DNA of 64,000 nucleotides from a virus, in IMG/VR virus record IMGVR_UViG_3300047160_006900, positions 53,406 to 117,405 of that record. One strand, 5' to 3'. Position numbers and translations under genes: made by a program. The notes beneath the pieces were generated by a model that made no database searches, was not told the origin of the DNA, and saw only the letters and a list, made by a program, of their open reading frames with translations. This document shows positions 1 to 64,000 of the stretch, piece after piece (positions within the stretch are counted from its first letter, which is position 1; every line of letters starts with the position of its first letter).

Positions 1-1
1 C

Positions 2-307
2 ACTGAGGCTCATGGGGGACGGCTCTGGGACCCCAAGCCCTACGGGAAGCCGTGGTGGGATGACCGGCTGAACGACATCCTCTACTACGACGGCCGTTGG
101 TATGAGGTCAGTGATTTCCAGATCCGAGGCCGTGCTCGCCAGGACACGGTAGTGGGGGTGACCGGGATCGAGACCCAGCCCATGGACGAGCGGATCTACG
201 ACCTCTTCCCCCGTGACCCACAGCCACAGTACGTGCCCAATGTGCTGATCGGTGAAGACGGACAGCCGCTTCTCGATGAAGACGGCATCACCCCGTTGAC
301 CCCGTAG
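2..307 (+). CDS. Partial (5'-truncated) head-tail joining/neck-like protein
   Basis: Open frame from the window edge to TAG at 305-307 (..[22 protein letters not shown]..); sits upstream of neck and tail genes. Confidence 0.5.
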
Positions 308-315
308 GAGCTTCT

Positions 316-1968
316 ATGCCCGTCTCGTCAGACCCCAATCTTCCCCCCGATCAGCTTGCCCCCGAGGATCTCATTCCTGTCGTGGACGTGTCGGCCACCG
401 GGCCGACGAACCCTGGGGGGACCAACAAGAACGTCACTGTGGGTGGACTTGCCACTGTGGTGGCCAGTGGAGGGCCGGTCACACAGGGACCGACCGGCCC
501 GTCGGGACCGGTTGGGGCTACCGGGGTTGGGGACACTGGTCCTGCAGGAGATACCGGACCTCGGGGTTACGGAGGACCGATTGGACCGTCCGGGCTGAAA
601 GGTTCGACCGGAGTCCCGGGGGTTTCCGGTCATATCGGGTCCACCGGCTCTCCGGGAGTGCAAGGAGCTACGGGAGCCCAGGGTATTGCTGGTCGAGCGG
701 GGGCTCCGGGACTCGTCGGGGCCACCGGAGCAGGACTCCCGGGGATGCCGGGAGCCACGGGTCCTGGTGGTGGAGAAACCGGGCCTCCAGGTCCAACCGG
801 ACCTCCAGGAGCAACGGGGACGCCCGGGGCTACGGGGGCGGGGCAAGCGGGAGCGTGTGGTCCGAAGGGTGCTACCGGTGATCTAGGGGCTACCGGGGTT
901 CTTGGCCCTACTGGACCGCCGGGTCTCATTGGTATTACTGGCCCCATGGGGGCCACTGGTCCTGTTGGAGCAACCGGAGGCGGGGCTACCGGGGCTCCGG
1001 GACCTACTGGTTCACAGGGATTCCAGGGTCTTTCTGGAGCGACTGGTCCGCAAGGGTCCATCGGTGTCATCGGACCGACCGGGCCATCGGGGCCGACTGG
1101 TGGGCTGGGAGTATCGGGAGCGACCGGTATCACGGGAGCGACCGGTATTACCGGGGCTACCGGAGTCGGAGTGACGGGCATCACCGGCATCACTGGCCCT
1201 GCGGGAGCTACGGGTGTTACCGGATTCACGGGACCAGTCGGAGCGACTGGGGTAGTCGGTCCAACCGGCTTGGCCGGGGCGACTGGGGTGACCGGCGCTA
1301 CTGGTTCCGGGGCTACGGGGGCAGTAGGACCGACCGGTCCCGGCGGCGGAGCAACCGGTCCGCAGGGTTATACCGGGGTCACGGGGCAGACCGGACCCGG
1401 CGGTGGAGCTACGGGGCCTCAGGGCGCTACGGGAATCACCGGAGCTACTGGTATCACGGGTTCGGCGGGAGCGACGGGGGTCGGGACTCAGGGGATCCAA
1501 GGGATCCAAGGAATCCAAGGATTTCAGGGAGCAACGGGAGTCACGGGATCGGTCGGAGGCCAGGGTCCCCAGGGTGTCCAGGGACCCGTTGGATCCACTG
1601 GGCCTTTGGGATCTACCGGTATCACTGGATCTACTGGCCCGACCGGAGTATCAGCAGCCCAGGTACTAAATGCACAAACCGGTACTTCATACACACTAGT
1701 CGCAGGAGACATCCTCAAGCTCATCACTCTCAGTAACACCGCTGCTATCTCTGTAACAGTGCCACAGGACTCTGCGGTTTCGTGGGCTATCGGATACTGG
1801 TGTGAGTTGTACCAGTTGAACACCGGGCAGGTGACCGTAGTGGCGGGGACGGGGGCCACCCTGCGGGCCACCCCCACAGCCAAGGCTCGGGCTCAGTTCT
1901 CCCGGCTGTTTATTCAGAAGATCGCCGCCAATACGTGGGCGTTGAGCGGGGACGTGGCAGCGTCATGA
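316..1968 (+). CDS. Collagen-like fibre protein with a C-terminal beta domain
   Basis: About 390 aa of interrupted G-X-Y (GAT/GPT) repeats, then [10 protein letters not shown]...[11 protein letters not shown]; AGGAG RBS. Confidence 0.85.
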
Positions 1969-2822
1969 GTCGGACAGCGGTCTACATCCGGGACAACCCC
2001 AACGCCACCGGGGACTGCGACTGGATCGACGTCACCAACAACTGGCGGGACGCTGACGCTACGTGGCTGCAGGAGCGCTCGATCGTCCGGGTCACCACCA
2101 CCCCGGATGCCGAGATTGACGTGGTCAACACCCATGAGGGACGGGTGTTCTACTCCACCAACGACAAGGTGCTGTACCTCAGCACCACGGGGAGTGCCCC
2201 CTTCGACAGGATCATGTCGTCGGAGTTCCTGGTCGTGGACGAGTCGGTCTCGGGATCATCCCAGGTTGGGATCAGTGGTCATGAGGCCTACGGGATTGCT
2301 TTCGATACCTCTAGTGGCTTCGTCACCATCGGCAACCTTACGGTCTCGACACTGGGTGGCGTCGGCTTGCTGAATGTCAACACCGTGGATGCCGGGACCG
2401 TGTCTGTGGGGAGCGGTGGACTCACCATCGAGACCGACGGGTCCCACAGCGTGGTCATGACGACCGGGGCCGACGGGTTGTTGCTGAGCACCGGGCTGGA
2501 CGTGGCAGGTCCAGTCAGCGCTCCGACCGGGGACTTTGGGTTCCTCTCCGCAGTGGGGCCGACCAGTCTGGCAACGACGACGATCGCCAGCACGTTGACG
2601 GTGGGGACATCGACCATCACCCCGACCGTGACTTCCCCGTCCTCCGGGGATCTGACCATCCAGATCCAACCGGGGAGAAGTATCCGTTTCACGGGTGCTG
2701 TAGCGGATACCAATCTGTACTTCGGGTCCAATATCAATGTCCGGGTGGCCTGGGTGGTGGTCGGAGCTATTGATCCCGGAGTCGGGAATGTTCCTGAGGG
2801 CACGATCTGGATCCAGCCGTGA
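1965..2822 (+). CDS. Virion/fibre-associated protein
   Basis: ATGA overlap with the upstream stop; T/S/G-rich; ends in the fibre-type motif PEGTIWIQP. Confidence 0.65.
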
Positions 2823-2983
2823 GTGTGGCTCAGGTCAAGCACAACGGATCCTGGGTTCCGTTTAATACCGGAAGCGTCCGGGTGAGGGCTGCTCCTGATG
2901 GGATCATCTATTGGGTTCGGCCCGCAGCTATCTATGTCAAGCACAACGGGGCCTGGGTTCGGACCGTCTTGCACTGGGGCTGA
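2819..2983 (+). CDS. 54-aa protein with two VKHNGxWV repeats (not in the ORF track)
   Basis: GTGA overlap; [15 protein letters not shown]...YVKHNGAWVRTVLHWG. Confidence 0.65.
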   Translation: MSVAQVKHNGSWVPFNTGSVRVRAAPDGIIYWVRPAAIYVKHNGAWVRTVLHWG

Positions 2984-2999
2984 TACCACCGCTGATACT
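2980..2999 (+). promoter_or_regulatory. CTGATACC-N4-CTGATACT motif, copy 1 (candidate late promoter or operator)
   Basis: The same 16 defined bases with the same spacing recur at 57260-57279; both copies lie at gene junctions before structural clusters. Confidence 0.5.
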
Positions 3000-3011
3000 T
3001 CCGACTGATGT

Positions 3012-3437
3012 ATGCTCCCCGAAGATTTAGCTGCGCGGCTGAATCCTCATATGATCAGTGCCGGGAGAGGCATGGCGGAGATGCTCCACATCGGTGGAGG
3101 TTTCTTGACCGCCCTGGAGTCATACGTCCAGGCGGTAGCTGATACCGCTCCCGAAGCCCAGGAAGCCGCTACGCAGACCCTGGTGGGGGATCTCCAACAG
3201 CGGGCACAGCAGCATCCTCGTTGGGAACCGATCGCTCATGAGATCGAGGCCTGGGAGGACTCTCGCGGTCTCCGGGTCGGAGTGCGGAGATCCGTGGCGG
3301 CTGCTCGACAGGCGGAATATGGGGATCAAGAACATGGACCCGTACCGCTGCTGCGGCATATGCCAGGATCGGCCAAGTTGGCTGGGGAAGCCATGGGTGA
3401 CGTCTTTCGGACCAGCCTCGGGATTCCGACGCCATGA
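3012..3437 (+). CDS. Putative neck/virion morphogenesis protein
   Basis: 141 aa; AEYG..P.LR motif and position resemble phage neck proteins. Confidence 0.5.
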   Translation: MLPEDLAARLNPHMISAGRGMAEMLHIGGGFLTALESYVQAVADTAPEAQEAATQTLVGDLQQRAQQHPRWEPIAHEIEAWEDSRGLRVGVRRSVAAARQAEYGDQEHGPVPLLRHMPGSAKLAGEAMGDVFRTSLGIPTP

Positions 3438-4222
3438 CCACCCCCTGGAACAACGATCTGGCGATTGGGGAGATTGATCTTCCGGCCCATACCGGCTTCC
3501 TGCTGGCTGAGGACGAGGCCCTGAAGACCTATCTCAGTGGCCTGGAGGTTCCTGACCGGGAGACCAATATCGATGTCGGGGTGTGGTTCCGGTGGCCGGA
3601 GGGAGAACGGCGGATTAAGTACCCGTTCATCACCATCGATTTCCTGGCTGTGGACCCTGATCCCATCCGTTGGACCAGCCAGTGGAATGTCCCGGACGAC
3701 TACTGCATTTATCTTGACCCGCTGACCGGTCTTCCCACCGGCAAGACTGGGATGTATATCCCCTCGACCGCTCCGGAACTCCCTGCACTCACCAGTGATG
3801 AGTTTGGATATCACATCGATCCGCCGCTGATGCACATCATCTCGTATCAAGTGGCGGTGCATTCCCGGTCGGCTCTCCACGATCGGTATCTGGCGAGTCG
3901 ATTCATGGTGGATGTCTTCCCTCCCCGGCCATTCTTCATCCCGGTGGATGCGGACATGACCTATCGGCGCTGTGATCTCCTTGATATGACGCAGGCCGAT
4001 ACCCAGGAGACGACGGAGTCGGGTAGCAAACGCATCTTCCGGAAGATCTACACCCTCGCTATGGATGCTGAGATCCCGCTCACCAAGATCTACGAACTCA
4101 AGAAAGCGCAAAGGCTTCACATCGATATCTATGCCGATACCGCTCTGCGGGAGCCTGAGAACCACAAGTACAACGATCCGCACACGATTGCGGAGCCCGT
4201 CACGGTCCTCCCGGAGGTCTAA
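3434..4222 (+). CDS. Putative tail terminator/completion protein
   Basis: VWFRWPEGERRIKYPFITID and SYQVAVHSRSALHDR patterns; located upstream of the sheath gene. Confidence 0.6.
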   Translation: MTTPWNNDLAIGEIDLPAHTGFLLAEDEALKTYLSGLEVPDRETNIDVGVWFRWPEGERRIKYPFITIDFLAVDPDPIRWTSQWNVPDDYCIYLDPLTGLPTGKTGMYIPSTAPELPALTSDEFGYHIDPPLMHIISYQVAVHSRSALHDRYLASRFMVDVFPPRPFFIPVDADMTYRRCDLLDMTQADTQETTESGSKRIFRKIYTLAMDAEIPLTKIYELKKAQRLHIDIYADTALREPENHKYNDPHTIAEPVTVLPEV

Positions 4223-4225
4223 GAA

Positions 4226-6112
4226 ATGGTTGACACGATTGGAGCAACCGGAGCCACTGGTCCTCGGGGACTCGGTGGTCCGGTCGGACCCCGTGGCTAC
4301 ACGGGTCCTGCAGGAGCCACGGGCCCGCAAGGGATCAAGGGTTCCACTGGTGTTCCCGGCACGGTCGGCCCTCCGGGAGCCGGAGCAGACGGTCAGCCAG
4401 GACCCACTGGACCGCAAGGGGCCACTGGCCCTGGCGGTGGTGATCCGGGAGCGACTGGTGTAGTTGGCCAAACGGGAGCGACCGGTCCTCGGGGAGCAAC
4501 TGGTGCTGGTGGTCCGGGAGCCACTGGTCCGCAGGGAGCTACGGGTCAGCCGGGATCCGACGGTTCTAATGGTGTCGATGGTCTTCCTGGCCCCACGGGA
4601 CCTACTGGTGTTGTGGGAGCGACGGGCTCCAACATCGGTATCACCGGTCCGATAGGTCCGACTGGTCCGCAGGGCATCACCGGCCCGATCGGATACACCG
4701 GGGTCCAGGGCAATACGGTTGCAGGGCCGACTGGCCCGCAAGGGATCGCCGGTCCGGTGGGCTCCACCGGGACCCAGGGGCCTGCCGGTACCGGCTCGAC
4801 CGGTCCGACCGGTGTCCAGGGCATCCAGGGCATGACGGGTGTCACGGGTGGTGTGGGAGCCACTGGTGTCGTAGGACCCACTGGTCCTCAGGGATCAGGG
4901 GCCACGGGGGCAGTGGGTCCGACCGGTGTGGCCGGTCCTTCCGGAGCCACAGGTCCCCAAGGTGCTACCGGTGACCCCGGTGGTCCGACCGGAGCAACCG
5001 GTGCCGTTGGAGCAACCGGGCCTGGCGGGGGCGCTACCGGTCCTCAGGGAGCTACTGGTCCTGCCAACGTCGGCTTCACCGGGGTCACCGGAGCAACGGG
5101 TACGGCTGGTATCCAGGGCACGCAGGGAGCTACCGGTTCTGGTGGTCCCGCCGGGGCCACTGGTGCTGGCATCGTGGGTCCCACCGGAGCCACGGGTGCC
5201 GTCGGTGCTCCGGGTATCCAGGGCATCCAGGGTGGGCTTGGGCCAACTGGAGCCACCGGTCCCTTCGGACCCCAGGGCTTCACTGGCCCGCAGGGCATCC
5301 AGGGGACCACGGGTCCCACCGGCCCAGTGGGGTCGGCGGGTGCCCAGGGTATTCAGGGTGCTGCTGGTGCTGTCGGAGCCACGGGGACGACCGGAGCCAC
5401 TGGTTCGGGAGCCACGGGGACGGCCGGGGTTGTCGGGGCCACTGGTCCTTCCGGAGCCACCGGGGTCACGGGAGCGGTCGGAGCCACCGGTATCACCGGG
5501 GCGGAGTCGGTCAACTCTCGGTCGGACTCGTACATCCTGGCCCTGTCGGACGCCAACAACATCGTGGAGATGACCAAGGCCACGGCCTCGGCCGTTACCG
5601 TGCCCAACAACACCGACGTGGCCTTCGCCGTCGGGACCAACTGCGACATCATCCAGATGGGTGCTGGTCAGGTCTCGGTTGTGGCAGCAGCGGGGGTGAC
5701 GCTCGACACATCGTCCACCCTCAAGCTCCGTCAGCAGTACTCGGCGGGCACGTTGCTGAAGGTGGCCACCAACGAGTGGGTGTGGCTGGGAGACACCGAG
5801 CCTCCGGGTCAGACCATCCAGACCAAGACCGCCAACTACACCTTGGCCATCACCGACGCCTGGACGTTCATCGAAATGAGTGCCGCTGGGGCGCTCACGT
5901 TGACCATTCCGGCCAACTCGGTGGTGGCGTTCCCGATCGGTACCCACGTCGATATCGGGCAGTGGGGAGCCGGTCAGGTGACCGTGGCGATCACCACTGA
6001 CACCCTGCGAGCAACCCCGACAGCGAAGCTGCGGGCTCAGTACTCCACCGCCACGCTCATCAAGGTGGCGGCGACGGAGTGGGCTGTCATGGGGGACATG
6101 GCTGCGTCATGA
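4226..6112 (+). CDS. Collagen-like fibre protein with a tandem-duplicated C-terminal beta domain
   Basis: About 420 aa of G-X-Y; two copies of the domain that ends 316..1968; ends GDMAAS. Confidence 0.85.
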
Positions 6113-6879
6113 GCATGTTCACGTCGGGCGTCCCAGGAATCATGGCGAGCGAGGAGATGCAGGGGACTGGGCTCGTCACGGTCGCCAGTAAGACGAACTG
6201 GGGTAGCAACGCTGATGCCTCGTCGTACGTCTCGTCGTCAGTCACCACGACCGCAGGGGCTCTCTGCATTCTGGTGGGGATGTGGACCGTCGCATCCCCA
6301 TCAGTTGCCAACGCAACGATTTCGGGGGCAACGTGCTTGAGCAACCTCAATGGCGTGTCGAACGCTGCGTTCAACTCCGTCGGAGCCCCGCTCTATGAGA
6401 TCGAGGTGTGGATCGCCAAGGGGACCGGGACGGCAAGCACGATCACGGCGTCATTTGGTGGGACGCAGACTTCCGGGTTCTTCGTCCTGTTCCAATGTTC
6501 CAACGTCAACGTGGCCGGAGGTCCGATCTGGGGTGGTACCGGAGGAACGAACTACGGCGTGCAGCAGGTCCAGACCATCAACGACGGGCTTGTGTATGAC
6601 ATGACCCGAGCAACGGGAACCGGTATCGGCTGCCCCTTGAACCCGTTCACCAGTATCAACAACGGGACCTTCTCTGTGGTGGGCGTGGACTACCCCCCGA
6701 CCTGGGATCCCAACATCGTGAAGCCGGGATGGACCTGTCCATGGTCTCCGGCCTGGGTCAACCCGTCAGCCGGGGCTGCGGCTGCGTGGACGGCATACAA
6801 CGATCAGACCCCGAAGTTCTATGCCAACGCCACGTCCCAGAAATTTGCTGGCGTGTCCATGGAGTTGGTCTCCATCTGA
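6109..6879 (+). CDS. Beta-rich virion protein, paralogous to the N-terminus of 61577..63070
   Basis: ATGA overlap; [14 protein letters not shown] aligns with FNTGASPLNKQEVW. Confidence 0.65.
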
Positions 6880-6892
6880 TGAGGGTTGCCTG

Positions 6893-9800
6893 ATGCGAGG
6901 AAATCGGGTCTCTAGCTACAAGCAGTGGCGACGTCCTCATCCGTCCCTGGAAGTTCCTGGTCCTCCGGCTTCCAATCAGCCCAACATGATCATCACCGGG
7001 GTGACGTCCAACCCTACAGCCCCGGTGGCTGGCGATCATGTGGTCTTCACGGCCACGGTGCAGAACATTGGCGGAGCGTCGACTCCCGCTGGGACTGTCG
7101 TGGACGTGCTGTTTGACCCAAACGGTGTCGTAGCGGCTGGTCAGCCCACTACCGCTGTCACTTGGGAGGACACATATACGACCGCTATTCCTCCTGGAGG
7201 AACCGTTGTCCTGACTGCCACGGGTGGATCGGTTGGATACTCGGCGGGTCCCCCGGTTGTTCCGGGACAGAACTATTGGGTGGCGGTGTCGGGAACATAC
7301 CCAATCCACTGCACGGTCAACAGCAACAACCGGTTCCCGGAATCGAATCTGGCTGACAATACCTTCGATCTGAGTCTCGTCGTGGCCCCGTCGAGCGTGG
7401 CAACGCCTCCGGCGGCTCCGACCCTGACTGCGACTCCGGGGAACGCCACTGTTGGGTTGTCCTGGACGGTGCCGAACAACAACGGCTCTGCGATCACTAG
7501 CTACAACATCTACAAGAACACCGTGCTGTTGACCTCCGTGGCATCGACGGTCACGACCTACACCGACAATGCCGTTACCAATGGGACGTCGTACTCCTAT
7601 GTGGTATCGGCCGTGAATGCGATCGGGGAGGGGTCCAAGTCCATCGCTGTTTCAACGACTCCGAACGTGACCTCGCCGCCCTCGGCTCCGACGCTGAACG
7701 GGACGAGCGGCAATGCCGTGAACCACCTGACTTGGACGGCCCCATCGGCTGGGGCTCCGTTCACGGGGGTCTGGGTATATCGGGGCGGGGCTTCGTACAA
7801 CCACATCACTACGACCCCGTTGCCCACGACACAGGATGACGTCGGGGTCACGAACGGCACGACCTACAGCTACACCGTGGCTTACGAGAACGCCGTCGGT
7901 ATCGGGACTCAGTCCAACACCATTACTTTGACGCCGGTCAGTGTTCCTGCCGCTCCGGTGCTCACCGCTACATCCGGATCAGCGCAGGTGGGCTTGTCGT
8001 GGACGACTCCGGCGGCGAACGGGTCCACGATCACCGGCTACAAGGTGTACCGCAACGGGACGTTGCTCGCTTCCCCGACAGCCTCGCCGTACACGGATAC
8101 CACCGGAACCGTGGGGACGTCGTATTCCTACACCGTCAGTGCGGTGAACTCGATCGGGGAAGGCCCACAGTCGACCGCACAGTCGGCGGCTTCGACGGCC
8201 ATCACGGTCCCTGCCGCTCCGGTGCTCATGGTGCAGTCGGTGGGCAGCAACTCTGTGTCGTTGTCCTGGACGATCCCGGCGAACAACGGATCGGCCCTGG
8301 TCAACTACAAGGTCTACCGCAACAGCGCTCTGATCTACACGCAGACCCAGTTCCTCGATTCACCGGCTTATGGGGACGGTGGGGCGGTCAACGGCACCAC
8401 ATACACGTATCAGGTCTCAGCTACCAATGGGATCGGGGAAGGTCCCAGGTCCAACACGGTGACCGCCACGCCGTCGGCAGTCGGTATCCCCTCGATCCCG
8501 GCTGACGTCGTGGCCGGGGTACCGGGGAGTGATGTCGTCTCGTTCGGTGGGATCGGACATAGCTTCCAGTCGCAAGCGAACTATCAGACCTGGAAGTCTT
8601 GGCACTTCAACGGGCACACCATGGTCCCCAATGGGTCGGGGAACGCTCAGACCTCGTCGCAGCGATTCAAGGGTGCTTCCTCCCAGAACGACACCACTCC
8701 GGGGATCTACGACTCTCAACGACTCACGGAAGGGTGGGGCGTTGCAGCCCTGAATGGGGGTTCACAGAACTCCCCCAACAACAACCTCGGGGCGATCAAC
8801 GCTTTTCGGAATGGGACCATCAAGTACGTCGGGTTCTTCATTGGCGTCGGCCCGGGTACCAATGATCTTCCGAACATCTATGACACCACCCAACGGGCGA
8901 AGGCTGCTCAGCGGGTCGCTGATATCGCTGCCTTCATGAAGTACATCCATCCGACTCGGACCTTCATTCAAAACGACTGGGAAGTTTCGGATTGGAGTAA
9001 GACCTCGTCAAATAACAACTCTCATACCCTGGCGGATTTCCAGACGACGTATGAGCAGTGGGGCTATGAGATCGGGACGGCGATCTACAGCACAGCGGGG
9101 CATACCGGGGCTATCTGGGGGCTCTACAACTTTGAGGTCTACGGCATGTGGATCTCACTCGTTCGGGCCAATAACGCTTCGCAGGCAGCAGGGCATGGCC
9201 CGTTGGCGGCTCCATACACGCCGGATACTACGAGCACTCCTGCTCCGGTCCCGAACTACACCGTGGTCGGGGGCGCTGCCATGGATGGCAAGACCCTGTG
9301 TATGGCGGGGCTGATGCGTGCCCATGCTCAGTTTCAGGCTACGGGACCGATTCTCAAGACCGACGACATGTTTTATCGGCCTCCGCAGTATGGCGGGGCG
9401 TCCTATGACACGGCGCTGAAGTGGAATACCCAGGGCTGGATGGATTTCTGGTCCCACTACTTGCCGCAGTCGACGTGGGATCAGGTAGCCCCCTATCTCG
9501 GTATCGTCCCCTTCACCTGGAGCGGGACTGACCGGAGCACGTTCTCGACCGATACCCAGTTCCCGGAGCCGACGCAGACCAACCTGTGGGCATCGTGCCG
9601 GAAGTACAGCATGTTCGGGTTGCGGATGGATTACACCTACGGGGGCTATTTCGGAACCCCGGGCCTGGTCGGAAATCCTCCGTACACACAGACTGACAGT
9701 TACTCGGGCGGCGAGGGTCTCTGGGGGGTGTATTCGGTCAAGATCGGGACCACCACCGTCTACGCCAACGATCATACGCAGCCGCAGGCGAATGAGGCCC

Positions 9801-10462
9801 AGGTCAACTCCGCTGTCCAGATCACCGTGCCGCATGTTCCGGCTGGGACCGGCATTGTCGATGTCGTGGTCACCACCTCCAAGGGTGGGACGAACGGCTG
9901 GGGTGGAGTCAGTGCCCGGGGTGGGGCAGCGAAGTTCAACTACGGGGACGGTGGTCCTGATACTTCGACCACCGGAGCGGCGACTGGACCGTCTCCACCC
10001 ACGATTACGAGTATCAGCCCGTCGACCGGAGCGGCGAACTCCCAGATCGTCATCACCGGTACGAACTTCATGGGGAACGACTATCAGACCCCGTCTGGTC
10101 GTATCGCTGCCATGCAGCCGACGATCGACCCCACGCCGCAGGACACTACTGCGATCACGGTGGGGACGATCACCCAGGCTCGTAGTGGGACCACGGTCAC
10201 GCTGACCTTCAACATGCAGCATCCGTTTGGGATGCATCACGCCACCTGGCTGCTCTACTCCACGGATGGAGTACTGGTGACCGCCCAGGGTGAGGCCAGG
10301 CTGACGTACAACCTGGGGGGTGGGAGTCCGACCGGGGGGATTCCGAACTCCTCCATGGACTGTGTAGCCACGATCCCCAACGCCACGGCGGGACTCTACG
10401 TCATCCTCACCTGCGTCTCCGCCATCGGCCAGCGGACGTCACGAAGGATTCAGTTGGCATGA
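6893..10462 (+). CDS. Array gene A: leader + CARDB/Ig + 4 FN3 + glycosidase-like core + IPT/TIG-like segments + C-terminal domain
   Basis: ATG at 6893 matches the leader shared with its paralogues; FN3 pattern LSW..P..GS.I..Y.VY...Y.Y.VSAVN.IGEG; PTITSISPSTG is TIG-like. Confidence 0.8.
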   Translation: MRGNRVSSYKQWRRPHPSLEVPGPPASNQPNMIITGVTSNPTAPVAGDHVVFTATVQNIGGASTPAGTVVDVLFDPNGVVAAGQPTTAVTWEDTYTTAIPPGGTVVLTATGGSVGYSAGPPVVPGQNYWVAVSGTYPIHCTVNSNNRFPESNLADNTFDLSLVVAPSSVATPPAAPTLTATPGNATVGLSWTVPNNNGSAITSYNIYKNTVLLTSVASTVTTYTDNAVTNGTSYSYVVSAVNAIGEGSKSIAVSTTPNVTSPPSAPTLNGTSGNAVNHLTWTAPSAGAPFTGVWVYRGGASYNHITTTPLPTTQDDVGVTNGTTYSYTVAYENAVGIGTQSNTITLTPVSVPAAPVLTATSGSAQVGLSWTTPAANGSTITGYKVYRNGTLLASPTASPYTDTTGTVGTSYSYTVSAVNSIGEGPQSTAQSAASTAITVPAAPVLMVQSVGSNSVSLSWTIPANNGSALVNYKVYRNSALIYTQTQFLDSPAYGDGGAVNGTTYTYQVSATNGIGEGPRSNTVTATPSAVGIPSIPADVVAGVPGSDVVSFGGIGHSFQSQANYQTWKSWHFNGHTMVPNGSGNAQTSSQRFKGASSQNDTTPGIYDSQRLTEGWGVAALNGGSQNSPNNNLGAINAFRNGTIKYVGFFIGVGPGTNDLPNIYDTTQRAKAAQRVADIAAFMKYIHPTRTFIQNDWEVSDWSKTSSNNNSHTLADFQTTYEQWGYEIGTAIYSTAGHTGAIWGLYNFEVYGMWISLVRANNASQAAGHGPLAAPYTPDTTSTPAPVPNYTVVGGAAMDGKTLCMAGLMRAHAQFQATGPILKTDDMFYRPPQYGGASYDTALKWNTQGWMDFWSHYLPQSTWDQVAPYLGIVPFTWSGTDRSTFSTDTQFPEPTQTNLWASCRKYSMFGLRMDYTYGGYFGTPGLVGNPPYTQTDSYSGGEGLWGVYSVKIGTTTVYANDHTQPQANEAQVNSAVQITVPHVPAGTGIVDVVVTTSKGGTNGWGGVSARGGAAKFNYGDGGPDTSTTGAATGPSPPTITSISPSTGAANSQIVITGTNFMGNDYQTPSGRIAAMQPTIDPTPQDTTAITVGTITQARSGTTVTLTFNMQHPFGMHHATWLLYSTDGVLVTAQGEARLTYNLGGGSPTGGIPNSSMDCVATIPNATAGLYVILTCVSAIGQRTSRRIQLA

Positions 10463-13272
10463 GGAATATCCGGACTGGCAGCTACAAGAGCTTCCGTCGA
10501 CCGTGGCCCCGAACCGAGATCCCTGGCCCTCCGGTGGGCGTGGCTGTGGCTAACCCCCCGATTCTGCAGGCCGCTGCCGGAAATGCTTCCGTGGTCTTGA
10601 CGTGGACTGTGCCCTTCGGAGCGGGGAGCACCGTTACTGGCTACAAGGTGTACAAGAACGGTTCCCTGCTCAGCCAGGTGACCGGTTTGACCCTCACCGA
10701 CAACTCCGTGACCAACGGGACGACGTATTTCTATGCCGTCTCGGCGCTGAACGCCATTGGGGAGAGCCTGACCTCACCCCCAGTGAGTGCGACTCCCTCC
10801 GGCACGCAGCCGACGGCTCCTCCGGCCCCGGTGATCACGGGGACGGCAGGGGACAAAACCGCCGCTGCTCACTGGGGCACTTTGGTAACCGGGGGATCCC
10901 CCATCACCCACTTGCAGCCGCTCCTGAATGGGTCGGCAGTGGACGATTTCTCTGACCCGAACAACATCAACGGTGGGATCGCCACTTACACCAATCTGAC
11001 CAACGGTACCTTGTACGCCCTCAGCATCAAGGTGATCAATGCTGTCGGCTCTGCTACTTCCAACGTGGTGAATGTGACCCCGGTGGGGGCAGCGACGGCT
11101 CCGTCGGCCCCGGTCCTGCAACTCACGGCGGGGAACACGCAGAACACCTTGACGTGGAATACCCCGGCCAATGGTGGGTCTGCCATCACGGGGTACAAGC
11201 TGTATCGGAACACGGTTGCCTTGCTCACCCTGGGCGTGGTGACGACCTACACCGATACCGGGCTGACCAATGGGACGCTGTACACCTACACGATCACCGC
11301 CCTCAATGCGGTAGGGGAGAGCGTTCAGTCGGCGGCGGTGGCCGGGACTCCGACTGGTACCCAGACTGTCCCCGGGGCTCCGGTGTTGTCCGGGACGGTC
11401 GGAGACACCTTCGTCAACCTGACCTGGACGGTCCCGGCGACGGGGGGTGCAGCCCTCACTGGCTACAAGATCTATCGGGGTGGGGTGTTGGTCACCAGCA
11501 CGGTCCCGGGAACGACCTACACGGATTCAGGCCTGACCAACGGCACGGCCTATACGTACACCGTGTCGGCGGTCAACAGCGTCGGAGAAGGGCCACTGTC
11601 GAATGCCCTGGTGCGGACCCCGGTGGCTGCCACCGGTTCACCCACTCTCCCCGCCAACCAACTGGTGGGTCAGCCCTCGTATCGGGCGATCTCCTGGGGC
11701 GGGGCGAACTTCGTGGACGTCAGTCAATCCGAGATGGATACCTGGAAGGGTTGGGGGTTCTATGCGACATCCACCGCTGGGATCGCTGGTTATATCGGTC
11801 AAGCGCTGAGTGGGTCTGGACAGCTTCCTATTGATACGCCGAATCATGCGGGGTCTCAGTATCAGTGGCAGCGAGCCTTTGAGGGGTACACGGTCAGTGG
11901 GGTTAACACCTCAGGTCCGGATTCCAACGTCATCCTGGGTCTGGGTCCCTTCTATCGAACGAAGATCCATAACGACCCGACCTATGAGTCGTATCTCTCG
12001 GTCCATCCGGATACCTATCCGACCGGCGTATCCCCAGTCCTGCATGACTGGTGGGACGACACTTGGTGGGCCAACACAGCGGCATGGTTTGGAATGGTGG
12101 CTCGGGATCTCAAGAATGTCCTGGGGGGATCCGGTATCGGCTTCGATACTGAGAGCGGAGCCTGGGGCACGCTGGTAGCAGGCCATACCTGGGATCAGCA
12201 GAACCAGCAGGTCTTTAACCGTGGCTATCAGTGCGCCACGGCGTTCTGGCAGAACTTCCCGGATGGGAAGGTCTTCACCTACGACTACCGCCACTCCGGT
12301 GGCTGGCAGGAATACCTCTCTGGGTTCTACAACTCGGGTGATACCCGAACCATGCGTGCTAGCGGAGCCCAGACGTACTGGCATCTCGGTTGGGTCAAGG
12401 CGATGTGTGACTTTGGGAGTGTCAACTCCCGGCACATGACCATGGACGCCGTGTTCTACGTCTGGGGGGAATACGGATATCAGGCTGCGAACGGGACCGA
12501 CTGTCGAATCGCCCGCTTGAAGATCAACTGCGAGAGCGGCATGTCGCTGATGTCCCAGGAATATCCCTACGGGGTCGGGCAGGCGTCCTGGAGCAAGGGT
12601 GGGGACCGGATCCGGTTCATCCCGGCGTCCTGGCCTGATGGCGCTTCCGACAAGACCACCATGACTTCTCCGGCGACCTGGGCAGTGCAGACCGCTGCTG
12701 ACCGGGAAGGAAGCATGGGGGAGTGGCGGTGTGTCTACCACGGAACTGAATCTGGTTCCGCTGGATGGCCGGGAGGGACTCCGGGTGGAACGTTCTACTC
12801 CGTCTACGGGAATACCAGTAGTGCGGTCTGGGGTATGGGGACGACGCATCTTGCGGCGAACCAGGCTGCAGCGAACCCGGCTGCGCTCACTGGTGATACC
12901 CAGGTAGCGACCTGTATCAACCTCTCCTGGACCGGATCGACGTTGACCTGTCGTGCCGCCCACAAGTACGGCATCTGGTATGTCGAGGTCTTCAACGGGG
13001 CCGCCTTCAACCCGGCCAACCCTGAGGCCTCCCGGCTGGGGCTCATGCAAATGTCCTGGGGGCGTCCGTCGTGGCCGGAGTATGTCGGGGCTGCTGGGAG
13101 TGCCGGGGGGTCTCCGTCGAACGCCAACATGTACACGACGGGAGCCATGGTTGCGGACAGCTACGTGGACTGCACCTTCCCCACCTCGGGAGCGGTCGGG
13201 GACTGGCGGGTGCTCAAGGTCATGACGGCCAAGATGGACACGTCCTGGTTCAAGGTGCAGCGGACGTCATGA
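10459..13272 (+). CDS. Array gene B: leader + 4 FN3 + glycosidase-like core + C-terminal domain
   Basis: FN3 repeats; GSGIGFDTE motif; aromatic-rich core. Confidence 0.8.
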   Translation: MRNIRTGSYKSFRRPWPRTEIPGPPVGVAVANPPILQAAAGNASVVLTWTVPFGAGSTVTGYKVYKNGSLLSQVTGLTLTDNSVTNGTTYFYAVSALNAIGESLTSPPVSATPSGTQPTAPPAPVITGTAGDKTAAAHWGTLVTGGSPITHLQPLLNGSAVDDFSDPNNINGGIATYTNLTNGTLYALSIKVINAVGSATSNVVNVTPVGAATAPSAPVLQLTAGNTQNTLTWNTPANGGSAITGYKLYRNTVALLTLGVVTTYTDTGLTNGTLYTYTITALNAVGESVQSAAVAGTPTGTQTVPGAPVLSGTVGDTFVNLTWTVPATGGAALTGYKIYRGGVLVTSTVPGTTYTDSGLTNGTAYTYTVSAVNSVGEGPLSNALVRTPVAATGSPTLPANQLVGQPSYRAISWGGANFVDVSQSEMDTWKGWGFYATSTAGIAGYIGQALSGSGQLPIDTPNHAGSQYQWQRAFEGYTVSGVNTSGPDSNVILGLGPFYRTKIHNDPTYESYLSVHPDTYPTGVSPVLHDWWDDTWWANTAAWFGMVARDLKNVLGGSGIGFDTESGAWGTLVAGHTWDQQNQQVFNRGYQCATAFWQNFPDGKVFTYDYRHSGGWQEYLSGFYNSGDTRTMRASGAQTYWHLGWVKAMCDFGSVNSRHMTMDAVFYVWGEYGYQAANGTDCRIARLKINCESGMSLMSQEYPYGVGQASWSKGGDRIRFIPASWPDGASDKTTMTSPATWAVQTAADREGSMGEWRCVYHGTESGSAGWPGGTPGGTFYSVYGNTSSAVWGMGTTHLAANQAAANPAALTGDTQVATCINLSWTGSTLTCRAAHKYGIWYVEVFNGAAFNPANPEASRLGLMQMSWGRPSWPEYVGAAGSAGGSPSNANMYTTGAMVADSYVDCTFPTSGAVGDWRVLKVMTAKMDTSWFKVQRTS

Positions 13273-15152
13273 AAGGCCTCCGGACCGCTGCGAGCTATCG
13301 GTCGTGGAAGGTTCCACGGCCGTCCCTGGAGGTCCCTGGGCCTCCGGTGGGTGGGGCGGTGGTTCCAGCGGCTCCGTCGTTGGTGGGTACGGCCGGAGTC
13401 GGGCAGGCGAATCTGTCGTGGACCGTTCCCGCTAATGGGGGCAGCACAATCACCAGCTACAACATCTATCGCAATGGGGTGTTCTTGGCCTCGGTCGCCA
13501 ACAACCCCATTCCGATGATTCCCGCTGATGTGGTAGCAGCGACTCCAACCTGGCAGTTCATCAGCCAGGGCAGCTACGAGAACTACAACGCCAGCGCTGC
13601 CAACTATCAGACCTGGAAGGGTTGGGGTATCGGCGGTCATGTGTTCCGGCTGGGCGCTGCCGGTGACAACATGACGCAGATCGGGCAGGGCACCACCACC
13701 GCCAACGTGTTGGATGACCCCCACAAGTGGCAGCACGCCATGGAGGGTTACGCCTACAACGGGATCAACACGACCAACCCGACGTCGAACGTGCAGCAAA
13801 ACATGGGGATCAAGATCGCCCATGACACCGATCCGTCGATCGAGTTGTGGATGTGGATCCAGCTCATGTTGCCGGGTGATCCGTGGGACGACGCCGCCTG
13901 GTCGGCATGGGCGACGTTCATGGCTGGTCGGGCGGCGTGTCTGAAGTTCTTCGGCGGGACTGGGTTCTTCACTGATACTGAGCGGCCCGGGAAGGGCAAC
14001 GGGACCACCCAGTTCTCGCAGGGTGTGTGTTGGGACGTCAACGCCCAGCCGACCAGTCCCGGTCACATCGTCAATCCGGCCGACACGGGCCACACGTTCT
14101 CCCAGATGTGTACGCAGATGGAAGCTCGGGGCTATCAGGTCGGCCAGCAGATCTACGCCGCTTTTCCTGATATCTCGATCGGCTACTACGACACGATCCC
14201 CACCGGGTCGTGGGTGAACATGAACGTCTACCCGCAGACCGACGGGACGACCACCACCCCGCAGGTGCTCCCCGACCCGGGGACCGGCTATCGGGGTGGG
14301 TACGACGGCTGCACGCAGAACGCCTACAACCCGAAGATGCAGTTGCTGCTGGGGATGCTCCGGGCAGGTATGGAGGCGAACACCAAGGGCACCTTTACGT
14401 TCGTGGATCATCGTCTCGGCTACTACCTGGGTGCTGCGGCTACTGGTAATAGCTCCGTCGACTACCAGACAGCATGGAAGTGGAGCAATCACTACATACT
14501 CGCCCATTTCAGCCAGGAGTTGTCCCAACCGATGCGGGACTTCTGGATGTCCAAGTTGCACAACACGTTCAACACCTGGGGGAACGCCGAATCGGTGAGC
14601 ACCTTCTCCCAGCAAAACGAGGTGAGCGAGGCGGGGTACAACACGCAACTGACCTATGCCCGGAAATGGGCGACGAGTACCCGTATGTTCAACTTCCAGA
14701 ACTGGCCTCGTCCTGACGGCATCACTCCGGCCGGGACCGGGTTGTGGTCGGGGCAATGCCCCTACACTTACCCGACGACCCGTATCCCAGCGATGCAGAC
14801 GCTGGCGTCGCAGACGCAGAATGTCGATTCGACGCCGATCACGGTGGGGACGATCGGCCAGGCTCGGAGTGGGACCACGGTGACGCTCACCTTCTCCTGC
14901 TCGCATGTCATTGGGATCCATCACGTCCACTGGACGTTGTACGCCTCGGATGGGAACACCATCGCTGGACAAGGCGAAGCGGTGATGACCGTCAACCTGA
15001 ATGGGGCTACGACCACTACACCGATAGCCAGCTTTAACCCGTCGATGGATTGCACGGTGACGGTACCGAACGCCATCGCCGGTCTCTACGTCATCCTGGA
15101 CGTGTACTCCATCAAGGACCAACGCACGTCTCGACTAGTGCAGGTGACGTGA
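13269..15152 (+). CDS. Array gene A': leader + N-terminal half of an FN3 + A-type core and C-terminal domain
   Basis: ATGA overlap at 13269; GTGFFTDTE motif; C-terminus paralogous to gene A. Confidence 0.8.
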   Translation: MKGLRTAASYRSWKVPRPSLEVPGPPVGGAVVPAAPSLVGTAGVGQANLSWTVPANGGSTITSYNIYRNGVFLASVANNPIPMIPADVVAATPTWQFISQGSYENYNASAANYQTWKGWGIGGHVFRLGAAGDNMTQIGQGTTTANVLDDPHKWQHAMEGYAYNGINTTNPTSNVQQNMGIKIAHDTDPSIELWMWIQLMLPGDPWDDAAWSAWATFMAGRAACLKFFGGTGFFTDTERPGKGNGTTQFSQGVCWDVNAQPTSPGHIVNPADTGHTFSQMCTQMEARGYQVGQQIYAAFPDISIGYYDTIPTGSWVNMNVYPQTDGTTTTPQVLPDPGTGYRGGYDGCTQNAYNPKMQLLLGMLRAGMEANTKGTFTFVDHRLGYYLGAAATGNSSVDYQTAWKWSNHYILAHFSQELSQPMRDFWMSKLHNTFNTWGNAESVSTFSQQNEVSEAGYNTQLTYARKWATSTRMFNFQNWPRPDGITPAGTGLWSGQCPYTYPTTRIPAMQTLASQTQNVDSTPITVGTIGQARSGTTVTLTFSCSHVIGIHHVHWTLYASDGNTIAGQGEAVMTVNLNGATTTTPIASFNPSMDCTVTVPNAIAGLYVILDVYSIKDQRTSRLVQVT

Positions 15153-17728
15153 TGCCGGTCCCGACGACCTACACCGATACCGCTGTGACCGGCGGAATCT
15201 CGTACTCCTACGCTGTGTCGGCGGTGAATGCGGTCGGGGAGGGTTCTCGATCGAACACGGTCTCAGTGATCCCTACCACGGTGGCGACCGCTCCCCCCGC
15301 CCCCACCATCACGGTGACGGCGGGAAATGCTTCGGCCACTATCCACTGGACGTGGCCGTTGGCCGACGGTGGGTCTCCGATCACCCACCTGCAGCCCTTT
15401 ATGAACGGGGTGCAGATCGATGATTTGTCGGCACCGTCCTCGTTGTCCGCAGGGGTCTACACGTTCAACAACCTGACCAACGGGACGTCCTACAGCTTCT
15501 TCATCCGGGTCGTGAACGCCATCGGGACCAGCCCGAACTCCAACACTGTGTCGGCCACCCCGGTGGCGGCTGCTACGGCCCCGTCGGCTCCGGTGTTGTC
15601 AGGGACGGCCGGGAATGCCCAGGCGGTGTTGAACTGGACTACTCCCGCCAATGGGGGATCGGCCATCACCGGATACAAGGTGTATCGGGGTGGGGGTCTC
15701 ATCACCACGTTGGGCGTGGTGAACACCTACACCAACACTGGCCTGACCAACGGGACGGGATACAACTACACGGTCACGGCGATCAATGCGGTGGGAGAGA
15801 GCACTCAATCCAACACGGTGACGCTCACGCCATCGGCTCCAGTTATCACCGTGCCCTCGGCTCCGGTGTTGTCGGGGACGGCGTCCAGCACCCAGGTCAG
15901 TCTGTCCTGGACGACGCCTTCCTCCAATGGTGGAGCAGCGATCACCGGGTACAACCTCTATCGGGGTGGGGCTCAACTGGTGATCCTGGGCGTGGTGACG
16001 TCCTACAACGACACCGGCCTGATCAATGGGACGGCCTACTCCTATTCCGTGACGGCGGTTAACAGCCAGGGGCAGAGTGCTCAATCGAACACGGTGACGT
16101 TGACCCCCTCCGTGGTGTCCTCACCGACGCTGCCTGCCAATCAGATCGTCGGCCAGCCGTCGTGGAAATCAACTTCCTGGGGCGGCTACGGGTACATCTA
16201 CGCCTATACCGCTCTGATCGATAGCTGGGTACCGTGGGGGTTCGTCGGTCAAGCCGTCTTCAGCCCCGCCACCCACTTGGGCCTCGGAATGACGGGAAGC
16301 TCCCAGCTAGCGACCGATGTGCCGAACACTCCGGGTTCCCAATACGCCGACCAACGAAGTCAGGAGGGGCTGGCCAATGGGACGGTCGGGATCGCTGGTC
16401 GGGGTTCCTTCTACAACCAGAAGACCCATGACCCGACCAATGAGACGTACCTGAAGTTCTATACCAATAACCAACAGAACACGGGGACGTATCCACCGTT
16501 CCACGATTGGTTCGATGACGCTTTCTGGACGAACACCGGGTATCCCTGGTTCGCCATGATCGGTCGGGATGTCAAGAACCTTGGGGGTTCTGGGATCGGA
16601 TTCGATACCGAACCTGCGGACTGGTCCAAGCTGGCTCCCGGGAAGACCGCAGCCCAACAAGAGCAGCAAGTGTTCAACGTCGCCTATGAATGCGCCCGTC
16701 AGTTCTACACGAACTTCCCGAACGGCGGGGAACTCTCCTACATGTGGAACTCCCCGCAGGGTGGGTTCGGGCACTGGCTTCGTGGCTGGTACTACAACGG
16801 CGATACCCGGATCGGCACGACTCAGATTGGTGCAAACGCCACTTGGTACTTCGCCTGGTTGAAGGGGATGTGTGATTTCGGGGGGCCGGGCGCAAAGGTC
16901 ATCCACATGCAGGCCGATTTCTATTCCCTCGGGGAGGGTTCGGCGGGCATGAATGGGGAGTCGAATCAGTACAACACCCGGTTGGCGAAGCTGAAGATGC
17001 AGGCCGAGGGGATTTATGCGTGCTTGTCACAGCCCTATCCCCTGGGGCTTGGGGCAACGTCGTGGAATAACGGCTGCGACAAGATCTATTTCGTCCCATC
17101 CGCATGGGCGGCGGGATACACCACGAACCCGAGGATGAACCCGTCGCAGTGGATGACCATGATGACCTGTGACCGTGTCGGCAGTATTGGGCCGTACAAG
17201 AACACCTACATGGGTGGCGATGCGGGTGGTCTTTCCTCCACACCGGATTCGAAGTGGTACGCCATCGCTGGTGATTCCACTTCGGCGGTCCAGGGCTTCG
17301 GTACCACCCACAATGCCGCCTGTGTAGCGGGGGCGGATCAGACGCCGATCCCGACCGTAGCTCCTACCTGTACGAACCTGTCCTGGACCGGTTCCACGAT
17401 CTCCTGTCGGGCAGCGCATCAGTACGGGGTCATCTACGTCAAGGTCTACAACGGGGCTGGGTTCGACCCAGCGAATCCTGACCCCAACTATCTCGGGGCC
17501 ATGCAGATGGTCTGGAATCACCCCAGCCTGCCTGACTACGTCGGGATCGCCGGGAACGCCCCTGGAGGTAGTAATCCCGGCGCTAGTGCTATCACGCTGG
17601 CCAAGATGGCTGATACTTATCAGCAATGCACGTACCCGACTACGGGGAACTTGGGAGATTGGCGGGTCCTGAAAGTGGTCTCCGCCAAGATGGATGTGGG
17701 CTGGTTCAAGGTCCAACGCACGTCATGA
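15152..17728 (+). CDS. Array gene B': C-terminal half of an FN3 + 3 FN3 + B-type core and C-terminal domain
   Basis: TGATG coupling; begins MPVPTTYTD, mid-FN3; GSGIGFDTE; ends WFKVQRTS like gene B. Confidence 0.8.
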   Translation: MPVPTTYTDTAVTGGISYSYAVSAVNAVGEGSRSNTVSVIPTTVATAPPAPTITVTAGNASATIHWTWPLADGGSPITHLQPFMNGVQIDDLSAPSSLSAGVYTFNNLTNGTSYSFFIRVVNAIGTSPNSNTVSATPVAAATAPSAPVLSGTAGNAQAVLNWTTPANGGSAITGYKVYRGGGLITTLGVVNTYTNTGLTNGTGYNYTVTAINAVGESTQSNTVTLTPSAPVITVPSAPVLSGTASSTQVSLSWTTPSSNGGAAITGYNLYRGGAQLVILGVVTSYNDTGLINGTAYSYSVTAVNSQGQSAQSNTVTLTPSVVSSPTLPANQIVGQPSWKSTSWGGYGYIYAYTALIDSWVPWGFVGQAVFSPATHLGLGMTGSSQLATDVPNTPGSQYADQRSQEGLANGTVGIAGRGSFYNQKTHDPTNETYLKFYTNNQQNTGTYPPFHDWFDDAFWTNTGYPWFAMIGRDVKNLGGSGIGFDTEPADWSKLAPGKTAAQQEQQVFNVAYECARQFYTNFPNGGELSYMWNSPQGGFGHWLRGWYYNGDTRIGTTQIGANATWYFAWLKGMCDFGGPGAKVIHMQADFYSLGEGSAGMNGESNQYNTRLAKLKMQAEGIYACLSQPYPLGLGATSWNNGCDKIYFVPSAWAAGYTTNPRMNPSQWMTMMTCDRVGSIGPYKNTYMGGDAGGLSSTPDSKWYAIAGDSTSAVQGFGTTHNAACVAGADQTPIPTVAPTCTNLSWTGSTISCRAAHQYGVIYVKVYNGAGFDPANPDPNYLGAMQMVWNHPSLPDYVGIAGNAPGGSNPGASAITLAKMADTYQQCTYPTTGNLGDWRVLKVVSAKMDVGWFKVQRTS

Positions 17729-17768
17729 ACACGTTGCAACGCCGCCTGGCTCGTAGATCTACCTCATG

Positions 17769-17799
17769 GAGTACTCATCGCCTAACCCGAGCACTCATC
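17769..17799 (+). repeat. Direct repeat GAG(T/C)ACTCATC x2, 20-bp period, upstream of the sheath RBS
   Basis: GAGTACTCATC at 17769 and GAGCACTCATC at 17789. Confidence 0.55.
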
Positions 17800-17811
17800 T
17801 AGGAGCCTGCT

Positions 17812-19662
17812 ATGTCAACTGATCTCCGGAAGCCCGGTGTCTACGTCGAGGAGTCGCTGCTCCTCGGGACGCCCGACGTCTCTGCGGCCACATCGGTGGC
17901 GCTGTTCGTGGGAGCGGCCGGGAAAGGACCGATCTCCTACCCGGTGCTGCTTAACTCCTGGTCGGACTACGTCCTGAGTTTCGGGGCGTTCGACACCATG
18001 GTGGGACCGGCGGGGGACACCAACGTTTACACCACGTACCTGCCCTACGCCGTGTACTCGTACTTCCAGAACGGTGGACAACCGGCCTACGTGTACCGGG
18101 CCGTGGGCTCGACTTCCGGAGGCGCTGCTGAACTCACCGTGACCGACGGGCAGAGTGAGTTCGCCACGGTCCAGTCGGTGCAGTTCACGGCGGGGACCGG
18201 CCAGGACACCGGGACTGGTCGGGTCACGATCACCACCGTGGGGCCGCACGGCTATGACGCCGAGGACATGGTGTCCACCGTGGTGGACACCAACACCTTC
18301 GTGAACGCCACTGCCGGTGTCTCGGTCATCTCCGACACCAAGTACGCCTACTACATCACGTCGGACCACATCGATATGACCGACACTCCGGACACGGGTG
18401 TCGCCTCCACCACGGGTGAAGAGGTCTTCACGGTCTCGGCCAACAGCGTTGGCTCGGGAGGGAACTCCCTCGGGATCACCATCCAGATCGTGGATCCCAT
18501 CAACGGGGTGTTCAACCTCAGCATCTACAGCAACACTACTGAGGTCGAGCGGTTCCAGTACCTGACCATGACCGGGGACACCCCCGGGACCCGCAAGCTG
18601 GATGCGGCGATCAACGACCCCTACTCCGGCTCCACGTTGGTGAGGGTGTCGAACCCCGACAGCACCCTGGTCCCGGCCAGTATCTCCAACATCATGAATC
18701 TCTACGGTGGGGTGGACCCCGGCCTGCCCGACCCGGCCACCGACTTCATCACCACTGCCCAGGCAGCGGCGGGGGTCATCGATGGGCCGATCATCGTCAA
18801 CCTCGTCGGCTACACCACCAACACCAACGACCCGGATGCGTTCCAGATCCCGGCGGCGGTGTCCTCGGCCACCTTCGGGGACCGGGGAGACATCTTCGTG
18901 GTTAATGACGGGGCCAAGCAGCGTCCGTACAACCTGTCCCCGGCGGCGTACAAGACCAGCCTCAGCGCCACGCTGGGCCAGAACGCCGGGGACTCGTACA
19001 CGGCCTCGTTCACCCCGTGGATCATCATCCCCGACCCCAAGAGCGCAGGGGCCACGATCACCGTCCCTCCGGGTGGTGCCGTGGCTGGGGTCATCAGTCG
19101 GGTTGATAGCACTATCGGGGTGTTCCGTGCCCCAGCGGGCATCGTGGCCCAGGTCACCAACGCTGTCGGGGTGGACACCAAGTTCTCCGACAACGACCTG
19201 GGGGATCTCAACGTCTCCAATATCAATGTCATCCGGCCCGTGCAGGGGCAGGGCATCGCCGTCATGGGGGCCCGGACTCGCAAGCTGTACGGAGCGGACC
19301 GCTACATCTCCGGTCGCCGCACGCTCATCTACATCAAGGAGAGTCTGCGACGGTCCACGCAGTACGCATTGTTTGAGAACAACGACCAGCGGTTGTGGTC
19401 GCAGTTGATCATGACCGCCGAGCGACTGCTCCGGCCGCTGTGGGAGGCCGGTGGTCTGCGGGGCAACAACGCTACCCAGGCGTACTACATCCAGTGCGAC
19501 GACGTGATCAACACCCCCGCCATGATCCAGTCAGGCGAGGTTCGGATGGAGGTCGGGGTGTCGCTGGAGTACCCCGCCGAGTTCATCGTTATCCGGGTCA
19601 CGCAGTTTGAGAGTGGTGGAACCACCGCCGAAGTCATCCAGCCCGTTGGACCAACCGGTTAA
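17812..19662 (+). CDS. Tail sheath protein
   Basis: KPGVYVEE start; YFQNGG; VPPGGAVAG; VFRAPAG; FENND..LW; YPAEFIVIR. Confidence 0.97.
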   Translation: MSTDLRKPGVYVEESLLLGTPDVSAATSVALFVGAAGKGPISYPVLLNSWSDYVLSFGAFDTMVGPAGDTNVYTTYLPYAVYSYFQNGGQPAYVYRAVGSTSGGAAELTVTDGQSEFATVQSVQFTAGTGQDTGTGRVTITTVGPHGYDAEDMVSTVVDTNTFVNATAGVSVISDTKYAYYITSDHIDMTDTPDTGVASTTGEEVFTVSANSVGSGGNSLGITIQIVDPINGVFNLSIYSNTTEVERFQYLTMTGDTPGTRKLDAAINDPYSGSTLVRVSNPDSTLVPASISNIMNLYGGVDPGLPDPATDFITTAQAAAGVIDGPIIVNLVGYTTNTNDPDAFQIPAAVSSATFGDRGDIFVVNDGAKQRPYNLSPAAYKTSLSATLGQNAGDSYTASFTPWIIIPDPKSAGATITVPPGGAVAGVISRVDSTIGVFRAPAGIVAQVTNAVGVDTKFSDNDLGDLNVSNINVIRPVQGQGIAVMGARTRKLYGADRYISGRRTLIYIKESLRRSTQYALFENNDQRLWSQLIMTAERLLRPLWEAGGLRGNNATQAYYIQCDDVINTPAMIQSGEVRMEVGVSLEYPAEFIVIRVTQFESGGTTAEVIQPVGPTG

Positions 19663-19672
19663 GGAGTAATCA

Positions 19673-20263
19673 ATGGCAACTACCAGCCTGTCGGAACGTA
19701 CCCGGTTGGTTGCTGACCCGCTGCGGAACTTCAAGTTCCAGTTGGAGATCTTCCACAGCGATGGTCAGCTTCAGTCGGACATCGGGAAGATGGGGTTCAC
19801 TTCCGTCGAAGGTCTCAACATGTCGACGGAGATGATCCCCTACCGTGAGGGTGGTTGGAACACCAACCCGCACAAGATGCCGGGGATGACCGACTTCTCT
19901 CCGGTCACCCTCAGCAGCGGGGTGTTCTACCAGAAGCCCGGGATGTGGAATCTGGCGAAGCAGATGTTCGCCGTCCAGTGGGGCAACGGCACCATCGGTG
20001 CCCTACAGGACTATCGCTTCGACATGCTCATCCGGGTCTTCGACCACCCGGTCACCACCGGTCCCGGCGCTGCCGTCCGAGGGGATGTCACGGGAGCGGT
20101 GCTGGCGTATCAGGTCTACAACGCCTGGGTCGCCAACATCGCCTTCTCGGGCCTCAACTCCATGGACAACGCCATCCTGGTCGAGCAGATGACCGTCCAC
20201 CACGAAGGGTTGGACGTGTTCTGGGGGACTCAGGAGACTGCCACACTGCGTCACTCGGTCTAG
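19673..20263 (+). CDS. Tail tube protein (T4 gp19-like)
   Basis: DPLRNFKF, GF.SVEGL, YREGG, KMPG, and VEQMTVHHEG motifs. Confidence 0.95.
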   Translation: MATTSLSERTRLVADPLRNFKFQLEIFHSDGQLQSDIGKMGFTSVEGLNMSTEMIPYREGGWNTNPHKMPGMTDFSPVTLSSGVFYQKPGMWNLAKQMFAVQWGNGTIGALQDYRFDMLIRVFDHPVTTGPGAAVRGDVTGAVLAYQVYNAWVANIAFSGLNSMDNAILVEQMTVHHEGLDVFWGTQETATLRHSV

Positions 20264-20278
20264 TCAGGAGAACCAACC

Positions 20279-21136
20279 GTGGTACAAGCAGCAGCGGCCA
20301 AACATACGGTCGTGGAAGAGGTCTCCCTGGAGGAACCCGAAGAGACTCCGGAGCAGAAGCTCCAGAAGGCTTCCAAGGTCATCGCCGGGGAGGTCCCGCT
20401 CATTCCGGCTGCCCCCGATACTTTGATCCATCTGCCTCGGGGGCTCTACACCGGGTCCAAGTGGGAAACCGAGGTCGAGATCCGAGAACTGACCGGGGCC
20501 GATGAGGAGGCTCTGGCCCGGTTCAAGGAGGCGCACGACTTCTTCAACGGCGTCCTGGTGTATGGGATCGCCCGTATTGGCTCCGAGGACCTGGAGAGGG
20601 AACCGTTCGCAGAGCGGTCCTCCACTCTGGCCGGGTTGCTGATCGGGGAACGAGAGCAGTTGTTCCTCCACATCGCCCGCATCACGTATGGGGACGAAAA
20701 GGAGATCACTCATACCTGCCCATACTGCGGCGTGGAGGTCAACACCACGTTGCTGCTGTCGGAGGACATCACCGTCCCCGAGATGACGAATCCCCAGATG
20801 ACCACCGACACGTTGACCACCTCCAAGGGGGCGACGCTCACGTATCGGTTGGCGACGGGGGCCGACCAGATGTTGGTGTTCTCCAAGAAGGGGGCCAACG
20901 TCGCTGAGCAGAACACCATCATGATCAGCCAGTGCGTGACCCAGATCGACAACAAGCCGGTGGTCAACCCGATGGAGATGGCTCGCAGCCTGTCCATGGG
21001 CGACCGCCGCAAGCTCTTGGACCTGTTGATCACTGCCCAGCCGTCCCCCGACTTCAATCTCAAGGTCGACTGCGTGAGTTGTGGAGAGGAGATGACCCTG
21101 CCGATCTCCTGGCAGGACATTTTTCGCTTCCAGTGA
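20279..21136 (+). CDS. Tail/baseplate assembly chaperone (T4 gp26-like, two CxxC motifs)
   Basis: IRELTGADEE, CPYC and CVSC; lies between tube and tape measure genes. Confidence 0.8.
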   Translation: MVQAAAAKHTVVEEVSLEEPEETPEQKLQKASKVIAGEVPLIPAAPDTLIHLPRGLYTGSKWETEVEIRELTGADEEALARFKEAHDFFNGVLVYGIARIGSEDLEREPFAERSSTLAGLLIGEREQLFLHIARITYGDEKEITHTCPYCGVEVNTTLLLSEDITVPEMTNPQMTTDTLTTSKGATLTYRLATGADQMLVFSKKGANVAEQNTIMISQCVTQIDNKPVVNPMEMARSLSMGDRRKLLDLLITAQPSPDFNLKVDCVSCGEEMTLPISWQDIFRFQ

Positions 21137-21278
21137 GCCCCTGCTGTACATCGAGTACGACGTGATCTCCAAGGAGTACCCGGGGTGGGGGCTAGCGGAT
21201 ATTAGGAATCTCACCCGGAGAGAACGGACCTACTGGCAGGCCCTCTTGAAGTACCGACGAGCGCAGTATCATGGCTAA
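21123..21278 (+). CDS. Chaperone extension (gpT/DUF6760-like), probably reached by a +1 frameshift
   Basis: LLYIEYDVISKEYPGWGLADIRNLTRRERTYW in the +1 frame; no ATG or RBS of its own. Confidence 0.7.
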   Translation, partial: FASSEPLLYIEYDVISKEYPGWGLADIRNLTRRERTYWQALLKYRRAQYHG

Positions 21279-23883
21279 CGGCGAGGAACGAAGCGCAGCA
21301 CAACAGCAGTTGTTCGATCCCGGTCCTGCGGTAAAAGGTCGGAGATCCTCATCGAGAACTGCTGTCTCCTCGTCGGTCGATATCAGCCTGCCCAAGCTGA
21401 ACGAGTTCAGCGACAGCATCGGCAACCTGCTGACCAAGCTGACGGAGTTGCGGGAGACGATGCTCTCCTTCTCCACCAAGCAGGCCGGGACCAAAATGGC
21501 CCAGCAGATCGATGCTGCCACTAGTGCGGCCAAGGGGATCAGCGGAGGAGCCTCGACCGGGTACAACCCTCATGGCGGAGCGAAGCCGAACGTCTTCCAA
21601 GCCGGGGGTGACCTGCCCAGCACGGTCAAGCTCGCCCCCGGGGGTGGGGGGGCCAATCTTCTTCCGACTGGAGTGTCGTCGGCCGAGCTTCCTTCGGCCG
21701 AAAGCGCCGGGGGTGGTATCGGTCGGGTCGCTACCCAACTCGGGGGTGGTGCTGGTCTCGGCGGGCTGATCCAGGGTCTGATGATGGGGTTGCCGGAGAT
21801 CGGTGGGGCGCTGGCTGGAAGCAGCCTGGCGTACACCTATAACCGCATCAACGGCCCCCAAGGGAACATGAACGCCATGCTTCAGTTGGCGCAGACGATG
21901 GCTCCCAACGTCACCATGATGAATGCGGCCGGAGGAGGTCCTTCTGGCCCGCTCACCATCCAGAGTGCGATCCAGGGGCTGGGTCAGCGCATGCCGGTCA
22001 TGGGCACGCAGCAGGACATGCTCCAGACCATCCTGGCGGGGCAGAGCGTCGGAGCCCTGATGGCGGGGACGCCGGGGCGGAACGGGTTCTTTGAGTCCGT
22101 CCGTCAGGCTCAGGCGCTGATGCCGGGGCAGGCTCCGGGCACGATCTCCGGGAACATCGCCGGATACCTCGGGAACGTGGGCGCTCAGCAACGAGGGGCC
22201 ATGTTCGGTGAAGGAGCCTTCACCATGGTTGGCCAGGGGGGCAGCTACAAGACCCTCTCCGAGTGGGCCAAGGGCATCACCGCCTTCTTGGAGCAGCACC
22301 GGCCGGGTGGGTCGCAGGGGAAGGCCTTCACCAAGGCTGAACTCATCACCCAGAACTTCCCGGGATCAAACATCAATACATGGTTCCAGTTCATGGGTGT
22401 GCCTCAGAACATGGTCGACTACTGGTGGCAATACGTCCTCACGCAGGGAGCCAACGAGGGGACGGATCAGGTCACCTCCGACATGCTCCAGAAGAATGTG
22501 CAGCAGCAGCGGGGGATGAACCTGGGCTTTGAGCAGTTGCGGACGGCGACCGCGTCGACCCAACGGGACATGCTGTTCGGGAATCAGATGTATGGCATGT
22601 ATGGGCTGAACGCAGCGGCCAATCGCAACTTCAACCAGGCCATGGCACAAACGGATCAGGCTCTGGCAGCGCAGATCAAGGGATCCAATCTGGGTCAGAT
22701 GCTGGCTCTGATGCCGACGCCGGTCATGGAAATGTTGATGCCCATCCTGTCCCAGTTCTTCTCCAGCCCGGTGGGAGCAGGGATGTCGGCTCTGGGTGGG
22801 GCGCTGGGCATCGACTTCTCCAAAGGCACGGTGGGTGGAGGAGGTCCGGGATTATTTGAGTCGGCGGGGAATGCTTTGAACACTTTGGGTATCCCGGGGG
22901 CAGGACTGGCAGGAAAGGCGGCGCAGACCGGGTGGGAAGGTCTGCAATCGTTGAACCCGTTCGGTGACCCGATGCCTTACGGGGACAAGGGTGGAAACAC
23001 CACAGCCCATCTCAGCCCCGACCTGGCCCGACGGGTCAACGCCATGCTGGCTGCCAATCCCAATCTGCGGGTCTCCTCTGGCTATCGGGACACCGTGACC
23101 CAGAATCGCTTGCGGAGGAATGGTGGGCCGGTAGCTCCAGCGTCTCGGAGTGCTCATACCCGAGGTTGGGCTGCGGATATCGGTCCCGCCAGTCAGTCGG
23201 GCTGGCTCATGCAGAACGCCGGGAAGTTCGGGCTCCAGACCGCTGCCGGGTACGGGGAACCCTGGCACGTTCAGATGGCCGGGACTCCGATGGGTGATCC
23301 GATGCCCTATGGAGACGCCACTGACTTCATTACTGGTCCGATCTCGGACTTCCTGAGTCAAGGGCTCAATGACGTTGCCAAGGGCATTATCCAAGGACTT
23401 GGGAGCATGTTCCAGTCGATCATGCAGCCGTTGTTGACGCCGATCCAGGACCTGTTGAAGCAGTTCATCGGCAAGGGCGGCTACTCAGATCTTCTCCAGG
23501 GGGCCACCAACTTCTTCTCCAAGCTGCTCACTGCTCCGATGTCCGGGATGATGAAGATCTTCGGTCCTGGTCCTGCGATGAGTAACAGCGACATCTTGGG
23601 GATGATCGATCAGCCCCAGAACCTGACTGTGCCGGTCGTGGGGGCGTTCAAGGGCGCTGGCGGTGGTGGGGCTTCCGGCGGGCAGATCTTTGGGGACCCG
23701 ATGAGCTTGCTGTCGATGGCTCCGTCGTCCGGAGGTGGTGGGGGTGGTACCCCGGTCCTGATCTTCCACGCTCCGATCACCATCCAGGGCGGGGGAAGCG
23801 GGATCGACGCCCGTCAGATGGCATCCACGATTGCGAGTCATCTGGAAGAAGAGGCCAACAAGCGGCAATGGCTGGTGCAGTGA
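21271..23883 (+). CDS. Tape measure protein with an internal M15/VanY-like Zn peptidase
   Basis: G/A/M/Q-rich; follows the chaperone; SGYR, SAH.RG.AAD and EPWH motifs. Confidence 0.85.
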   Translation: MANGEERSAAQQQLFDPGPAVKGRRSSSRTAVSSSVDISLPKLNEFSDSIGNLLTKLTELRETMLSFSTKQAGTKMAQQIDAATSAAKGISGGASTGYNPHGGAKPNVFQAGGDLPSTVKLAPGGGGANLLPTGVSSAELPSAESAGGGIGRVATQLGGGAGLGGLIQGLMMGLPEIGGALAGSSLAYTYNRINGPQGNMNAMLQLAQTMAPNVTMMNAAGGGPSGPLTIQSAIQGLGQRMPVMGTQQDMLQTILAGQSVGALMAGTPGRNGFFESVRQAQALMPGQAPGTISGNIAGYLGNVGAQQRGAMFGEGAFTMVGQGGSYKTLSEWAKGITAFLEQHRPGGSQGKAFTKAELITQNFPGSNINTWFQFMGVPQNMVDYWWQYVLTQGANEGTDQVTSDMLQKNVQQQRGMNLGFEQLRTATASTQRDMLFGNQMYGMYGLNAAANRNFNQAMAQTDQALAAQIKGSNLGQMLALMPTPVMEMLMPILSQFFSSPVGAGMSALGGALGIDFSKGTVGGGGPGLFESAGNALNTLGIPGAGLAGKAAQTGWEGLQSLNPFGDPMPYGDKGGNTTAHLSPDLARRVNAMLAANPNLRVSSGYRDTVTQNRLRRNGGPVAPASRSAHTRGWAADIGPASQSGWLMQNAGKFGLQTAAGYGEPWHVQMAGTPMGDPMPYGDATDFITGPISDFLSQGLNDVAKGIIQGLGSMFQSIMQPLLTPIQDLLKQFIGKGGYSDLLQGATNFFSKLLTAPMSGMMKIFGPGPAMSNSDILGMIDQPQNLTVPVVGAFKGAGGGGASGGQIFGDPMSLLSMAPSSGGGGGGTPVLIFHAPITIQGGGSGIDARQMASTIASHLEEEANKRQWLVQ

Positions 23884-25169
23884 TGACTGCCCCCGAGACC
23901 AACGTCTTCCGCCCCGCCGTGGTAGCGCAGAGTATCTCGACTCAGTTGGTTCCCGACCCGGTCACCCCCTCCCAGTACGCCCAGGAGCGGTTCCTGGCGA
24001 CGTCCACCAATACGGCCAACCCCAACTTCGCTCTGACCAGTGACCGCAACAAGCTGGTGGAGAACGGCGGTCCGATCTCCCGGGGATATATCCGCCGTTC
24101 CGATATCAACGTTGGAGATGCGACCAGCAGCTACCGCCTCTACTTCATGTTCAATCCGGAGACCATCCAGCGGAGCTACATCGCCTACCTCGATCAGGCA
24201 GCGTTGGACCCGGGCAATGCGGTGTTTGGATCCAACAACATGGCTGCGGCCCCGGGGATCGTCCAGTTCACCTTTGAACTGCTGTTCGACCGGCAGTTGG
24301 AGGTAGCGCAGGACCCCTCGCATCCCGGAACCAAGGTCGATTACGACTACTTCGACATCGTGGTCCGGGGGATCGTGCCCGATAGTACCGATACCGGCAA
24401 TGCCATCCCCGACAACGGGATCATGATGGTGAACCCCCACAACATCCTGGTGGTGTTCGGAGAGGATCTCTCGGTCCAGGGTCGGGTCCGAGATGCGGCG
24501 GTCAACTTTGAGAAGTTCAACAACGCCATGGTGCCGACCCGGCTGCGGATTCAACTCAACATGATGGCGCTCTACATCGGCCCGGTGCAGACGGTCCCGA
24601 ACTACTCGCTGTACAGCAGCGAGGCGACGTCAGCGGCCACGATTCCATTTGAGAAAACGGGCGTTCTCACAGTGACTCAAGAGTCGGTGCAGTTCGCCAA
24701 GGTCAATGCGATTCAGCTAGCGACGACCAACTCCCCGTTTGTTTCCGGCGTGGTATCGCCCATCACCGGGTCGGGAATCGTCACCGGTTCCACAGACATG
24801 ACCACCTTTGCCCACCACCTGCTGCAGAGTCTGAACGTCCCCGACAACGAGAGCAACGTCCAGGCTCTCATCGCCTGGGAGCAGGCCGAGGGCGGCATTG
24901 TCCACAACAACCCGATGAACTGCACTCTGGACCTGCCGGGGGCGACCAACTGGAACAGCATCGGGGTGAAGACTTACGTGTCTCTGGACCAGGGTCTGCA
25001 GGCCACGGTGATGATGATCGTGGATCATCCGGGATATCCGGCCATCTATAACGCCTTGAAGGACGGAACCTCCTCCTGTGCGGTGGGGAAGGCCGTGGTG
25101 TATGGACTGAATGTCAATGGAGAAGCCTGGGGAACCAGCAAACTGCTGCTCGACATCCTGGGGTGCTGA
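23883..25169 (+). CDS. Tube-initiator-like baseplate protein with a C-terminal lysozyme-like domain
   Basis: YFMFNPETI and FELLFDR; C-terminal AWEQAEGG..NNPMNCT..GVKTY.S..QG..AT. Confidence 0.7.
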   Translation: MTAPETNVFRPAVVAQSISTQLVPDPVTPSQYAQERFLATSTNTANPNFALTSDRNKLVENGGPISRGYIRRSDINVGDATSSYRLYFMFNPETIQRSYIAYLDQAALDPGNAVFGSNNMAAAPGIVQFTFELLFDRQLEVAQDPSHPGTKVDYDYFDIVVRGIVPDSTDTGNAIPDNGIMMVNPHNILVVFGEDLSVQGRVRDAAVNFEKFNNAMVPTRLRIQLNMMALYIGPVQTVPNYSLYSSEATSAATIPFEKTGVLTVTQESVQFAKVNAIQLATTNSPFVSGVVSPITGSGIVTGSTDMTTFAHHLLQSLNVPDNESNVQALIAWEQAEGGIVHNNPMNCTLDLPGATNWNSIGVKTYVSLDQGLQATVMMIVDHPGYPAIYNALKDGTSSCAVGKAVVYGLNVNGEAWGTSKLLLDILGC

Positions 25170-26632
25170 TGACGACCAATACGTTCGTGCCGCTGGCGAT
25201 CACCTCGTCACCAGCGGGGCAATCCACCAACCCCAACCCCCAGGCCATCGATTTGGCGCTGTCGGCGCAGCAGAACTTCTCCACTCTGCTGCGGAATCGG
25301 TCCTATGCCCGCCTGGATGCTTCCAGTATCACCAAGGCCAACCCGGAGTTCGATACCGGAGCGGCAGGACGAGTGTTGTCCTCGATCACCAATAGCAATC
25401 GGGGAAACGACTTTCGTATCAGTCGGGGATATATCCGTCGGTCGGTGATTGATTCCGGAGATCCCACTAGTGGATACCGGCTCTACTTCATGTTCAACCC
25501 CGAGATGATTCAGCGGAGCTACCAGTCCTATCTGGATCAGCAGGCCTTGGACCCGTTCAACACCATCTTCGGCTCCAACAACCTCGTAGCACCCCCGGGA
25601 GCACTCAGTTTCGGATTCGATCTGTTCTTCGATCGCCAGACGGAGAACGCCTCCGGTGTCATGCCTCGGGGGGTTCTGGAGGATTTCGACTACTTCAACC
25701 TCGTTGTCCGGGGGGTAGTGCCTGACCCCCAACAGCCTGACCTCCCGGACAACGGCATCATGATGATCAACCCCCGTAACTGCACGGTGGTCTTTAGCCC
25801 GCAGCTATCGGTCCAGGGACGTCCGAACACGGCGTACGTGCAGTACCTGAAGTTTGATTCCAGTATGCGGCCGACCCGCATGATGATCCATATCGACATG
25901 ATGGCCCTCTACATCGGGCCGGTGCGGACGGACTTCACCTTCGCCCAGTCCAAGGTGGAGGGAACGGTCTCGGCCACGGTCCCCTATGAGGACAGCAATA
26001 CATACCAACTCACTCAAGAGCAGGTGCAGTTCGCCAAGGTTCAGGCCATCGCCTTTGCGACCTCCGGAGGCGCAGACGCAGCCAACCCCGTGAACAGTGT
26101 GAATGGGGTCATTGCTGGACCGAACTCCGCCCTCCGTATCAATGCCATGGGCTTTGCCGAGTACATCTTGGGTGATCACCGGATCCGGTACACCGGTTCT
26201 CCGGGATCCCCGGTCCCGGTGGACCTCAGTCAGGGTGGGACCGACTGTGCGGGATTGGTCTACTGGGGCTATCGATCCACCGGGGCGTTGGCTGCGTTGT
26301 TGGGATCTCCGACGTCACCGCCGGGGGAATACGCCAGCGGCAATGTCATGTGGGATGCGGCCCGCCGCATGGGGACCATCGTGGCGGAGAACAACACCTT
26401 CAACCCGGACTTCTTCAACAACGGGCTGCAGCCGGGGGACATCATGATCGGAGCCCCCCATGTGGCCTGGTGTCACTCCGTGCCCGGGGACGGCACGATC
26501 ATCACCTATGAATGCAACCCGCCCGATGGGGTCTGCCATGAGGTCTTCCCTTACTCCCAGATCACGGGCGGGCCGAACTATCACCGAGTGGCAATCCGCC
26601 CCGGTATCAACAACACGGTGACGAACCCATGA
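25169..26632 (+). CDS. Tube-initiator-like paralogue with a C-terminal NlpC/P60 peptidase
   Basis: YFMFNPEMI; DCAGLVYWGY, LQPGDI and HVAW motifs. Confidence 0.75.
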   Translation: MTTNTFVPLAITSSPAGQSTNPNPQAIDLALSAQQNFSTLLRNRSYARLDASSITKANPEFDTGAAGRVLSSITNSNRGNDFRISRGYIRRSVIDSGDPTSGYRLYFMFNPEMIQRSYQSYLDQQALDPFNTIFGSNNLVAPPGALSFGFDLFFDRQTENASGVMPRGVLEDFDYFNLVVRGVVPDPQQPDLPDNGIMMINPRNCTVVFSPQLSVQGRPNTAYVQYLKFDSSMRPTRMMIHIDMMALYIGPVRTDFTFAQSKVEGTVSATVPYEDSNTYQLTQEQVQFAKVQAIAFATSGGADAANPVNSVNGVIAGPNSALRINAMGFAEYILGDHRIRYTGSPGSPVPVDLSQGGTDCAGLVYWGYRSTGALAALLGSPTSPPGEYASGNVMWDAARRMGTIVAENNTFNPDFFNNGLQPGDIMIGAPHVAWCHSVPGDGTIITYECNPPDGVCHEVFPYSQITGGPNYHRVAIRPGINNTVTNP

Positions 26633-27003
26633 TTACGAGCGACTCCCGATACGCCGATGCGGCCCATGAGAATGCCCTCACCCATCTCTACGATGCCCTG
26701 GGCACACCGGAGACGGTGACGGTGACCGACCAAGCCATCCCGCTGGCTGGGTCCACCACTACGCTGCCCTTGGTGGGGGACACGCTGACCGAGATCAGTC
26801 GGGACACCACGTACCTGTTGACCACCGTTCCGGGCTCGACGCTTCCTCGGAGCTATATGGCGAAGATGACCGACAACATGCAGTTGTTGGCCTATCAGTC
26901 CTTGCAGGATCCCACTCGTTGGTGGGTCATCGCTGATGCCAACCCGCAGCTTCGTTACCCGTTCGATCTCACGACGGGCGATGTCATTCATCTCCCGGGG
27001 TGA
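26629..27003 (+). CDS. LysM/tail-X-like baseplate protein
   Basis: LLAYQSLQDPTRWWVIADANP...GDVIHLP. Confidence 0.85.
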   Translation: MITSDSRYADAAHENALTHLYDALGTPETVTVTDQAIPLAGSTTTLPLVGDTLTEISRDTTYLLTTVPGSTLPRSYMAKMTDNMQLLAYQSLQDPTRWWVIADANPQLRYPFDLTTGDVIHLPG

Positions 27004-27006
27004 TCC

Positions 27007-28299
27007 GTGCCTGTTGCCGTCACGAACCCAGCACTCTCCGCTCTGGCGGGGCTGCTGGTCTACGACGTCCTGATCAACGACGAGGCGGTCAACCTCACGT
27101 CGTCGGAGATTTCCCAAGTCGGCGTCACCAACGCCGAGGGCCAACACGAAGCAGCCGTGGTCACTACGCAACTGACCAAGCCGCAGATCTCTCGGTTCGT
27201 GGACAAGCCGATCTCATTCAATTATGGGAGCAGTATCAATAGCAATACATTCTACGGCTACGTGGTCGCCATCACGCCGAACCAGAACTACCAGGACGAC
27301 TCCATTGTGGACATCGCCTGCATCGGGGTGACCTGGCCGATGCAGAACGGGACCCAGAAGTTCGTCCGTAACATCACCGCCCCCGACATGTTCGCCGCCA
27401 TCGTGACCGGAGGGTTCCGTCAAGACGTCTCCACCGGATACAACCTGGGGGCTCAGGTCGATACCCACTCCTATGTCTGGCCCATCCTGGCCCAGAGCAA
27501 CGAGAGCGACTGGGAGTACCTGCTCACGCTGGCCGAGCGGGTGGGGTATGCGGTCTACAACTATCGGGGCGTGGTGAGGATGGTGAAGCCCCTGCGGATC
27601 CTCACCGAGACCCCGGTGTTCGCCAGCTTCATCAAGGGTGACCAGATCTTGGATCAGACCCGGACCCTGTTGGATTGGCAGGCCACCACTCAGTCGCTCA
27701 ACGTGCGGCAGAACATCCTCCCTTCCTTCGGATTCTTCGACGGGACGACGGCGGCGACCAGCCTGACCCCTACCTCGGCGGGCGTCCTTTCGGCCTTCCC
27801 GCAGGGATCCTCTCCGGTAGCAGCGATCCCGGTGATCCCTGCTACCTCTTCAACGAGCCAGTCGAATCTGATCTCTCCGTATTCGGTACGGACTGATACC
27901 CCGGTCAAAGACCGGGGCATGGCGGATACGTATAGCCAGGCCTGGAAGAACCGGATCGACTTCTGGAACGAACAGGCCGAGGCTCGTATCAATGGGAATG
28001 CCAGGATCGTGCCTGGAGTGAACATCTCGGTCCAAGTCAGCGGGGTCCAGAATGCGGTCAATGACTATGACGGAGTGTGGATGGTCCGGGGGGTCAAGCA
28101 CACCCTGACTCACTCGTCCTTCCAGACCCTGTTGGACCTGGCCCGGGATACCACCTCTAAGCCGGTGAATGCCACTGACAACTGGTTCTGGAATGTGCCT
28201 CGGGGAGCCCCCAAGGTGATCCGTGATCCGGCCACCAATAAGTGGAAGTCTTCTTGGGGATCATCCCCTGAGTTCATCCAGACCACATTGGCGTCCTGA
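27007..28299 (+). CDS. Baseplate hub protein (gpD/gp27-like)
   Basis: QSNESDWEYLLTLAERVGY; DGVWMVRGVKH. Confidence 0.85.
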   Translation: MPVAVTNPALSALAGLLVYDVLINDEAVNLTSSEISQVGVTNAEGQHEAAVVTTQLTKPQISRFVDKPISFNYGSSINSNTFYGYVVAITPNQNYQDDSIVDIACIGVTWPMQNGTQKFVRNITAPDMFAAIVTGGFRQDVSTGYNLGAQVDTHSYVWPILAQSNESDWEYLLTLAERVGYAVYNYRGVVRMVKPLRILTETPVFASFIKGDQILDQTRTLLDWQATTQSLNVRQNILPSFGFFDGTTAATSLTPTSAGVLSAFPQGSSPVAAIPVIPATSSTSQSNLISPYSVRTDTPVKDRGMADTYSQAWKNRIDFWNEQAEARINGNARIVPGVNISVQVSGVQNAVNDYDGVWMVRGVKHTLTHSSFQTLLDLARDTTSKPVNATDNWFWNVPRGAPKVIRDPATNKWKSSWGSSPEFIQTTLAS

Positions 28300-28309
28300 A
28301 AGGACCGTA

Positions 28310-28693
28310 ATGCTTGCGCTCACCGACCCGATGGCGATCATCAACGGGGGCGTCGCTACCACCACGGTCTACGACAAGATCGTGCAGGACCAGTTGGTCG
28401 ATGCGGTGATGACGAACCAGGGCGAGCGGATCATGCATCCCACCTGGGGCTGCAACATCCAGGGCTTGCTCTATGACCCGGCGTCGTCCTTGGAGCGACA
28501 GGATGCCGCCTCTTATATCCGGGATCTTCTTATTCACATGGTCCCCCGAGCCATTGTGATGTCGGTGGATGTCAGCGTGGAGCAAGGAGCCCCCAACGTC
28601 GTCCACATTGATATCGTCTATAAAACGTCCAACTACTCTCCCGCTTCCTCGGTATCGGTAGCGGTGGATACGACCGCAGGAGTCACCCAATGA
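28310..28693 (+). CDS. Baseplate wedge protein gp25/gpW
   Basis: TNQGERIMHPTWGC; AAAGGA RBS before ATG 28310. Confidence 0.92.
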   Translation: MLALTDPMAIINGGVATTTVYDKIVQDQLVDAVMTNQGERIMHPTWGCNIQGLLYDPASSLERQDAASYIRDLLIHMVPRAIVMSVDVSVEQGAPNVVHIDIVYKTSNYSPASSVSVAVDTTAGVTQ

Positions 28694-31284
28694 GCACGAC
28701 TCCGCAGGTTGTCGATACCTCCAAGCGGGTCATCCTCGACTACACCAGTCGGGACTACAAGGCCATCCGGTCCATGCTGGTGGGCCTGGCCGGTGGTCTG
28801 CTCCCGGACTGGGAGACGGTGGGCGAGACCGGTGACTTCGGCACCCTGCTGCTGGAGTTGTACGCCTACACGGGCGACGTCATGAACTACTACGTCGATC
28901 GGGTGGCCTCGGAGGCCTTCCTGGGCACGGCGGTCCGACGGCAGAGCGCTCTTTACATCGCTGACATGCTGGGGTACCAGCCCATGGGCCAGCGGGCGGC
29001 GTCCGTGCCCATCACCTTCACCTGGACCTGGGACACCAACAACCTGACTGGTGGAGTCATCCCGATCTCCACCTATGCCGTTGCTTCAGCCACCGCCACG
29101 AATGGGGTAGCGACGGTGGGGGTCACCAGCGATACCTTCTCGGTGGTCCTGGTCCCTGGTCAGACCGTCACCATCTCTGGGGTGGGGTCTCCCTTCGACG
29201 GCCGCTTCGTGGTGAGGTCGGTGACCGACGCCACTGCCACCACACCGCTGTTGATCACCTACAACATCACCGACCCGGCGGTGTTCACTGGGACGATCGG
29301 GGGTTCCTCCCAGATCACCACCGGGTCGGTGGTCATCGTCCTCGCCGGGACCCGCCTCTCCTCCGCTCCCGATGCCAGTGGGCAGGTCTACACCTTTGAG
29401 ACCGATATCGACGTCACCCTGGACACCGCCGCCGGGAAGAGCACGCCTGCTGCTCCTACGGTGTTCACCGTCACCTTCGCCACCACGGCGTCCGAGGGTC
29501 TGACCGTGGCTCCCTACCTGCTGGGGACCAGCCAGGGTATTCCCAACGCCGAGTATGTGATCAGTGACGTGGGGGTCATCGACCGCACGGTCCAGGTGTT
29601 CACCAAGGAGGGTGGGGCGGTCATCACCTGGGCCAGTCTGCAGAAGATCGCCCAGGCCAGCCCCACCCAGTCGTCCTACGCCACCTACATCGATGACCAG
29701 AACTTCACCCACATCATGTTCGGGGACGGGACGTCCGGTCGGATCCCTCCGGCCAATGCCGAGATCTACGTCGGCTATCGCTTCGGCTCTGGGGCAGCGG
29801 CCAACAACCTGGGTATCGGGTCGATCAATGTCCTGAACAACGATTTCGCTACCAGTCTGGGGGTGTCGGTCTCCAACCCAGGGGCTCCGGTGGGGGGAGC
29901 GGACGTGGAGTCGGTGGACTCCATGCGCTTCTCCATCCCCCGTTCCAATGCCCTCAAGCAGCGGGCGGTCACGCTGGATGACTACACCAGCCTGGCCCTC
30001 CAGGTACCAGGGATTACCAAGGCCACGGCCTATGGGCAGAACTACACCTCGGTGTACGTGCGGATTGCTTCCAGCCCCCAGTCGCAGGGCTACGTGGTCA
30101 CCGACGTCACTGGGCTGTACGTGTCGACGGCGACCATCCCGGCCCAGGTCACCGTGCCCCTGAACAACGACTACGCCCTGGTCTTGGGGGAGTTCTTCTT
30201 CCTCGACAACGTGCGTGACGACCTGGATGGGACGCAGACCCCGACCAATGTCTGGCTGTCCTCCAGCACCCAGACCGTGGTCACGGCAGCCTCGTTGACC
30301 AGCTACGTGGTCACCCTCACCACCGCCACGGTTCATACCTATCAGCAAGGTCAGCCCATCGTCGTGTCCGGGGTCAACCAGGCGGTGTTCAACGGGGTCC
30401 AGGTCATCTCGGCCGTGCCCGATGCCAACACCGTGCAGTATCTGGTGGCTACCGCAGGACCGACGACGGGGATCATCAGCGGGACGGCAGCCATCACCGC
30501 CGAGCCCGGGATCACCTTTGAGTCCGATACCACGACCGATACCACCCCCGGTGGGGGAGCAGGACCAGTGGTGGAAACGGTCTCGGACACGGCCACGACC
30601 ACCAGCATTGACCCGGAGATGCAGAAGCTGATCAACGCCTTGGAGTCCTATCTGGTCGACAAGAAGCTCATCGGCTCCGTGGTGTACGGGGAGCCGGTGC
30701 AGTGGACCGATACCGATATCAATATGAACGTGGTCGTACGCCCGCTCTACAACCGGGAGAGCGTGCGCTCCGCCGTGCAGTCGGCGGTGATGTCGGTGTT
30801 CGACTACACCAACGTGGACTTCGGACGACGGGTCAGCATCGGGGATGTATACCGGGCGGCGCTGGCGGTGGACGGGGTCGACTACGTCGTCATGAACCGA
30901 CTGGCCGAGACCGTGTCCTCGTCCTACAACGTGGTCAAGGACATCAACGGGACCGACGATTATGTCTTGACCGTGACCCGAGCCCAGATGGACGCCGGGG
31001 TGGTCACCCTCAACGTCCATGAGACGCTCAACCTCAAGGTGGGGGACACGGTCACGGTCACGAATGTGGGCTCCTACTTCGACGGCCAGTTCGTGGTCAC
31101 CACCATTGTGAGCGAGATGCGCTTCACCTACGCCACGCTCACCGGGCTGACCTTCGCCTCATTCCCGACCACCAACGCCACGGCGACCCGGGACGACTCG
31201 CAGAACCTGTACCGGATCCCCCGGATCAATCCCAACCTGGCCCTGCCCTGGGTCACGGCGACCGGCGGGCTGGTGAACACCTAG
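28690..31284 (+). CDS. Baseplate J/gp6-like wedge protein with inserted small beta domains
   Basis: DYTSRDY, FGDG..GRIP, GGADVES and RAVTLDDY motifs. Confidence 0.92.
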   Translation: MSTTPQVVDTSKRVILDYTSRDYKAIRSMLVGLAGGLLPDWETVGETGDFGTLLLELYAYTGDVMNYYVDRVASEAFLGTAVRRQSALYIADMLGYQPMGQRAASVPITFTWTWDTNNLTGGVIPISTYAVASATATNGVATVGVTSDTFSVVLVPGQTVTISGVGSPFDGRFVVRSVTDATATTPLLITYNITDPAVFTGTIGGSSQITTGSVVIVLAGTRLSSAPDASGQVYTFETDIDVTLDTAAGKSTPAAPTVFTVTFATTASEGLTVAPYLLGTSQGIPNAEYVISDVGVIDRTVQVFTKEGGAVITWASLQKIAQASPTQSSYATYIDDQNFTHIMFGDGTSGRIPPANAEIYVGYRFGSGAAANNLGIGSINVLNNDFATSLGVSVSNPGAPVGGADVESVDSMRFSIPRSNALKQRAVTLDDYTSLALQVPGITKATAYGQNYTSVYVRIASSPQSQGYVVTDVTGLYVSTATIPAQVTVPLNNDYALVLGEFFFLDNVRDDLDGTQTPTNVWLSSSTQTVVTAASLTSYVVTLTTATVHTYQQGQPIVVSGVNQAVFNGVQVISAVPDANTVQYLVATAGPTTGIISGTAAITAEPGITFESDTTTDTTPGGGAGPVVETVSDTATTTSIDPEMQKLINALESYLVDKKLIGSVVYGEPVQWTDTDINMNVVVRPLYNRESVRSAVQSAVMSVFDYTNVDFGRRVSIGDVYRAALAVDGVDYVVMNRLAETVSSSYNVVKDINGTDDYVLTVTRAQMDAGVVTLNVHETLNLKVGDTVTVTNVGSYFDGQFVVTTIVSEMRFTYATLTGLTFASFPTTNATATRDDSQNLYRIPRINPNLALPWVTATGGLVNT

Positions 31285-33399
31285 ATGCCTGACCCCTCGG
31301 CCTACAGCCCTTCGTTCCAGGTTGATACCGATACCGTCGGGGCAGCGCTTGAGGCCAGTATCGCAGCGATTGATACCGGTGGTCCGAAGGGTGGTCCTAC
31401 GATCACCATCACCACCACCGCTGCCCACCACTTCGGAGTGGGTTGGGAAGTCACCATCCAGGGGCTGACCGGAGACTACGAGGTCATCAACGGGGTCTAC
31501 TCGATCATCGAGATCCCCTCCGCCACGACGTTCCGGTTCTCTCTCACCACCAACCTGGCCCCCCGGAATGTGGTCGAGGGGAAAGCGCTCTCTCCTTCCC
31601 CCTCATATATCCGATACATCCCCCACGACACGCTCATCAGTAGCGTCACCAATCACACCACGTTGTACGTGGAGCCGTGGGACTACAACACCATCCGGGT
31701 CACTTGGGGGACGGACGTCACGCTCAACGATCGAGCCGTTCGGGATATCAACAACGGTCATACCCCGTTGGTGGTGATCACTCGATCGGGTTTCGGGTAT
31801 CCCTCCACCCCTATCGATGGCGTTCAGGTCCTGGCCGGTCACTACCACGACTACATCGTGGACGACGCCCACCCCCGCCCGGTGGAGTACGTCGAGACCA
31901 TGCCCGTCAACACCCAGAACGACTGGACCCGACAGGTCCCTCCCGTTCAGGGGCTCTACGACCGCAACCTGCCGCAGGGGCACTGGTTCTACTACACGGT
32001 GTTCTTCTACCTGGGGTCCTATGACGACCTCACCCAGGACTTCCTCGGGCAGGTGTGGGTCAAGTCGGCATCCATGGACGCCGTTACCCCCGTGAATCAC
32101 CACCACGCCGAGCGGCTCTACGATCTGGTCCCGGAGTACTACCAGTTCAAGGACTCGGAGTTCCTGGCCGGGACCGGGCGGAGGGGTGTCGTTGAACGGT
32201 TTCTCCAGGTCATCGGATTCGATCTCGACTACACCCTCACTCTGGCGGACGGCATTGAGCACGTCTACGACGTCGACACCACCCACGACGACCTGCTACA
32301 TAGTCTGGGAGTCTTCAATTTTGGCGTACCTGTTGAAGACGGACTGGGAGATATCCGATACCGATCCCTCCTAGCGACCGTCAGTCGGCTGTACGAGGAG
32401 CGGGGCAGCGCAGCGGGGCTGCAGCAGATGACCAATGCGGCGACCAAGTATCGCTGCAAGGTCCTGGAAGGCCCCAACATGATGAACCTGGCGGACGATG
32501 CCGAGTTCGCCAGCGGGACCGGGTCTTGGGGCAACCCGGTGAATGCCTACGCCGATGAGATCCACGCCATGGACTGGTTGGGGAGGACGATCTCCAGCTT
32601 CAACGCCGTGTCGATGGAGTCGGTCCCTCTGCTCACCACCCCCGAGGGAGGCCAGGGCTCCCTGGTCGTCCGGCGGAACGCCATGGAGGTGGGGGTCAAG
32701 ACCCTCCCGGCGGGGTTCGATGAGCGGCTGACCCACTTCGATGCGGCGTCCCCGTTCGACGGGGTGGCCCCGACGTCGGTCTCCGGGGAGGACATCGGGT
32801 TCGACGCCGACCTCCCCTTCGACTACATCGTGGACTTTGACGGGGCAGGCTCGATCTCGGACGCCGTGCTGCTGACCTGTGGGTTGGGGGAGGGGATCAC
32901 CCAGGGTCGACGGCACGAAGAGATGCTGGTGAACTTCTATCCCCGGTTGCACGGAATCCGCTGCATGCCGGAGAAGACCTACACCTTCTCGGGCTACTCC
33001 GTGCTGTCGACCACCCCGCCGCTGGTGGGCAACGCCGCCGTGGGCATCATGTGGTTCAACGAGGACGAGGACGGGATCTTCACCTTCAACCAGGACTTCA
33101 TCTCCAAGGACGAGTCGGTCCGGGGCTTGGAGGCCACCTCCGCTGATGACAATGTCCCTGGTCCCTTCCGGCGCTTCTCCATCGACTCGATCGCTCCGTT
33201 GGCCCTGCGGGGAGAGAACTACGTCTTCGCCGTGCCCTACTGGGTGTTCACCGACTCCCAGGCCCGATACATCTCGGCCTGCATGTTCCATCCCCAGGTC
33301 AATACCTCTCAGACGTTCGCTCTGCCGACCGTGCAGTACCTGCGGCTGGGTATGCCTCGGGAGACGTTGGATTCCGGGTTCGTGTTGGGGTCGCCGTGA
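31285..33399 (+). CDS. Baseplate wedge protein (P2 gpI/gp7-like)
   Basis: Follows J; RFLQVIGFDLD and LYEERGSAAGL pattern. Confidence 0.7.
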   Translation: MPDPSAYSPSFQVDTDTVGAALEASIAAIDTGGPKGGPTITITTTAAHHFGVGWEVTIQGLTGDYEVINGVYSIIEIPSATTFRFSLTTNLAPRNVVEGKALSPSPSYIRYIPHDTLISSVTNHTTLYVEPWDYNTIRVTWGTDVTLNDRAVRDINNGHTPLVVITRSGFGYPSTPIDGVQVLAGHYHDYIVDDAHPRPVEYVETMPVNTQNDWTRQVPPVQGLYDRNLPQGHWFYYTVFFYLGSYDDLTQDFLGQVWVKSASMDAVTPVNHHHAERLYDLVPEYYQFKDSEFLAGTGRRGVVERFLQVIGFDLDYTLTLADGIEHVYDVDTTHDDLLHSLGVFNFGVPVEDGLGDIRYRSLLATVSRLYEERGSAAGLQQMTNAATKYRCKVLEGPNMMNLADDAEFASGTGSWGNPVNAYADEIHAMDWLGRTISSFNAVSMESVPLLTTPEGGQGSLVVRRNAMEVGVKTLPAGFDERLTHFDAASPFDGVAPTSVSGEDIGFDADLPFDYIVDFDGAGSISDAVLLTCGLGEGITQGRRHEEMLVNFYPRLHGIRCMPEKTYTFSGYSVLSTTPPLVGNAAVGIMWFNEDEDGIFTFNQDFISKDESVRGLEATSADDNVPGPFRRFSIDSIAPLALRGENYVFAVPYWVFTDSQARYISACMFHPQVNTSQTFALPTVQYLRLGMPRETLDSGFVLGSP

Positions 33400-35075
33400 A
33401 CACCACCATGACTACGTCCTGGTTTCGGGAGAACTATCACTCCATCAACTGGTCGGCGCTGCCGCAGGTGGAGGTGAAGTTCTTCGGGCGGGCTCCCTCG
33501 TTCACCGTTGATGCCCAGGCGGTCTTCGATACCTATGAATCGCTGAGCGATATCGAGGGACTGGTGGAGTGGGTCCCGATCGTCAGCGGCATCGTGTCCC
33601 TGCCGACAGCGATCCATGCCAAGGAGTATGTGGAGAACGATCTCGTCGGGCTGCAGCTAGTGGACCCCTCGGGAGCGGTGGCGGCGATCGATGGGCCAAC
33701 CTCCTATGGCTGGGTGTTCTATGACCCGCACAGCGTAGGGGTCCAGGAGATCGTCTCGGTGGTGGTCTTCTATCTCTTCGGGACCGTCAACGGGGTGGTC
33801 AATCCGATCATCTGTGCGACCACCCAGGGCATCGGGGAGGGGACGGTCGTCCACGTCGACTCCCTCTTCGGTCAGTACCAGGACTTCGCCGTCACCCGGG
33901 GGAAGGTCCGCTTCCTCACCGTGGACGAGACCGCCATCCCGACCACCTTCACTGCGGCCTACATCCTATTGAAGCCTGCCCTCCCCACCTGGGAGAGCGC
34001 TCACGCCCAGCACCTGTGGTTGGAACCCCAGCGGACCAACCTGATCGTCAACCCGTCGTTTGAGGCTCCGACCGACGTGGGGGTCCCGGGCTGGCGATAT
34101 TCCGGGACCCACGGGGAACAGTTCCCGGGCGGGGTGGATCTCCATCGCCCGCTGTGTGGGCACTTCACGGACCCAGCCCCGATCATCGTGGAATCCAACT
34201 ACTTCCCCGCCCTCGGGACCTGGCTCTCGTTCAGTACCTATCTCTCGGTGGCTGCGATAGGTACTCAGGCCGATATCACTTTCGGCCTTGTCGGATTCGA
34301 TGCCAGCTACACCCGGACCACGTTCTACTGTTCGGATACACCGATCCAGTCCCGGATCATCGGGGTAGAACGACTGGATGATCAGGTGACGTTCGTAACC
34401 GACGGTCCGCACGGATACTTCACGACCGAGTCGGTGCTGATCGAGGACATTGGTCCTTTCAACGGGTCGTACTCGGTGGTGGATGTCCCTTCGGACGTGA
34501 GCTTCACGATCTCCTTGCCGGGATCCGATGTACTGATGGAGGCCGCCAGTGGCCGAGCCACCGTGCAGAAACAACTCCATGCCAGCGGGGGATCCCCGAT
34601 CAGCGGGTTCCTGCAGTATCAAGGCATGATTCAGACTCCGGTCGACACCATCGAAATGTGCATGCGGATCGAGGTCACTGGAGCCAGTGAGATCTGGATC
34701 GACAATGCGATGGTCGATCCCCATGAGGGGCAGTTCGGATACTTCGACGGGAACTCGATCGATAGTTTCCCCGATGACTACCGCTGGATGGGCGGGAGAA
34801 CGAATCGGCATTTCTCCTGCTGGTATTCCAACTACCTGAATACCCACAACCGATTGTTCTCGGATTGGGACGAGAACGAACAGCGGTACAAGGCGGGGTT
34901 GGTGGAGGAGTGGGCTCCCACCGGAGCCAGCATCATCGATCACTGGGACGCCGTGACCAGCTTCACGCCCCTGAACTGGGCCGGGGATGCGTACTACCCG
35001 GTCAACGAGGTTGCGGGAACGCCGCTGACGACCCCGACCTCCCGGGTGAGCTTCAAGAATCTCCCTTTGTCCTAA
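33396..35075 (+). CDS. Baseplate/tail protein with a carbohydrate-binding-like domain
   Basis: RTNLIVNPSFE and GYFDGNS motifs. Confidence 0.65.
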   Translation: MNTTMTTSWFRENYHSINWSALPQVEVKFFGRAPSFTVDAQAVFDTYESLSDIEGLVEWVPIVSGIVSLPTAIHAKEYVENDLVGLQLVDPSGAVAAIDGPTSYGWVFYDPHSVGVQEIVSVVVFYLFGTVNGVVNPIICATTQGIGEGTVVHVDSLFGQYQDFAVTRGKVRFLTVDETAIPTTFTAAYILLKPALPTWESAHAQHLWLEPQRTNLIVNPSFEAPTDVGVPGWRYSGTHGEQFPGGVDLHRPLCGHFTDPAPIIVESNYFPALGTWLSFSTYLSVAAIGTQADITFGLVGFDASYTRTTFYCSDTPIQSRIIGVERLDDQVTFVTDGPHGYFTTESVLIEDIGPFNGSYSVVDVPSDVSFTISLPGSDVLMEAASGRATVQKQLHASGGSPISGFLQYQGMIQTPVDTIEMCMRIEVTGASEIWIDNAMVDPHEGQFGYFDGNSIDSFPDDYRWMGGRTNRHFSCWYSNYLNTHNRLFSDWDENEQRYKAGLVEEWAPTGASIIDHWDAVTSFTPLNWAGDAYYPVNEVAGTPLTTPTSRVSFKNLPLS

Positions 35076-35097
35076 TAGAGAAAATCTTCTCTAGGAC

Positions 35098-35126
35098 TTG
35101 CACATTCTGTGGTTGATAGGTATGGT
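35098..35126 (+). promoter_or_regulatory. Housekeeping-sigma promoter TTGCAC-N17-TATGGT
   Basis: Canonical 17-bp spacing in an AT-rich gap; palindrome TAGAGAA-AATC-TTCTCTA at 35076-35093 just upstream. Confidence 0.7.
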
Positions 35127-35165
35127 ACTTCGTTACCAGAACTTCTTCGTGATATCAACTTCAGG

Positions 35166-35804
35166 ATGGAGCAACCATTGAACGTGCAGTGGGCGCAGAT
35201 CGAAGCCGAGTGCGATGGGTATCGTGCCGGGTTCGTAGCGGTGTTCAGGAAGTACGAAGGCCAGTCCACCGACGAGAAGGACGCTCAGGGTCGTATCGTC
35301 AAGGTGACGGCCTCATCGTTCGCTCTCCACATGGGTGTCGCAATAACCACCTTCAAAGGATGGATGAAGCAAATCGACGGCGTGCGTCGATCTGGTCTTC
35401 AACCAAGCCAGACGCCAGCCACCACCCGCACTGGTCAGATGGGACGGCAGATCGCCAAGAGCCCGACGACCACTGTCGATGACAAGGTCGGCATGTTGGA
35501 GGATCTCATCTCCGACAAGAAGGTCCTCAAGGCCTATCGGGAGAAGCGGGCTCCAGACGTGTCGGAGCACGACGCCAAGGCTGCCGAAGCGGCAGCGGAG
35601 GCCTTCGCCCACACGGTCGGTCAGTCCTTCACGGGACTGGAAGTGCCGATGTGGATCAACGAGATCAAGGACATCACCAAGACCCTGTCCGAGTACGAGT
35701 ACGACGAGGACACGATCACCAAGCTGGCCCAGGTGGTCCGCAAGCTGATGGACGAGATCGAGATCCAGCAGTTCCGCCTCGGTCTGATCGAGGAGGTCCA
35801 GTGA
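35166..35804 (+). CDS. Hypothetical protein with an HTH-like segment
   Basis: ASSFALHMGVAITTFKGWM; start is ATG 35166 or TTG 35178. Confidence 0.65.
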   Translation: MEQPLNVQWAQIEAECDGYRAGFVAVFRKYEGQSTDEKDAQGRIVKVTASSFALHMGVAITTFKGWMKQIDGVRRSGLQPSQTPATTRTGQMGRQIAKSPTTTVDDKVGMLEDLISDKKVLKAYREKRAPDVSEHDAKAAEAAAEAFAHTVGQSFTGLEVPMWINEIKDITKTLSEYEYDEDTITKLAQVVRKLMDEIEIQQFRLGLIEEVQ

Positions 35805-36268
35805 TGGCGACTGATCCTCAGTCCGTGTGGGAGATCTTTGAACAGGACTACCTCGATCTCCTGGGACCGGGGGGAAGGTTCAGCGCCACGTCCCTTGCTC
35901 GTTCCGCTGGGGTCGAGCCATCTGAGGCAACCCGGTGGATCCAGGCGTACAAGTTGGCTCAGCGGGGGAAGCGTTCCCGTACCCGTTACGTGTTGACCCG
36001 GAAGAACCGAACCTCCGCAGCCATCTGGACGATCGGGACCAAGCTCAAGGATTCTCAGTTGGTGGTCGGCCAGTTCGGTCGGGACCTCCAGAACACGCTG
36101 CGGCAGGCGGTGCTGCGGGACCTGAATCGTTACGGGAAGATCACCCCGCAAATCCGAAACGCCATCACCGCCAGCCTGGAGCCGATGTTGGAGGGTATGG
36201 GCAAGATGGTCGAGTCGATGTTGGCGACTGCCCATCAGGCCAACGACCCGATCTGGGAAGTGGTCTGA
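35804..36268 (+). CDS. Hypothetical winged-helix-like protein
   Basis: GGAGG RBS; FSATSLARSAGVEPSEATRWIQAY. Confidence 0.65.
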   Translation: MATDPQSVWEIFEQDYLDLLGPGGRFSATSLARSAGVEPSEATRWIQAYKLAQRGKRSRTRYVLTRKNRTSAAIWTIGTKLKDSQLVVGQFGRDLQNTLRQAVLRDLNRYGKITPQIRNAITASLEPMLEGMGKMVESMLATAHQANDPIWEVV

Positions 36269-36284
36269 AAGATCCCAGGAAATG

Positions 36285-36314
36285 GAAAGGCCCCTGCTCC
36301 AGCGGGGGCCTTTC
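36285..36314 (+). terminator. Intrinsic terminator hairpin
   Basis: GAAAGGCCCC/GGGGCCTTTC 10-bp stem followed by TACTT. Confidence 0.8.
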
Positions 36315-36317
36315 TAC

Positions 36318-36346
36318 TTGCAGGAAGCAACTATAGGGGATATCCT
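36318..36346 (+). promoter_or_regulatory. Promoter TTGCAG-N17-TATCCT
   Basis: Immediately after the terminator and about 10 nt before ATG 36357, so the transcript would be near-leaderless. Confidence 0.6.
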
Positions 36347-36356
36347 TGATCTCCCC

Positions 36357-36650
36357 ATGGTGGCGTACCTGTTCATCACCTTCGCGGTGTTCTGGATCCT
36401 CAAGTTCCTCTGGTTGTGGATCGATGTGACGGACAATGCGGAGTGGATACGTTTCGTGATCACCCCCATCGTGGCGGCGTTGACGCTGATTCCCTGGAAT
36501 CAGGGGTGGATACATTGGTATTCGCCGTTCGCCATCGCCGCGTTCGTGTACTTCCTGCAACGACTCGAAGATCTGCTGATGGTGAAAGCAGACGAAGCAC
36601 TCATCGCCGTGATGAAAGCGAGGGCATCGGCTACCCGTCGTCCTCGCTGA
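36357..36650 (+). CDS. Small membrane protein with about 3 TM segments
   Basis: Three hydrophobic stretches and a basic C-terminal tail. Confidence 0.65.
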   Translation: MVAYLFITFAVFWILKFLWLWIDVTDNAEWIRFVITPIVAALTLIPWNQGWIHWYSPFAIAAFVYFLQRLEDLLMVKADEALIAVMKARASATRRPR

Positions 36651-36660
36651 AGGAGAACTC

Positions 36661-37686
36661 ATGCTGTACACGCTGGTCGGTAACGGCACTGCCAATCCCA
36701 TCGAAATCATCGCCTCGCTCATGTCCCTCCGGGATGCGGTCGGGGCCAAGGATCCCACCGACGAGTTCTGGGTCATCGTCCAGGATCAGGACGAGCCCAG
36801 TGAGACGATCAAGACCGTCGTGGCCTGGCTGAACGACGCCGGGATCTACTTTGAGACCGTCTCGCCTGCTGGTGGTCCGGTCGGGCAGCCCTACAGCAAG
36901 GCCGACGAGATCCATCTGGCCCGCAAGCCGCTCGACATGATGCTGCGACTCACCAAGGGGCGGCTGCAGCCCAACGAGAAGTCGGCCATCCTCCTGCTGT
37001 CCGATAACCTGGCCGAGGATCGGGATGCCCAGTACGCCATCGAGCGGGCGACCGCCGACGACATCCCGGTCTATGACCTGGGTGGGCAGATGGTCCAGGT
37101 CCAGTTGGAGGAGTCTGAGGAGATCACCCCCCCGATCCCCGAGGCGACCACCATCACGATCCCCGAGACCGCTCCCCAGATGGAGGCAGTGGCAGAGGGA
37201 GTGGAACTCCGTCCCCACGTCAACGGGGACTCCTCGCTGGAGCCGGTGGTCACCCATGCGACCGGTCCACTGACCTACACCCTGCTCGACCTGGAGGATC
37301 TCACTCGGGACGAGTTGAAGGCCTTGGTCAAGACCCAGGGCGTCACCCCTTCTGACATGCGGTCCAAGGACTCCATGATCCAGGCCCTCATGGGGGTGAT
37401 GGGTACTCCCCGTCAGGTTCCAGGGGAGCCATACGTCACCAAGACCGGCAAGGTGCTCACCGACGAAGACATCCAGGCGCTGGCTGACGAGGCGGAGCAG
37501 GGCTATGACGTGAGTCAGGCGGTCAAGTACGACGAGGCCGAAGCCTCCGCCTTTGAGGCCTTTCAGATCGTGGCCGAGATTCAGAGCGCCTACCTCCTGC
37601 GGGTCGGCAGCAGCGGTGAGGTCATTCTCCAACCCATCCCGCCCTCCAAGATGATGCTCATCGACACCCTGCTCGACGGTGACTAG
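36661..37686 (+). CDS. Hypothetical protein with a Rho-N/HeH-like module
   Basis: AAGGAG RBS; LEDLTRDELKALVK..G......SKDSMIQAL. Confidence 0.65.
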   Translation: MLYTLVGNGTANPIEIIASLMSLRDAVGAKDPTDEFWVIVQDQDEPSETIKTVVAWLNDAGIYFETVSPAGGPVGQPYSKADEIHLARKPLDMMLRLTKGRLQPNEKSAILLLSDNLAEDRDAQYAIERATADDIPVYDLGGQMVQVQLEESEEITPPIPEATTITIPETAPQMEAVAEGVELRPHVNGDSSLEPVVTHATGPLTYTLLDLEDLTRDELKALVKTQGVTPSDMRSKDSMIQALMGVMGTPRQVPGEPYVTKTGKVLTDEDIQALADEAEQGYDVSQAVKYDEAEASAFEAFQIVAEIQSAYLLRVGSSGEVILQPIPPSKMMLIDTLLDGD

Positions 37687-37816
37687 CGGAGTGGCGACCG
37701 AGGAGTGCCCCTCAGGGGGGCTGCATATCTGGAGATATGACGCCCACCTGGGCGGGCTGGCCTACCTCTACTGCAAAAAGTGCGGGAAGGAGGTACCCAC
37801 CGAAGACGACGATTGA
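37679..37816 (+). CDS. 45-aa zinc-finger microprotein (not in the ORF track)
   Basis: ECPSGGLHIW...YCKKCGKE; fills the gap between flanking genes. Confidence 0.6.
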   Translation: MTSGVATEECPSGGLHIWRYDAHLGGLAYLYCKKCGKEVPTEDDD

Positions 37817-37823
37817 GGCAAGA

Positions 37824-38264
37824 ATGAACGAGATGACGTGGAAGACCAAGGCAGCCTGTCGGGATGTGGACCCCTCCCTGTTCTTCCCCGACGGGGACTA
37901 CGAACTGGCCGAGCAGAACTGGCGAGCCAAGCGGGTGTGTATGTCCTGCCCCGTGTTGGCCGAGTGCTACGACGCCTACAAGGACGAACGCTACGGGATC
38001 TTCGGTGGGACCACCGCCCCCGAGCGGCTGAACCACATCTCCAAGCGCAGGACCACGGTCGAGAAGGTGTGGGCCAAGAACCGACAGCGTCTCGGGATGC
38101 CTGAGGTGGTGATCCCCGTCTCCGCCCAGCGGCGGTCGGAGATCCGTGACGACGTGCTCTACCTGCACGCCCACGGCTGCGACAACAAGGAGATCAGCGA
38201 GAAGCTGGACCTCCCCCGCTCCACGGTGTGGTCGATCATCAACCGGTCACAAAGGGTTGCGTAG
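37824..38264 (+). CDS. whiB: WhiB-family transcription factor fused to a C-terminal HTH
   Basis: W...AAC...DP.LFFP, AKRVC..CPV..EC and GIFGG motifs; NKEISEKLDLPRSTVWSII. Confidence 0.92.
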   Translation: MNEMTWKTKAACRDVDPSLFFPDGDYELAEQNWRAKRVCMSCPVLAECYDAYKDERYGIFGGTTAPERLNHISKRRTTVEKVWAKNRQRLGMPEVVIPVSAQRRSEIRDDVLYLHAHGCDNKEISEKLDLPRSTVWSIINRSQRVA

Positions 38265-38297
38265 CCGCTCGTCCGGGTGTTAACTAGCCCGACACAT

Positions 38298-38330
38298 GAA
38301 GAAGCCCCGGGGACGAACCGGGGCCTCTTC
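38298..38330 (+). terminator. GC-rich hairpin upstream of the initiator gene
   Basis: GAAGA-AGCCCCGG / CCGGGGC-CTCTTC. Confidence 0.45.
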
Positions 38331-38354
38331 CAGAACCCCTGAGAAGGAGGGGCT

Positions 38355-39365
38355 ATGACTGCTGTCGATAGTACCACACCCGACGGGCAGCGCAAGTATT
38401 ACAACCTTGTGCTTTTCGATGCTATTGCCTGTGGGTGGGCATCATCCCTCGGCCTTTCCCTCCGTGAGACGCAGGTCCTGCTCTGGATCGCCAAGCGGGG
38501 GATCCTGACGGAAGAGAACTTCGTCGGGCCGTCCTGGTTCACGCCGCATGGGCAGGCGGAGTGGGCAGCGTGTCTCCATATGTCTCATGACCACCTGCGA
38601 AAGGTCCTGGAGCGGCTACGACGGAAGGGTCTGCTGACCGATGTCCGCAGTCGGAGATTCCGGAAGGCCCCCGGGTATGGAATACCGATACATGTGATTG
38701 ACGATGCACAACGCTGGTGTGACGAGCCGTCACATTATGAGAGTGAGGATGTGACGGCTGGTCACATGGAATGTGACGACCTGTCACATGAAAACCCCTA
38801 CGACCCTTATGGGAGTAGGGCTATCGGGCCGCAAGGATATATACCAAACCTAGAAAGAAGAGAAACGATGCCCCTAAAGGGGGAGGCCTCCGGCCTCCCA
38901 GAGAAAGACTGGGAAACCCCGCCTCCTGTAACCCAGTGGGATTACGAGAAGCATCAAGAGGAGTGGTTCGACCCCAAGGGGGAGGGGGAGGACCTGGAGT
39001 GGTCACGTCCTCGGGACAACAGGACTCCTCAGCAACGACAACCAACGACCCGGCTCGCTGGCTACTTCTGGGAGCGCTGGTTGCACTCCCGAGAGTCCAA
39101 CACCATGTTGGCTCTGCCCTGGAGTACCAAGAAGGGCGGGTTCATGAAGAACCTCAAGCTCATGCTGCTGGAATACTCCGAGCGTGAACTGTACGATATG
39201 ATTGACAGGTTCTTCACCTGGGGTGTAGATCAGAAGGGCCTGGTGCTGAAGAGCGACGAACTCTGGTTGGACTTCCTCTTCGCCAAGGCCAAGCTCTATC
39301 AGCAGACCCGGCGACCGACGATCCGGGACTACACAGCACACAACGCAGCACTGGAGGACGAGTGA
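38355..39365 (+). CDS. Replication initiator (N-terminal winged HTH)
   Basis: GQAEWAACLHMSHDHLRKVLERLRRKGLL; internal iterons; precedes the DnaC-like gene. Confidence 0.7.
   Translation: MTAVDSTTPDGQRKYYNLVLFDAIACGWASSLGLSLRETQVLLWIAKRGILTEENFVGPSWFTPHGQAEWAACLHMSHDHLRKVLERLRRKGLLTDVRSRRFRKAPGYGIPIHVIDDAQRWCDEPSHYESEDVTAGHMECDDLSHENPYDPYGSRAIGPQGYIPNLERRETMPLKGEASGLPEKDWETPPPVTQWDYEKHQEEWFDPKGEGEDLEWSRPRDNRTPQQRQPTTRLAGYFWERWLHSRESNTMLALPWSTKKGGFMKNLKLMLLEYSERELYDMIDRFFTWGVDQKGLVLKSDELWLDFLFAKAKLYQQTRRPTIRDYTAHNAALEDE
38717..38789. repeat. Three palindromic iterons RTGTGAC-N5-GTCACAT (candidate origin)
   Basis: Copies at 38717, 38749 and 38771, followed by an A-rich tract near 38837-38866. 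Confidence 0.7.
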
Positions 39366-39949
39366 TCCGCAGCGAGACCGGCAAAGGACATGACGTCGGA
39401 TCCGAGGTCCCCACGCACTTGGTTCCTGAGGATCCCGAGCAGGCACTCCAGAAGTACTCGGTGGGGGTTCGGGACATGGTGGAGTCGTACTGGGAGCAGC
39501 GGAGGTGGCAACGAGGTATCGGTGTCCTCATCATTGGCCCTCCCGACTCGGGGAAGACCACATTGGGCCTCACCATCGGTCAGGGGGCATACCTGATCGA
39601 GGAGTATGCCAACGCCTTCTGGACCGAGCAGGACTTCATCGCTGATCTCCGGGCGTTCTGGACGTGGCAGGACATGATCTCCCGGATGCCCAAGGATGAC
39701 TCCCTCTGGACGTCCTACACCGATTGGGAGCGCCAACTCTGGGACTACAAGGACACCCAGGTCCTGCTCTTCGACGCCTGCTGTCGGGGCTACACCCCGA
39801 TGCACTGGTACGAGTCGGAGGGATTGCTGCGTTTCCGGAGTGATCGCAATCTCCCCACCACGATGACGGTGGATCGAGGACTGCTGGAGGGAGCTTCGGC
39901 CAGCATGCGGAGCATCATGATGAAGCACAACATCGTGATCGACCTATGA
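39362..39949 (+). CDS. DnaC/IstB-like helicase loader
   Basis: Walker A GPPDSGKT; R..RNLPT.MT motif. Confidence 0.75.
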   Translation: MIRSETGKGHDVGSEVPTHLVPEDPEQALQKYSVGVRDMVESYWEQRRWQRGIGVLIIGPPDSGKTTLGLTIGQGAYLIEEYANAFWTEQDFIADLRAFWTWQDMISRMPKDDSLWTSYTDWERQLWDYKDTQVLLFDACCRGYTPMHWYESEGLLRFRSDRNLPTTMTVDRGLLEGASASMRSIMMKHNIVIDL

Positions 39950-40464
39950 CCACCGAGACCAAGAACGTCATCTTCGTGGCCCTGTGTGCGGTGATCTTCA
40001 TCTCCATCGTGGCCATCGGCCTGATCCTGACCCGGAACGACGGCAGTGCTCCGCTTCAGGTCTCGGCAGCCGATCACCCCACCACGACGAAGCCGGTGAC
40101 CACCACCACGACGGTCCCCGTCCCCTTCGTGGCCCCGACGACGGAGGCTCCGCCCACCACGCTGTTCAGCCAGGTCGCTGCCCCGACGACGACCACAACC
40201 CCCACGACCTTGACCGCCGGGAAGGCGGGGTCACCGATCATCATCGTGGCCCCGTCCCCTACCACGGCTCCGCCGACGACGGCGAAGCCGCCGGTAACCA
40301 GCACGGTTCCAGCCACCACGACGACGGCTCCGCCGACCACGACGGTACCCCTGACCACCGTTCCGCCAACCACGGTGCCTCCGACGACCGTGCCCCCCAC
40401 CACGGTCCCGCCGACGACCACCACCAAGCCGGTGGTCCCGACCACGATGCCCCCGGCCCCCTGA
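39946..40464 (+). CDS. Membrane-anchored Thr/Pro-rich (mucin-like) protein
   Basis: N-terminal TM helix; VPPTT tandem repeats. Confidence 0.75.
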   Translation: MTTETKNVIFVALCAVIFISIVAIGLILTRNDGSAPLQVSAADHPTTTKPVTTTTTVPVPFVAPTTEAPPTTLFSQVAAPTTTTTPTTLTAGKAGSPIIIVAPSPTTAPPTTAKPPVTSTVPATTTTAPPTTTVPLTTVPPTTVPPTTVPPTTVPPTTTTKPVVPTTMPPAP

Positions 40465-40886
40465 TGGAGCACGGGGATCTAGGAACCTGGGTCGATCACG
40501 GGGTCCTGGTCGTGCTGGAGGGGGTGCTGGCCCAGATCCCCCCGCCGGAGACCGAAGGGTGGTTCCGCAAGCGGCTCATCTGGACCACACCTGACCACTG
40601 GGGCTGGTCCCGACACGCCATGAAGGTGATCAACGACAAGGCGTACCGGCTCAGCCTCCCCATGGAGGTGATCACCTTCACCGACCCGTGGGTGGCCGAG
40701 GAGGCGACTGAGTGGCTGGACAAGTACTCCGTGGCCGTAGCGGGTTGCCAGCACTACGTCTTCGACTACTTCTGTGAGTCCCTGACCTGGCGACCGAACG
40801 TCCAGGCCATCGTGGATTCCGACCCCAACCGGATCCATCGATACGGGCAGCGGGGGTATCAGACGGTATGGGGAGGAGAGTTCTAG
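40464..40886 (+). CDS. Hypothetical protein (degenerate HAD-like fold possible)
   Basis: TGATG coupling; MEHGDLG..VLVVLEGVL. Confidence 0.6.
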   Translation: MEHGDLGTWVDHGVLVVLEGVLAQIPPPETEGWFRKRLIWTTPDHWGWSRHAMKVINDKAYRLSLPMEVITFTDPWVAEEATEWLDKYSVAVAGCQHYVFDYFCESLTWRPNVQAIVDSDPNRIHRYGQRGYQTVWGGEF

Positions 40887-42194
40887 GTGGACACGCAGGA
40901 AGCCTGTCTATCGAAGATCGTCTTGGAAGCGGATCTCACTCCGTTCATCGATGCCCGTATCACGGGGAAGTTCTTCCCTGATCCCAAACATCGCAAGATT
41001 TGGGACATGGTGATGGATCACTTCAAGAAGTACGGGAAACCCCCGGACGAGACCGTGATCCACAAGGCTTACCCGACCTACACCTTCACGAAGTACATCG
41101 AACCCACGGTCTTCTATCTCCAACAACTCCAGCAGGATCGGAAGAAAGAGATCCTCACCAAGTACGTCCAGTCCTACATCGACCGTATCAACGAGGAGGA
41201 AGGCCCCACCATCGGGGATGAGTTGGAGAGCATCCTGCGGCATGGGATGACCCAGGCTGCTCATGAGATTTCTCAAGGTCGAGATACCGATTTCTACCCT
41301 TCCGGATCTCTGGTCAAGGCCAAGATCCAGGAGCGGGTGTTGATGGAGGGGAAGCTGAGGGGTATCAGCACCGGCTTCCACGGTATGGACCACCTCACCA
41401 GCGGCCTGCAACCCGAGCAGTTGATCTGCGTGGTGGGCACGGCCAAGGCAGGAAAGTCCTCCATGTTGTTGAAGATGGCGTTCAACGCCCATCGTCACGG
41501 CAGTCGAGTGTTGTTCGTGACCTTTGAGATGTCGATCAGCGAACAAGAAGACCGGCTGGTTTCCCTGCTCACCGGTATCGGGCTCTCCAAGATCCTCAAC
41601 GGGAATCTCGATGCGCCTGAGCAGCAGGCGGTCAACAAGGTGTTGGACCTGCGGGAGAGTATGGAGGGGCTCATTCTCTCCAGTGACATCGACGGGGCGA
41701 TCACGATCTCCGGGATCCAGGCCAAGATCCAGCAGTACGCTCCGGATCTGGTGCTCATCGATGGGCTGTATCTGATGGATGACGAGACCGGGCACGACAA
41801 GGGATCCCCCCAGGCCCTCACTGCATTGACCCGCAGCTTCAAGCGGCTAGCTCAGACCGCCCGCAAGCCCATCGTGATCACCACCCAGGCCATGGACTAC
41901 CGCTCCAAGGGCGGGTTGAATATCGGCAGTATCGGATACTCCTCCAGCTTCGCCCAGGACTCCGACATCGTGTTCGGGGTCGAGCCCCACAAGGATCTGG
42001 ACAAGGTCTCCAAGTTTCACGTCCTGGCCTCCCGTTCCACTCCCCGAGGGCATGTCCATTTCCGATTCGATTGGTCACAGGGGATGGTGGAGGAGATGGA
42101 TGACATCGAGTACGAGCAGGCTCTGAACAATCTGCCTCCGGCGAGCACCACGTTGGGGAAGAAGAAGAACAAGGGTGGGTATGGCCGATCTTGA
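40887..42194 (+). CDS. dnaB: DnaB-like replicative helicase
   Basis: GISTGF, GTAKAGKS, FEMS, LVLIDGLYLM and QDSD motifs. Confidence 0.93.
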   Translation: MDTQEACLSKIVLEADLTPFIDARITGKFFPDPKHRKIWDMVMDHFKKYGKPPDETVIHKAYPTYTFTKYIEPTVFYLQQLQQDRKKEILTKYVQSYIDRINEEEGPTIGDELESILRHGMTQAAHEISQGRDTDFYPSGSLVKAKIQERVLMEGKLRGISTGFHGMDHLTSGLQPEQLICVVGTAKAGKSSMLLKMAFNAHRHGSRVLFVTFEMSISEQEDRLVSLLTGIGLSKILNGNLDAPEQQAVNKVLDLRESMEGLILSSDIDGAITISGIQAKIQQYAPDLVLIDGLYLMDDETGHDKGSPQALTALTRSFKRLAQTARKPIVITTQAMDYRSKGGLNIGSIGYSSSFAQDSDIVFGVEPHKDLDKVSKFHVLASRSTPRGHVHFRFDWSQGMVEEMDDIEYEQALNNLPPASTTLGKKKNKGGYGRS

Positions 42195-43080
42195 GGGAGC
42201 GCTGGCCGAGCTAGGGATCGAGGTCGCCAGCGTCAGTGGCAAGGAGTACTGGGCGCACTGCCCCGGGCATGCGGCCCGGACGGGGAAGCCCGACAACAAG
42301 CCGTCCTGGTCCATCAACGGGGAGTCCCTGGCCCACCACTGCTTCTCCTGTGGATACTCGGGGAACCTCGTCACCCTGTATCGGGATCTGATCGGGAAGG
42401 CTCCCGACAACCTGGAGTGGGAACTCGCCAAGCAGGGAGTCCTGCGGGCGATGGAGCCCACGGCCAAGATGGACGAGGGACCCAAGGTCAGCGAGTGGAC
42501 CCTGAAGCAGTTCGTGGACGTCCCCGACCGGCTGCTGCAGCATCGGTATCTCCAGCGGGAGTCGGTGGACTTCTATGGCGTCCGCTGGGATCCGGAGGGC
42601 AAGTGCTGGGTGATCCCGATCCGGGATCCCAATGGGGTGCTGCTGGGCTATCAGTACCGGCAGAAGGGCAACGTCATCAACTACCCCCCGGGGATGAAGA
42701 AGTCCACCACGCTCTTCGGTGCCCACCTGTACTTCCCCGAGAACATCGCCCGGATCACGGTGGTGGAGTCTCCACTCGACGCCGTGCGCTTCCACGGCAT
42801 CGGGGTGGATGCGGTCTCCACCTTCGGGGCGGCGTTCAGCGAGGAGCAGGTCACCCTGTTGGCCAGGCACTTCCGTCTCGTCGTGGTGGCCTATGACAAC
42901 GACGGCCCGGGGATTAAGGCCAACTTCTACCTCCGCAAGGCTCTGCAGAAGCTGGGAGTTGTTGCCATTGAGTTTGATTACTCTGGACTTGCAGCCAAGG
43001 ACCCCGGTGATGTACAGTCTGATGAAGCGCTACTAAAGGCTTGGAGAACGAGTAACTCGTTCGGACTCATCCCATCATAG
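42181..43080 (+). CDS. dnaG: DNA primase (zinc finger + TOPRIM)
   Basis: CPGH..HCFSCG; VVESPLDA; YDNDGPG; KDPGD. Confidence 0.92.
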   Translation: MADLEGALAELGIEVASVSGKEYWAHCPGHAARTGKPDNKPSWSINGESLAHHCFSCGYSGNLVTLYRDLIGKAPDNLEWELAKQGVLRAMEPTAKMDEGPKVSEWTLKQFVDVPDRLLQHRYLQRESVDFYGVRWDPEGKCWVIPIRDPNGVLLGYQYRQKGNVINYPPGMKKSTTLFGAHLYFPENIARITVVESPLDAVRFHGIGVDAVSTFGAAFSEEQVTLLARHFRLVVVAYDNDGPGIKANFYLRKALQKLGVVAIEFDYSGLAAKDPGDVQSDEALLKAWRTSNSFGLIPS

Positions 43081-43089
43081 GAGTGGCAA

Positions 43090-43521
43090 GTGAAACGGGT
43101 TCTGGTGATCTCCATCGGAGCAGTCGTCGGGTTGGCACTCTTGCTGGTTGCCACGGTCTTCCTGGGCATGGCGAGTGCCCACGTCCCCACCGTCACCGCT
43201 GACTGTCAGAACGGCCTCGCCGTCTCGGCCTCGGCGTACTCCCCACCTCCGGCCATCAACACGGCTACCGTCACCTTCGACAATCAGGTGGTGTACGTGA
43301 ACCCCAACTTCGGGACGGGCTTCACCTTCACCAAGGCCAACCCGGACAAGACGGTGGCCCACACCTACTCGGTGGACATCGTGAGTGCTGTCGGGGAGGG
43401 CACGTTGCACACGGGCGTGGTCTCCATACCGTCGTGTGTGACTCCGCCTCCGCCGCCCCACCCTGTCCCTCCGGCTCCTCCGGCCCCGCCGGTCGTCACT
43501 CCCCCGCACACAGCGGGTTGA
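43090..43521 (+). CDS. Secreted or membrane protein with a Pro-rich tail
   Basis: Signal peptide ending ASA-H; two Cys; PPPPPHPVPPAPPAPPVVTPPHTAG. Confidence 0.7.
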   Translation: MKRVLVISIGAVVGLALLLVATVFLGMASAHVPTVTADCQNGLAVSASAYSPPPAINTATVTFDNQVVYVNPNFGTGFTFTKANPDKTVAHTYSVDIVSAVGEGTLHTGVVSIPSCVTPPPPPHPVPPAPPAPPVVTPPHTAG

Positions 43522-43532
43522 GGAGGATCAAC

Positions 43533-43724
43533 ATGCCCATCAACACCGAGAACGATCGGGTCGAGGTCTACAAGGGTGCCGACGACTTCTGGCACTGGCG
43601 TCGGGTCGACACCAACAACGGCAAGATCCTCTCCATCTCCAGCGAGGGCTATGTGAACCAGAGCTACGCTGCCGAGGCGGCGGAGGCTTACAACGTCGGC
43701 GTACCAATCGTTGAGCACGGCTAG
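43533..43724 (+). CDS. DUF1508/YegP-like protein
   Basis: EVYK..D.WHWR....NGKI..SSEGY; GGAGG RBS. Confidence 0.8.
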   Translation: MPINTENDRVEVYKGADDFWHWRRVDTNNGKILSISSEGYVNQSYAAEAAEAYNVGVPIVEHG

Positions 43725-43749
43725 TCCACTCACGGCAGGGAGAACAACG

Positions 43750-43827
43750 GTGTTCACCTTGGGCCTCGTCGGCCTCTTCGTGTGGTGTGTGTTTCGGATC
43801 TATCAGACATGGTGGAAAGGGGAGTAG
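43750..43827 (+). CDS. 25-aa single-TM microprotein (not in the ORF track)
   Basis: GGGAG RBS; MFTLGLVGLFVWCVFRIYQTWWKGE; stop abuts the next ATG. Confidence 0.5.
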   Translation: MFTLGLVGLFVWCVFRIYQTWWKGE

Positions 43828-44322
43828 ATGAATCGCAAGTCCTTGGAAGAGAAGGTCGATCAACTGCATGACACCATCGGGGATCTCTCCGGTGAGATCC
43901 GGGAACTCCGGGCCGAACGGGACGCCCTCACTGACGCCTCCGCTCTGCGGGAGGAGCGGGACCGGATCAAGACCGAACTGGTCGAACTCCAGATCGAGAA
44001 GTCCAAGGTGGACGAGGAGCACGACCGCCGGGAGCGGGAGACCCTCCACAAGGTGGGGCTGGAGCGCAAGCGGCAGGAGTTTGAGGCCGACGCCGCCAAG
44101 CGGGAGGCCAAGCTGGAGGTCCGGGAAGAGGCCCTGGACTCCGCCAAGGATCTCGTCCAAGACAAGTTGGACTTCATGCAGGAGCGCATGACCGAGGAGA
44201 TCAAGTACCTCAAGGAGTCGGTCATCGAGGCCGTCATCAAGCTGGTGCCCACGGTCACGGTGGAGAAGTCCATCTCCCTCTCGGACGCCGCTGACCGCCG
44301 ACGGAAGGCGGCGAGCGAATGA
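43828..44322 (+). CDS. Coiled-coil protein
   Basis: E/K/R-rich heptad pattern. Confidence 0.7.
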   Translation: MNRKSLEEKVDQLHDTIGDLSGEIRELRAERDALTDASALREERDRIKTELVELQIEKSKVDEEHDRRERETLHKVGLERKRQEFEADAAKREAKLEVREEALDSAKDLVQDKLDFMQERMTEEIKYLKESVIEAVIKLVPTVTVEKSISLSDAADRRRKAASE

Positions 44323-44549
44323 ACAGCGTGCCGTGGAACACCTACAGCGTGGGAGGGTCGTCGCAGTACTACACGACCCAGCAGCCGCTGTACTACACGA
44401 CCTCCGGGACCTCCATGGCGTCCACCAGCAACACGTTCCTCATGCAGCCGGTGGAGCCGGTGAAGCACCCGACCGAGTTTCGGTACGAGAACGATCTGGA
44501 GTGGCTGGACCGCCGGGTCGGTGAGGTCATCGCTCCGATCGCCGCCTGA
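44319..44549 (+). CDS. Hypothetical protein
   Basis: Coupled start/stop overlaps on both sides. Confidence 0.6.
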   Translation: MNSVPWNTYSVGGSSQYYTTQQPLYYTTSGTSMASTSNTFLMQPVEPVKHPTEFRYENDLEWLDRRVGEVIAPIAA

Positions 44550-44746
44550 TGTACCAGGAGTTCATCGTCACCCTCGGGAAGTACATGGAGGCACTGGACG
44601 CCGTGCAGGAGTCGATCACCGAGAAGGAGGGCCTGACCCCCTACCTCGGCAAGATCGAGGTCATGCTCGACGGGGAGGTCTGCGGGCACCTCGTCGGCGA
44701 CGAGTTTGGATTCCACTACGAACCGGTCCAGGTCAGGCCGACCTGA
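44549..44746 (+). CDS. Hypothetical protein
   Basis: TGATG coupling; typical codon bias. Confidence 0.6.
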   Translation: MYQEFIVTLGKYMEALDAVQESITEKEGLTPYLGKIEVMLDGEVCGHLVGDEFGFHYEPVQVRPT

Positions 44747-44764
44747 TCAGAAGGAGCACAAACT

Positions 44765-45124
44765 GTGGAAGCAATCCGTGTCAACAAGGGTGAACTGATC
44801 TCCATCCTGACCACCAACATGGGCCAGCACTCCACCACGGTGGCGAAGGCCGAGGAGATCTTCCGGGAGAGGGTCCAGGAGAAGCTGGACGAGGCGCTCA
44901 AGGCGGTGAAGAAGGGCAAGCCCATCGGCCGGGACGTGCTGTTCATCGCCCTGCCGGTACCGGAGAACCACCGGGCCGATTACGAGCGGGTCCTGTCCAT
45001 GCTCAGCCTCTCGCTGGATGACGAGGTCAAGCTGGGTGAGGCCGACTACCGCCGTTACGTGCTGGACGAGTGGGAGTGGCAGGGCAGCTTCGCCACCAAC
45101 ACGACGAGCTACTTGGCGACATGA
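44765..45124 (+). CDS. Hypothetical phage protein
   Basis: AAGGAG RBS; LPVPENH..DY.R...ML..S.DD. Confidence 0.7.
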   Translation: MEAIRVNKGELISILTTNMGQHSTTVAKAEEIFRERVQEKLDEALKAVKKGKPIGRDVLFIALPVPENHRADYERVLSMLSLSLDDEVKLGEADYRRYVLDEWEWQGSFATNTTSYLAT

Positions 45125-45453
45125 GCGAGACCAGCACCGAGACCGAGAAGGAACCGACGGCCTTTCGCTGCCCGAAGTGCGGCCGGTACTTCGATTCCAA
45201 CCAACGGATGCAGACCCACCGGGCTGCTGCCCACGGGTATCGGAACCGGGCTCGTCAGAAGAAGATGTCCGAGAACGGTGAGGTGGTGAAGCCCCGATCC
45301 CGACGGGCGCTGCGGGCAGCGCATGTCGATCAGGATCTGGCCGAGATCGTCAGTCGACTCTTCCCCAAGGGTGTCCCCACGAAGGACGTGGTCCAACTGG
45401 CGGACATCCTGCGGGAGATCCAGGCTCTCCGTGAACGCCTGCTGGACGGGTGA
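45121..45453 (+). CDS. C2H2 zinc-finger protein
   Basis: FRCPKCGRYFDSNQRMQTHRAAAH. Confidence 0.75.
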   Translation: MSETSTETEKEPTAFRCPKCGRYFDSNQRMQTHRAAAHGYRNRARQKKMSENGEVVKPRSRRALRAAHVDQDLAEIVSRLFPKGVPTKDVVQLADILREIQALRERLLDG

Positions 45454-45531
45454 CCAAGAAAAAGTGACGCTCGCCTCTGGTGCTCTGGGTTGAAGGGATT
45501 CTAGTATCGACTTCAACCTTGGAGGGCAGGC

Positions 45532-45684
45532 ATGTGCTGTATCTGCAAGGGCTGGGCGTGTGATCACCACGTTGGTCAGCATTCGTATTGCTATGACCAC
45601 GACGTTGGCTATCGGGCATGCTGGCCGACGACTACTTGCTTCATCACCCCGCTGAAAGCCTCGGAGATGAAGCGTCGTGCCTGA
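45532..45684 (+). CDS. 50-aa Cys/His-rich microprotein (not in the ORF track)
   Basis: GGAGG RBS; MCCICKGWACDHHVGQHSYCYDH.. Confidence 0.55.
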   Translation: MCCICKGWACDHHVGQHSYCYDHDVGYRACWPTTTCFITPLKASEMKRRA

Positions 45685-46942
45685 GGGCGGGGGTCGGTAC
45701 GCCTCGGTGCTGGCCACTGCGATCGGTGTCGATCTCATCATCACCTCCTTCACAGTGACTCCCTTGTCCCCGACTGCTGGGGACAACGTGGTCTTCACGG
45801 TCACGGTCAAGAACCAGGGGACGGTTGCCGTCACTGCCGGTCGGGCCAACGGCCAGAACATCGGCGTCGGTATCTATCTGGACGGGGCGTCGACCCCGGT
45901 CACCTATACCAACTATGACGGTGGCTTAGCTCCGGGAGCCAGCTTCACCCAGGACACAGTCAGCGGGTGGGCTCCTGGCGGGGGCTGGTTCGCCATCCAG
46001 GGGACCCACACGGCGATGGCCTGGGTGGATGACCAGAACCTGATCCCGGAGGCCAACGACACCAACAACCAGACCAGTATCTCGCTCACGGTAGCGGCAG
46101 GGACCGGAGGTAGTGGTGGGACCACCAAGTACTACGTGGCCTCCTCGTCGTGGAACACCCCCATCCCTGCGGGTCGTACCTACACCGACAACGCCCAGTT
46201 GAAAGCCGGTGGCTGGTTTGAGTACCAGCAGTACGGCATCCCGGTGGTGACCTCGGCCCCGACGGACCCGGTGGTGACCATCCCCGCCCCTGCTTCCTGG
46301 GGCTATGACGCTCAGACGATCCAACTGCGGATTCCCACCTCAGGAGTGGGAGCCACTGGTACCGATGGCAGTCTGTGTGTGATCGACGGGAACACCGCTT
46401 GGGACTTCTGGCAGTTCCATCGCAGTGGAAACACGGCGACTTGTAGTGCGTGGGCCAAGTCCAACATCGTCACCGAGACCGGCTGGGCCAACAACGGGAC
46501 GTTCCCAGCGGCGGGGATCCATGCCACCGGCTCCGCCCTGTTGGCGGGGTTGATCTTCGGGAACGAACTCAAGAACGGGTTCAGCCACGCTCTGGCGGTC
46601 GATATCCGTGGCGACATGTCGACCGGCGGGTTCATCTATCCGGCTATCAACTCCGACGGTGGCGGGGGCACGATCAATGAGGGTCAGCGGTTGGGGATCC
46701 CTCCCGGGGTCTCCATGCCGGGGGGCATGTCGGTACCGGCGCAGAACATCTGGCGAGCCTGTCAAACCTATGGCTGCTTCGTCATCGATACCGCCGGGAT
46801 CAGCCAGTCGGTCGAGTTTGTGGCTGACACCATCACCACCGATCCGCATGATGCCGATCTGTTGTACAACGCCCCGACCTATGACGCCCCTGATCTCGCA
46901 ACGATCACGAATGCACTTCGGATTGTTACCCCATCTCCCTGA
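45677..46942 (+). CDS. CARDB/Ig domain + uncharacterised C-terminal domain
   Basis: DLIITS..PTAGDNVVFTVTVKNQG..VDDQNLIPEANDTNN; SSWNTPIP domain. Confidence 0.75.
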   Translation: MPEGGGRYASVLATAIGVDLIITSFTVTPLSPTAGDNVVFTVTVKNQGTVAVTAGRANGQNIGVGIYLDGASTPVTYTNYDGGLAPGASFTQDTVSGWAPGGGWFAIQGTHTAMAWVDDQNLIPEANDTNNQTSISLTVAAGTGGSGGTTKYYVASSSWNTPIPAGRTYTDNAQLKAGGWFEYQQYGIPVVTSAPTDPVVTIPAPASWGYDAQTIQLRIPTSGVGATGTDGSLCVIDGNTAWDFWQFHRSGNTATCSAWAKSNIVTETGWANNGTFPAAGIHATGSALLAGLIFGNELKNGFSHALAVDIRGDMSTGGFIYPAINSDGGGGTINEGQRLGIPPGVSMPGGMSVPAQNIWRACQTYGCFVIDTAGISQSVEFVADTITTDPHDADLLYNAPTYDAPDLATITNALRIVTPSP

Positions 46943-46974
46943 GGGAGGGGTTTGGAATCATAAGGATCACGACC

Positions 46975-47205
46975 ATGCAGCAGAAGCAACCTTCAAGCAG
47001 CAATGGGGGAGGACGACCGAGCGGAACAGGATGGCACTGGTGGGGATACGAAGAGTCACTCATCTTTGTCGTAGCATCGTGGGCAGTAGATGTGGGAGCA
47101 TTGAACGACACCCACGCTCTACTTGAGTATTTCGACACCCCGTACAAGCATCCCGAACTCTTTGAGGCCTGGTGTGACAGCAGCCCCACAGGACGTACGC
47201 TCTGA
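46975..47205 (+). CDS. Hypothetical protein
   Basis: AAGGA RBS; fills the gap before the helicase. Confidence 0.45.
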   Translation: MQQKQPSSSNGGGRPSGTGWHWWGYEESLIFVVASWAVDVGALNDTHALLEYFDTPYKHPELFEAWCDSSPTGRTL

Positions 47206-48754
47206 TCTAGCTCCTCGACGTCTCTATCAAGAAGAAGCCATCGACCAGGCTCTCCTCCGAGGGAACCTTCTCCTGGCCATGACGATGGGCTCCGGTAAGA
47301 CCAGAGTCGCCATTGACACCGTCGACACGCTTGCCGCCCGTGGCCTTGTACAGGCCGGGGCGGTCTTTGTGCTGAACTCCACCAAGTTCCAGTGGCTGCG
47401 GGAGATCGAGCACTGGTCGTCTACTGGCACGGCCATGGTGATCGACGGCCAGCGGCCGGAGCGGCTGCGGCAATACAAGCGGGCCTATCGGCATCGATAC
47501 ACCATCCTCAATTATGAGGCCCTCATCCACGACTGGGAGTGGATCCAGGAGTATCTCCCCATCGATTTCGTGGTAGCCGACGAGGTCACCAGCATCAAGA
47601 GCTTCACCGCCAAGAAGTCGAAGCGGCTGAAGGCTCTTGGCAAGCATTCCCCGTATCGATTCGGCATGTCGGGGCAGCCGGTGGAGAACCGGCCCGAGGA
47701 ACTCTTCTCCATCATGGAGTTCGTGGACCGGGAGGTGCTGGGGCACTTCCAGAAGTTCGACCGCACGTTCATCGTCCGGGACCACTGGGGCAAGCCCAAG
47801 GCCTACCGCAACCTGGACACCCTGCGGGCAGCGATGGGCGAGGCCATGTTCCGGCGGAGTCGGGACGACATCGCTCAGTACCTGCCCAAGCTCAACGTGG
47901 TGGCGACCCCGGCCCGTATGGATGCCTGGAGCTACGCCCTCTATGACGAGGTCCGCTGTGATCTCTTAGATGTCATCGACATGGCGTTGGCCGCAGGGCT
48001 GGGCGGGTTCAACCTCCTGTCCCATTACGGACGAGCGGAGAACGAGGCCGTGAACCAGTTCAAGGGCATGATCATGTCTCGGCTCACGGTCATGCGCCTG
48101 CTCTGTGACCACCCGTCGCTGCTGTACGTGAGTGCGGACGCCTACGACGACGAGGATTCTCCCCACGGATCCCAGTACGCCAGCGAACTACGGGCCGCAG
48201 GGCGGCTGGAGAATGCTCCTGATAGTTCCGAGAAACTATCAACGCTGCTCGATACCGTGGAATCGATTTTGGATGAGTCCCCCATCAACAAGGTGGTGAT
48301 CTTCTCCGGCTTCAAGCCCATGCTCGCCATCATCGGTTTGGAACTCCGCAAGCTGAAGATCAACCACACCCTCCTGACCGGGGATGCCCCGTCCAAGCTG
48401 CGGGACGAGCGCATCGTGAAGTTCAACACCGACCCTCGCTGTCGGGTCTTCCTTTCGTCCGACGCCGGGAACTACGGCGTGAACCTGGATGCCGGGTCCC
48501 ACCTCATCAGCTTCGACCTGCCGTGGTCGGCGGGGGCGTACGCTCAGCGAGCGGCTCGCATCGATCGGCTGTCCTCGCAGCACGATTCGATCCTCATCGA
48601 CGCCATGTTCTGCGCTGGGACCATCGAGGAGCGCATGTATGACATGCTGGGGCAGAAGCGGAAGATCAGCGAGGCGTTCACGGACGGCAAGTTTGACCCC
48701 AAAGGCGTGCTCAAGTTGGACCTGTCAAGTCTCCGGGAGTTCATGGGCGGGTGA
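47174..48754 (+). CDS. SNF2-family helicase
   Basis: MGSGKT, DEVT, SGQPVEN, KVVIFS, GVNL and QRAARIDR motifs; exact start uncertain. Confidence 0.9.
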   Translation: MTAAPQDVRSDLAPRRLYQEEAIDQALLRGNLLLAMTMGSGKTRVAIDTVDTLAARGLVQAGAVFVLNSTKFQWLREIEHWSSTGTAMVIDGQRPERLRQYKRAYRHRYTILNYEALIHDWEWIQEYLPIDFVVADEVTSIKSFTAKKSKRLKALGKHSPYRFGMSGQPVENRPEELFSIMEFVDREVLGHFQKFDRTFIVRDHWGKPKAYRNLDTLRAAMGEAMFRRSRDDIAQYLPKLNVVATPARMDAWSYALYDEVRCDLLDVIDMALAAGLGGFNLLSHYGRAENEAVNQFKGMIMSRLTVMRLLCDHPSLLYVSADAYDDEDSPHGSQYASELRAAGRLENAPDSSEKLSTLLDTVESILDESPINKVVIFSGFKPMLAIIGLELRKLKINHTLLTGDAPSKLRDERIVKFNTDPRCRVFLSSDAGNYGVNLDAGSHLISFDLPWSAGAYAQRAARIDRLSSQHDSILIDAMFCAGTIEERMYDMLGQKRKISEAFTDGKFDPKGVLKLDLSSLREFMGG

Positions 48755-48840
48755 TTCTCCCGATCATCCTCGGCTTTCTTACAGCCGTCGTATTGTTTTC
48801 TCTCTGGCTGTGGTATGAACTCTGGCAGGAACGACGTTGA
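48751..48840 (+). CDS. 29-aa single-TM microprotein (not in the ORF track)
   Basis: GTGA overlap; MILPIILGFLTAVVLFSLWLWYELWQERR. Confidence 0.55.
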   Translation: MILPIILGFLTAVVLFSLWLWYELWQERR

Positions 48841-48845
48841 ACTAG

Positions 48846-48874
48846 TTGCCAATCGTGCAGGATTCGACTAGCTT
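48846..48874 (+). promoter_or_regulatory. Promoter TTGCCA-N17-TAGCTT
   Basis: Canonical spacing; upstream of a GAGGAG RBS and the SSB/polymerase genes. Confidence 0.6.
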
Positions 48875-48904
48875 GTAGAGCTAACTGCCAACGAGGAGAC
48901 ATGC

Positions 48905-49363
48905 GTGCCTGACCTGCCCGGGATCCCCGTCGATGACGACAACCCCCAGACCATCGATCTGCTGACCCTGCGGGCGATAGCGTTGGAGTACCTCCAGTTC
49001 CGTCGGGGCCGAGAGTCCCTGCAGAGGAGTGAGGACGACCTCAAGAAGGACGTGATGGCGGGTCTCTCTACCGAGAAGCCCGACGAGAAGGGCAACCGCT
49101 TCCTGTACTTCAACGAGCCGAACCAGGGGGTCGAGGGCATCAAGCGGGAGCGGAGGGTCTCCCAGATTCTGGACGAGGACGCCGCCATGGTGGTGGTGAA
49201 GAAGTACGGGCTGGAAGAGAAGTGTTTGGAGACCATCGTGGTCCTCAACGAGGACGGCCTCCTGGCTGCCAACTTCGATGGGACGATCCCGGATGAGGAG
49301 ATGAAGGCTCTCTACTCCGAGAAGGAGACGTTCGCGCTCGTCCTAGTGAAGGAGCAGTCATGA
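48905..49363 (+). CDS. Hypothetical phage protein
   Basis: GAGGAG RBS; 152 aa. Confidence 0.7.
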   Translation: MPDLPGIPVDDDNPQTIDLLTLRAIALEYLQFRRGRESLQRSEDDLKKDVMAGLSTEKPDEKGNRFLYFNEPNQGVEGIKRERRVSQILDEDAAMVVVKKYGLEEKCLETIVVLNEDGLLAANFDGTIPDEEMKALYSEKETFALVLVKEQS

Positions 49364-49839
49364 ACGAGACCACCGAGTTCACCGGGGTCACCGAGGATCC
49401 GGCGATGGAACATTTCGCTGACCTCCTCCCGGGCAAGCGAGCCCCGGTCAACCGGGACGCCGCCGAGTCGACGGAACTGGGAGCCGAGGGCTGGGACGAG
49501 AAGCCCATCAAGTACATGTTCAAGGGTGGGGAGCGGGAGTTCTTCACCATCAGTCATCTCGCCGCCGCCTTGGGCAAGAGCGTGGTGACCATCAGGTCGT
49601 GGGAGCAGAAGGGAGTCATGCCCCCGACTCCCTACCGTTCCCCTCGTCCCCGGGGAGGGATGTTGCCGGGTAAGCCCACCAAGGGCAAGCGGCTGTGGAC
49701 TCGGGAACAAATCAAGGGAATCCTGGAGATCGCTGAGTCGGAGGGGGTGATCCTCAACGGCAAGCCGCCGACCAAGCACTTCGCTCAGACCGTGCTTGAG
49801 TTCTACCGAACCCTTCTAGCCAAGGACAACGACCAATGA
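49360..49839 (+). CDS. MerR-like HTH DNA-binding protein
   Basis: FTISHLAAALGKSVVTIRSWEQKGVMP..R....RLWT. Confidence 0.8.
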   Translation: MNETTEFTGVTEDPAMEHFADLLPGKRAPVNRDAAESTELGAEGWDEKPIKYMFKGGEREFFTISHLAAALGKSVVTIRSWEQKGVMPPTPYRSPRPRGGMLPGKPTKGKRLWTREQIKGILEIAESEGVILNGKPPTKHFAQTVLEFYRTLLAKDNDQ

Positions 49840-50585
49840 TTGACGAAACCCAGTACGAAGAAGCAGCGGACGAGGAAGCAATGATCGTTCCCCGGCCTCG
49901 GACCATGAAGAAGTCTCCGCCCACCATGACCCCTCCCCCTCCCGCCCCGATCGCTGAGCAGAGCAACGGGCACGACGAGGACGACGCCACGCTCCTCATC
50001 CACGGTGGGTGGACGGCGGGCAAGCAGGTCATGGACTCCACCAGCCAGTACGCCCAGGCTCTGCGGCTGGGCGAGCAGATCCAGATCATCAAGTTCCTGG
50101 ACGATCAGCCCTACGCCAACTATCGGCGGCACTGGGTGGACCGCATGACCGCCAAGGGTCCAGCCACCATCCCCTTCACCTGCTTGGAGTCCGTCGGCAA
50201 GGACTGCCCGCTGTGTGACATCGCTGACCGCCCGCAGGCCGTCTCGGCCTTCAACGTGGTGCTGATCGGTGACGACGGCCAGGTCATCCTGCGGACCTGG
50301 GACGTGGGCGTGCGGTTGTTCAACATGATCCAGGCCTACGCCAACGACCCCCGAGTGGGGCCGCTGTCCAAGGGCTACTTCGCCGTGTCCCAGACCGGAC
50401 GCAAGCAGCAGGCCGTGCCGGTGGTCACCCCCATCTTCCGGAACCGGCTGGAAGAGGACTACGACATCGTTCCCCCGAGTGACGTCGCCATCGAGCGGGC
50501 AGGGAAGTACGACGCCTCCATCATCCGTATCCCCAAGCGGTCGGAGTTGGATGAGATCGCTTCCGAGATCTCCGAGTACGAATAG
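49836..50585 (+). CDS. ssDNA-binding protein (gp32-like)
   Basis: H..C......CPLC zinc site; acidic C-terminus; precedes the polymerase. Confidence 0.7.
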   Translation: MIDETQYEEAADEEAMIVPRPRTMKKSPPTMTPPPPAPIAEQSNGHDEDDATLLIHGGWTAGKQVMDSTSQYAQALRLGEQIQIIKFLDDQPYANYRRHWVDRMTAKGPATIPFTCLESVGKDCPLCDIADRPQAVSAFNVVLIGDDGQVILRTWDVGVRLFNMIQAYANDPRVGPLSKGYFAVSQTGRKQQAVPVVTPIFRNRLEEDYDIVPPSDVAIERAGKYDASIIRIPKRSELDEIASEISEYE

Positions 50586-50596
50586 GAGATCCGGCG

Positions 50597-52609
50597 GTGG
50601 AAGTTGTCGAGGGGGGAGAGGTTCACCGGGGCCTCACCCCCTTCGTCATCCGGACCGAAGAACAGCTAGCGGCAGCGGTCGAGCACCTGGAGTACTGGCC
50701 GGTGCTCACGCTGGACGTGGAGACCGACTCCGCTCATCCCAAGACCAACGAGATCATCTGGATCGGCCTGGCGGTGGGGGATCGGGTGTTCCTGATCCCC
50801 ATGGGCCATCCGCTTGGTAGGATCCTCGTCCCTGCCTCGACCGAGAAGCGACTCCCGCCCGAGGAGGAGCGATCGGTCCTGAAGAGCGGGAAGCTGAGCG
50901 CAACGAAGAAGACCTACCATGTCCCGGCGACATTCGGTGACCCGGGGCAGCAGTTGAGGCAGGATCAGGTCTTCGGGGCTCTGCGACCCCTGCTCTTCAG
51001 TTCACGGACCAAGGTCGGCCACAACCTCAAGTTCGACCTGGAATCTATTGCTAAATACTACGGCGGTGAGATACCACCCGGTCCATACTTCGATACCTTA
51101 ATCCTTACCCACCTCTTGGATGAGTCGCTGCCCAACTACAGCCTGAAGACCTTGGTCATGGACTGGCTGAAGGTCCCCAAGAAGCCGCCGGAGATCCGCA
51201 AGGATTTCTACCCCAACCTGGGCAAGGTGGGGGTGCAGACCCAGCCCATCGATGAGGTGGCCCGTTACCTGGCCAAGGACGTGTGGTACACCCATCTCTA
51301 TCGGCTGGCGAAGCTGGAGGAGCTACAGCGGGAGCCCACCCTGATGGCCTCCTTCGACATCGAGATGGCGGTGTACCCCTCCCTCATGCAGGCGGAGTTG
51401 AACGGGATCCGGATCGATACTGACCTGCTCAACGCCCGGGGGGAACAGCTACGGGGAGAGCGGCAGGCCCTGGCCGAGCGGATCTGGGACATCTGCGGCG
51501 AGGAGTATGCGATCTCCAACTACTTCAAGAAGCGGGACTTCCTCTTCGGTGATGTTTCGACCGGTCATCCGACCGGCCAGGGGCTCAAGCCGCTGACCTA
51601 CACGGTCAAGACCAATGCCCCGCAGTTGAACACCAAGTGCTTGGAGCACTACGCCCCCAAGAACGAACTGGCCCGCCTGTATCTGGAGTGGGCCGACAAG
51701 GAGAAGCTGATCGGCACGTTCATCGAGGGCTTGGAGAAGCGCATGGTGAACGGGCGTCTCCATACTTCGTTCAACCAGCACCGTACGGTGACCGGACGGC
51801 TGTCTTCCAACAACCCCAACCTGCAGCAGATCCCCCGGGGGGAGATCATCCGGGAGACCTTCATTTGTGACCCCGAGTGGTCCATGGTCGTGGCCGACTA
51901 TGACCAAGTGGAACTGCGTTGTTCCGCCTTCCTGTCCCAGGATCCTCAGATGATCCGGGTGTTCCAGGAGAACATGGACATCCATACCGAGGCCGCAGCG
52001 GTCATGTATGAGATCAACCCCACCGACGTGACCAAGGACCAGCGGCAGGTCGGCAAGACCATGAACTTCGGCACGCTCTACGGAGCGGGACCGGACAAGA
52101 TTTCCGAGACCGCCCAGGTGGATACCGAGACCGCCCAGGCATTCATCCGTCGCTACTACTCCGAGTACCGCAGGCTCTCCGACTGGAAGGACGAGATGGT
52201 CCGGAAGGCCCGCATGACCGGGAGTCGGAAGCACAAGCGGGTCCCCTACGCCGAGATCCCCCCGTGGGGGCGGCGGCGTCGGCTCCCTGACCTGTACTCC
52301 TCGGAGATCTATCAGCAGGCTAAGGCGGAGCGGCAGGTGGTCAACTCCATCGTCCAGGGCTTCGCTGCCAACATCATGAAGCTGGCGATGATTGATCTCT
52401 ACGAGGAGATCGACCGCACTCCCTACCAACTGCTGCTGAATGTTCACGACGAGTTGATCATCCAGGCCCCCCGGGACTATGAGGAGAAGGCCAAGGATTG
52501 GCTGGTCGACATCATGGAGGGAGTAACCCACAATGGGGATCCGATACTTGGTACGGTTCCTCTAACGGTCGAAGCAGGCATCGGGAGAAACTGGAGTGAC
52601 TGCAAATGA
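50597..52609 (+). CDS. polA: Family A DNA polymerase with 3'-5' exonuclease
   Basis: DVET, HNLKFD, TGRLSS, DYDQVELR, KTMNFGTLYG and VHDEL motifs. Confidence 0.96.
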   Translation: MEVVEGGEVHRGLTPFVIRTEEQLAAAVEHLEYWPVLTLDVETDSAHPKTNEIIWIGLAVGDRVFLIPMGHPLGRILVPASTEKRLPPEEERSVLKSGKLSATKKTYHVPATFGDPGQQLRQDQVFGALRPLLFSSRTKVGHNLKFDLESIAKYYGGEIPPGPYFDTLILTHLLDESLPNYSLKTLVMDWLKVPKKPPEIRKDFYPNLGKVGVQTQPIDEVARYLAKDVWYTHLYRLAKLEELQREPTLMASFDIEMAVYPSLMQAELNGIRIDTDLLNARGEQLRGERQALAERIWDICGEEYAISNYFKKRDFLFGDVSTGHPTGQGLKPLTYTVKTNAPQLNTKCLEHYAPKNELARLYLEWADKEKLIGTFIEGLEKRMVNGRLHTSFNQHRTVTGRLSSNNPNLQQIPRGEIIRETFICDPEWSMVVADYDQVELRCSAFLSQDPQMIRVFQENMDIHTEAAAVMYEINPTDVTKDQRQVGKTMNFGTLYGAGPDKISETAQVDTETAQAFIRRYYSEYRRLSDWKDEMVRKARMTGSRKHKRVPYAEIPPWGRRRRLPDLYSSEIYQQAKAERQVVNSIVQGFAANIMKLAMIDLYEEIDRTPYQLLLNVHDELIIQAPRDYEEKAKDWLVDIMEGVTHNGDPILGTVPLTVEAGIGRNWSDCK

Positions 52610-52965
52610 GCAGTGATCCAGGCTGGTGGGCACGCAGGCTGGGGCAGCAAGATGCTCCGGCGCTCGCCCATTACCCGGAGTACCAACCTCCGCAGGCGAT
52701 GAACCAGCAGCAGACGAAGTACATCTCCCCACAGCGGGAACCCCAGATCACCACCGAGAATCTGTTTGAGATGACGCACTATTGGACCGGTGGTGAGGCC
52801 CATGCCAAGGAACGAACTGCTTGTCCGAACTGTGGTGGGGGGCATTTCTACAGTCGTTCGTCTGGAGTATCCCGAGGACCCGCTCCTGCTCCTCTGTGTT
52901 ACGACTGCGGGTACAACGGCATGTTCCAGCAAGGTGATCCGGCGAACTGGAATGCAGGAGGGTAG
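52606..52965 (+). CDS. Zinc-ribbon protein
   Basis: CPNC...CYDC. Confidence 0.7.
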   Translation: MSSDPGWWARRLGQQDAPALAHYPEYQPPQAMNQQQTKYISPQREPQITTENLFEMTHYWTGGEAHAKERTACPNCGGGHFYSRSSGVSRGPAPAPLCYDCGYNGMFQQGDPANWNAGG

Positions 52966-52967
52966 TG

Positions 52968-53129
52968 ATGCCCAAGCTGAACACGGCTGATGCTCACGAT
53001 TGGATCGCACGGAACTACGGAGCCCACTGGTTTCTGCCCGAGCACGACGGTGGGGACCCGGAGTGGGTCGACGCCATGACTCAGGTCCTCGTAGACAAGG
53101 GGACGGAGTACTTCGGGAGTCAGTACTGA
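52968..53129 (+). CDS. 53-aa hypothetical protein (not in the ORF track)
   Basis: GGAGG RBS; TGATG coupling to the next gene. Confidence 0.6.
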   Translation: MPKLNTADAHDWIARNYGAHWFLPEHDGGDPEWVDAMTQVLVDKGTEYFGSQY

Positions 53130-53695
53130 TGGAGCAGCTTGAGCATCTCCAGGCGTCCCAGTTCTATGGCCGGGGTGTCGAGCACATGTTCCCCCAGGAA
53201 GCCTCGACCGCTCCTACGCCCTGGCCGACCGCCCATCGCTACCGGGACACTCGTCCCTACGATGAGGAGCGGGTGCGGCAGACGTTGATGGCTCCGCCGC
53301 AACTCCAGGAGATCGATCCCCGTAATCTGCACTCCACCCAGCCCAGCATCACCCGGTCGGGCGTGGAGTATTACTCCAACCCGCCGATGCGGGCGATTCG
53401 TGAGCAATATACGAGCGCGTTCCCTCGGTCCACGGCGGATCCGACCGGCGTAGCGACGGCGGGAGCCAGCAGCTACCAACTCACGGGTCGTACCTACGAA
53501 GAGACCAAGGGCATGGGTACGAATGAAGGGAACCGCTTCCCGGTCATCTATCGCCGGGAAGCTGATCCCAGGGCGTATAGTAATGAACCTCAAAACTTGA
53601 TCCTGTCGGGTCATCACCGAGCCGCAGCCGCCCTCGCCGCAGGACGACCGCTACGAGCACGCATTGTGGAGGGACCATGGGGAGCGAAGCGGTAG
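53129..53695 (+). CDS. ParB/Srx-like domain protein
   Basis: LHSTQ, PVIY and ILSGHHRAAAA motifs. Confidence 0.75.
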   Translation: MEQLEHLQASQFYGRGVEHMFPQEASTAPTPWPTAHRYRDTRPYDEERVRQTLMAPPQLQEIDPRNLHSTQPSITRSGVEYYSNPPMRAIREQYTSAFPRSTADPTGVATAGASSYQLTGRTYEETKGMGTNEGNRFPVIYRREADPRAYSNEPQNLILSGHHRAAAALAAGRPLRARIVEGPWGAKR

Positions 53696-53955
53696 ATCTG
53701 GGCGATGCGTTCGCACTTACCCCGACGTTGTTCTTCGGCTATTACCTGCCTCACCTCGACCACATGACGGTGGAGTCGGCCGCTCAGATCCCCGACGCTG
53801 TGCGTCATCTCGTCAACGGCGGGACGGTACTGACTGCGCTACCCCGAGTCGCTATGTGGATCATGATCGACCTGGGCATCCCCGCCTCCGAAGCCCTGGG
53901 CAAACTCGATCGAGCTAATCACGTCCTTGATGACCAAACCGACATTTCATTCTGA
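53677..53955 (+). CDS. Hypothetical protein
   Basis: GGAGG RBS; fills the gap before recA. Confidence 0.6.
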   Translation: MGSEAVDLGDAFALTPTLFFGYYLPHLDHMTVESAAQIPDAVRHLVNGGTVLTALPRVAMWIMIDLGIPASEALGKLDRANHVLDDQTDISF

Positions 53956-53964
53956 TGAGGGACA

Positions 53965-54966
53965 ATGCCGAAAACTATCGAAGAGATCATCGCCAAGGAG
54001 AACAAGCGCTACGGGGATGAGACCCTGATCCGGGGGAGTGAGATCCGTTCCTTGGAACTCCCCCGAGCGACCACCGGATCCCTGTCGTTCGACACCATGC
54101 TGGGCGGAGGCTGGCCGCTCAACCAGTGGAACGAGATCATCGGGCAGGAGTCCAACGGCAAGACGGTGGTGGTGCTCAAGACCATCGCCGCTAACCAGGC
54201 CATCGACAAGGACTACGAGTGTCTGTGGGTGGCAGCGGAGCCCTTCGTCTCCGACTGGGCTGCCGATCTGGGGGTGGACCTCAAGCGGATCATCCTGGCC
54301 GACACCAACATCATGGAAGAGGCGTACCAGATCTGCATCGATACCCTCGATAGTCGAGCGGTCGACGCCGTGGTCATCGACTCCCTGCCCTCGTTGGTCC
54401 CCGGCGAGGAGGCGGAGAAGATGATGCAGGAGTTCGCCGTCGGCCTGGGGGCCAGGCTGACCGGCAAATTCATGCGGAAGTCAGGCAAGGCCCAGAAGCG
54501 CTCGCTCATCGGCCCTGACCGCCGCTGCCTGGGCATCATCGTCAATCAGTGGCGGGAGAAGATCGGCATCACCTACGGGGATCCCCGGACCACCCCGGGC
54601 GGGAAGGCCAAGAACTTCAGCTACTTCACCCGGGTGGAGGTGGCCCGGGACGAGTGGATCGAGCACGACAAGACCAAGTACGGGTTGGCGGTCAAGGCCC
54701 GCACGATCAAGAACAAGACCTTCCCTCCGCAGCGGTCGGGCGTGGTCGATTTCTACTTTGAGGACTGCCCCCCGTTCAAACGGGGGGACTACGACACCGC
54801 CAAGGAAGTAGTGGGCATCGCCATCGTCCACGACGTCATCACCCGACGGGGTTCGTACTACGAGTACGACCAGCAGAAATGGCAGGGCAAGGATGCACTG
54901 CTGGCCTCGGTCCGGGAAGAGGTTGACCTTTACAAGAAGCTCCGCAAGGCTGTGGCAGCCTTGTGA
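53965..54966 (+). CDS. recA: RecA-like recombinase
   Basis: TGSLSFD..LGGG, GQESNGKT, VIDS, NQWREKIG and TPGGKA motifs. Confidence 0.95.
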   Translation: MPKTIEEIIAKENKRYGDETLIRGSEIRSLELPRATTGSLSFDTMLGGGWPLNQWNEIIGQESNGKTVVVLKTIAANQAIDKDYECLWVAAEPFVSDWAADLGVDLKRIILADTNIMEEAYQICIDTLDSRAVDAVVIDSLPSLVPGEEAEKMMQEFAVGLGARLTGKFMRKSGKAQKRSLIGPDRRCLGIIVNQWREKIGITYGDPRTTPGGKAKNFSYFTRVEVARDEWIEHDKTKYGLAVKARTIKNKTFPPQRSGVVDFYFEDCPPFKRGDYDTAKEVVGIAIVHDVITRRGSYYEYDQQKWQGKDALLASVREEVDLYKKLRKAVAAL

Positions 54967-55271
54967 CCGACCTCCGCAAGCTCTCCCAACAGCAGGAGCA
55001 GCGGGTGGCCAAGCTGATCGGGGGATCGGTGAACGCCGGGTCCGGTAGTGGGTGGAAGCGGAAGAACGATGTCCGAGGTCCTGGCATGCTGTGGGAGTTG
55101 AAGTTGACCGGCAAGAAGCAGATCACCATCAAGCTGCAGGACCTGGAAGATCTCCGGAAGCACGCCATCCTGGACGGACTCCTCCCGGTGTTCGGGATCC
55201 AGTTCGCCGGGAGCAATCGAAACTACGTCTTGCTGGACGAGGCGGACTTCCTGGAGATGACGAGTGACTAG
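54963..55271 (+). CDS. Holliday junction resolvase (PD-(D/E)xK, Hjc-like)
   Basis: QEQRVAK, GSG, DV and ELK motifs. Confidence 0.75.
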   Translation: MTDLRKLSQQQEQRVAKLIGGSVNAGSGSGWKRKNDVRGPGMLWELKLTGKKQITIKLQDLEDLRKHAILDGLLPVFGIQFAGSNRNYVLLDEADFLEMTSD

Positions 55272-56226
55272 CCTGCGGGACCTGCGGGAGACCTACAAGC
55301 GGTCTGAGATCCTGTTGCCATCCTTGGAGCGTCACGTTATTCGGCAGGAAGCGTTGCCGAACGATGACCGGCGTCCCGATGCCATGCATCCCAGTGAGAT
55401 GGCGAAGTCCAAGTGGTGTGGGCGGCACGACTACTACCGGATTCGGGGAGAGCCTGCGGATTACAAGCCGGATCCGGTCGGGTTCCGGCGGGCTAACCAA
55501 TACGAGTACGGACACCACATCCATCACAAGTATCAGGCGTGGCTATGGCAGATGGGCATTCTGTATGGCTACTGGCTCTGCTTGGACTGTGGCTACAAGT
55601 GGTGGGATCAGTCCCCGAAGACCTGTCATCTGTGCAACAAGGAGCGGCTGCGGTACATCGAAGTGCCCTTGGACACCCCGCTGATCACCGGGCACTCGGA
55701 CGGCATTGTCCTCTTGGACGACCCGTTGGAGCGGCTGCTGCTGGAGATCAAGTCAATAGGTATCAACTCATTACGATACGAGGCCTACTCCCTGTTTGAG
55801 AAGGCCGAGCAGGAGCAGATGACCCCCGATGAGATCTGGTTCCTGATCAAGCGTCCCTTCCCCTCCCACCTGCGGCAGGGGATGTTGTATCTGTACCTGG
55901 CAACGATTCGCTACCCCGAGTTGAATATCAATCGCATCATCTTCCTGTACGAGTGGAAGCCCACTCAGGAGGTCAAGGAGTTCGTCGTCACCTACAACCA
56001 GACCTACATCGACAACGTGTTGGCGACCGTGGACGATGTGTACCAGGCCTTGGAACAAGGCGAGCCCCCCGATCGACCGGCATGGGCGGAGATCACTGAT
56101 AAAGGATGTCGTAGCTGTGAATACCGAGGAACCTGTTGGGGCTCCCCCCATACGAAAGATCAAGCCGCTCCCCAAGTCCGAGTCAAGCGAGTCTCTGCTC
56201 AACGACGCAAGGCAATACGGTCCTGA
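55264..56226 (+). CDS. Cas4-like PD-(D/E)xK exonuclease
   Basis: HPSE, GHSDG, LEIKS, Q...Y; C-terminal C..C.....C cluster. Confidence 0.85.
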   Translation: MTSLRDLRETYKRSEILLPSLERHVIRQEALPNDDRRPDAMHPSEMAKSKWCGRHDYYRIRGEPADYKPDPVGFRRANQYEYGHHIHHKYQAWLWQMGILYGYWLCLDCGYKWWDQSPKTCHLCNKERLRYIEVPLDTPLITGHSDGIVLLDDPLERLLLEIKSIGINSLRYEAYSLFEKAEQEQMTPDEIWFLIKRPFPSHLRQGMLYLYLATIRYPELNINRIIFLYEWKPTQEVKEFVVTYNQTYIDNVLATVDDVYQALEQGEPPDRPAWAEITDKGCRSCEYRGTCWGSPHTKDQAAPQVRVKRVSAQRRKAIRS

Positions 56227-56626
56227 GCCCATCGTCCCAATACCGGAACTCCCCTGGGATGTCACATCGATCTCGGACGCCAGTCTCATGGAGCAGTTCT
56301 CTCATCAGGTGTCCTGGCAGAACTATTTCGCCGTCGAGATGGCACAGGCAGACATCGAGGAGGTTGAGGCCGAGGCAGCGGTGAAGATCGAAGAGGCCAA
56401 GGTCATGCTCCAGGGCGGGAAGCTCAACGACGCCCGTACGGCACGGGACAATGATCCCCGGGTGGCGAAGCTCCGTCGGGAGTACCGAGATGCCCGAGCC
56501 CGCCGCAAGCTCCTTCAGGTGGCGTTTGAGAACCGTGACCGCTGTGTATCCCTGCTCTCCCGTGAGTTGACACGTAGGGTAGGAAGAGAAGGATTGCAGC
56601 GTCGAGTGGATCGGTTGACTCCATGA
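56117..56626 (+). CDS. Helical protein, possibly a UvsY-like recombination mediator
   Basis: Helical with an SRELTRR end; AAAGGA before GTG 56117; start uncertain. Confidence 0.55.
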   Translation: MNTEEPVGAPPIRKIKPLPKSESSESLLNDARQYGPEPIVPIPELPWDVTSISDASLMEQFSHQVSWQNYFAVEMAQADIEEVEAEAAVKIEEAKVMLQGGKLNDARTARDNDPRVAKLRREYRDARARRKLLQVAFENRDRCVSLLSRELTRRVGREGLQRRVDRLTP

Positions 56627-56832
56627 AGAGCAGGAACAAGACCAGTCCCAACCCTAACAACGACGAGGTCGAGGTCTATCAGGACCTGAGCCTGGACTGG
56701 CGGTGGCGTCGTTGTGACGGGAACAACGGCAAGATCGTGGCTACCTCGGGCGAGGGCTACCGGAACAAGTCCTACGCCGTGGATGCTGCCCAGGCGTACA
56801 ACCTGGGCTGCTCGTTGGTGGAACCAGCTTGA
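56623..56832 (+). CDS. DUF1508/YegP-like protein, second copy
   Basis: EVYQD...DWRWR....NGKIVATSGEGY. Confidence 0.8.
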   Translation: MKSRNKTSPNPNNDEVEVYQDLSLDWRWRRCDGNNGKIVATSGEGYRNKSYAVDAAQAYNLGCSLVEPA

Positions 56833-57263
56833 AGTTCCGGGTCTACGGCGTGCCTGCACCCCAGGGCAGTAAAACTGCCTTCGTGCGGAACGGCAAGGCC
56901 GTAGTGGTGGACGGGGCCTCCAAGGTGGGGCGGGAGCAGTTGTCTTCTTGGCGGGCCGAGGTGGCCCGGGAAGCTCAGAACATGCGTCCCGATGACCTCA
57001 TGCTGGGTCCCCTAGCTATTGATATCCGTTTCTATATGCCGAAGCCGAAGTCGGCCCCGAGAAACAAGCACTGGTGTGACAAGAAACCGGATATCGATAA
57101 GCTCATTCGCTCGACCTTGGATGCGATGACTGGGGTCGTCTTCCGGGACGACGGCCAGGTCTGCATGCTGTCGGTGAGCAAGGAATACGCCGAGAATGAT
57201 GATCCGGCGGGAGCCGACATCAATGTGACCCCGGTATCCTCCATCATGCCCCTGAGTTCCTGA
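56829..57263 (+). CDS. rusA: RusA-family resolvase
   Basis: PAPQGSK, KPDIDKLIRSTLDA and DDGQV motifs. Confidence 0.92.
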   Translation: MKFRVYGVPAPQGSKTAFVRNGKAVVVDGASKVGREQLSSWRAEVAREAQNMRPDDLMLGPLAIDIRFYMPKPKSAPRNKHWCDKKPDIDKLIRSTLDAMTGVVFRDDGQVCMLSVSKEYAENDDPAGADINVTPVSSIMPLSS

Positions 57264-57279
57264 TACCGTTCCTGATACT
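57260..57279 (+). promoter_or_regulatory. CTGATACC-N4-CTGATACT motif, copy 2
   Basis: Same motif and spacing as 2980-2999; opens the second structural cluster. Confidence 0.5.
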
Positions 57280-57301
57280 GTTGCATACAGGGATCGGGGC
57301 A

Positions 57302-57595
57302 ATGGCTGAACTCACGGTCGAAGACGAGGAAGCTGTCCTCCGGGTCTCATCCTCCAGTGCTCCGCAATCGGTGGCGGCGGCGATCAGCAAATCCATCAGT
57401 GAAAGTCATCGATACCCCGTTCTTCGTGCGATCGGTCATGGGGCCGTCGGGCAGGCGGTGAAAGCGCTTGCTATCGCCCGGGGATATGTAGCTCCACGGG
57501 GTACAGACTTGGCATTCGTGGTGGGATTCGACACCATCATCAACAATGAGGGTAAAGAGATCTCGGCCATGGTCTTCCGGTGCTTCCCTCGGTAG
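57302..57595 (+). CDS. spoVS: SpoVS-family protein
   Basis: LRVSSSSAPQSVAAAI, AIGHGAVGQAVKALAIARGYVAPRG.DL and EISAM match the SpoVS pattern. Confidence 0.9.
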   Translation: MAELTVEDEEAVLRVSSSSAPQSVAAAISKSISESHRYPVLRAIGHGAVGQAVKALAIARGYVAPRGTDLAFVVGFDTIINNEGKEISAMVFRCFPR

Positions 57596-57601
57596 GCCCG
57601 G

Positions 57602-57934
57602 ATGACCGCCTCGGGGACCACGGTCTATCCCGGGCTCTACAAAGCACGGTGTACGGCTGACAACGGGATCGCTCTGACCGTCTTCGTCCCGCAAGTCTTT
57701 GGAACCCAGGCCGTCACCATCTTGGACATCACCGGAGGTCGGCCGCAGCCAGGGGACTTCGGCTACATCATGTTTGAGGGCGGGGACACGGCCTTCCCGA
57801 TCTGGTTGTCTTCGGGTGGGGGCGCAGGCGGTACCACCATCATCGAGAGCGGTGGCGGCACGGGAGATCTGGACGGTGGAGCCCCCGATAGCGTGTACGG
57901 CGGCTTAGACCCGATCGATGCGGGGACTCCGTAA
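57602..57934 (+). CDS. gp5/gpV-type OB-fold protein (truncated spike-like)
   Basis: YPGLYKA, VFVPQVFG and P.PGD...MFEGGD..FPIW motifs. Confidence 0.7.
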   Translation: MTASGTTVYPGLYKARCTADNGIALTVFVPQVFGTQAVTILDITGGRPQPGDFGYIMFEGGDTAFPIWLSSGGGAGGTTIIESGGGTGDLDGGAPDSVYGGLDPIDAGTP

Positions 57935-59701
57935 GTGGCGACTCGGATTCAGTTCCGTCGTGGGCTTTCCATCGAGTGGACGTTGAACAACCCCACGCTC
58001 GCTCAAGGCGAGTTGGGTCTGGAGCTTGATACCGGAAAGTTCAAGGTTGGGGACGGGGTCCATACTTGGAACACCCTCCCCTACTCCTCCGGTGTCGCTG
58101 GGGCGACTGGTGTTGCTGGAGTCAATGGCCCGACTGGGCCGGTGGGAGCCACGGGACCGTCGGGAGGCCCGACTGGAGTCACCGGGGCGACTGGAGTTAT
58201 CGGTTCGATTGGACCCACCGGCCCGGCCGGGGTAGGAGCTACGGGGGCTACGGGGCAGACCGGTGTCACTGGTCATACCGGCCCATCGGGAGCGACGGGT
58301 GTCGGAGCGACTGGGATTCCTGGCGGTCAGGGAGCTACCGGGGTCACGGGTGCTACCGGAGTGGGCACTCAAGGGGCCACTGGCGTCACGGGGGCCACAG
58401 GAACCGGTGGAAATACCGGACCGCAGGGAACTAGTGGGAACACGGGGGTCACCGGCTCCACGGGTCCTCAGGGCCTCAACGGGGCTACGGGCATCCAGGG
58501 ACCTACCGGTCCGACCGGCTCGACCGGATTCACCGGTCCCCAAGGGCCAGTGGGGGGCACGGGAACGACGGGGGCGACCGGCGTCCAGGGCACTAGTGGG
58601 AACACCGGGGTCACCGGTACGACCGGTTCCACGGGGCCTCAAGGCCCTCCCGGCATTGACGGCGAACCGGGTGATGTCGGTGATCCCGGCGTACCTGGAT
58701 ATACCGGCGTTACCGGCTCTACTGGCCCTACGGGGTCCGCTGGGACCATTGGAGCCACTGGCGCTACTGGCCCGAAGGGGGATGCCGGAAACACCGGAGT
58801 TACCGGCTCTGCCGGGACAGTGGGGGCCACAGGGTCGACGGGGGGTGTCGGGGCTACGGGAGCAGGGGCGACCGGCGCTGTTGGCCCCACTGGCGCTACA
58901 GGCCCTACCGGTGGGGCGGGGACAACGGGCTCGACCGGCGTTGTTGGCCCGATGGGTATGCCCGGACCGCCTGGGATTGATGGGCTGGACGGCGATCCTG
59001 GGGATCAAGGGCTACCAGGATGGACAGGCCCCGTGGGGGCGTCTGGGGCCGCTGGCTCTGCGGGGACTGTCGGTGCTACGGGGGCCTCTGGAACTGTTGG
59101 ACCTACGGGGGCTACCGGCCCTGCCGGAACTGCGGGGACCACCGGGGCAACTGGTTCTCCGGGTCCCGTGGGTCCGCCTGGTCTTGACGGCCTGGACGGA
59201 GATCCGGGGACGGATGGGGTTCCCGGTACCGTCGGTCCTGCTGGTCCTGCTGGTCTTGCTGGTGCTACTGGCCCCACTGGAGCAGGCACTACCGGGGCTA
59301 CGGGTCCGACCGGACCGGCTCCGTCAAGCTACGTCATTCAGGTCGAGGTCACGGACCCCAACGGGGCGACGCTGCAGACCGGGACCGGGAAGGCCTATGT
59401 CCGCATCAACTCCTTGCTCAACAACAAGACGCTGACGGCCATTGCCGGGGCGGTCACGACGCAGTCGACTTCGGGACTCCCGACGTTCAACGTCTACAAC
59501 CTGCGGGGCGGTTGGAACATGCTCACCACGGCGTTGACCATCGATGCCAACGAGACCGATTCCTCGACCGCTACTACAGCAGCGGTGATCGATACCGCTT
59601 CGTCGCACAACGTCGTCACCACCGCTGATCAGCTACGAATCGACTGCTCTGTGAACGGCACGGGGACCAAAGGGGTCATCATCGAAATGACCTTCGGATG
59701 A
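57935..59701 (+). CDS. Fibre protein: Mtd_N/hyaluronidase-N-like head + collagen + C-terminal domain
   Basis: IQFRRG...W...NP.LA.GE.G.E.DT.KFKVGDG...WN.LPY, then G-X-Y repeats. Confidence 0.85.
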
Positions 59702-59735
59702 TGCGATACTGTCCAAGACCTCAGGAGGGTCGGTA

Positions 59736-60062
59736 ATGGCACGTACAGCTACCCAGTTCCTGGCCCCGGCGTATCTGCCGAGTACCACGGCGACGCAGTT
59801 CACGACGCCAACCGGCCCGGTCTCGGTGATCCGGCATATCCACGTCCAGAACAACGACTCCTCGGCTCGTACGTTCACGCTCTGTCAGGGAGCGGATGCA
59901 GCGGCCAACCGGATGTTCGACGCCTACTCGGTTGCGGCCAATGGCACGTATGACTGGTATGGCTACTGGGTAGTCCCATCGAACACGATCATCTCCGGGT
60001 TCGCCTCCGTTGCATCCCACGTCGTGTGTGAGGTCTCCGGGGACACTCTGGCTGCTGGCTAA
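59736..60062 (+). CDS. Small beta-sandwich virion protein
   Basis: GGAGG RBS; VIRHIHVQN.DSSARTFTL. Confidence 0.7.
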   Translation: MARTATQFLAPAYLPSTTATQFTTPTGPVSVIRHIHVQNNDSSARTFTLCQGADAAANRMFDAYSVAANGTYDWYGYWVVPSNTIISGFASVASHVVCEVSGDTLAAG

Positions 60063-60409
60063 TGGCCTATCTCCGTCGGCCTCTCTCGGCTTCTACTAAC
60101 GGCCGGGGTATCAAGATCGCTGCGACCGGCAACGTGGGGACCACGATCCATGCTGCTCAGTCTTCTGCCGTCTTGGTGGACGTCATCACCCTCTATGCCA
60201 GCAACACCGATACCGTCGTTCGCACGGTCACGTTGCAGTGGGGGGCTTCGGGGACCGGTCCGGACGACTACATGTACTTCGATATTCCTCCCCGGACGAC
60301 CGTGCTGCTGATAACTGATCTGCTCTTGCAGAACTCCTTGACGCTGTATGCCTTTGCTTCGGCGGCGAACGTGGTGAACATCTTTGGATTCATGAACCGA
60401 GAGTTCTGA
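60062..60409 (+). CDS. Small beta-sandwich virion protein, probably related to the previous gene
   Basis: ITLYASNTDTVVRTVTLQWG; TAATG coupling. Confidence 0.7.
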   Translation: MAYLRRPLSASTNGRGIKIAATGNVGTTIHAAQSSAVLVDVITLYASNTDTVVRTVTLQWGASGTGPDDYMYFDIPPRTTVLLITDLLLQNSLTLYAFASAANVVNIFGFMNREF

Positions 60410-61005
60410 TGCCCTCCTCATCGTTCCAGCAGACATATATCGATCGGGCTCCGATCAGTCTCGGCATTCAGACTCCGGAGAGTTTCCGTCCGCCGATGGT
60501 GTTGATCTCCACCTTGTCGATCGAGGCCTGTGGTGAGGAATTGACGGGAATGGGGGCGTCGAACATGGCGTCGGCCACCTACCCGTCCGCTTCCCGGGTG
60601 TTGGCGTATCCGTTTGAGATTGCTGACGACTTCCTGGTGATGAAGGTCTTCTGGGTCAACGGCACCACTGCTTCTACGGACACGGCTGACGTGGGCGTCT
60701 ACAACGAGCCGGGGACCAGCTTGATCGTCCACGGCAGTGCGGCGATCACAGGTGGCAGCATCGTCCAAGAGGTGGATTGCACTGATACTTTGCTCACCCC
60801 CGGTCGATACTGGTGTGCATACATCCAGGGTGGGGTGACGGCCACGCCGATGATGTGTGCCATCGATTTGGCCTTGGCCCGGTCCATGGGGTGTGCCCAG
60901 CAGGCCGGATCGGGTTCTGCGTTGGGTTCGACCTTCACGCCAGCGGCGCTTGCTGCAGCCAACATCCCCTGGTGTGGGATCGCTGGGCGGACCCAGGTGG
61001 CCTGA
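60409..61005 (+). CDS. Virion protein, paralogue 1
   Basis: PF......KVFWVNGT....DVGVY...PGRYW. Confidence 0.7.
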   Translation: MPSSSFQQTYIDRAPISLGIQTPESFRPPMVLISTLSIEACGEELTGMGASNMASATYPSASRVLAYPFEIADDFLVMKVFWVNGTTASTDTADVGVYNEPGTSLIVHGSAAITGGSIVQEVDCTDTLLTPGRYWCAYIQGGVTATPMMCAIDLALARSMGCAQQAGSGSALGSTFTPAALAAANIPWCGIAGRTQVA

Positions 61006-61574
61006 TGAGCACTTTGATTGGCCAGTTGGGGAATCTTGCCTCACCGCCGACCATCACTCCCGCTTGTCGACTGTCATTGGGCGGGGCCATCGCCCGTACC
61101 GGGGCCGGAGCAGCGGCGTCGGGGGCATCGCCGTGGTCGGACGCTGCTAACTGCCTGCTGGCTTGTCCGTTCGTCTTGGAGACCAAGACGACGTTCTACA
61201 AGGGCTTCTGGGTGAACGGCACAGCGGCGGGTGGGAACACTGAGGTCGGTATCTGGGATTCGGCCTACAACAAGATCACCACTACTGGGTCGGTGGCTGG
61301 GTCAGGGAACTCTGTTCCTCAGGTGGCAGCGTTAGCAGCCACCACCACAGTTCCGCCGGGGAACTACTACATGGGCATCGCTCATAGTGCGACCACTACG
61401 GGACAGCTTTACCGGTGGGCAGCGGCCTTGTCGGCGTACTGGCAGGCTCTGGGTTGTTGGAAGCAGGCCTCGATCACGCTGGGGTCGTTGGCGGCGACGG
61501 CCACGCCGGGGGACATGACCAACGTCGCATTTCCGATCTTCGGGTTGATCACCCGTTCTGTCTTCGACGTGTAG
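61005..61574 (+). CDS. Virion protein, paralogue 2
   Basis: PF......KGFWVNGT...EVGIW...PGNYY; TGATG coupling. Confidence 0.7.
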   Translation: MSTLIGQLGNLASPPTITPACRLSLGGAIARTGAGAAASGASPWSDAANCLLACPFVLETKTTFYKGFWVNGTAAGGNTEVGIWDSAYNKITTTGSVAGSGNSVPQVAALAATTTVPPGNYYMGIAHSATTTGQLYRWAAALSAYWQALGCWKQASITLGSLAATATPGDMTNVAFPIFGLITRSVFDV

Positions 61575-61576
61575 TC

Positions 61577-63070
61577 ATGGCGTTGCTGCGGTTCAACACG
61601 GTGTTCGGGTCGAGCGATACCACCAACGCCAGCCCTTACACGACGGCGACGTATACCCCGAGTGCCCCGGGATTGTTGGTCATCATCGCCCTCCATCACA
61701 CCGTAGCCTCGGGTTTTCCGCCCAACACCACCTCGATCACCGGCAGCAGCATTGTTGGGGCGGTGATCTGCAACGACGCTATTAACAGCTTCAACACAGG
61801 CGCTTCCCCCTTGAATAAGCAGGAGGTCTGGTTCGCCGTCTCTACCTCAACGGCGGGGGCATTGACGATCACTATCAGTGGATCCCCGACCGGCTGCTTG
61901 TGGTCGGTGACAGAGGTCTTCGGTACCAACATGAATCGGAGTGCGAAGGGAGCCCCTCCATTGGGGGTCTATTTGCAAGCCGTCCAGGGCAACTCGGATT
62001 CCGGTACTTCGATCTCTCTTGCGCTGGCGGCGTTTGCGGAAGGGGTCGGGGGCGGGTCGGCCGATGACGGCAGCTATGTAGCGCTCTGTAGTAGTGCGGT
62101 GAACGACATCACGTCGGTGGCCTCGCAATGGACTCGGGGGCAGGGCACCACCATGCTCACCCCGAATGCGGCGCTGGTGAACTACGCCTCGACCGGAACC
62201 TCTCGAACTTTCACTGCTACCTGGACCAGCACCTGTGCGTGGAGCGGGTTCATCCTCCAGATTGCGGCTCTCCAGCCGTATTGGCCCGCACGAATATGGG
62301 GTGACGGCTTTGAGACCGGGGACTTCACCGGCTGGACGGCCCGGGATGTCAACGCCCAGTTGACGGTACAAACAACGACCTATCACCAGGGAACCAACGC
62401 AGCGCACTGGTTGATGACTGCTCCTGGGAACATCAATCTCTATCGGACTTTCTCCGGGGTCACGGTCCCGACCCGGGTCGAGTTTTGGGTCCAGGGGGCT
62501 TCGTCTCCCTCCGCAGGCAACATGGTCTTCACGGGAACGACGGACACTGGTGGATCAACCACATCGTGGCGGGTGCTAGTCGACTGGGTGGGTAGCCCGA
62601 CGAACAAGTATCGGATCCAACTGGATCAGGTCTACAACGATTCGGGTACGAACGTCGGCCCTTCGGCTAGCTACAACTTCAGTGATGGGGGGACGTGGTT
62701 CAAGGTCACAGTGATCCAGAATCCTGGTGTGGGCGGGAATGTCACATTGGTCCTGAACGATGGGGAGTTCGTTACGAGCGTGACCGCCGACAACACGACC
62801 CGGGCCGGGAGTCTCGGTCGGTTCTCTGTGACCTCAGGGATCAGCGGTACCAACGTCTACATCGATGACGTCACTGTGTCCTATGCCGCTACGGTGCCGT
62901 CCGGGGCCATAGCGCTCTACAGCCCCACGGTTCCTGCGGCCACGGGGGATCTTGATATCGAGGCTTGTATCGTGGATGACATTGCCCGGAAATGGGACGA
63001 CGTGGATGGTGACCTCACTCCACTGGATGGAGGTCCCTATCCCCGTACCACCGTGGTGTCTAATATCTAG
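61577..63070 (+). CDS. Virion protein with a C-terminal lectin/jelly-roll-like domain
   Basis: N-terminal half paralogous to 6109..6879; DGFETGDFTGW...VYIDDV. Confidence 0.7.
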   Translation: MALLRFNTVFGSSDTTNASPYTTATYTPSAPGLLVIIALHHTVASGFPPNTTSITGSSIVGAVICNDAINSFNTGASPLNKQEVWFAVSTSTAGALTITISGSPTGCLWSVTEVFGTNMNRSAKGAPPLGVYLQAVQGNSDSGTSISLALAAFAEGVGGGSADDGSYVALCSSAVNDITSVASQWTRGQGTTMLTPNAALVNYASTGTSRTFTATWTSTCAWSGFILQIAALQPYWPARIWGDGFETGDFTGWTARDVNAQLTVQTTTYHQGTNAAHWLMTAPGNINLYRTFSGVTVPTRVEFWVQGASSPSAGNMVFTGTTDTGGSTTSWRVLVDWVGSPTNKYRIQLDQVYNDSGTNVGPSASYNFSDGGTWFKVTVIQNPGVGGNVTLVLNDGEFVTSVTADNTTRAGSLGRFSVTSGISGTNVYIDDVTVSYAATVPSGAIALYSPTVPAATGDLDIEACIVDDIARKWDDVDGDLTPLDGGPYPRTTVVSNI

Positions 63071-63087
63071 GCAAAGCGGAGGATCCC

Positions 63088-63240
63088 ATGCCTTGGAAGC
63101 CCGCTGACGTGGATCGGCACAAGAAAGGTCTATCACCTACCGAGAAAAAGCGGTGGGTCGCTATCGCTAACTCGGTGCTGAAGGAATCGGGGAACGAGGG
63201 CAAGGCGATACGGATTGCCAATAGCAAGGCCAAGTCGTAG
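63088..63240 (+). CDS. 50-aa ChaB/YdaT-like helical protein (not in the ORF track)
   Basis: GGAGG RBS; MPWKPADVDRHKKGLS..WVAIANSVL..EGKAIRIANS. Confidence 0.7.
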   Translation: MPWKPADVDRHKKGLSPTEKKRWVAIANSVLKESGNEGKAIRIANSKAKS

Positions 63241-63249
63241 GGAGATCCG

Positions 63250-64000
63250 ATGACCGTCCAGTTCCCGACCGCCCTCGATACTTCGACGTTCCCCACCCAG
63301 GCCACGTTGACGGCGGAGACACTGGCCACCGAGCCTCACTCCAAGCTGCATGCCGAGCTTGGGCAGGCCATCCTCCACCTGGAGACCAAGGTCGGTATCG
63401 ATAGTTCTGGTGACGTCACGTCCCTGGACTACAAGATCAATCACATCGTGACCGTCCCGGTGGGGTGCATCTTCCCCTTCGGGGGCGCATCCCCGCCCGC
63501 CAACTACCTGTTCTGTGACGGCTCCTCCATCAGTCGGACCACGTACTCGGCCCTGTTTGCCGTCTTCGGGACCTCCTATGGAGGCTCCGGGGGGAACTTC
63601 TTGCTCCCTGACCTGCGGGGTCGGGTGATCATGGGTCTGGACAACATGAACGGGGTAGCGGCCAACGTGGTGACGGCGGCGAACTCGTTGGGTCAGAACG
63701 GCGGGGCTCCGACGGTCACCATCGATGCCACCACCATGCCGTCCCATACCCACACCCAGAACTCCCACACCCACACGGATTCTGGGCACGCTCACAACGT
63801 GCAGGCGCAGGACTTCTTGGTCGTGGGGGGCTCAATCGGGTTGAAGGGTCTGGTGACCACGGCCCACAATGACAACCAGGCTTCGGATTCAGCGGCGGCG
63901 GTGATTTCCACTGTCACAGCGGTCAATCAGAACACCGGAGGCGGCGGAGCCCACCAGAACCTGCAGCCCTATATGGCGCTGAATTACATCGTTCGGTATT
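63250..64000 (+). CDS. Tail-collar domain fibre protein (runs to the window edge)
   Basis: PVGCIFPFGG..P..YLFCDG...SRTTYSALF, LPDLRGR, MPSHTH and HQNLQPYMALNYIVRY motifs. Confidence 0.9.
   Translation, partial: MTVQFPTALDTSTFPTQATLTAETLATEPHSKLHAELGQAILHLETKVGIDSSGDVTSLDYKINHIVTVPVGCIFPFGGASPPANYLFCDGSSISRTTYSALFAVFGTSYGGSGGNFLLPDLRGRVIMGLDNMNGVAANVVTAANSLGQNGGAPTVTIDATTMPSHTHTQNSHTHTDSGHAHNVQAQDFLVVGGSIGLKGLVTTAHNDNQASDSAAAVISTVTAVNQNTGGGGAHQNLQPYMALNYIVRY

Follow-up and report, generated by a model that had tools for sequence, protein, structure and literature searches.

How can a single protein domain come to lie half in one gene and half in the next, and do the two halves still form one domain once both genes have been translated? 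The question is raised by an array of four genes found in the window, that is, the whole stretch of 64,000 nucleotides analyzed here; the source of the array is an uncultured soil phage. The genes follow each other in the order A-B-A'-B', all on the + strand. Gene A (6893..10462), used as the reference paralogue, has ATG at 6893 as start codon, with CTG at 6890, and codes for a leader, a CARDB-like domain, four intact FN3 domains, an A-type core and a C-terminal beta domain. Gene B (10459..13272) has the unsplit architecture, consisting of a leader, four intact FN3 domains and a B-type core. Gene A' (13269..15152, 627 aa) contains a leader, the N-terminal half of an FN3 domain and an A-type core with its native C-terminus and stop. 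Gene B' (15152..17728, 858 aa) is devoid of a leader and comprises the C-terminal half of an FN3 domain, three intact FN3 domains and a B-type core. For A' and B', the positions agree with those given in the original prediction, an earlier reading of this DNA.

ATGA overlaps are found at both the A/B and the B/A' boundaries. The stop of A' overlaps the start of B' in a TGATG at 15150..15154 (+), the restart that had been proposed for B', and this overlap couples A' to B'; a Shine-Dalgarno-like AGGTG at 15142-15146 (+) precedes the B' start. A scan of the + strand of the array for promoter-like and terminator-like sites found none. A TTG at 15050 was considered as start of B' and rejected, the resulting extension being unlike the leader. 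The conserved leader of A', about 27 aa long (13269..13349, +), ends in the motif [EV/EI]PGPP, which occurs three times in the 117-kb genome, only at the starts of A, B and A'. Compared in pairs, the leaders of these three genes have 15-16 of 30 residues identical, and leaders resembling that of A' are present in the relatives P0126 and P0133. The conserved leader may represent a virion anchor.

The division of one FN3 domain between A' and B' was analyzed with an HMM of 93 positions, trained on the 11 intact domains that A, B and B' contain. A' matches this HMM only at positions 3-50 (residues 31-81, 9e-17) and the half-domain of B' only at positions 51-92 (residues 3-44, 2e-12); jointly the halves cover positions 3-92, with neither overlap nor gap at 50/51, as exactly complementary parts of the single domain that had been claimed. 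The N-terminal half (13359..13511, +) contains strands A, B, C and C', the C-terminal half (15158..15283, +) strands E, F and G, and neither A' nor B' holds this domain as a complete FN3 of about 90 residues and seven strands in one polypeptide; on A', the Pfam fn3 model remains below threshold (0 families). Alignment with the 11 intact domains confirmed that consensus residues are kept in both halves, namely the Trp of strand B, the Tyr of strand C and the Y.Y..A.N..G of strand F and the F-G loop. When 64 proteins were scanned with the HMM, 28 matches were obtained: 23 were full length, two were partial (P0138) and three were halves, belonging to A', to P0128, which is a fragment of A' itself, and to B'.

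The collinearity with gene B that had been described for the joined A'/B' is also found: residues 1-82 of A' followed by B' are collinear with gene B, and B from residue 78 aligns with B' from residue 6 with 50% identity over 872 residues. Thus, the HMM halves and the collinearity bear out the proposal of a core module nested within an FN3 domain between coupled genes. A_fn1 is the best match of both halves, with 30/49 identical residues (61%) for the A' half and 27/43 (63%) for the B' half, and identity with B_fn1 is only 44% and 45%, respectively. The split domain being nearer to A_fn1 than to B_fn1, the parent gene would have had a B-type architecture, its first FN3 not being that of B itself.

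A picture of this kind could result from an assembly chimera or a sequencing error such as a false stop, A'-B' being in reality one nested-domain protein: assemblers can be confused by FN3 repeats, and P0138 hints, without confirmation, at single-chain insertions nested in FN3 within the family. The first FN3 of P0138 is apparently interrupted by about 190 residues in one chain (HMM 4-64, then 14-91); a nested insertion in this protein was unconfirmed, with AF2 pLDDT of 25-45 over residues 1-300, and is not used as evidence. However, contigs from three other runs (X2 record 13, X3 record 19, X4 record 27) bridge the left junction with 0 differences, and a contig of X2 (record 15) bridges the right junction and the stop, again with 0 differences, a comparison that speaks for the parts of the stretch with contig cover. 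Genome-wide, no repeated 21-, 25- or 31-mer was found near either junction. P0128, an independent protein call, spans the leader through the left junction, while in P0121, which stems from a different assembly, the core has the same last residue and the same stop as A', and this stop sits at the normal C-terminus of the family. The misassembly at either junction that would have undone the original prediction is contradicted by the bridging contigs; the split locus is not an assembly artefact, and an error of this type is barely credible.

The original prediction had also considered that the segment may be an excisable or bypassable cassette. An excisable, invertible or translationally bypassed cassette would switch which enzyme is displayed, and two features seem to invite this reading, the 4-nt CCGA on both sides and the joined reading, which is in frame. 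Indeed, the arithmetic of the proposed deletion of 13515-15163 is correct, 1649 nt being removed with 82 whole codons left and 4 right of the cut and CCGA on both sides. However, a 4-nt microhomology is expected by chance because the placement of the junction has freedom, and the in-frame joint is automatic because each side is read in the frame of its own gene. The non-trivial fact of the locus is the complementarity of the halves. The 13514/15164 junction that skipping would produce is absent from the contigs of four runs, at a depth of 2-4x and with contigs dropping rare variants. Flanking direct or inverted repeats do not exceed chance, Rfam gives one sub-threshold match elsewhere in the region (mir-1206, E 0.61) in place of an intron-like RNA, and the last 300 nt of A' contain no slippery X XXY YYZ heptamer. 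In addition, a near-identical unsplit protein is absent among full-length and shorter candidates (5.8 billion clusters), and a bypass of 1649 nt would far exceed the 50 nt that are bypassed in T4 gene 60. A switchable cassette is thus very improbable. Two further candidates were rejected: an internal start at ATG 13515, where no SD-like sequence lies upstream and homologues have Ser or Ala, and a -1 frameshift fusing A' to B', for which the slippery heptamer is absent.

The pair A'/B' probably arose when a paralogous enzyme module became inserted, and fixed, in a B-type gene, within the C'-E loop of its first FN3; insertion is the direction of the event that we infer. The inserted module (13509..15154, +) would extend from IPMIPAD..., at the start of the A-type core, through the C-terminal beta-sandwich and the native stop TGA to the ATG used by B'. 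The boundaries first proposed, 13515-15163, are equally compatible with the data; a start nearer to about 13509 is more likely because the 'IPxIPAD' core start is common to A, P0137 and P0139. At the other end, the C-terminus 'QRTSR....' followed by a stop is common to A, P0134, P0137 and P0139; since this type of C-terminus and stop is common to the family, the stop of A' would be the module's own and required no new mutation. The boundaries of the insert are therefore natural module boundaries, corresponding to core start and C-terminus. Identity between the A' and A cores is only about 25%, which indicates that the donor of the A' core is absent from this genome. The composition of the cassette resembles that of its neighbours (GC 0.606, GC3 0.81), giving no sign of a recent foreign origin and no argument for insertion either.

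According to the proposed mechanism, a complete A-type module would have been copied into the FN3 C'-E loop of the B-type gene in one fixed DNA rearrangement, most likely by illegitimate recombination or template switching, and the copied piece would have reached from the linker where the family swaps its N-terminal modules through the native stop and the following ATG. The leader and strands A-C' would have become fused in frame to the incoming core, giving rise to A', and strands E-G, with three FN3 domains and the B core, would form the leaderless B', stop/start-coupled on the same transcript. The alternatives constructed with a single event, a tandem duplication and one deletion, would each leave B' with a leader.

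The A-B-A'-B' order of the array also fits a duplication of the A-B pair followed by two independent truncations, in which inner domains disappeared from A', and the leader and half a domain from B', the more so as FN3 repeats favour internal deletions. Complementarity would then be coincidental; however, the break points agree to the residue, at HMM 50/51, and the B' half is similar to A_fn1 (63%), whereas duplication of the pair predicts similarity to B_fn1 (45%). A rough estimate of the chance involved is about 3/93 for the position multiplied by about 1/11 for the shared best match, and this course of events is regarded as improbable. As to the age of the insertion, synonymous sites are saturated between all FN3 copies (pS 0.45-0.75, Nei-Gojobori), so that a recent and an old split are indistinguishable and the event is not datable.

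The nature of the A' core was addressed by structure prediction. The AF2 model of A' (pLDDT 79.4, pTM 0.82) displays an alternating strand/helix pattern over residues 96-476, and almost all of the 50 Foldseek matches listed for it are carbohydrate-active TIM-barrel enzymes. Its best VIA match is Cwp19 (5oq2; Z 14.7, rmsd 4.4, 288 aligned), which is tied within about one Z unit with GH5, GH164, GH39 and PgaB, GH barrels ranging over Z 12-14.7. In this model, the A' core is a TIM-barrel of glycoside-hydrolase-like fold, with a (beta/alpha)8 barrel. D236, E238 and Y307 are invariant and D380 is nearly invariant in 40 sequences; D236, E238 and D380 are candidates for a catalytic carboxylate pair. 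The B-type core of B' (16130..17725, +) aligns with 47% identity to the B core and 63% to the P0002 core, and it retains the D..E motif, which all family members have, together with other conserved columns. By sequence, the cores do not belong to a described GH family: no match was found with Pfam for the cores of A, B, A' and B', with PHROGs, or in the PDB at E <= 1; on the proteins, Pfam and PHROGs give FN3/Ig-type matches only, and on 10 distant relatives Pfam gives nothing beyond Ig-like accessory domains.

The array occupies the tailspike gene site of related Streptomyces myophages; in LuckySocke, a 'tailspike protein' is located three genes upstream of the minor tail protein preceding the sheath. 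Both cores are probably TIM-barrel GH-like enzymes acting on host surface polysaccharide; enzyme activity and virion location are putative, because they are derived from fold and gene position.

The core family comprises 161 matches at E <= 0.001 among 1.84 billion representatives, and would represent previously undescribed phage TIM-barrel enzymes without a Pfam model. The N-terminal modules vary across relatives, including leader alone, leader with FN3 and IPT-like domains, leader with CARDB and FN3, and others; judging from the sequences, they are shuffled freely in the family. No relative was found in viral contigs, using single-protein and alignment scans, nor in the scan of genome contigs, and megablast against phages gave no match. 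The metagenome scan returned a single locus, L006, which is bacterial and codes for two distant homologues of the core; their neighbours, with functions read from the ORFs, are a glycosyltransferase, an O-antigen-ligase-like membrane protein and a polysaccharide-deacetylase-like gene.

As regards the second part of the question, the strands A-C' of A' and E-G of B' may dock and rebuild one FN3 domain, so that the leaderless B' rides on A'; this is the split-domain complementation of the original prediction. Docking is compatible with an origin by insertion and concerns its aftermath only. It is favoured by the exact complementarity of the halves and by their HMM scores, which are like those of the whole FN3 domains in relatives outside HMM training (4e-17 to 4e-31). 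Moreover, translation is coupled, so that both chains would be made side by side from one mRNA, and the A' half alone is not confidently folded (pLDDT 41-53 for residues 1-60, about 67 for residues 61-80). Precedents are offered by a split monobody (PMC11666773) and by HCF-1 (PMC6582346), in the portions of these papers that were available. The complex of the halves was predicted from residues 22-86 of A' and 1-50 of B', together with three controls: the pair reached a score of 0.51 against 0.13 for the best control, at least 97% of the contacts agreed between runs, and the pLDDT of the partner was at least 75.

The prediction's own calibration grades this score as 'weak support', a mark that 51 of 78 solved complexes pass, against 2 of 108 mismatched pairs; scores of 0.60 or under include 5 of the 78 solved complexes and all four passing mismatches (of 180). 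A pass may also echo solved FN3 structures, because the halves belong to a very common fold. Conservation lends docking no support: 60 relatives were scanned, and apart from P0128, the fragment of A', none has an FN3 broken off at HMM 50/51. P0299, encoded with P0002 on one JGI contig of 15,628 bp, ends exactly where A' leaves its FN3, and may be a second case if it stops there by a stop codon and not by the end of the contig. Complementation is plausible, weakly supported by the predicted complex and not backed by conservation. The dN/dS of the halves (0.09-0.63) is similar to that of the intact FN3 domains (0.28-0.53), a Nei-Gojobori comparison that is saturated and integrates the whole history, and the leader itself may be dispensable, since it is not recognisable in P0123 and possibly P0002. 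Docking of the two halves is held to be a tentative, on balance doubtful, reading.

Alternatively, the split may be a tolerated accident, with inert halves that amount to a flexible linker in A' and a disordered tail at the N-terminus of B', this protein then being a free unanchored enzyme, otherwise attached, or heading for loss. This view agrees with P0133 and P0134, in which the leader is followed almost directly by the core, so that A' would need no FN3, with the leaderless-looking P0123, with the occurrence of the split in this phage only in the scan of 64 proteins, and with the modelling of residues 1-60 of A' as unstructured. However, both ORFs run uninterrupted for 627 and 858 codons, the halves are without visible decay, and the family's invariant D..E and other columns are kept in B'. 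An accident of this sort is possible, though on balance doubtful as well.

A natural two-gene FN3 'snap joint', made in one step and allowing a single virion anchor to carry two polysaccharide-degrading enzymes, is rather unlikely as a complete account. If it were true, phages could in general gain a branch on their host-recognition apparatus in one event, by placing an enzyme module with its own stop in an FN3 loop. If the halves do reassemble, a second enzyme can be hung on an existing virion anchor without a dedicated adaptor domain and a single recombination event can yield a branched receptor-binding complex, with a bearing on the widening of phage host range and on the modular engineering of phage enzymes. 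Without reassembly, the locus would be a clean gene fission, datable in principle, by insertion of a paralogous module.

No description of a split FN3 in a phage was found in the accessible parts of the literature on FN3 fragment complementation, phage domain insertion and gene fission. The nrdA gene of Aeromonas phage Aeh1 is split by mobE, and its two products have to reassemble with no help from RNA splicing, protein splicing or DNA rearrangement, according to the available excerpt of the report (Crona et al. 2010, PMC3045599). Similarly to that system, an ORF inserted into a phage gene has here turned it into two neighbouring genes. As far as the excerpt describes it, mobE is a mobile homing endonuclease, and the Aeh1 products assemble by means of new tail sequences originating from the insertion; here, by contrast, the upstream half has been joined in frame with a paralogous GH-like core, the break falls within a small beta-sandwich, and the halves themselves could be the interaction surface. 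The present insert does not qualify as a mobile element, A' having no Pfam or PHROG match and no flanking repeats.

In HCF-1, the N and C fragments stay associated via a half Fn3 and a one-and-a-half Fn3 module (PMC6582346, in the passages available, citing Park et al. 2012). As in this Fn3nc (SAS1) arrangement, a half Fn3 is on one chain and the complementary half on the other, together with a whole Fn3 in HCF-1 and with three intact FN3 domains in B'. The same passages present HCF-1 as a eukaryotic protein made as one polypeptide and then cleaved, whose non-covalent, interdigitated chain association has been shown, whereas the present chains come from two genes translated separately and their association is weakly predicted. 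A synthetic monobody, which is an FN3, regains its fold after being split in the CD loop when the two parts are mixed 1:1, with a Tm of about 45 C compared with about 78 C for the intact protein (PMC11666773, as excerpted, citing Dutta et al. 2005). In both cases an FN3 is cut near the middle, in a loop; the monobody cut described there is synthetic and lies in the CD loop (45/46), whereas the present one is natural, lies one strand later, in the C'-E loop, and has a large putative enzyme on each half.

In the insulin receptor, an insert is located inside FnIII-2, and the chains are disulphide-linked. The insert domain of FnIII-2 is reported as a disordered segment cleaved by furin in the part of PMC7039211 that was available. 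There, as in A'/B', an inserted segment breaks up an FN3, and the two receptor chains remain associated; the receptor insert is disordered, whereas the one in the phage is predicted to be a folded enzyme and has its own stop codon.

Klebsiella phages possess branched RBP systems, in which one attachment point serves several proteins of depolymerase type (Latka et al. 2019, PMC6872550; PMC13352976) and which combine conserved N-terminal structural modules with horizontally exchanged enzymatic domains (PMC6872550), in the text available from these sources. The Klebsiella systems described there employ anchor domains, T4gp10-like branching domains and a docking peptide, none of which was detected here with Pfam and PHROGs, although the conserved leader of A, B and A' is a candidate anchor. 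Phage depolymerases are, as a norm, trimeric beta-helices, and the enzymes of the present array are instead predicted to be TIM-barrel GH-like proteins carried on FN3 stalks. The joints of the Klebsiella systems, as their available descriptions present them, are branching domains or a docking peptide, whereas the joint proposed here would be a rebuilt FN3 domain.

The virus record, of which the window forms bases 53406-117405, is 117,405 bp long, carries direct terminal repeats and is estimated to be complete; the public runs containing this stretch are soil metagenomes. Its tail sheath shares 35-41% identity with those of BRock-like Streptomyces myophages (e.g., LuckySocke), and the phage is thus a distant relative of the actinobacterial contractile-tailed phages. 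The sheath (17812-19662) and tube genes lie directly downstream of an array of four consecutive plus-strand genes: A (6893-10462) and B (10459-13272), each with 4 intact FN3 domains; A' (13269-15152), where an N-terminal half FN3 is followed by the core, i.e., the enzyme-like C-terminal module; and B' (15152-17728), which opens with a C-terminal half FN3 and continues with 3 intact ones. Since the boundaries A/B, B/A' and A'/B' are ATGA, ATGA and TGATG overlaps, respectively, and neither promoter-like nor terminator-like sites were found on the plus strand of the array, the four genes look like one translationally coupled unit. A ..QRTS.. tail is conserved at the end of both core types (10430-10462, 13240-13272, 15120-15152 and 17700-17728); its codons overlap both the SD-like AAGG/AGGTG sequence and the stop/start overlap with the following gene, so part of this conservation may lie in the RNA. 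Shortly before the array come two collagen-like fibre genes (316-1968 and 4226-6112); their products are long proteins with Gly-X-Y repeats and with globular C-termini related to each other.

An FN3 HMM, built from the 11 intact domains (4 of A, 4 of B and 3 of B'), was run on the four proteins and 60 relatives. It gave 28 matches: 23 were full length, 2 partial, both in the relative P0138, and 3 were halves, found in A', in its own fragment P0128 and in B'. A' was matched at HMM positions 3-50 only (residues 31-81), while the extra N-terminal match of B' covers positions 51-92 only (residues 3-44); the original prediction of one FN3 divided between the two genes is thus borne out, with halves complementary to the residue. 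By alignment, strands A, B, C and C' are on A', and E, F and G at the start of B'. The best match of both halves is the same intact domain, the first FN3 of gene A (30/49 identical residues for the A' half, 27/43 for the B' half); identity with the first FN3 of gene B is 44-45%. Starting at residue 6 of B' and residue 78 of B, the two proteins are collinear for 872 residues at 50% identity, hence A'(1-82) joined to B' would reproduce the architecture of B. The proposed cassette, 13515-15163, is indeed 1649 nt long, with codon boundaries and CCGA on both sides; the 4-nt match and the in-frame join carry no weight by themselves, and what counts is that the halves complement each other to the residue and share their closest relative. 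Two independent truncations giving both features are, by our own rough estimate, unlikely (about 3 in 1000).

The split is real sequence and not an assembly artefact. The left junction is crossed with 0 differences by Logan contigs from three other sequencing runs (X2, 13348-13619; X3, 13395-13650; X4, 13434-13606), and a single contig (X2, 14983-15487) spans the right junction together with the stop of A' and the start of B', also with 0 differences; the bridging runs have different study codes, possibly belong to one campaign, and one of them may come from the source sample. Around the two junctions, none of the 21-, 25- or 31-mers recurs elsewhere in the genome. From other assemblies, P0128 contains the leader, the half FN3 and the core start with one residue different, and P0121 the core up to the same C-terminus as A'. 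A misassembly at either junction, against which the original prediction had warned, is therefore not what was found. Its suggestion that the cassette is excised or bypassed, switching the displayed enzyme, is very unlikely: no contig joins across the cassette (at a depth of 2-4x, with contigs dropping rare variants), no flanking repeats exceed chance, no slippery heptamer precedes the A' stop, and a near-identical unsplit protein was absent among near-length or shorter candidates (best match among the shorter, 51%). Rfam gave only a sub-threshold match, located elsewhere in the region.

The segment of A' following the half FN3 opens with an 'IPxIPAD'-type start, as do the cores of A, P0137 and P0139, and ends with 'QRTSR', six residues and the stop, as in A, P0134, P0137 and P0139; the inserted piece is thus precisely a single core module, its native end included. 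Very different N-terminal modules precede the same cores in relatives: the leader alone (P0133, P0134), leader, FN3 and a domain read from its sequence as IPT-like (P0126), leader, CARDB-like domain and FN3 (P0124, P0137, P0139), or no recognisable module (P0123). This points to the boundary between N-terminal module and core as a habitual exchange point. Insertion of a 'core-stop-ATG' unit into the C'-E loop of an FN3 would, in one event, give rise to A' as well as to a B' that lacks the leader and begins with strand E. An A'-like chimera could also arise by tandem duplication or by one deletion, but the downstream gene would then keep its own leader and a whole FN3; of the single events considered, only the loop insertion yields both products. 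The best-supported explanation, and probably the correct one, is thus that the gene was split when an enzyme module inserted into an FN3 loop. Gene A was rejected as donor, the A' and A cores being only about 25% identical (55% in the last 128 residues). The event is not datable, because the cassette composition resembles that of neighbouring genes and comparisons among all the FN3 copies are saturated at synonymous sites.

A conserved basic leader, about 27 aa long and with E[VI]PGPP at its end, is encoded at 6893-6973, 10459-10539 and 13269-13349; the whole 117-kb genome has it nowhere but at these starts of A, B and A'. The same type is present in P0126 and P0133, and a second one, 'SRQGAQ...YVPGP', in P0124, P0129, P0134 and P0137. 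For B, the gene callers of the source databases chose an internal GTG, which gives 874 aa instead of 937; for A' they chose either an internal GTG, giving 589 aa, or ATG 13515, giving 545 aa. The leader is missed in each case. A 26-nt direct repeat (81% identity) between leader (13286-13311, ..AASYRSWK..) and core start (13595-13620, ..AANYQTWK..) may well be due to chance.

A-type and B-type cores align as distant homologues. A profile of five cores, searched against 1.84 billion representatives, retrieved 161 proteins at E <= 0.001, of which 59 reach <= 1e-10 and 31 reach <= 1e-30; Pfam, run on the cores and 10 distant relatives, recognised no family except Ig-like accessory domains, and no PDB sequence matched the cores. 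The AF2 model of A' (40-sequence alignment; mean pLDDT 79.4, pTM 0.82) shows a barrel of alternating strands and helices followed by a C-terminal beta-sandwich (residues 530-625); D236, E238 and Y307 are invariant in the 40 sequences. Almost all among the Foldseek matches listed are carbohydrate-active TIM-barrel enzymes, and full-library structure alignment gave Cwp19 (Z 14.7, rmsd 4.4, 288 aligned); GH5, GH164, GH39 and the hydrolase domain of PgaB score within about 1 Z unit of it and count as ties. On a bacterial metagenome contig, L006, two secreted-looking distant homologues (28-1527, minus strand; 4860-6626, plus strand) flank genes read from their ORFs as glycosyltransferase-like, large multi-pass membrane protein and polysaccharide-deacetylase-like, a neighbourhood suggesting that the family also acts on bacterial exopolysaccharide. 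LuckySocke has a gene for a 'tailspike protein' a few genes before that of its sheath. From fold matches, contig neighbours and tailspike position, it is reasonable to infer that the cores are polysaccharide-degrading virion enzymes.

As its other option, the original prediction proposed that B' docks on A' through a rebuilt FN3. Physical reassembly is plausible by analogy: a synthetic FN3 that was cut in a central loop refolds when its two peptides are combined, although the product is less stable (PMC11666773), and HCF-1 fragments are held together by a half-Fn3/one-and-a-half-Fn3 module (PMC6582346). By itself, the half FN3 is a low-confidence part of the A' model, with pLDDT 41-53 across residues 1-60 and about 67 in the C/C' hairpin. 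When A' 22-86 and B' 1-50 were predicted as a complex, docking received the tool grade 'weak support', with a score of 0.51 against 0.13 for the best of 3 controls, contacts agreeing in at least 97% between runs and partner pLDDT of at least 75. The tool's mark was reached by 51/78 solved complexes and 2/108 mismatches; among scores of at most 0.60, however, the counts are 5/78 solved complexes and all 4 passing mismatches of 180. The pass may reflect only likeness to solved FN3 structures, because the chains are halves of one of the commonest folds. Since 0/60 relatives scanned share the split, which argues against a selected joint, and leaderless-looking family members exist, docking is regarded as rather doubtful; that the half-domains are inert leftovers is considered about equally so.

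Two relatives have unusual FN3 domains. P0299, a protein of 370 aa whose 15,628-bp JGI contig also encodes P0002, is a paralogue of the P0002 N-terminal region (CARDB-like, two FN3) and ends within a third FN3 just after strand C', where A' leaves its own; its last half-domain is, by eye, about as similar to the A' half as is the first FN3 of A, and it may stop there either through truncation at the contig end or as a second split. In P0138 (1178 aa; residues ~37-335) the first FN3 seems to be interrupted after strand C by about 190 residues of another domain and to resume in the same chain; this reading as a single-chain nested insertion is tentative, since pLDDT is 25-45 in this part of the AF2 model.

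Among known systems, the closest functional analogy comes from Klebsiella phages with their branched receptor-binding complexes (PMC6872550); Pfam and PHROGs detected none of the adaptor domains of those complexes here. The closest phage precedent is nrdA of phage Aeh1, split by mobE into 'genes-in-pieces' (PMC3045599); the gene fission is of the same kind, but the insert here is a non-mobile paralogous enzyme, with a possible built-in interaction surface. The split Fn3 of HCF-1 is the closest structural precedent. The split is thus kin, in a single instance, of both known genes-in-pieces and split Fn3 domains.
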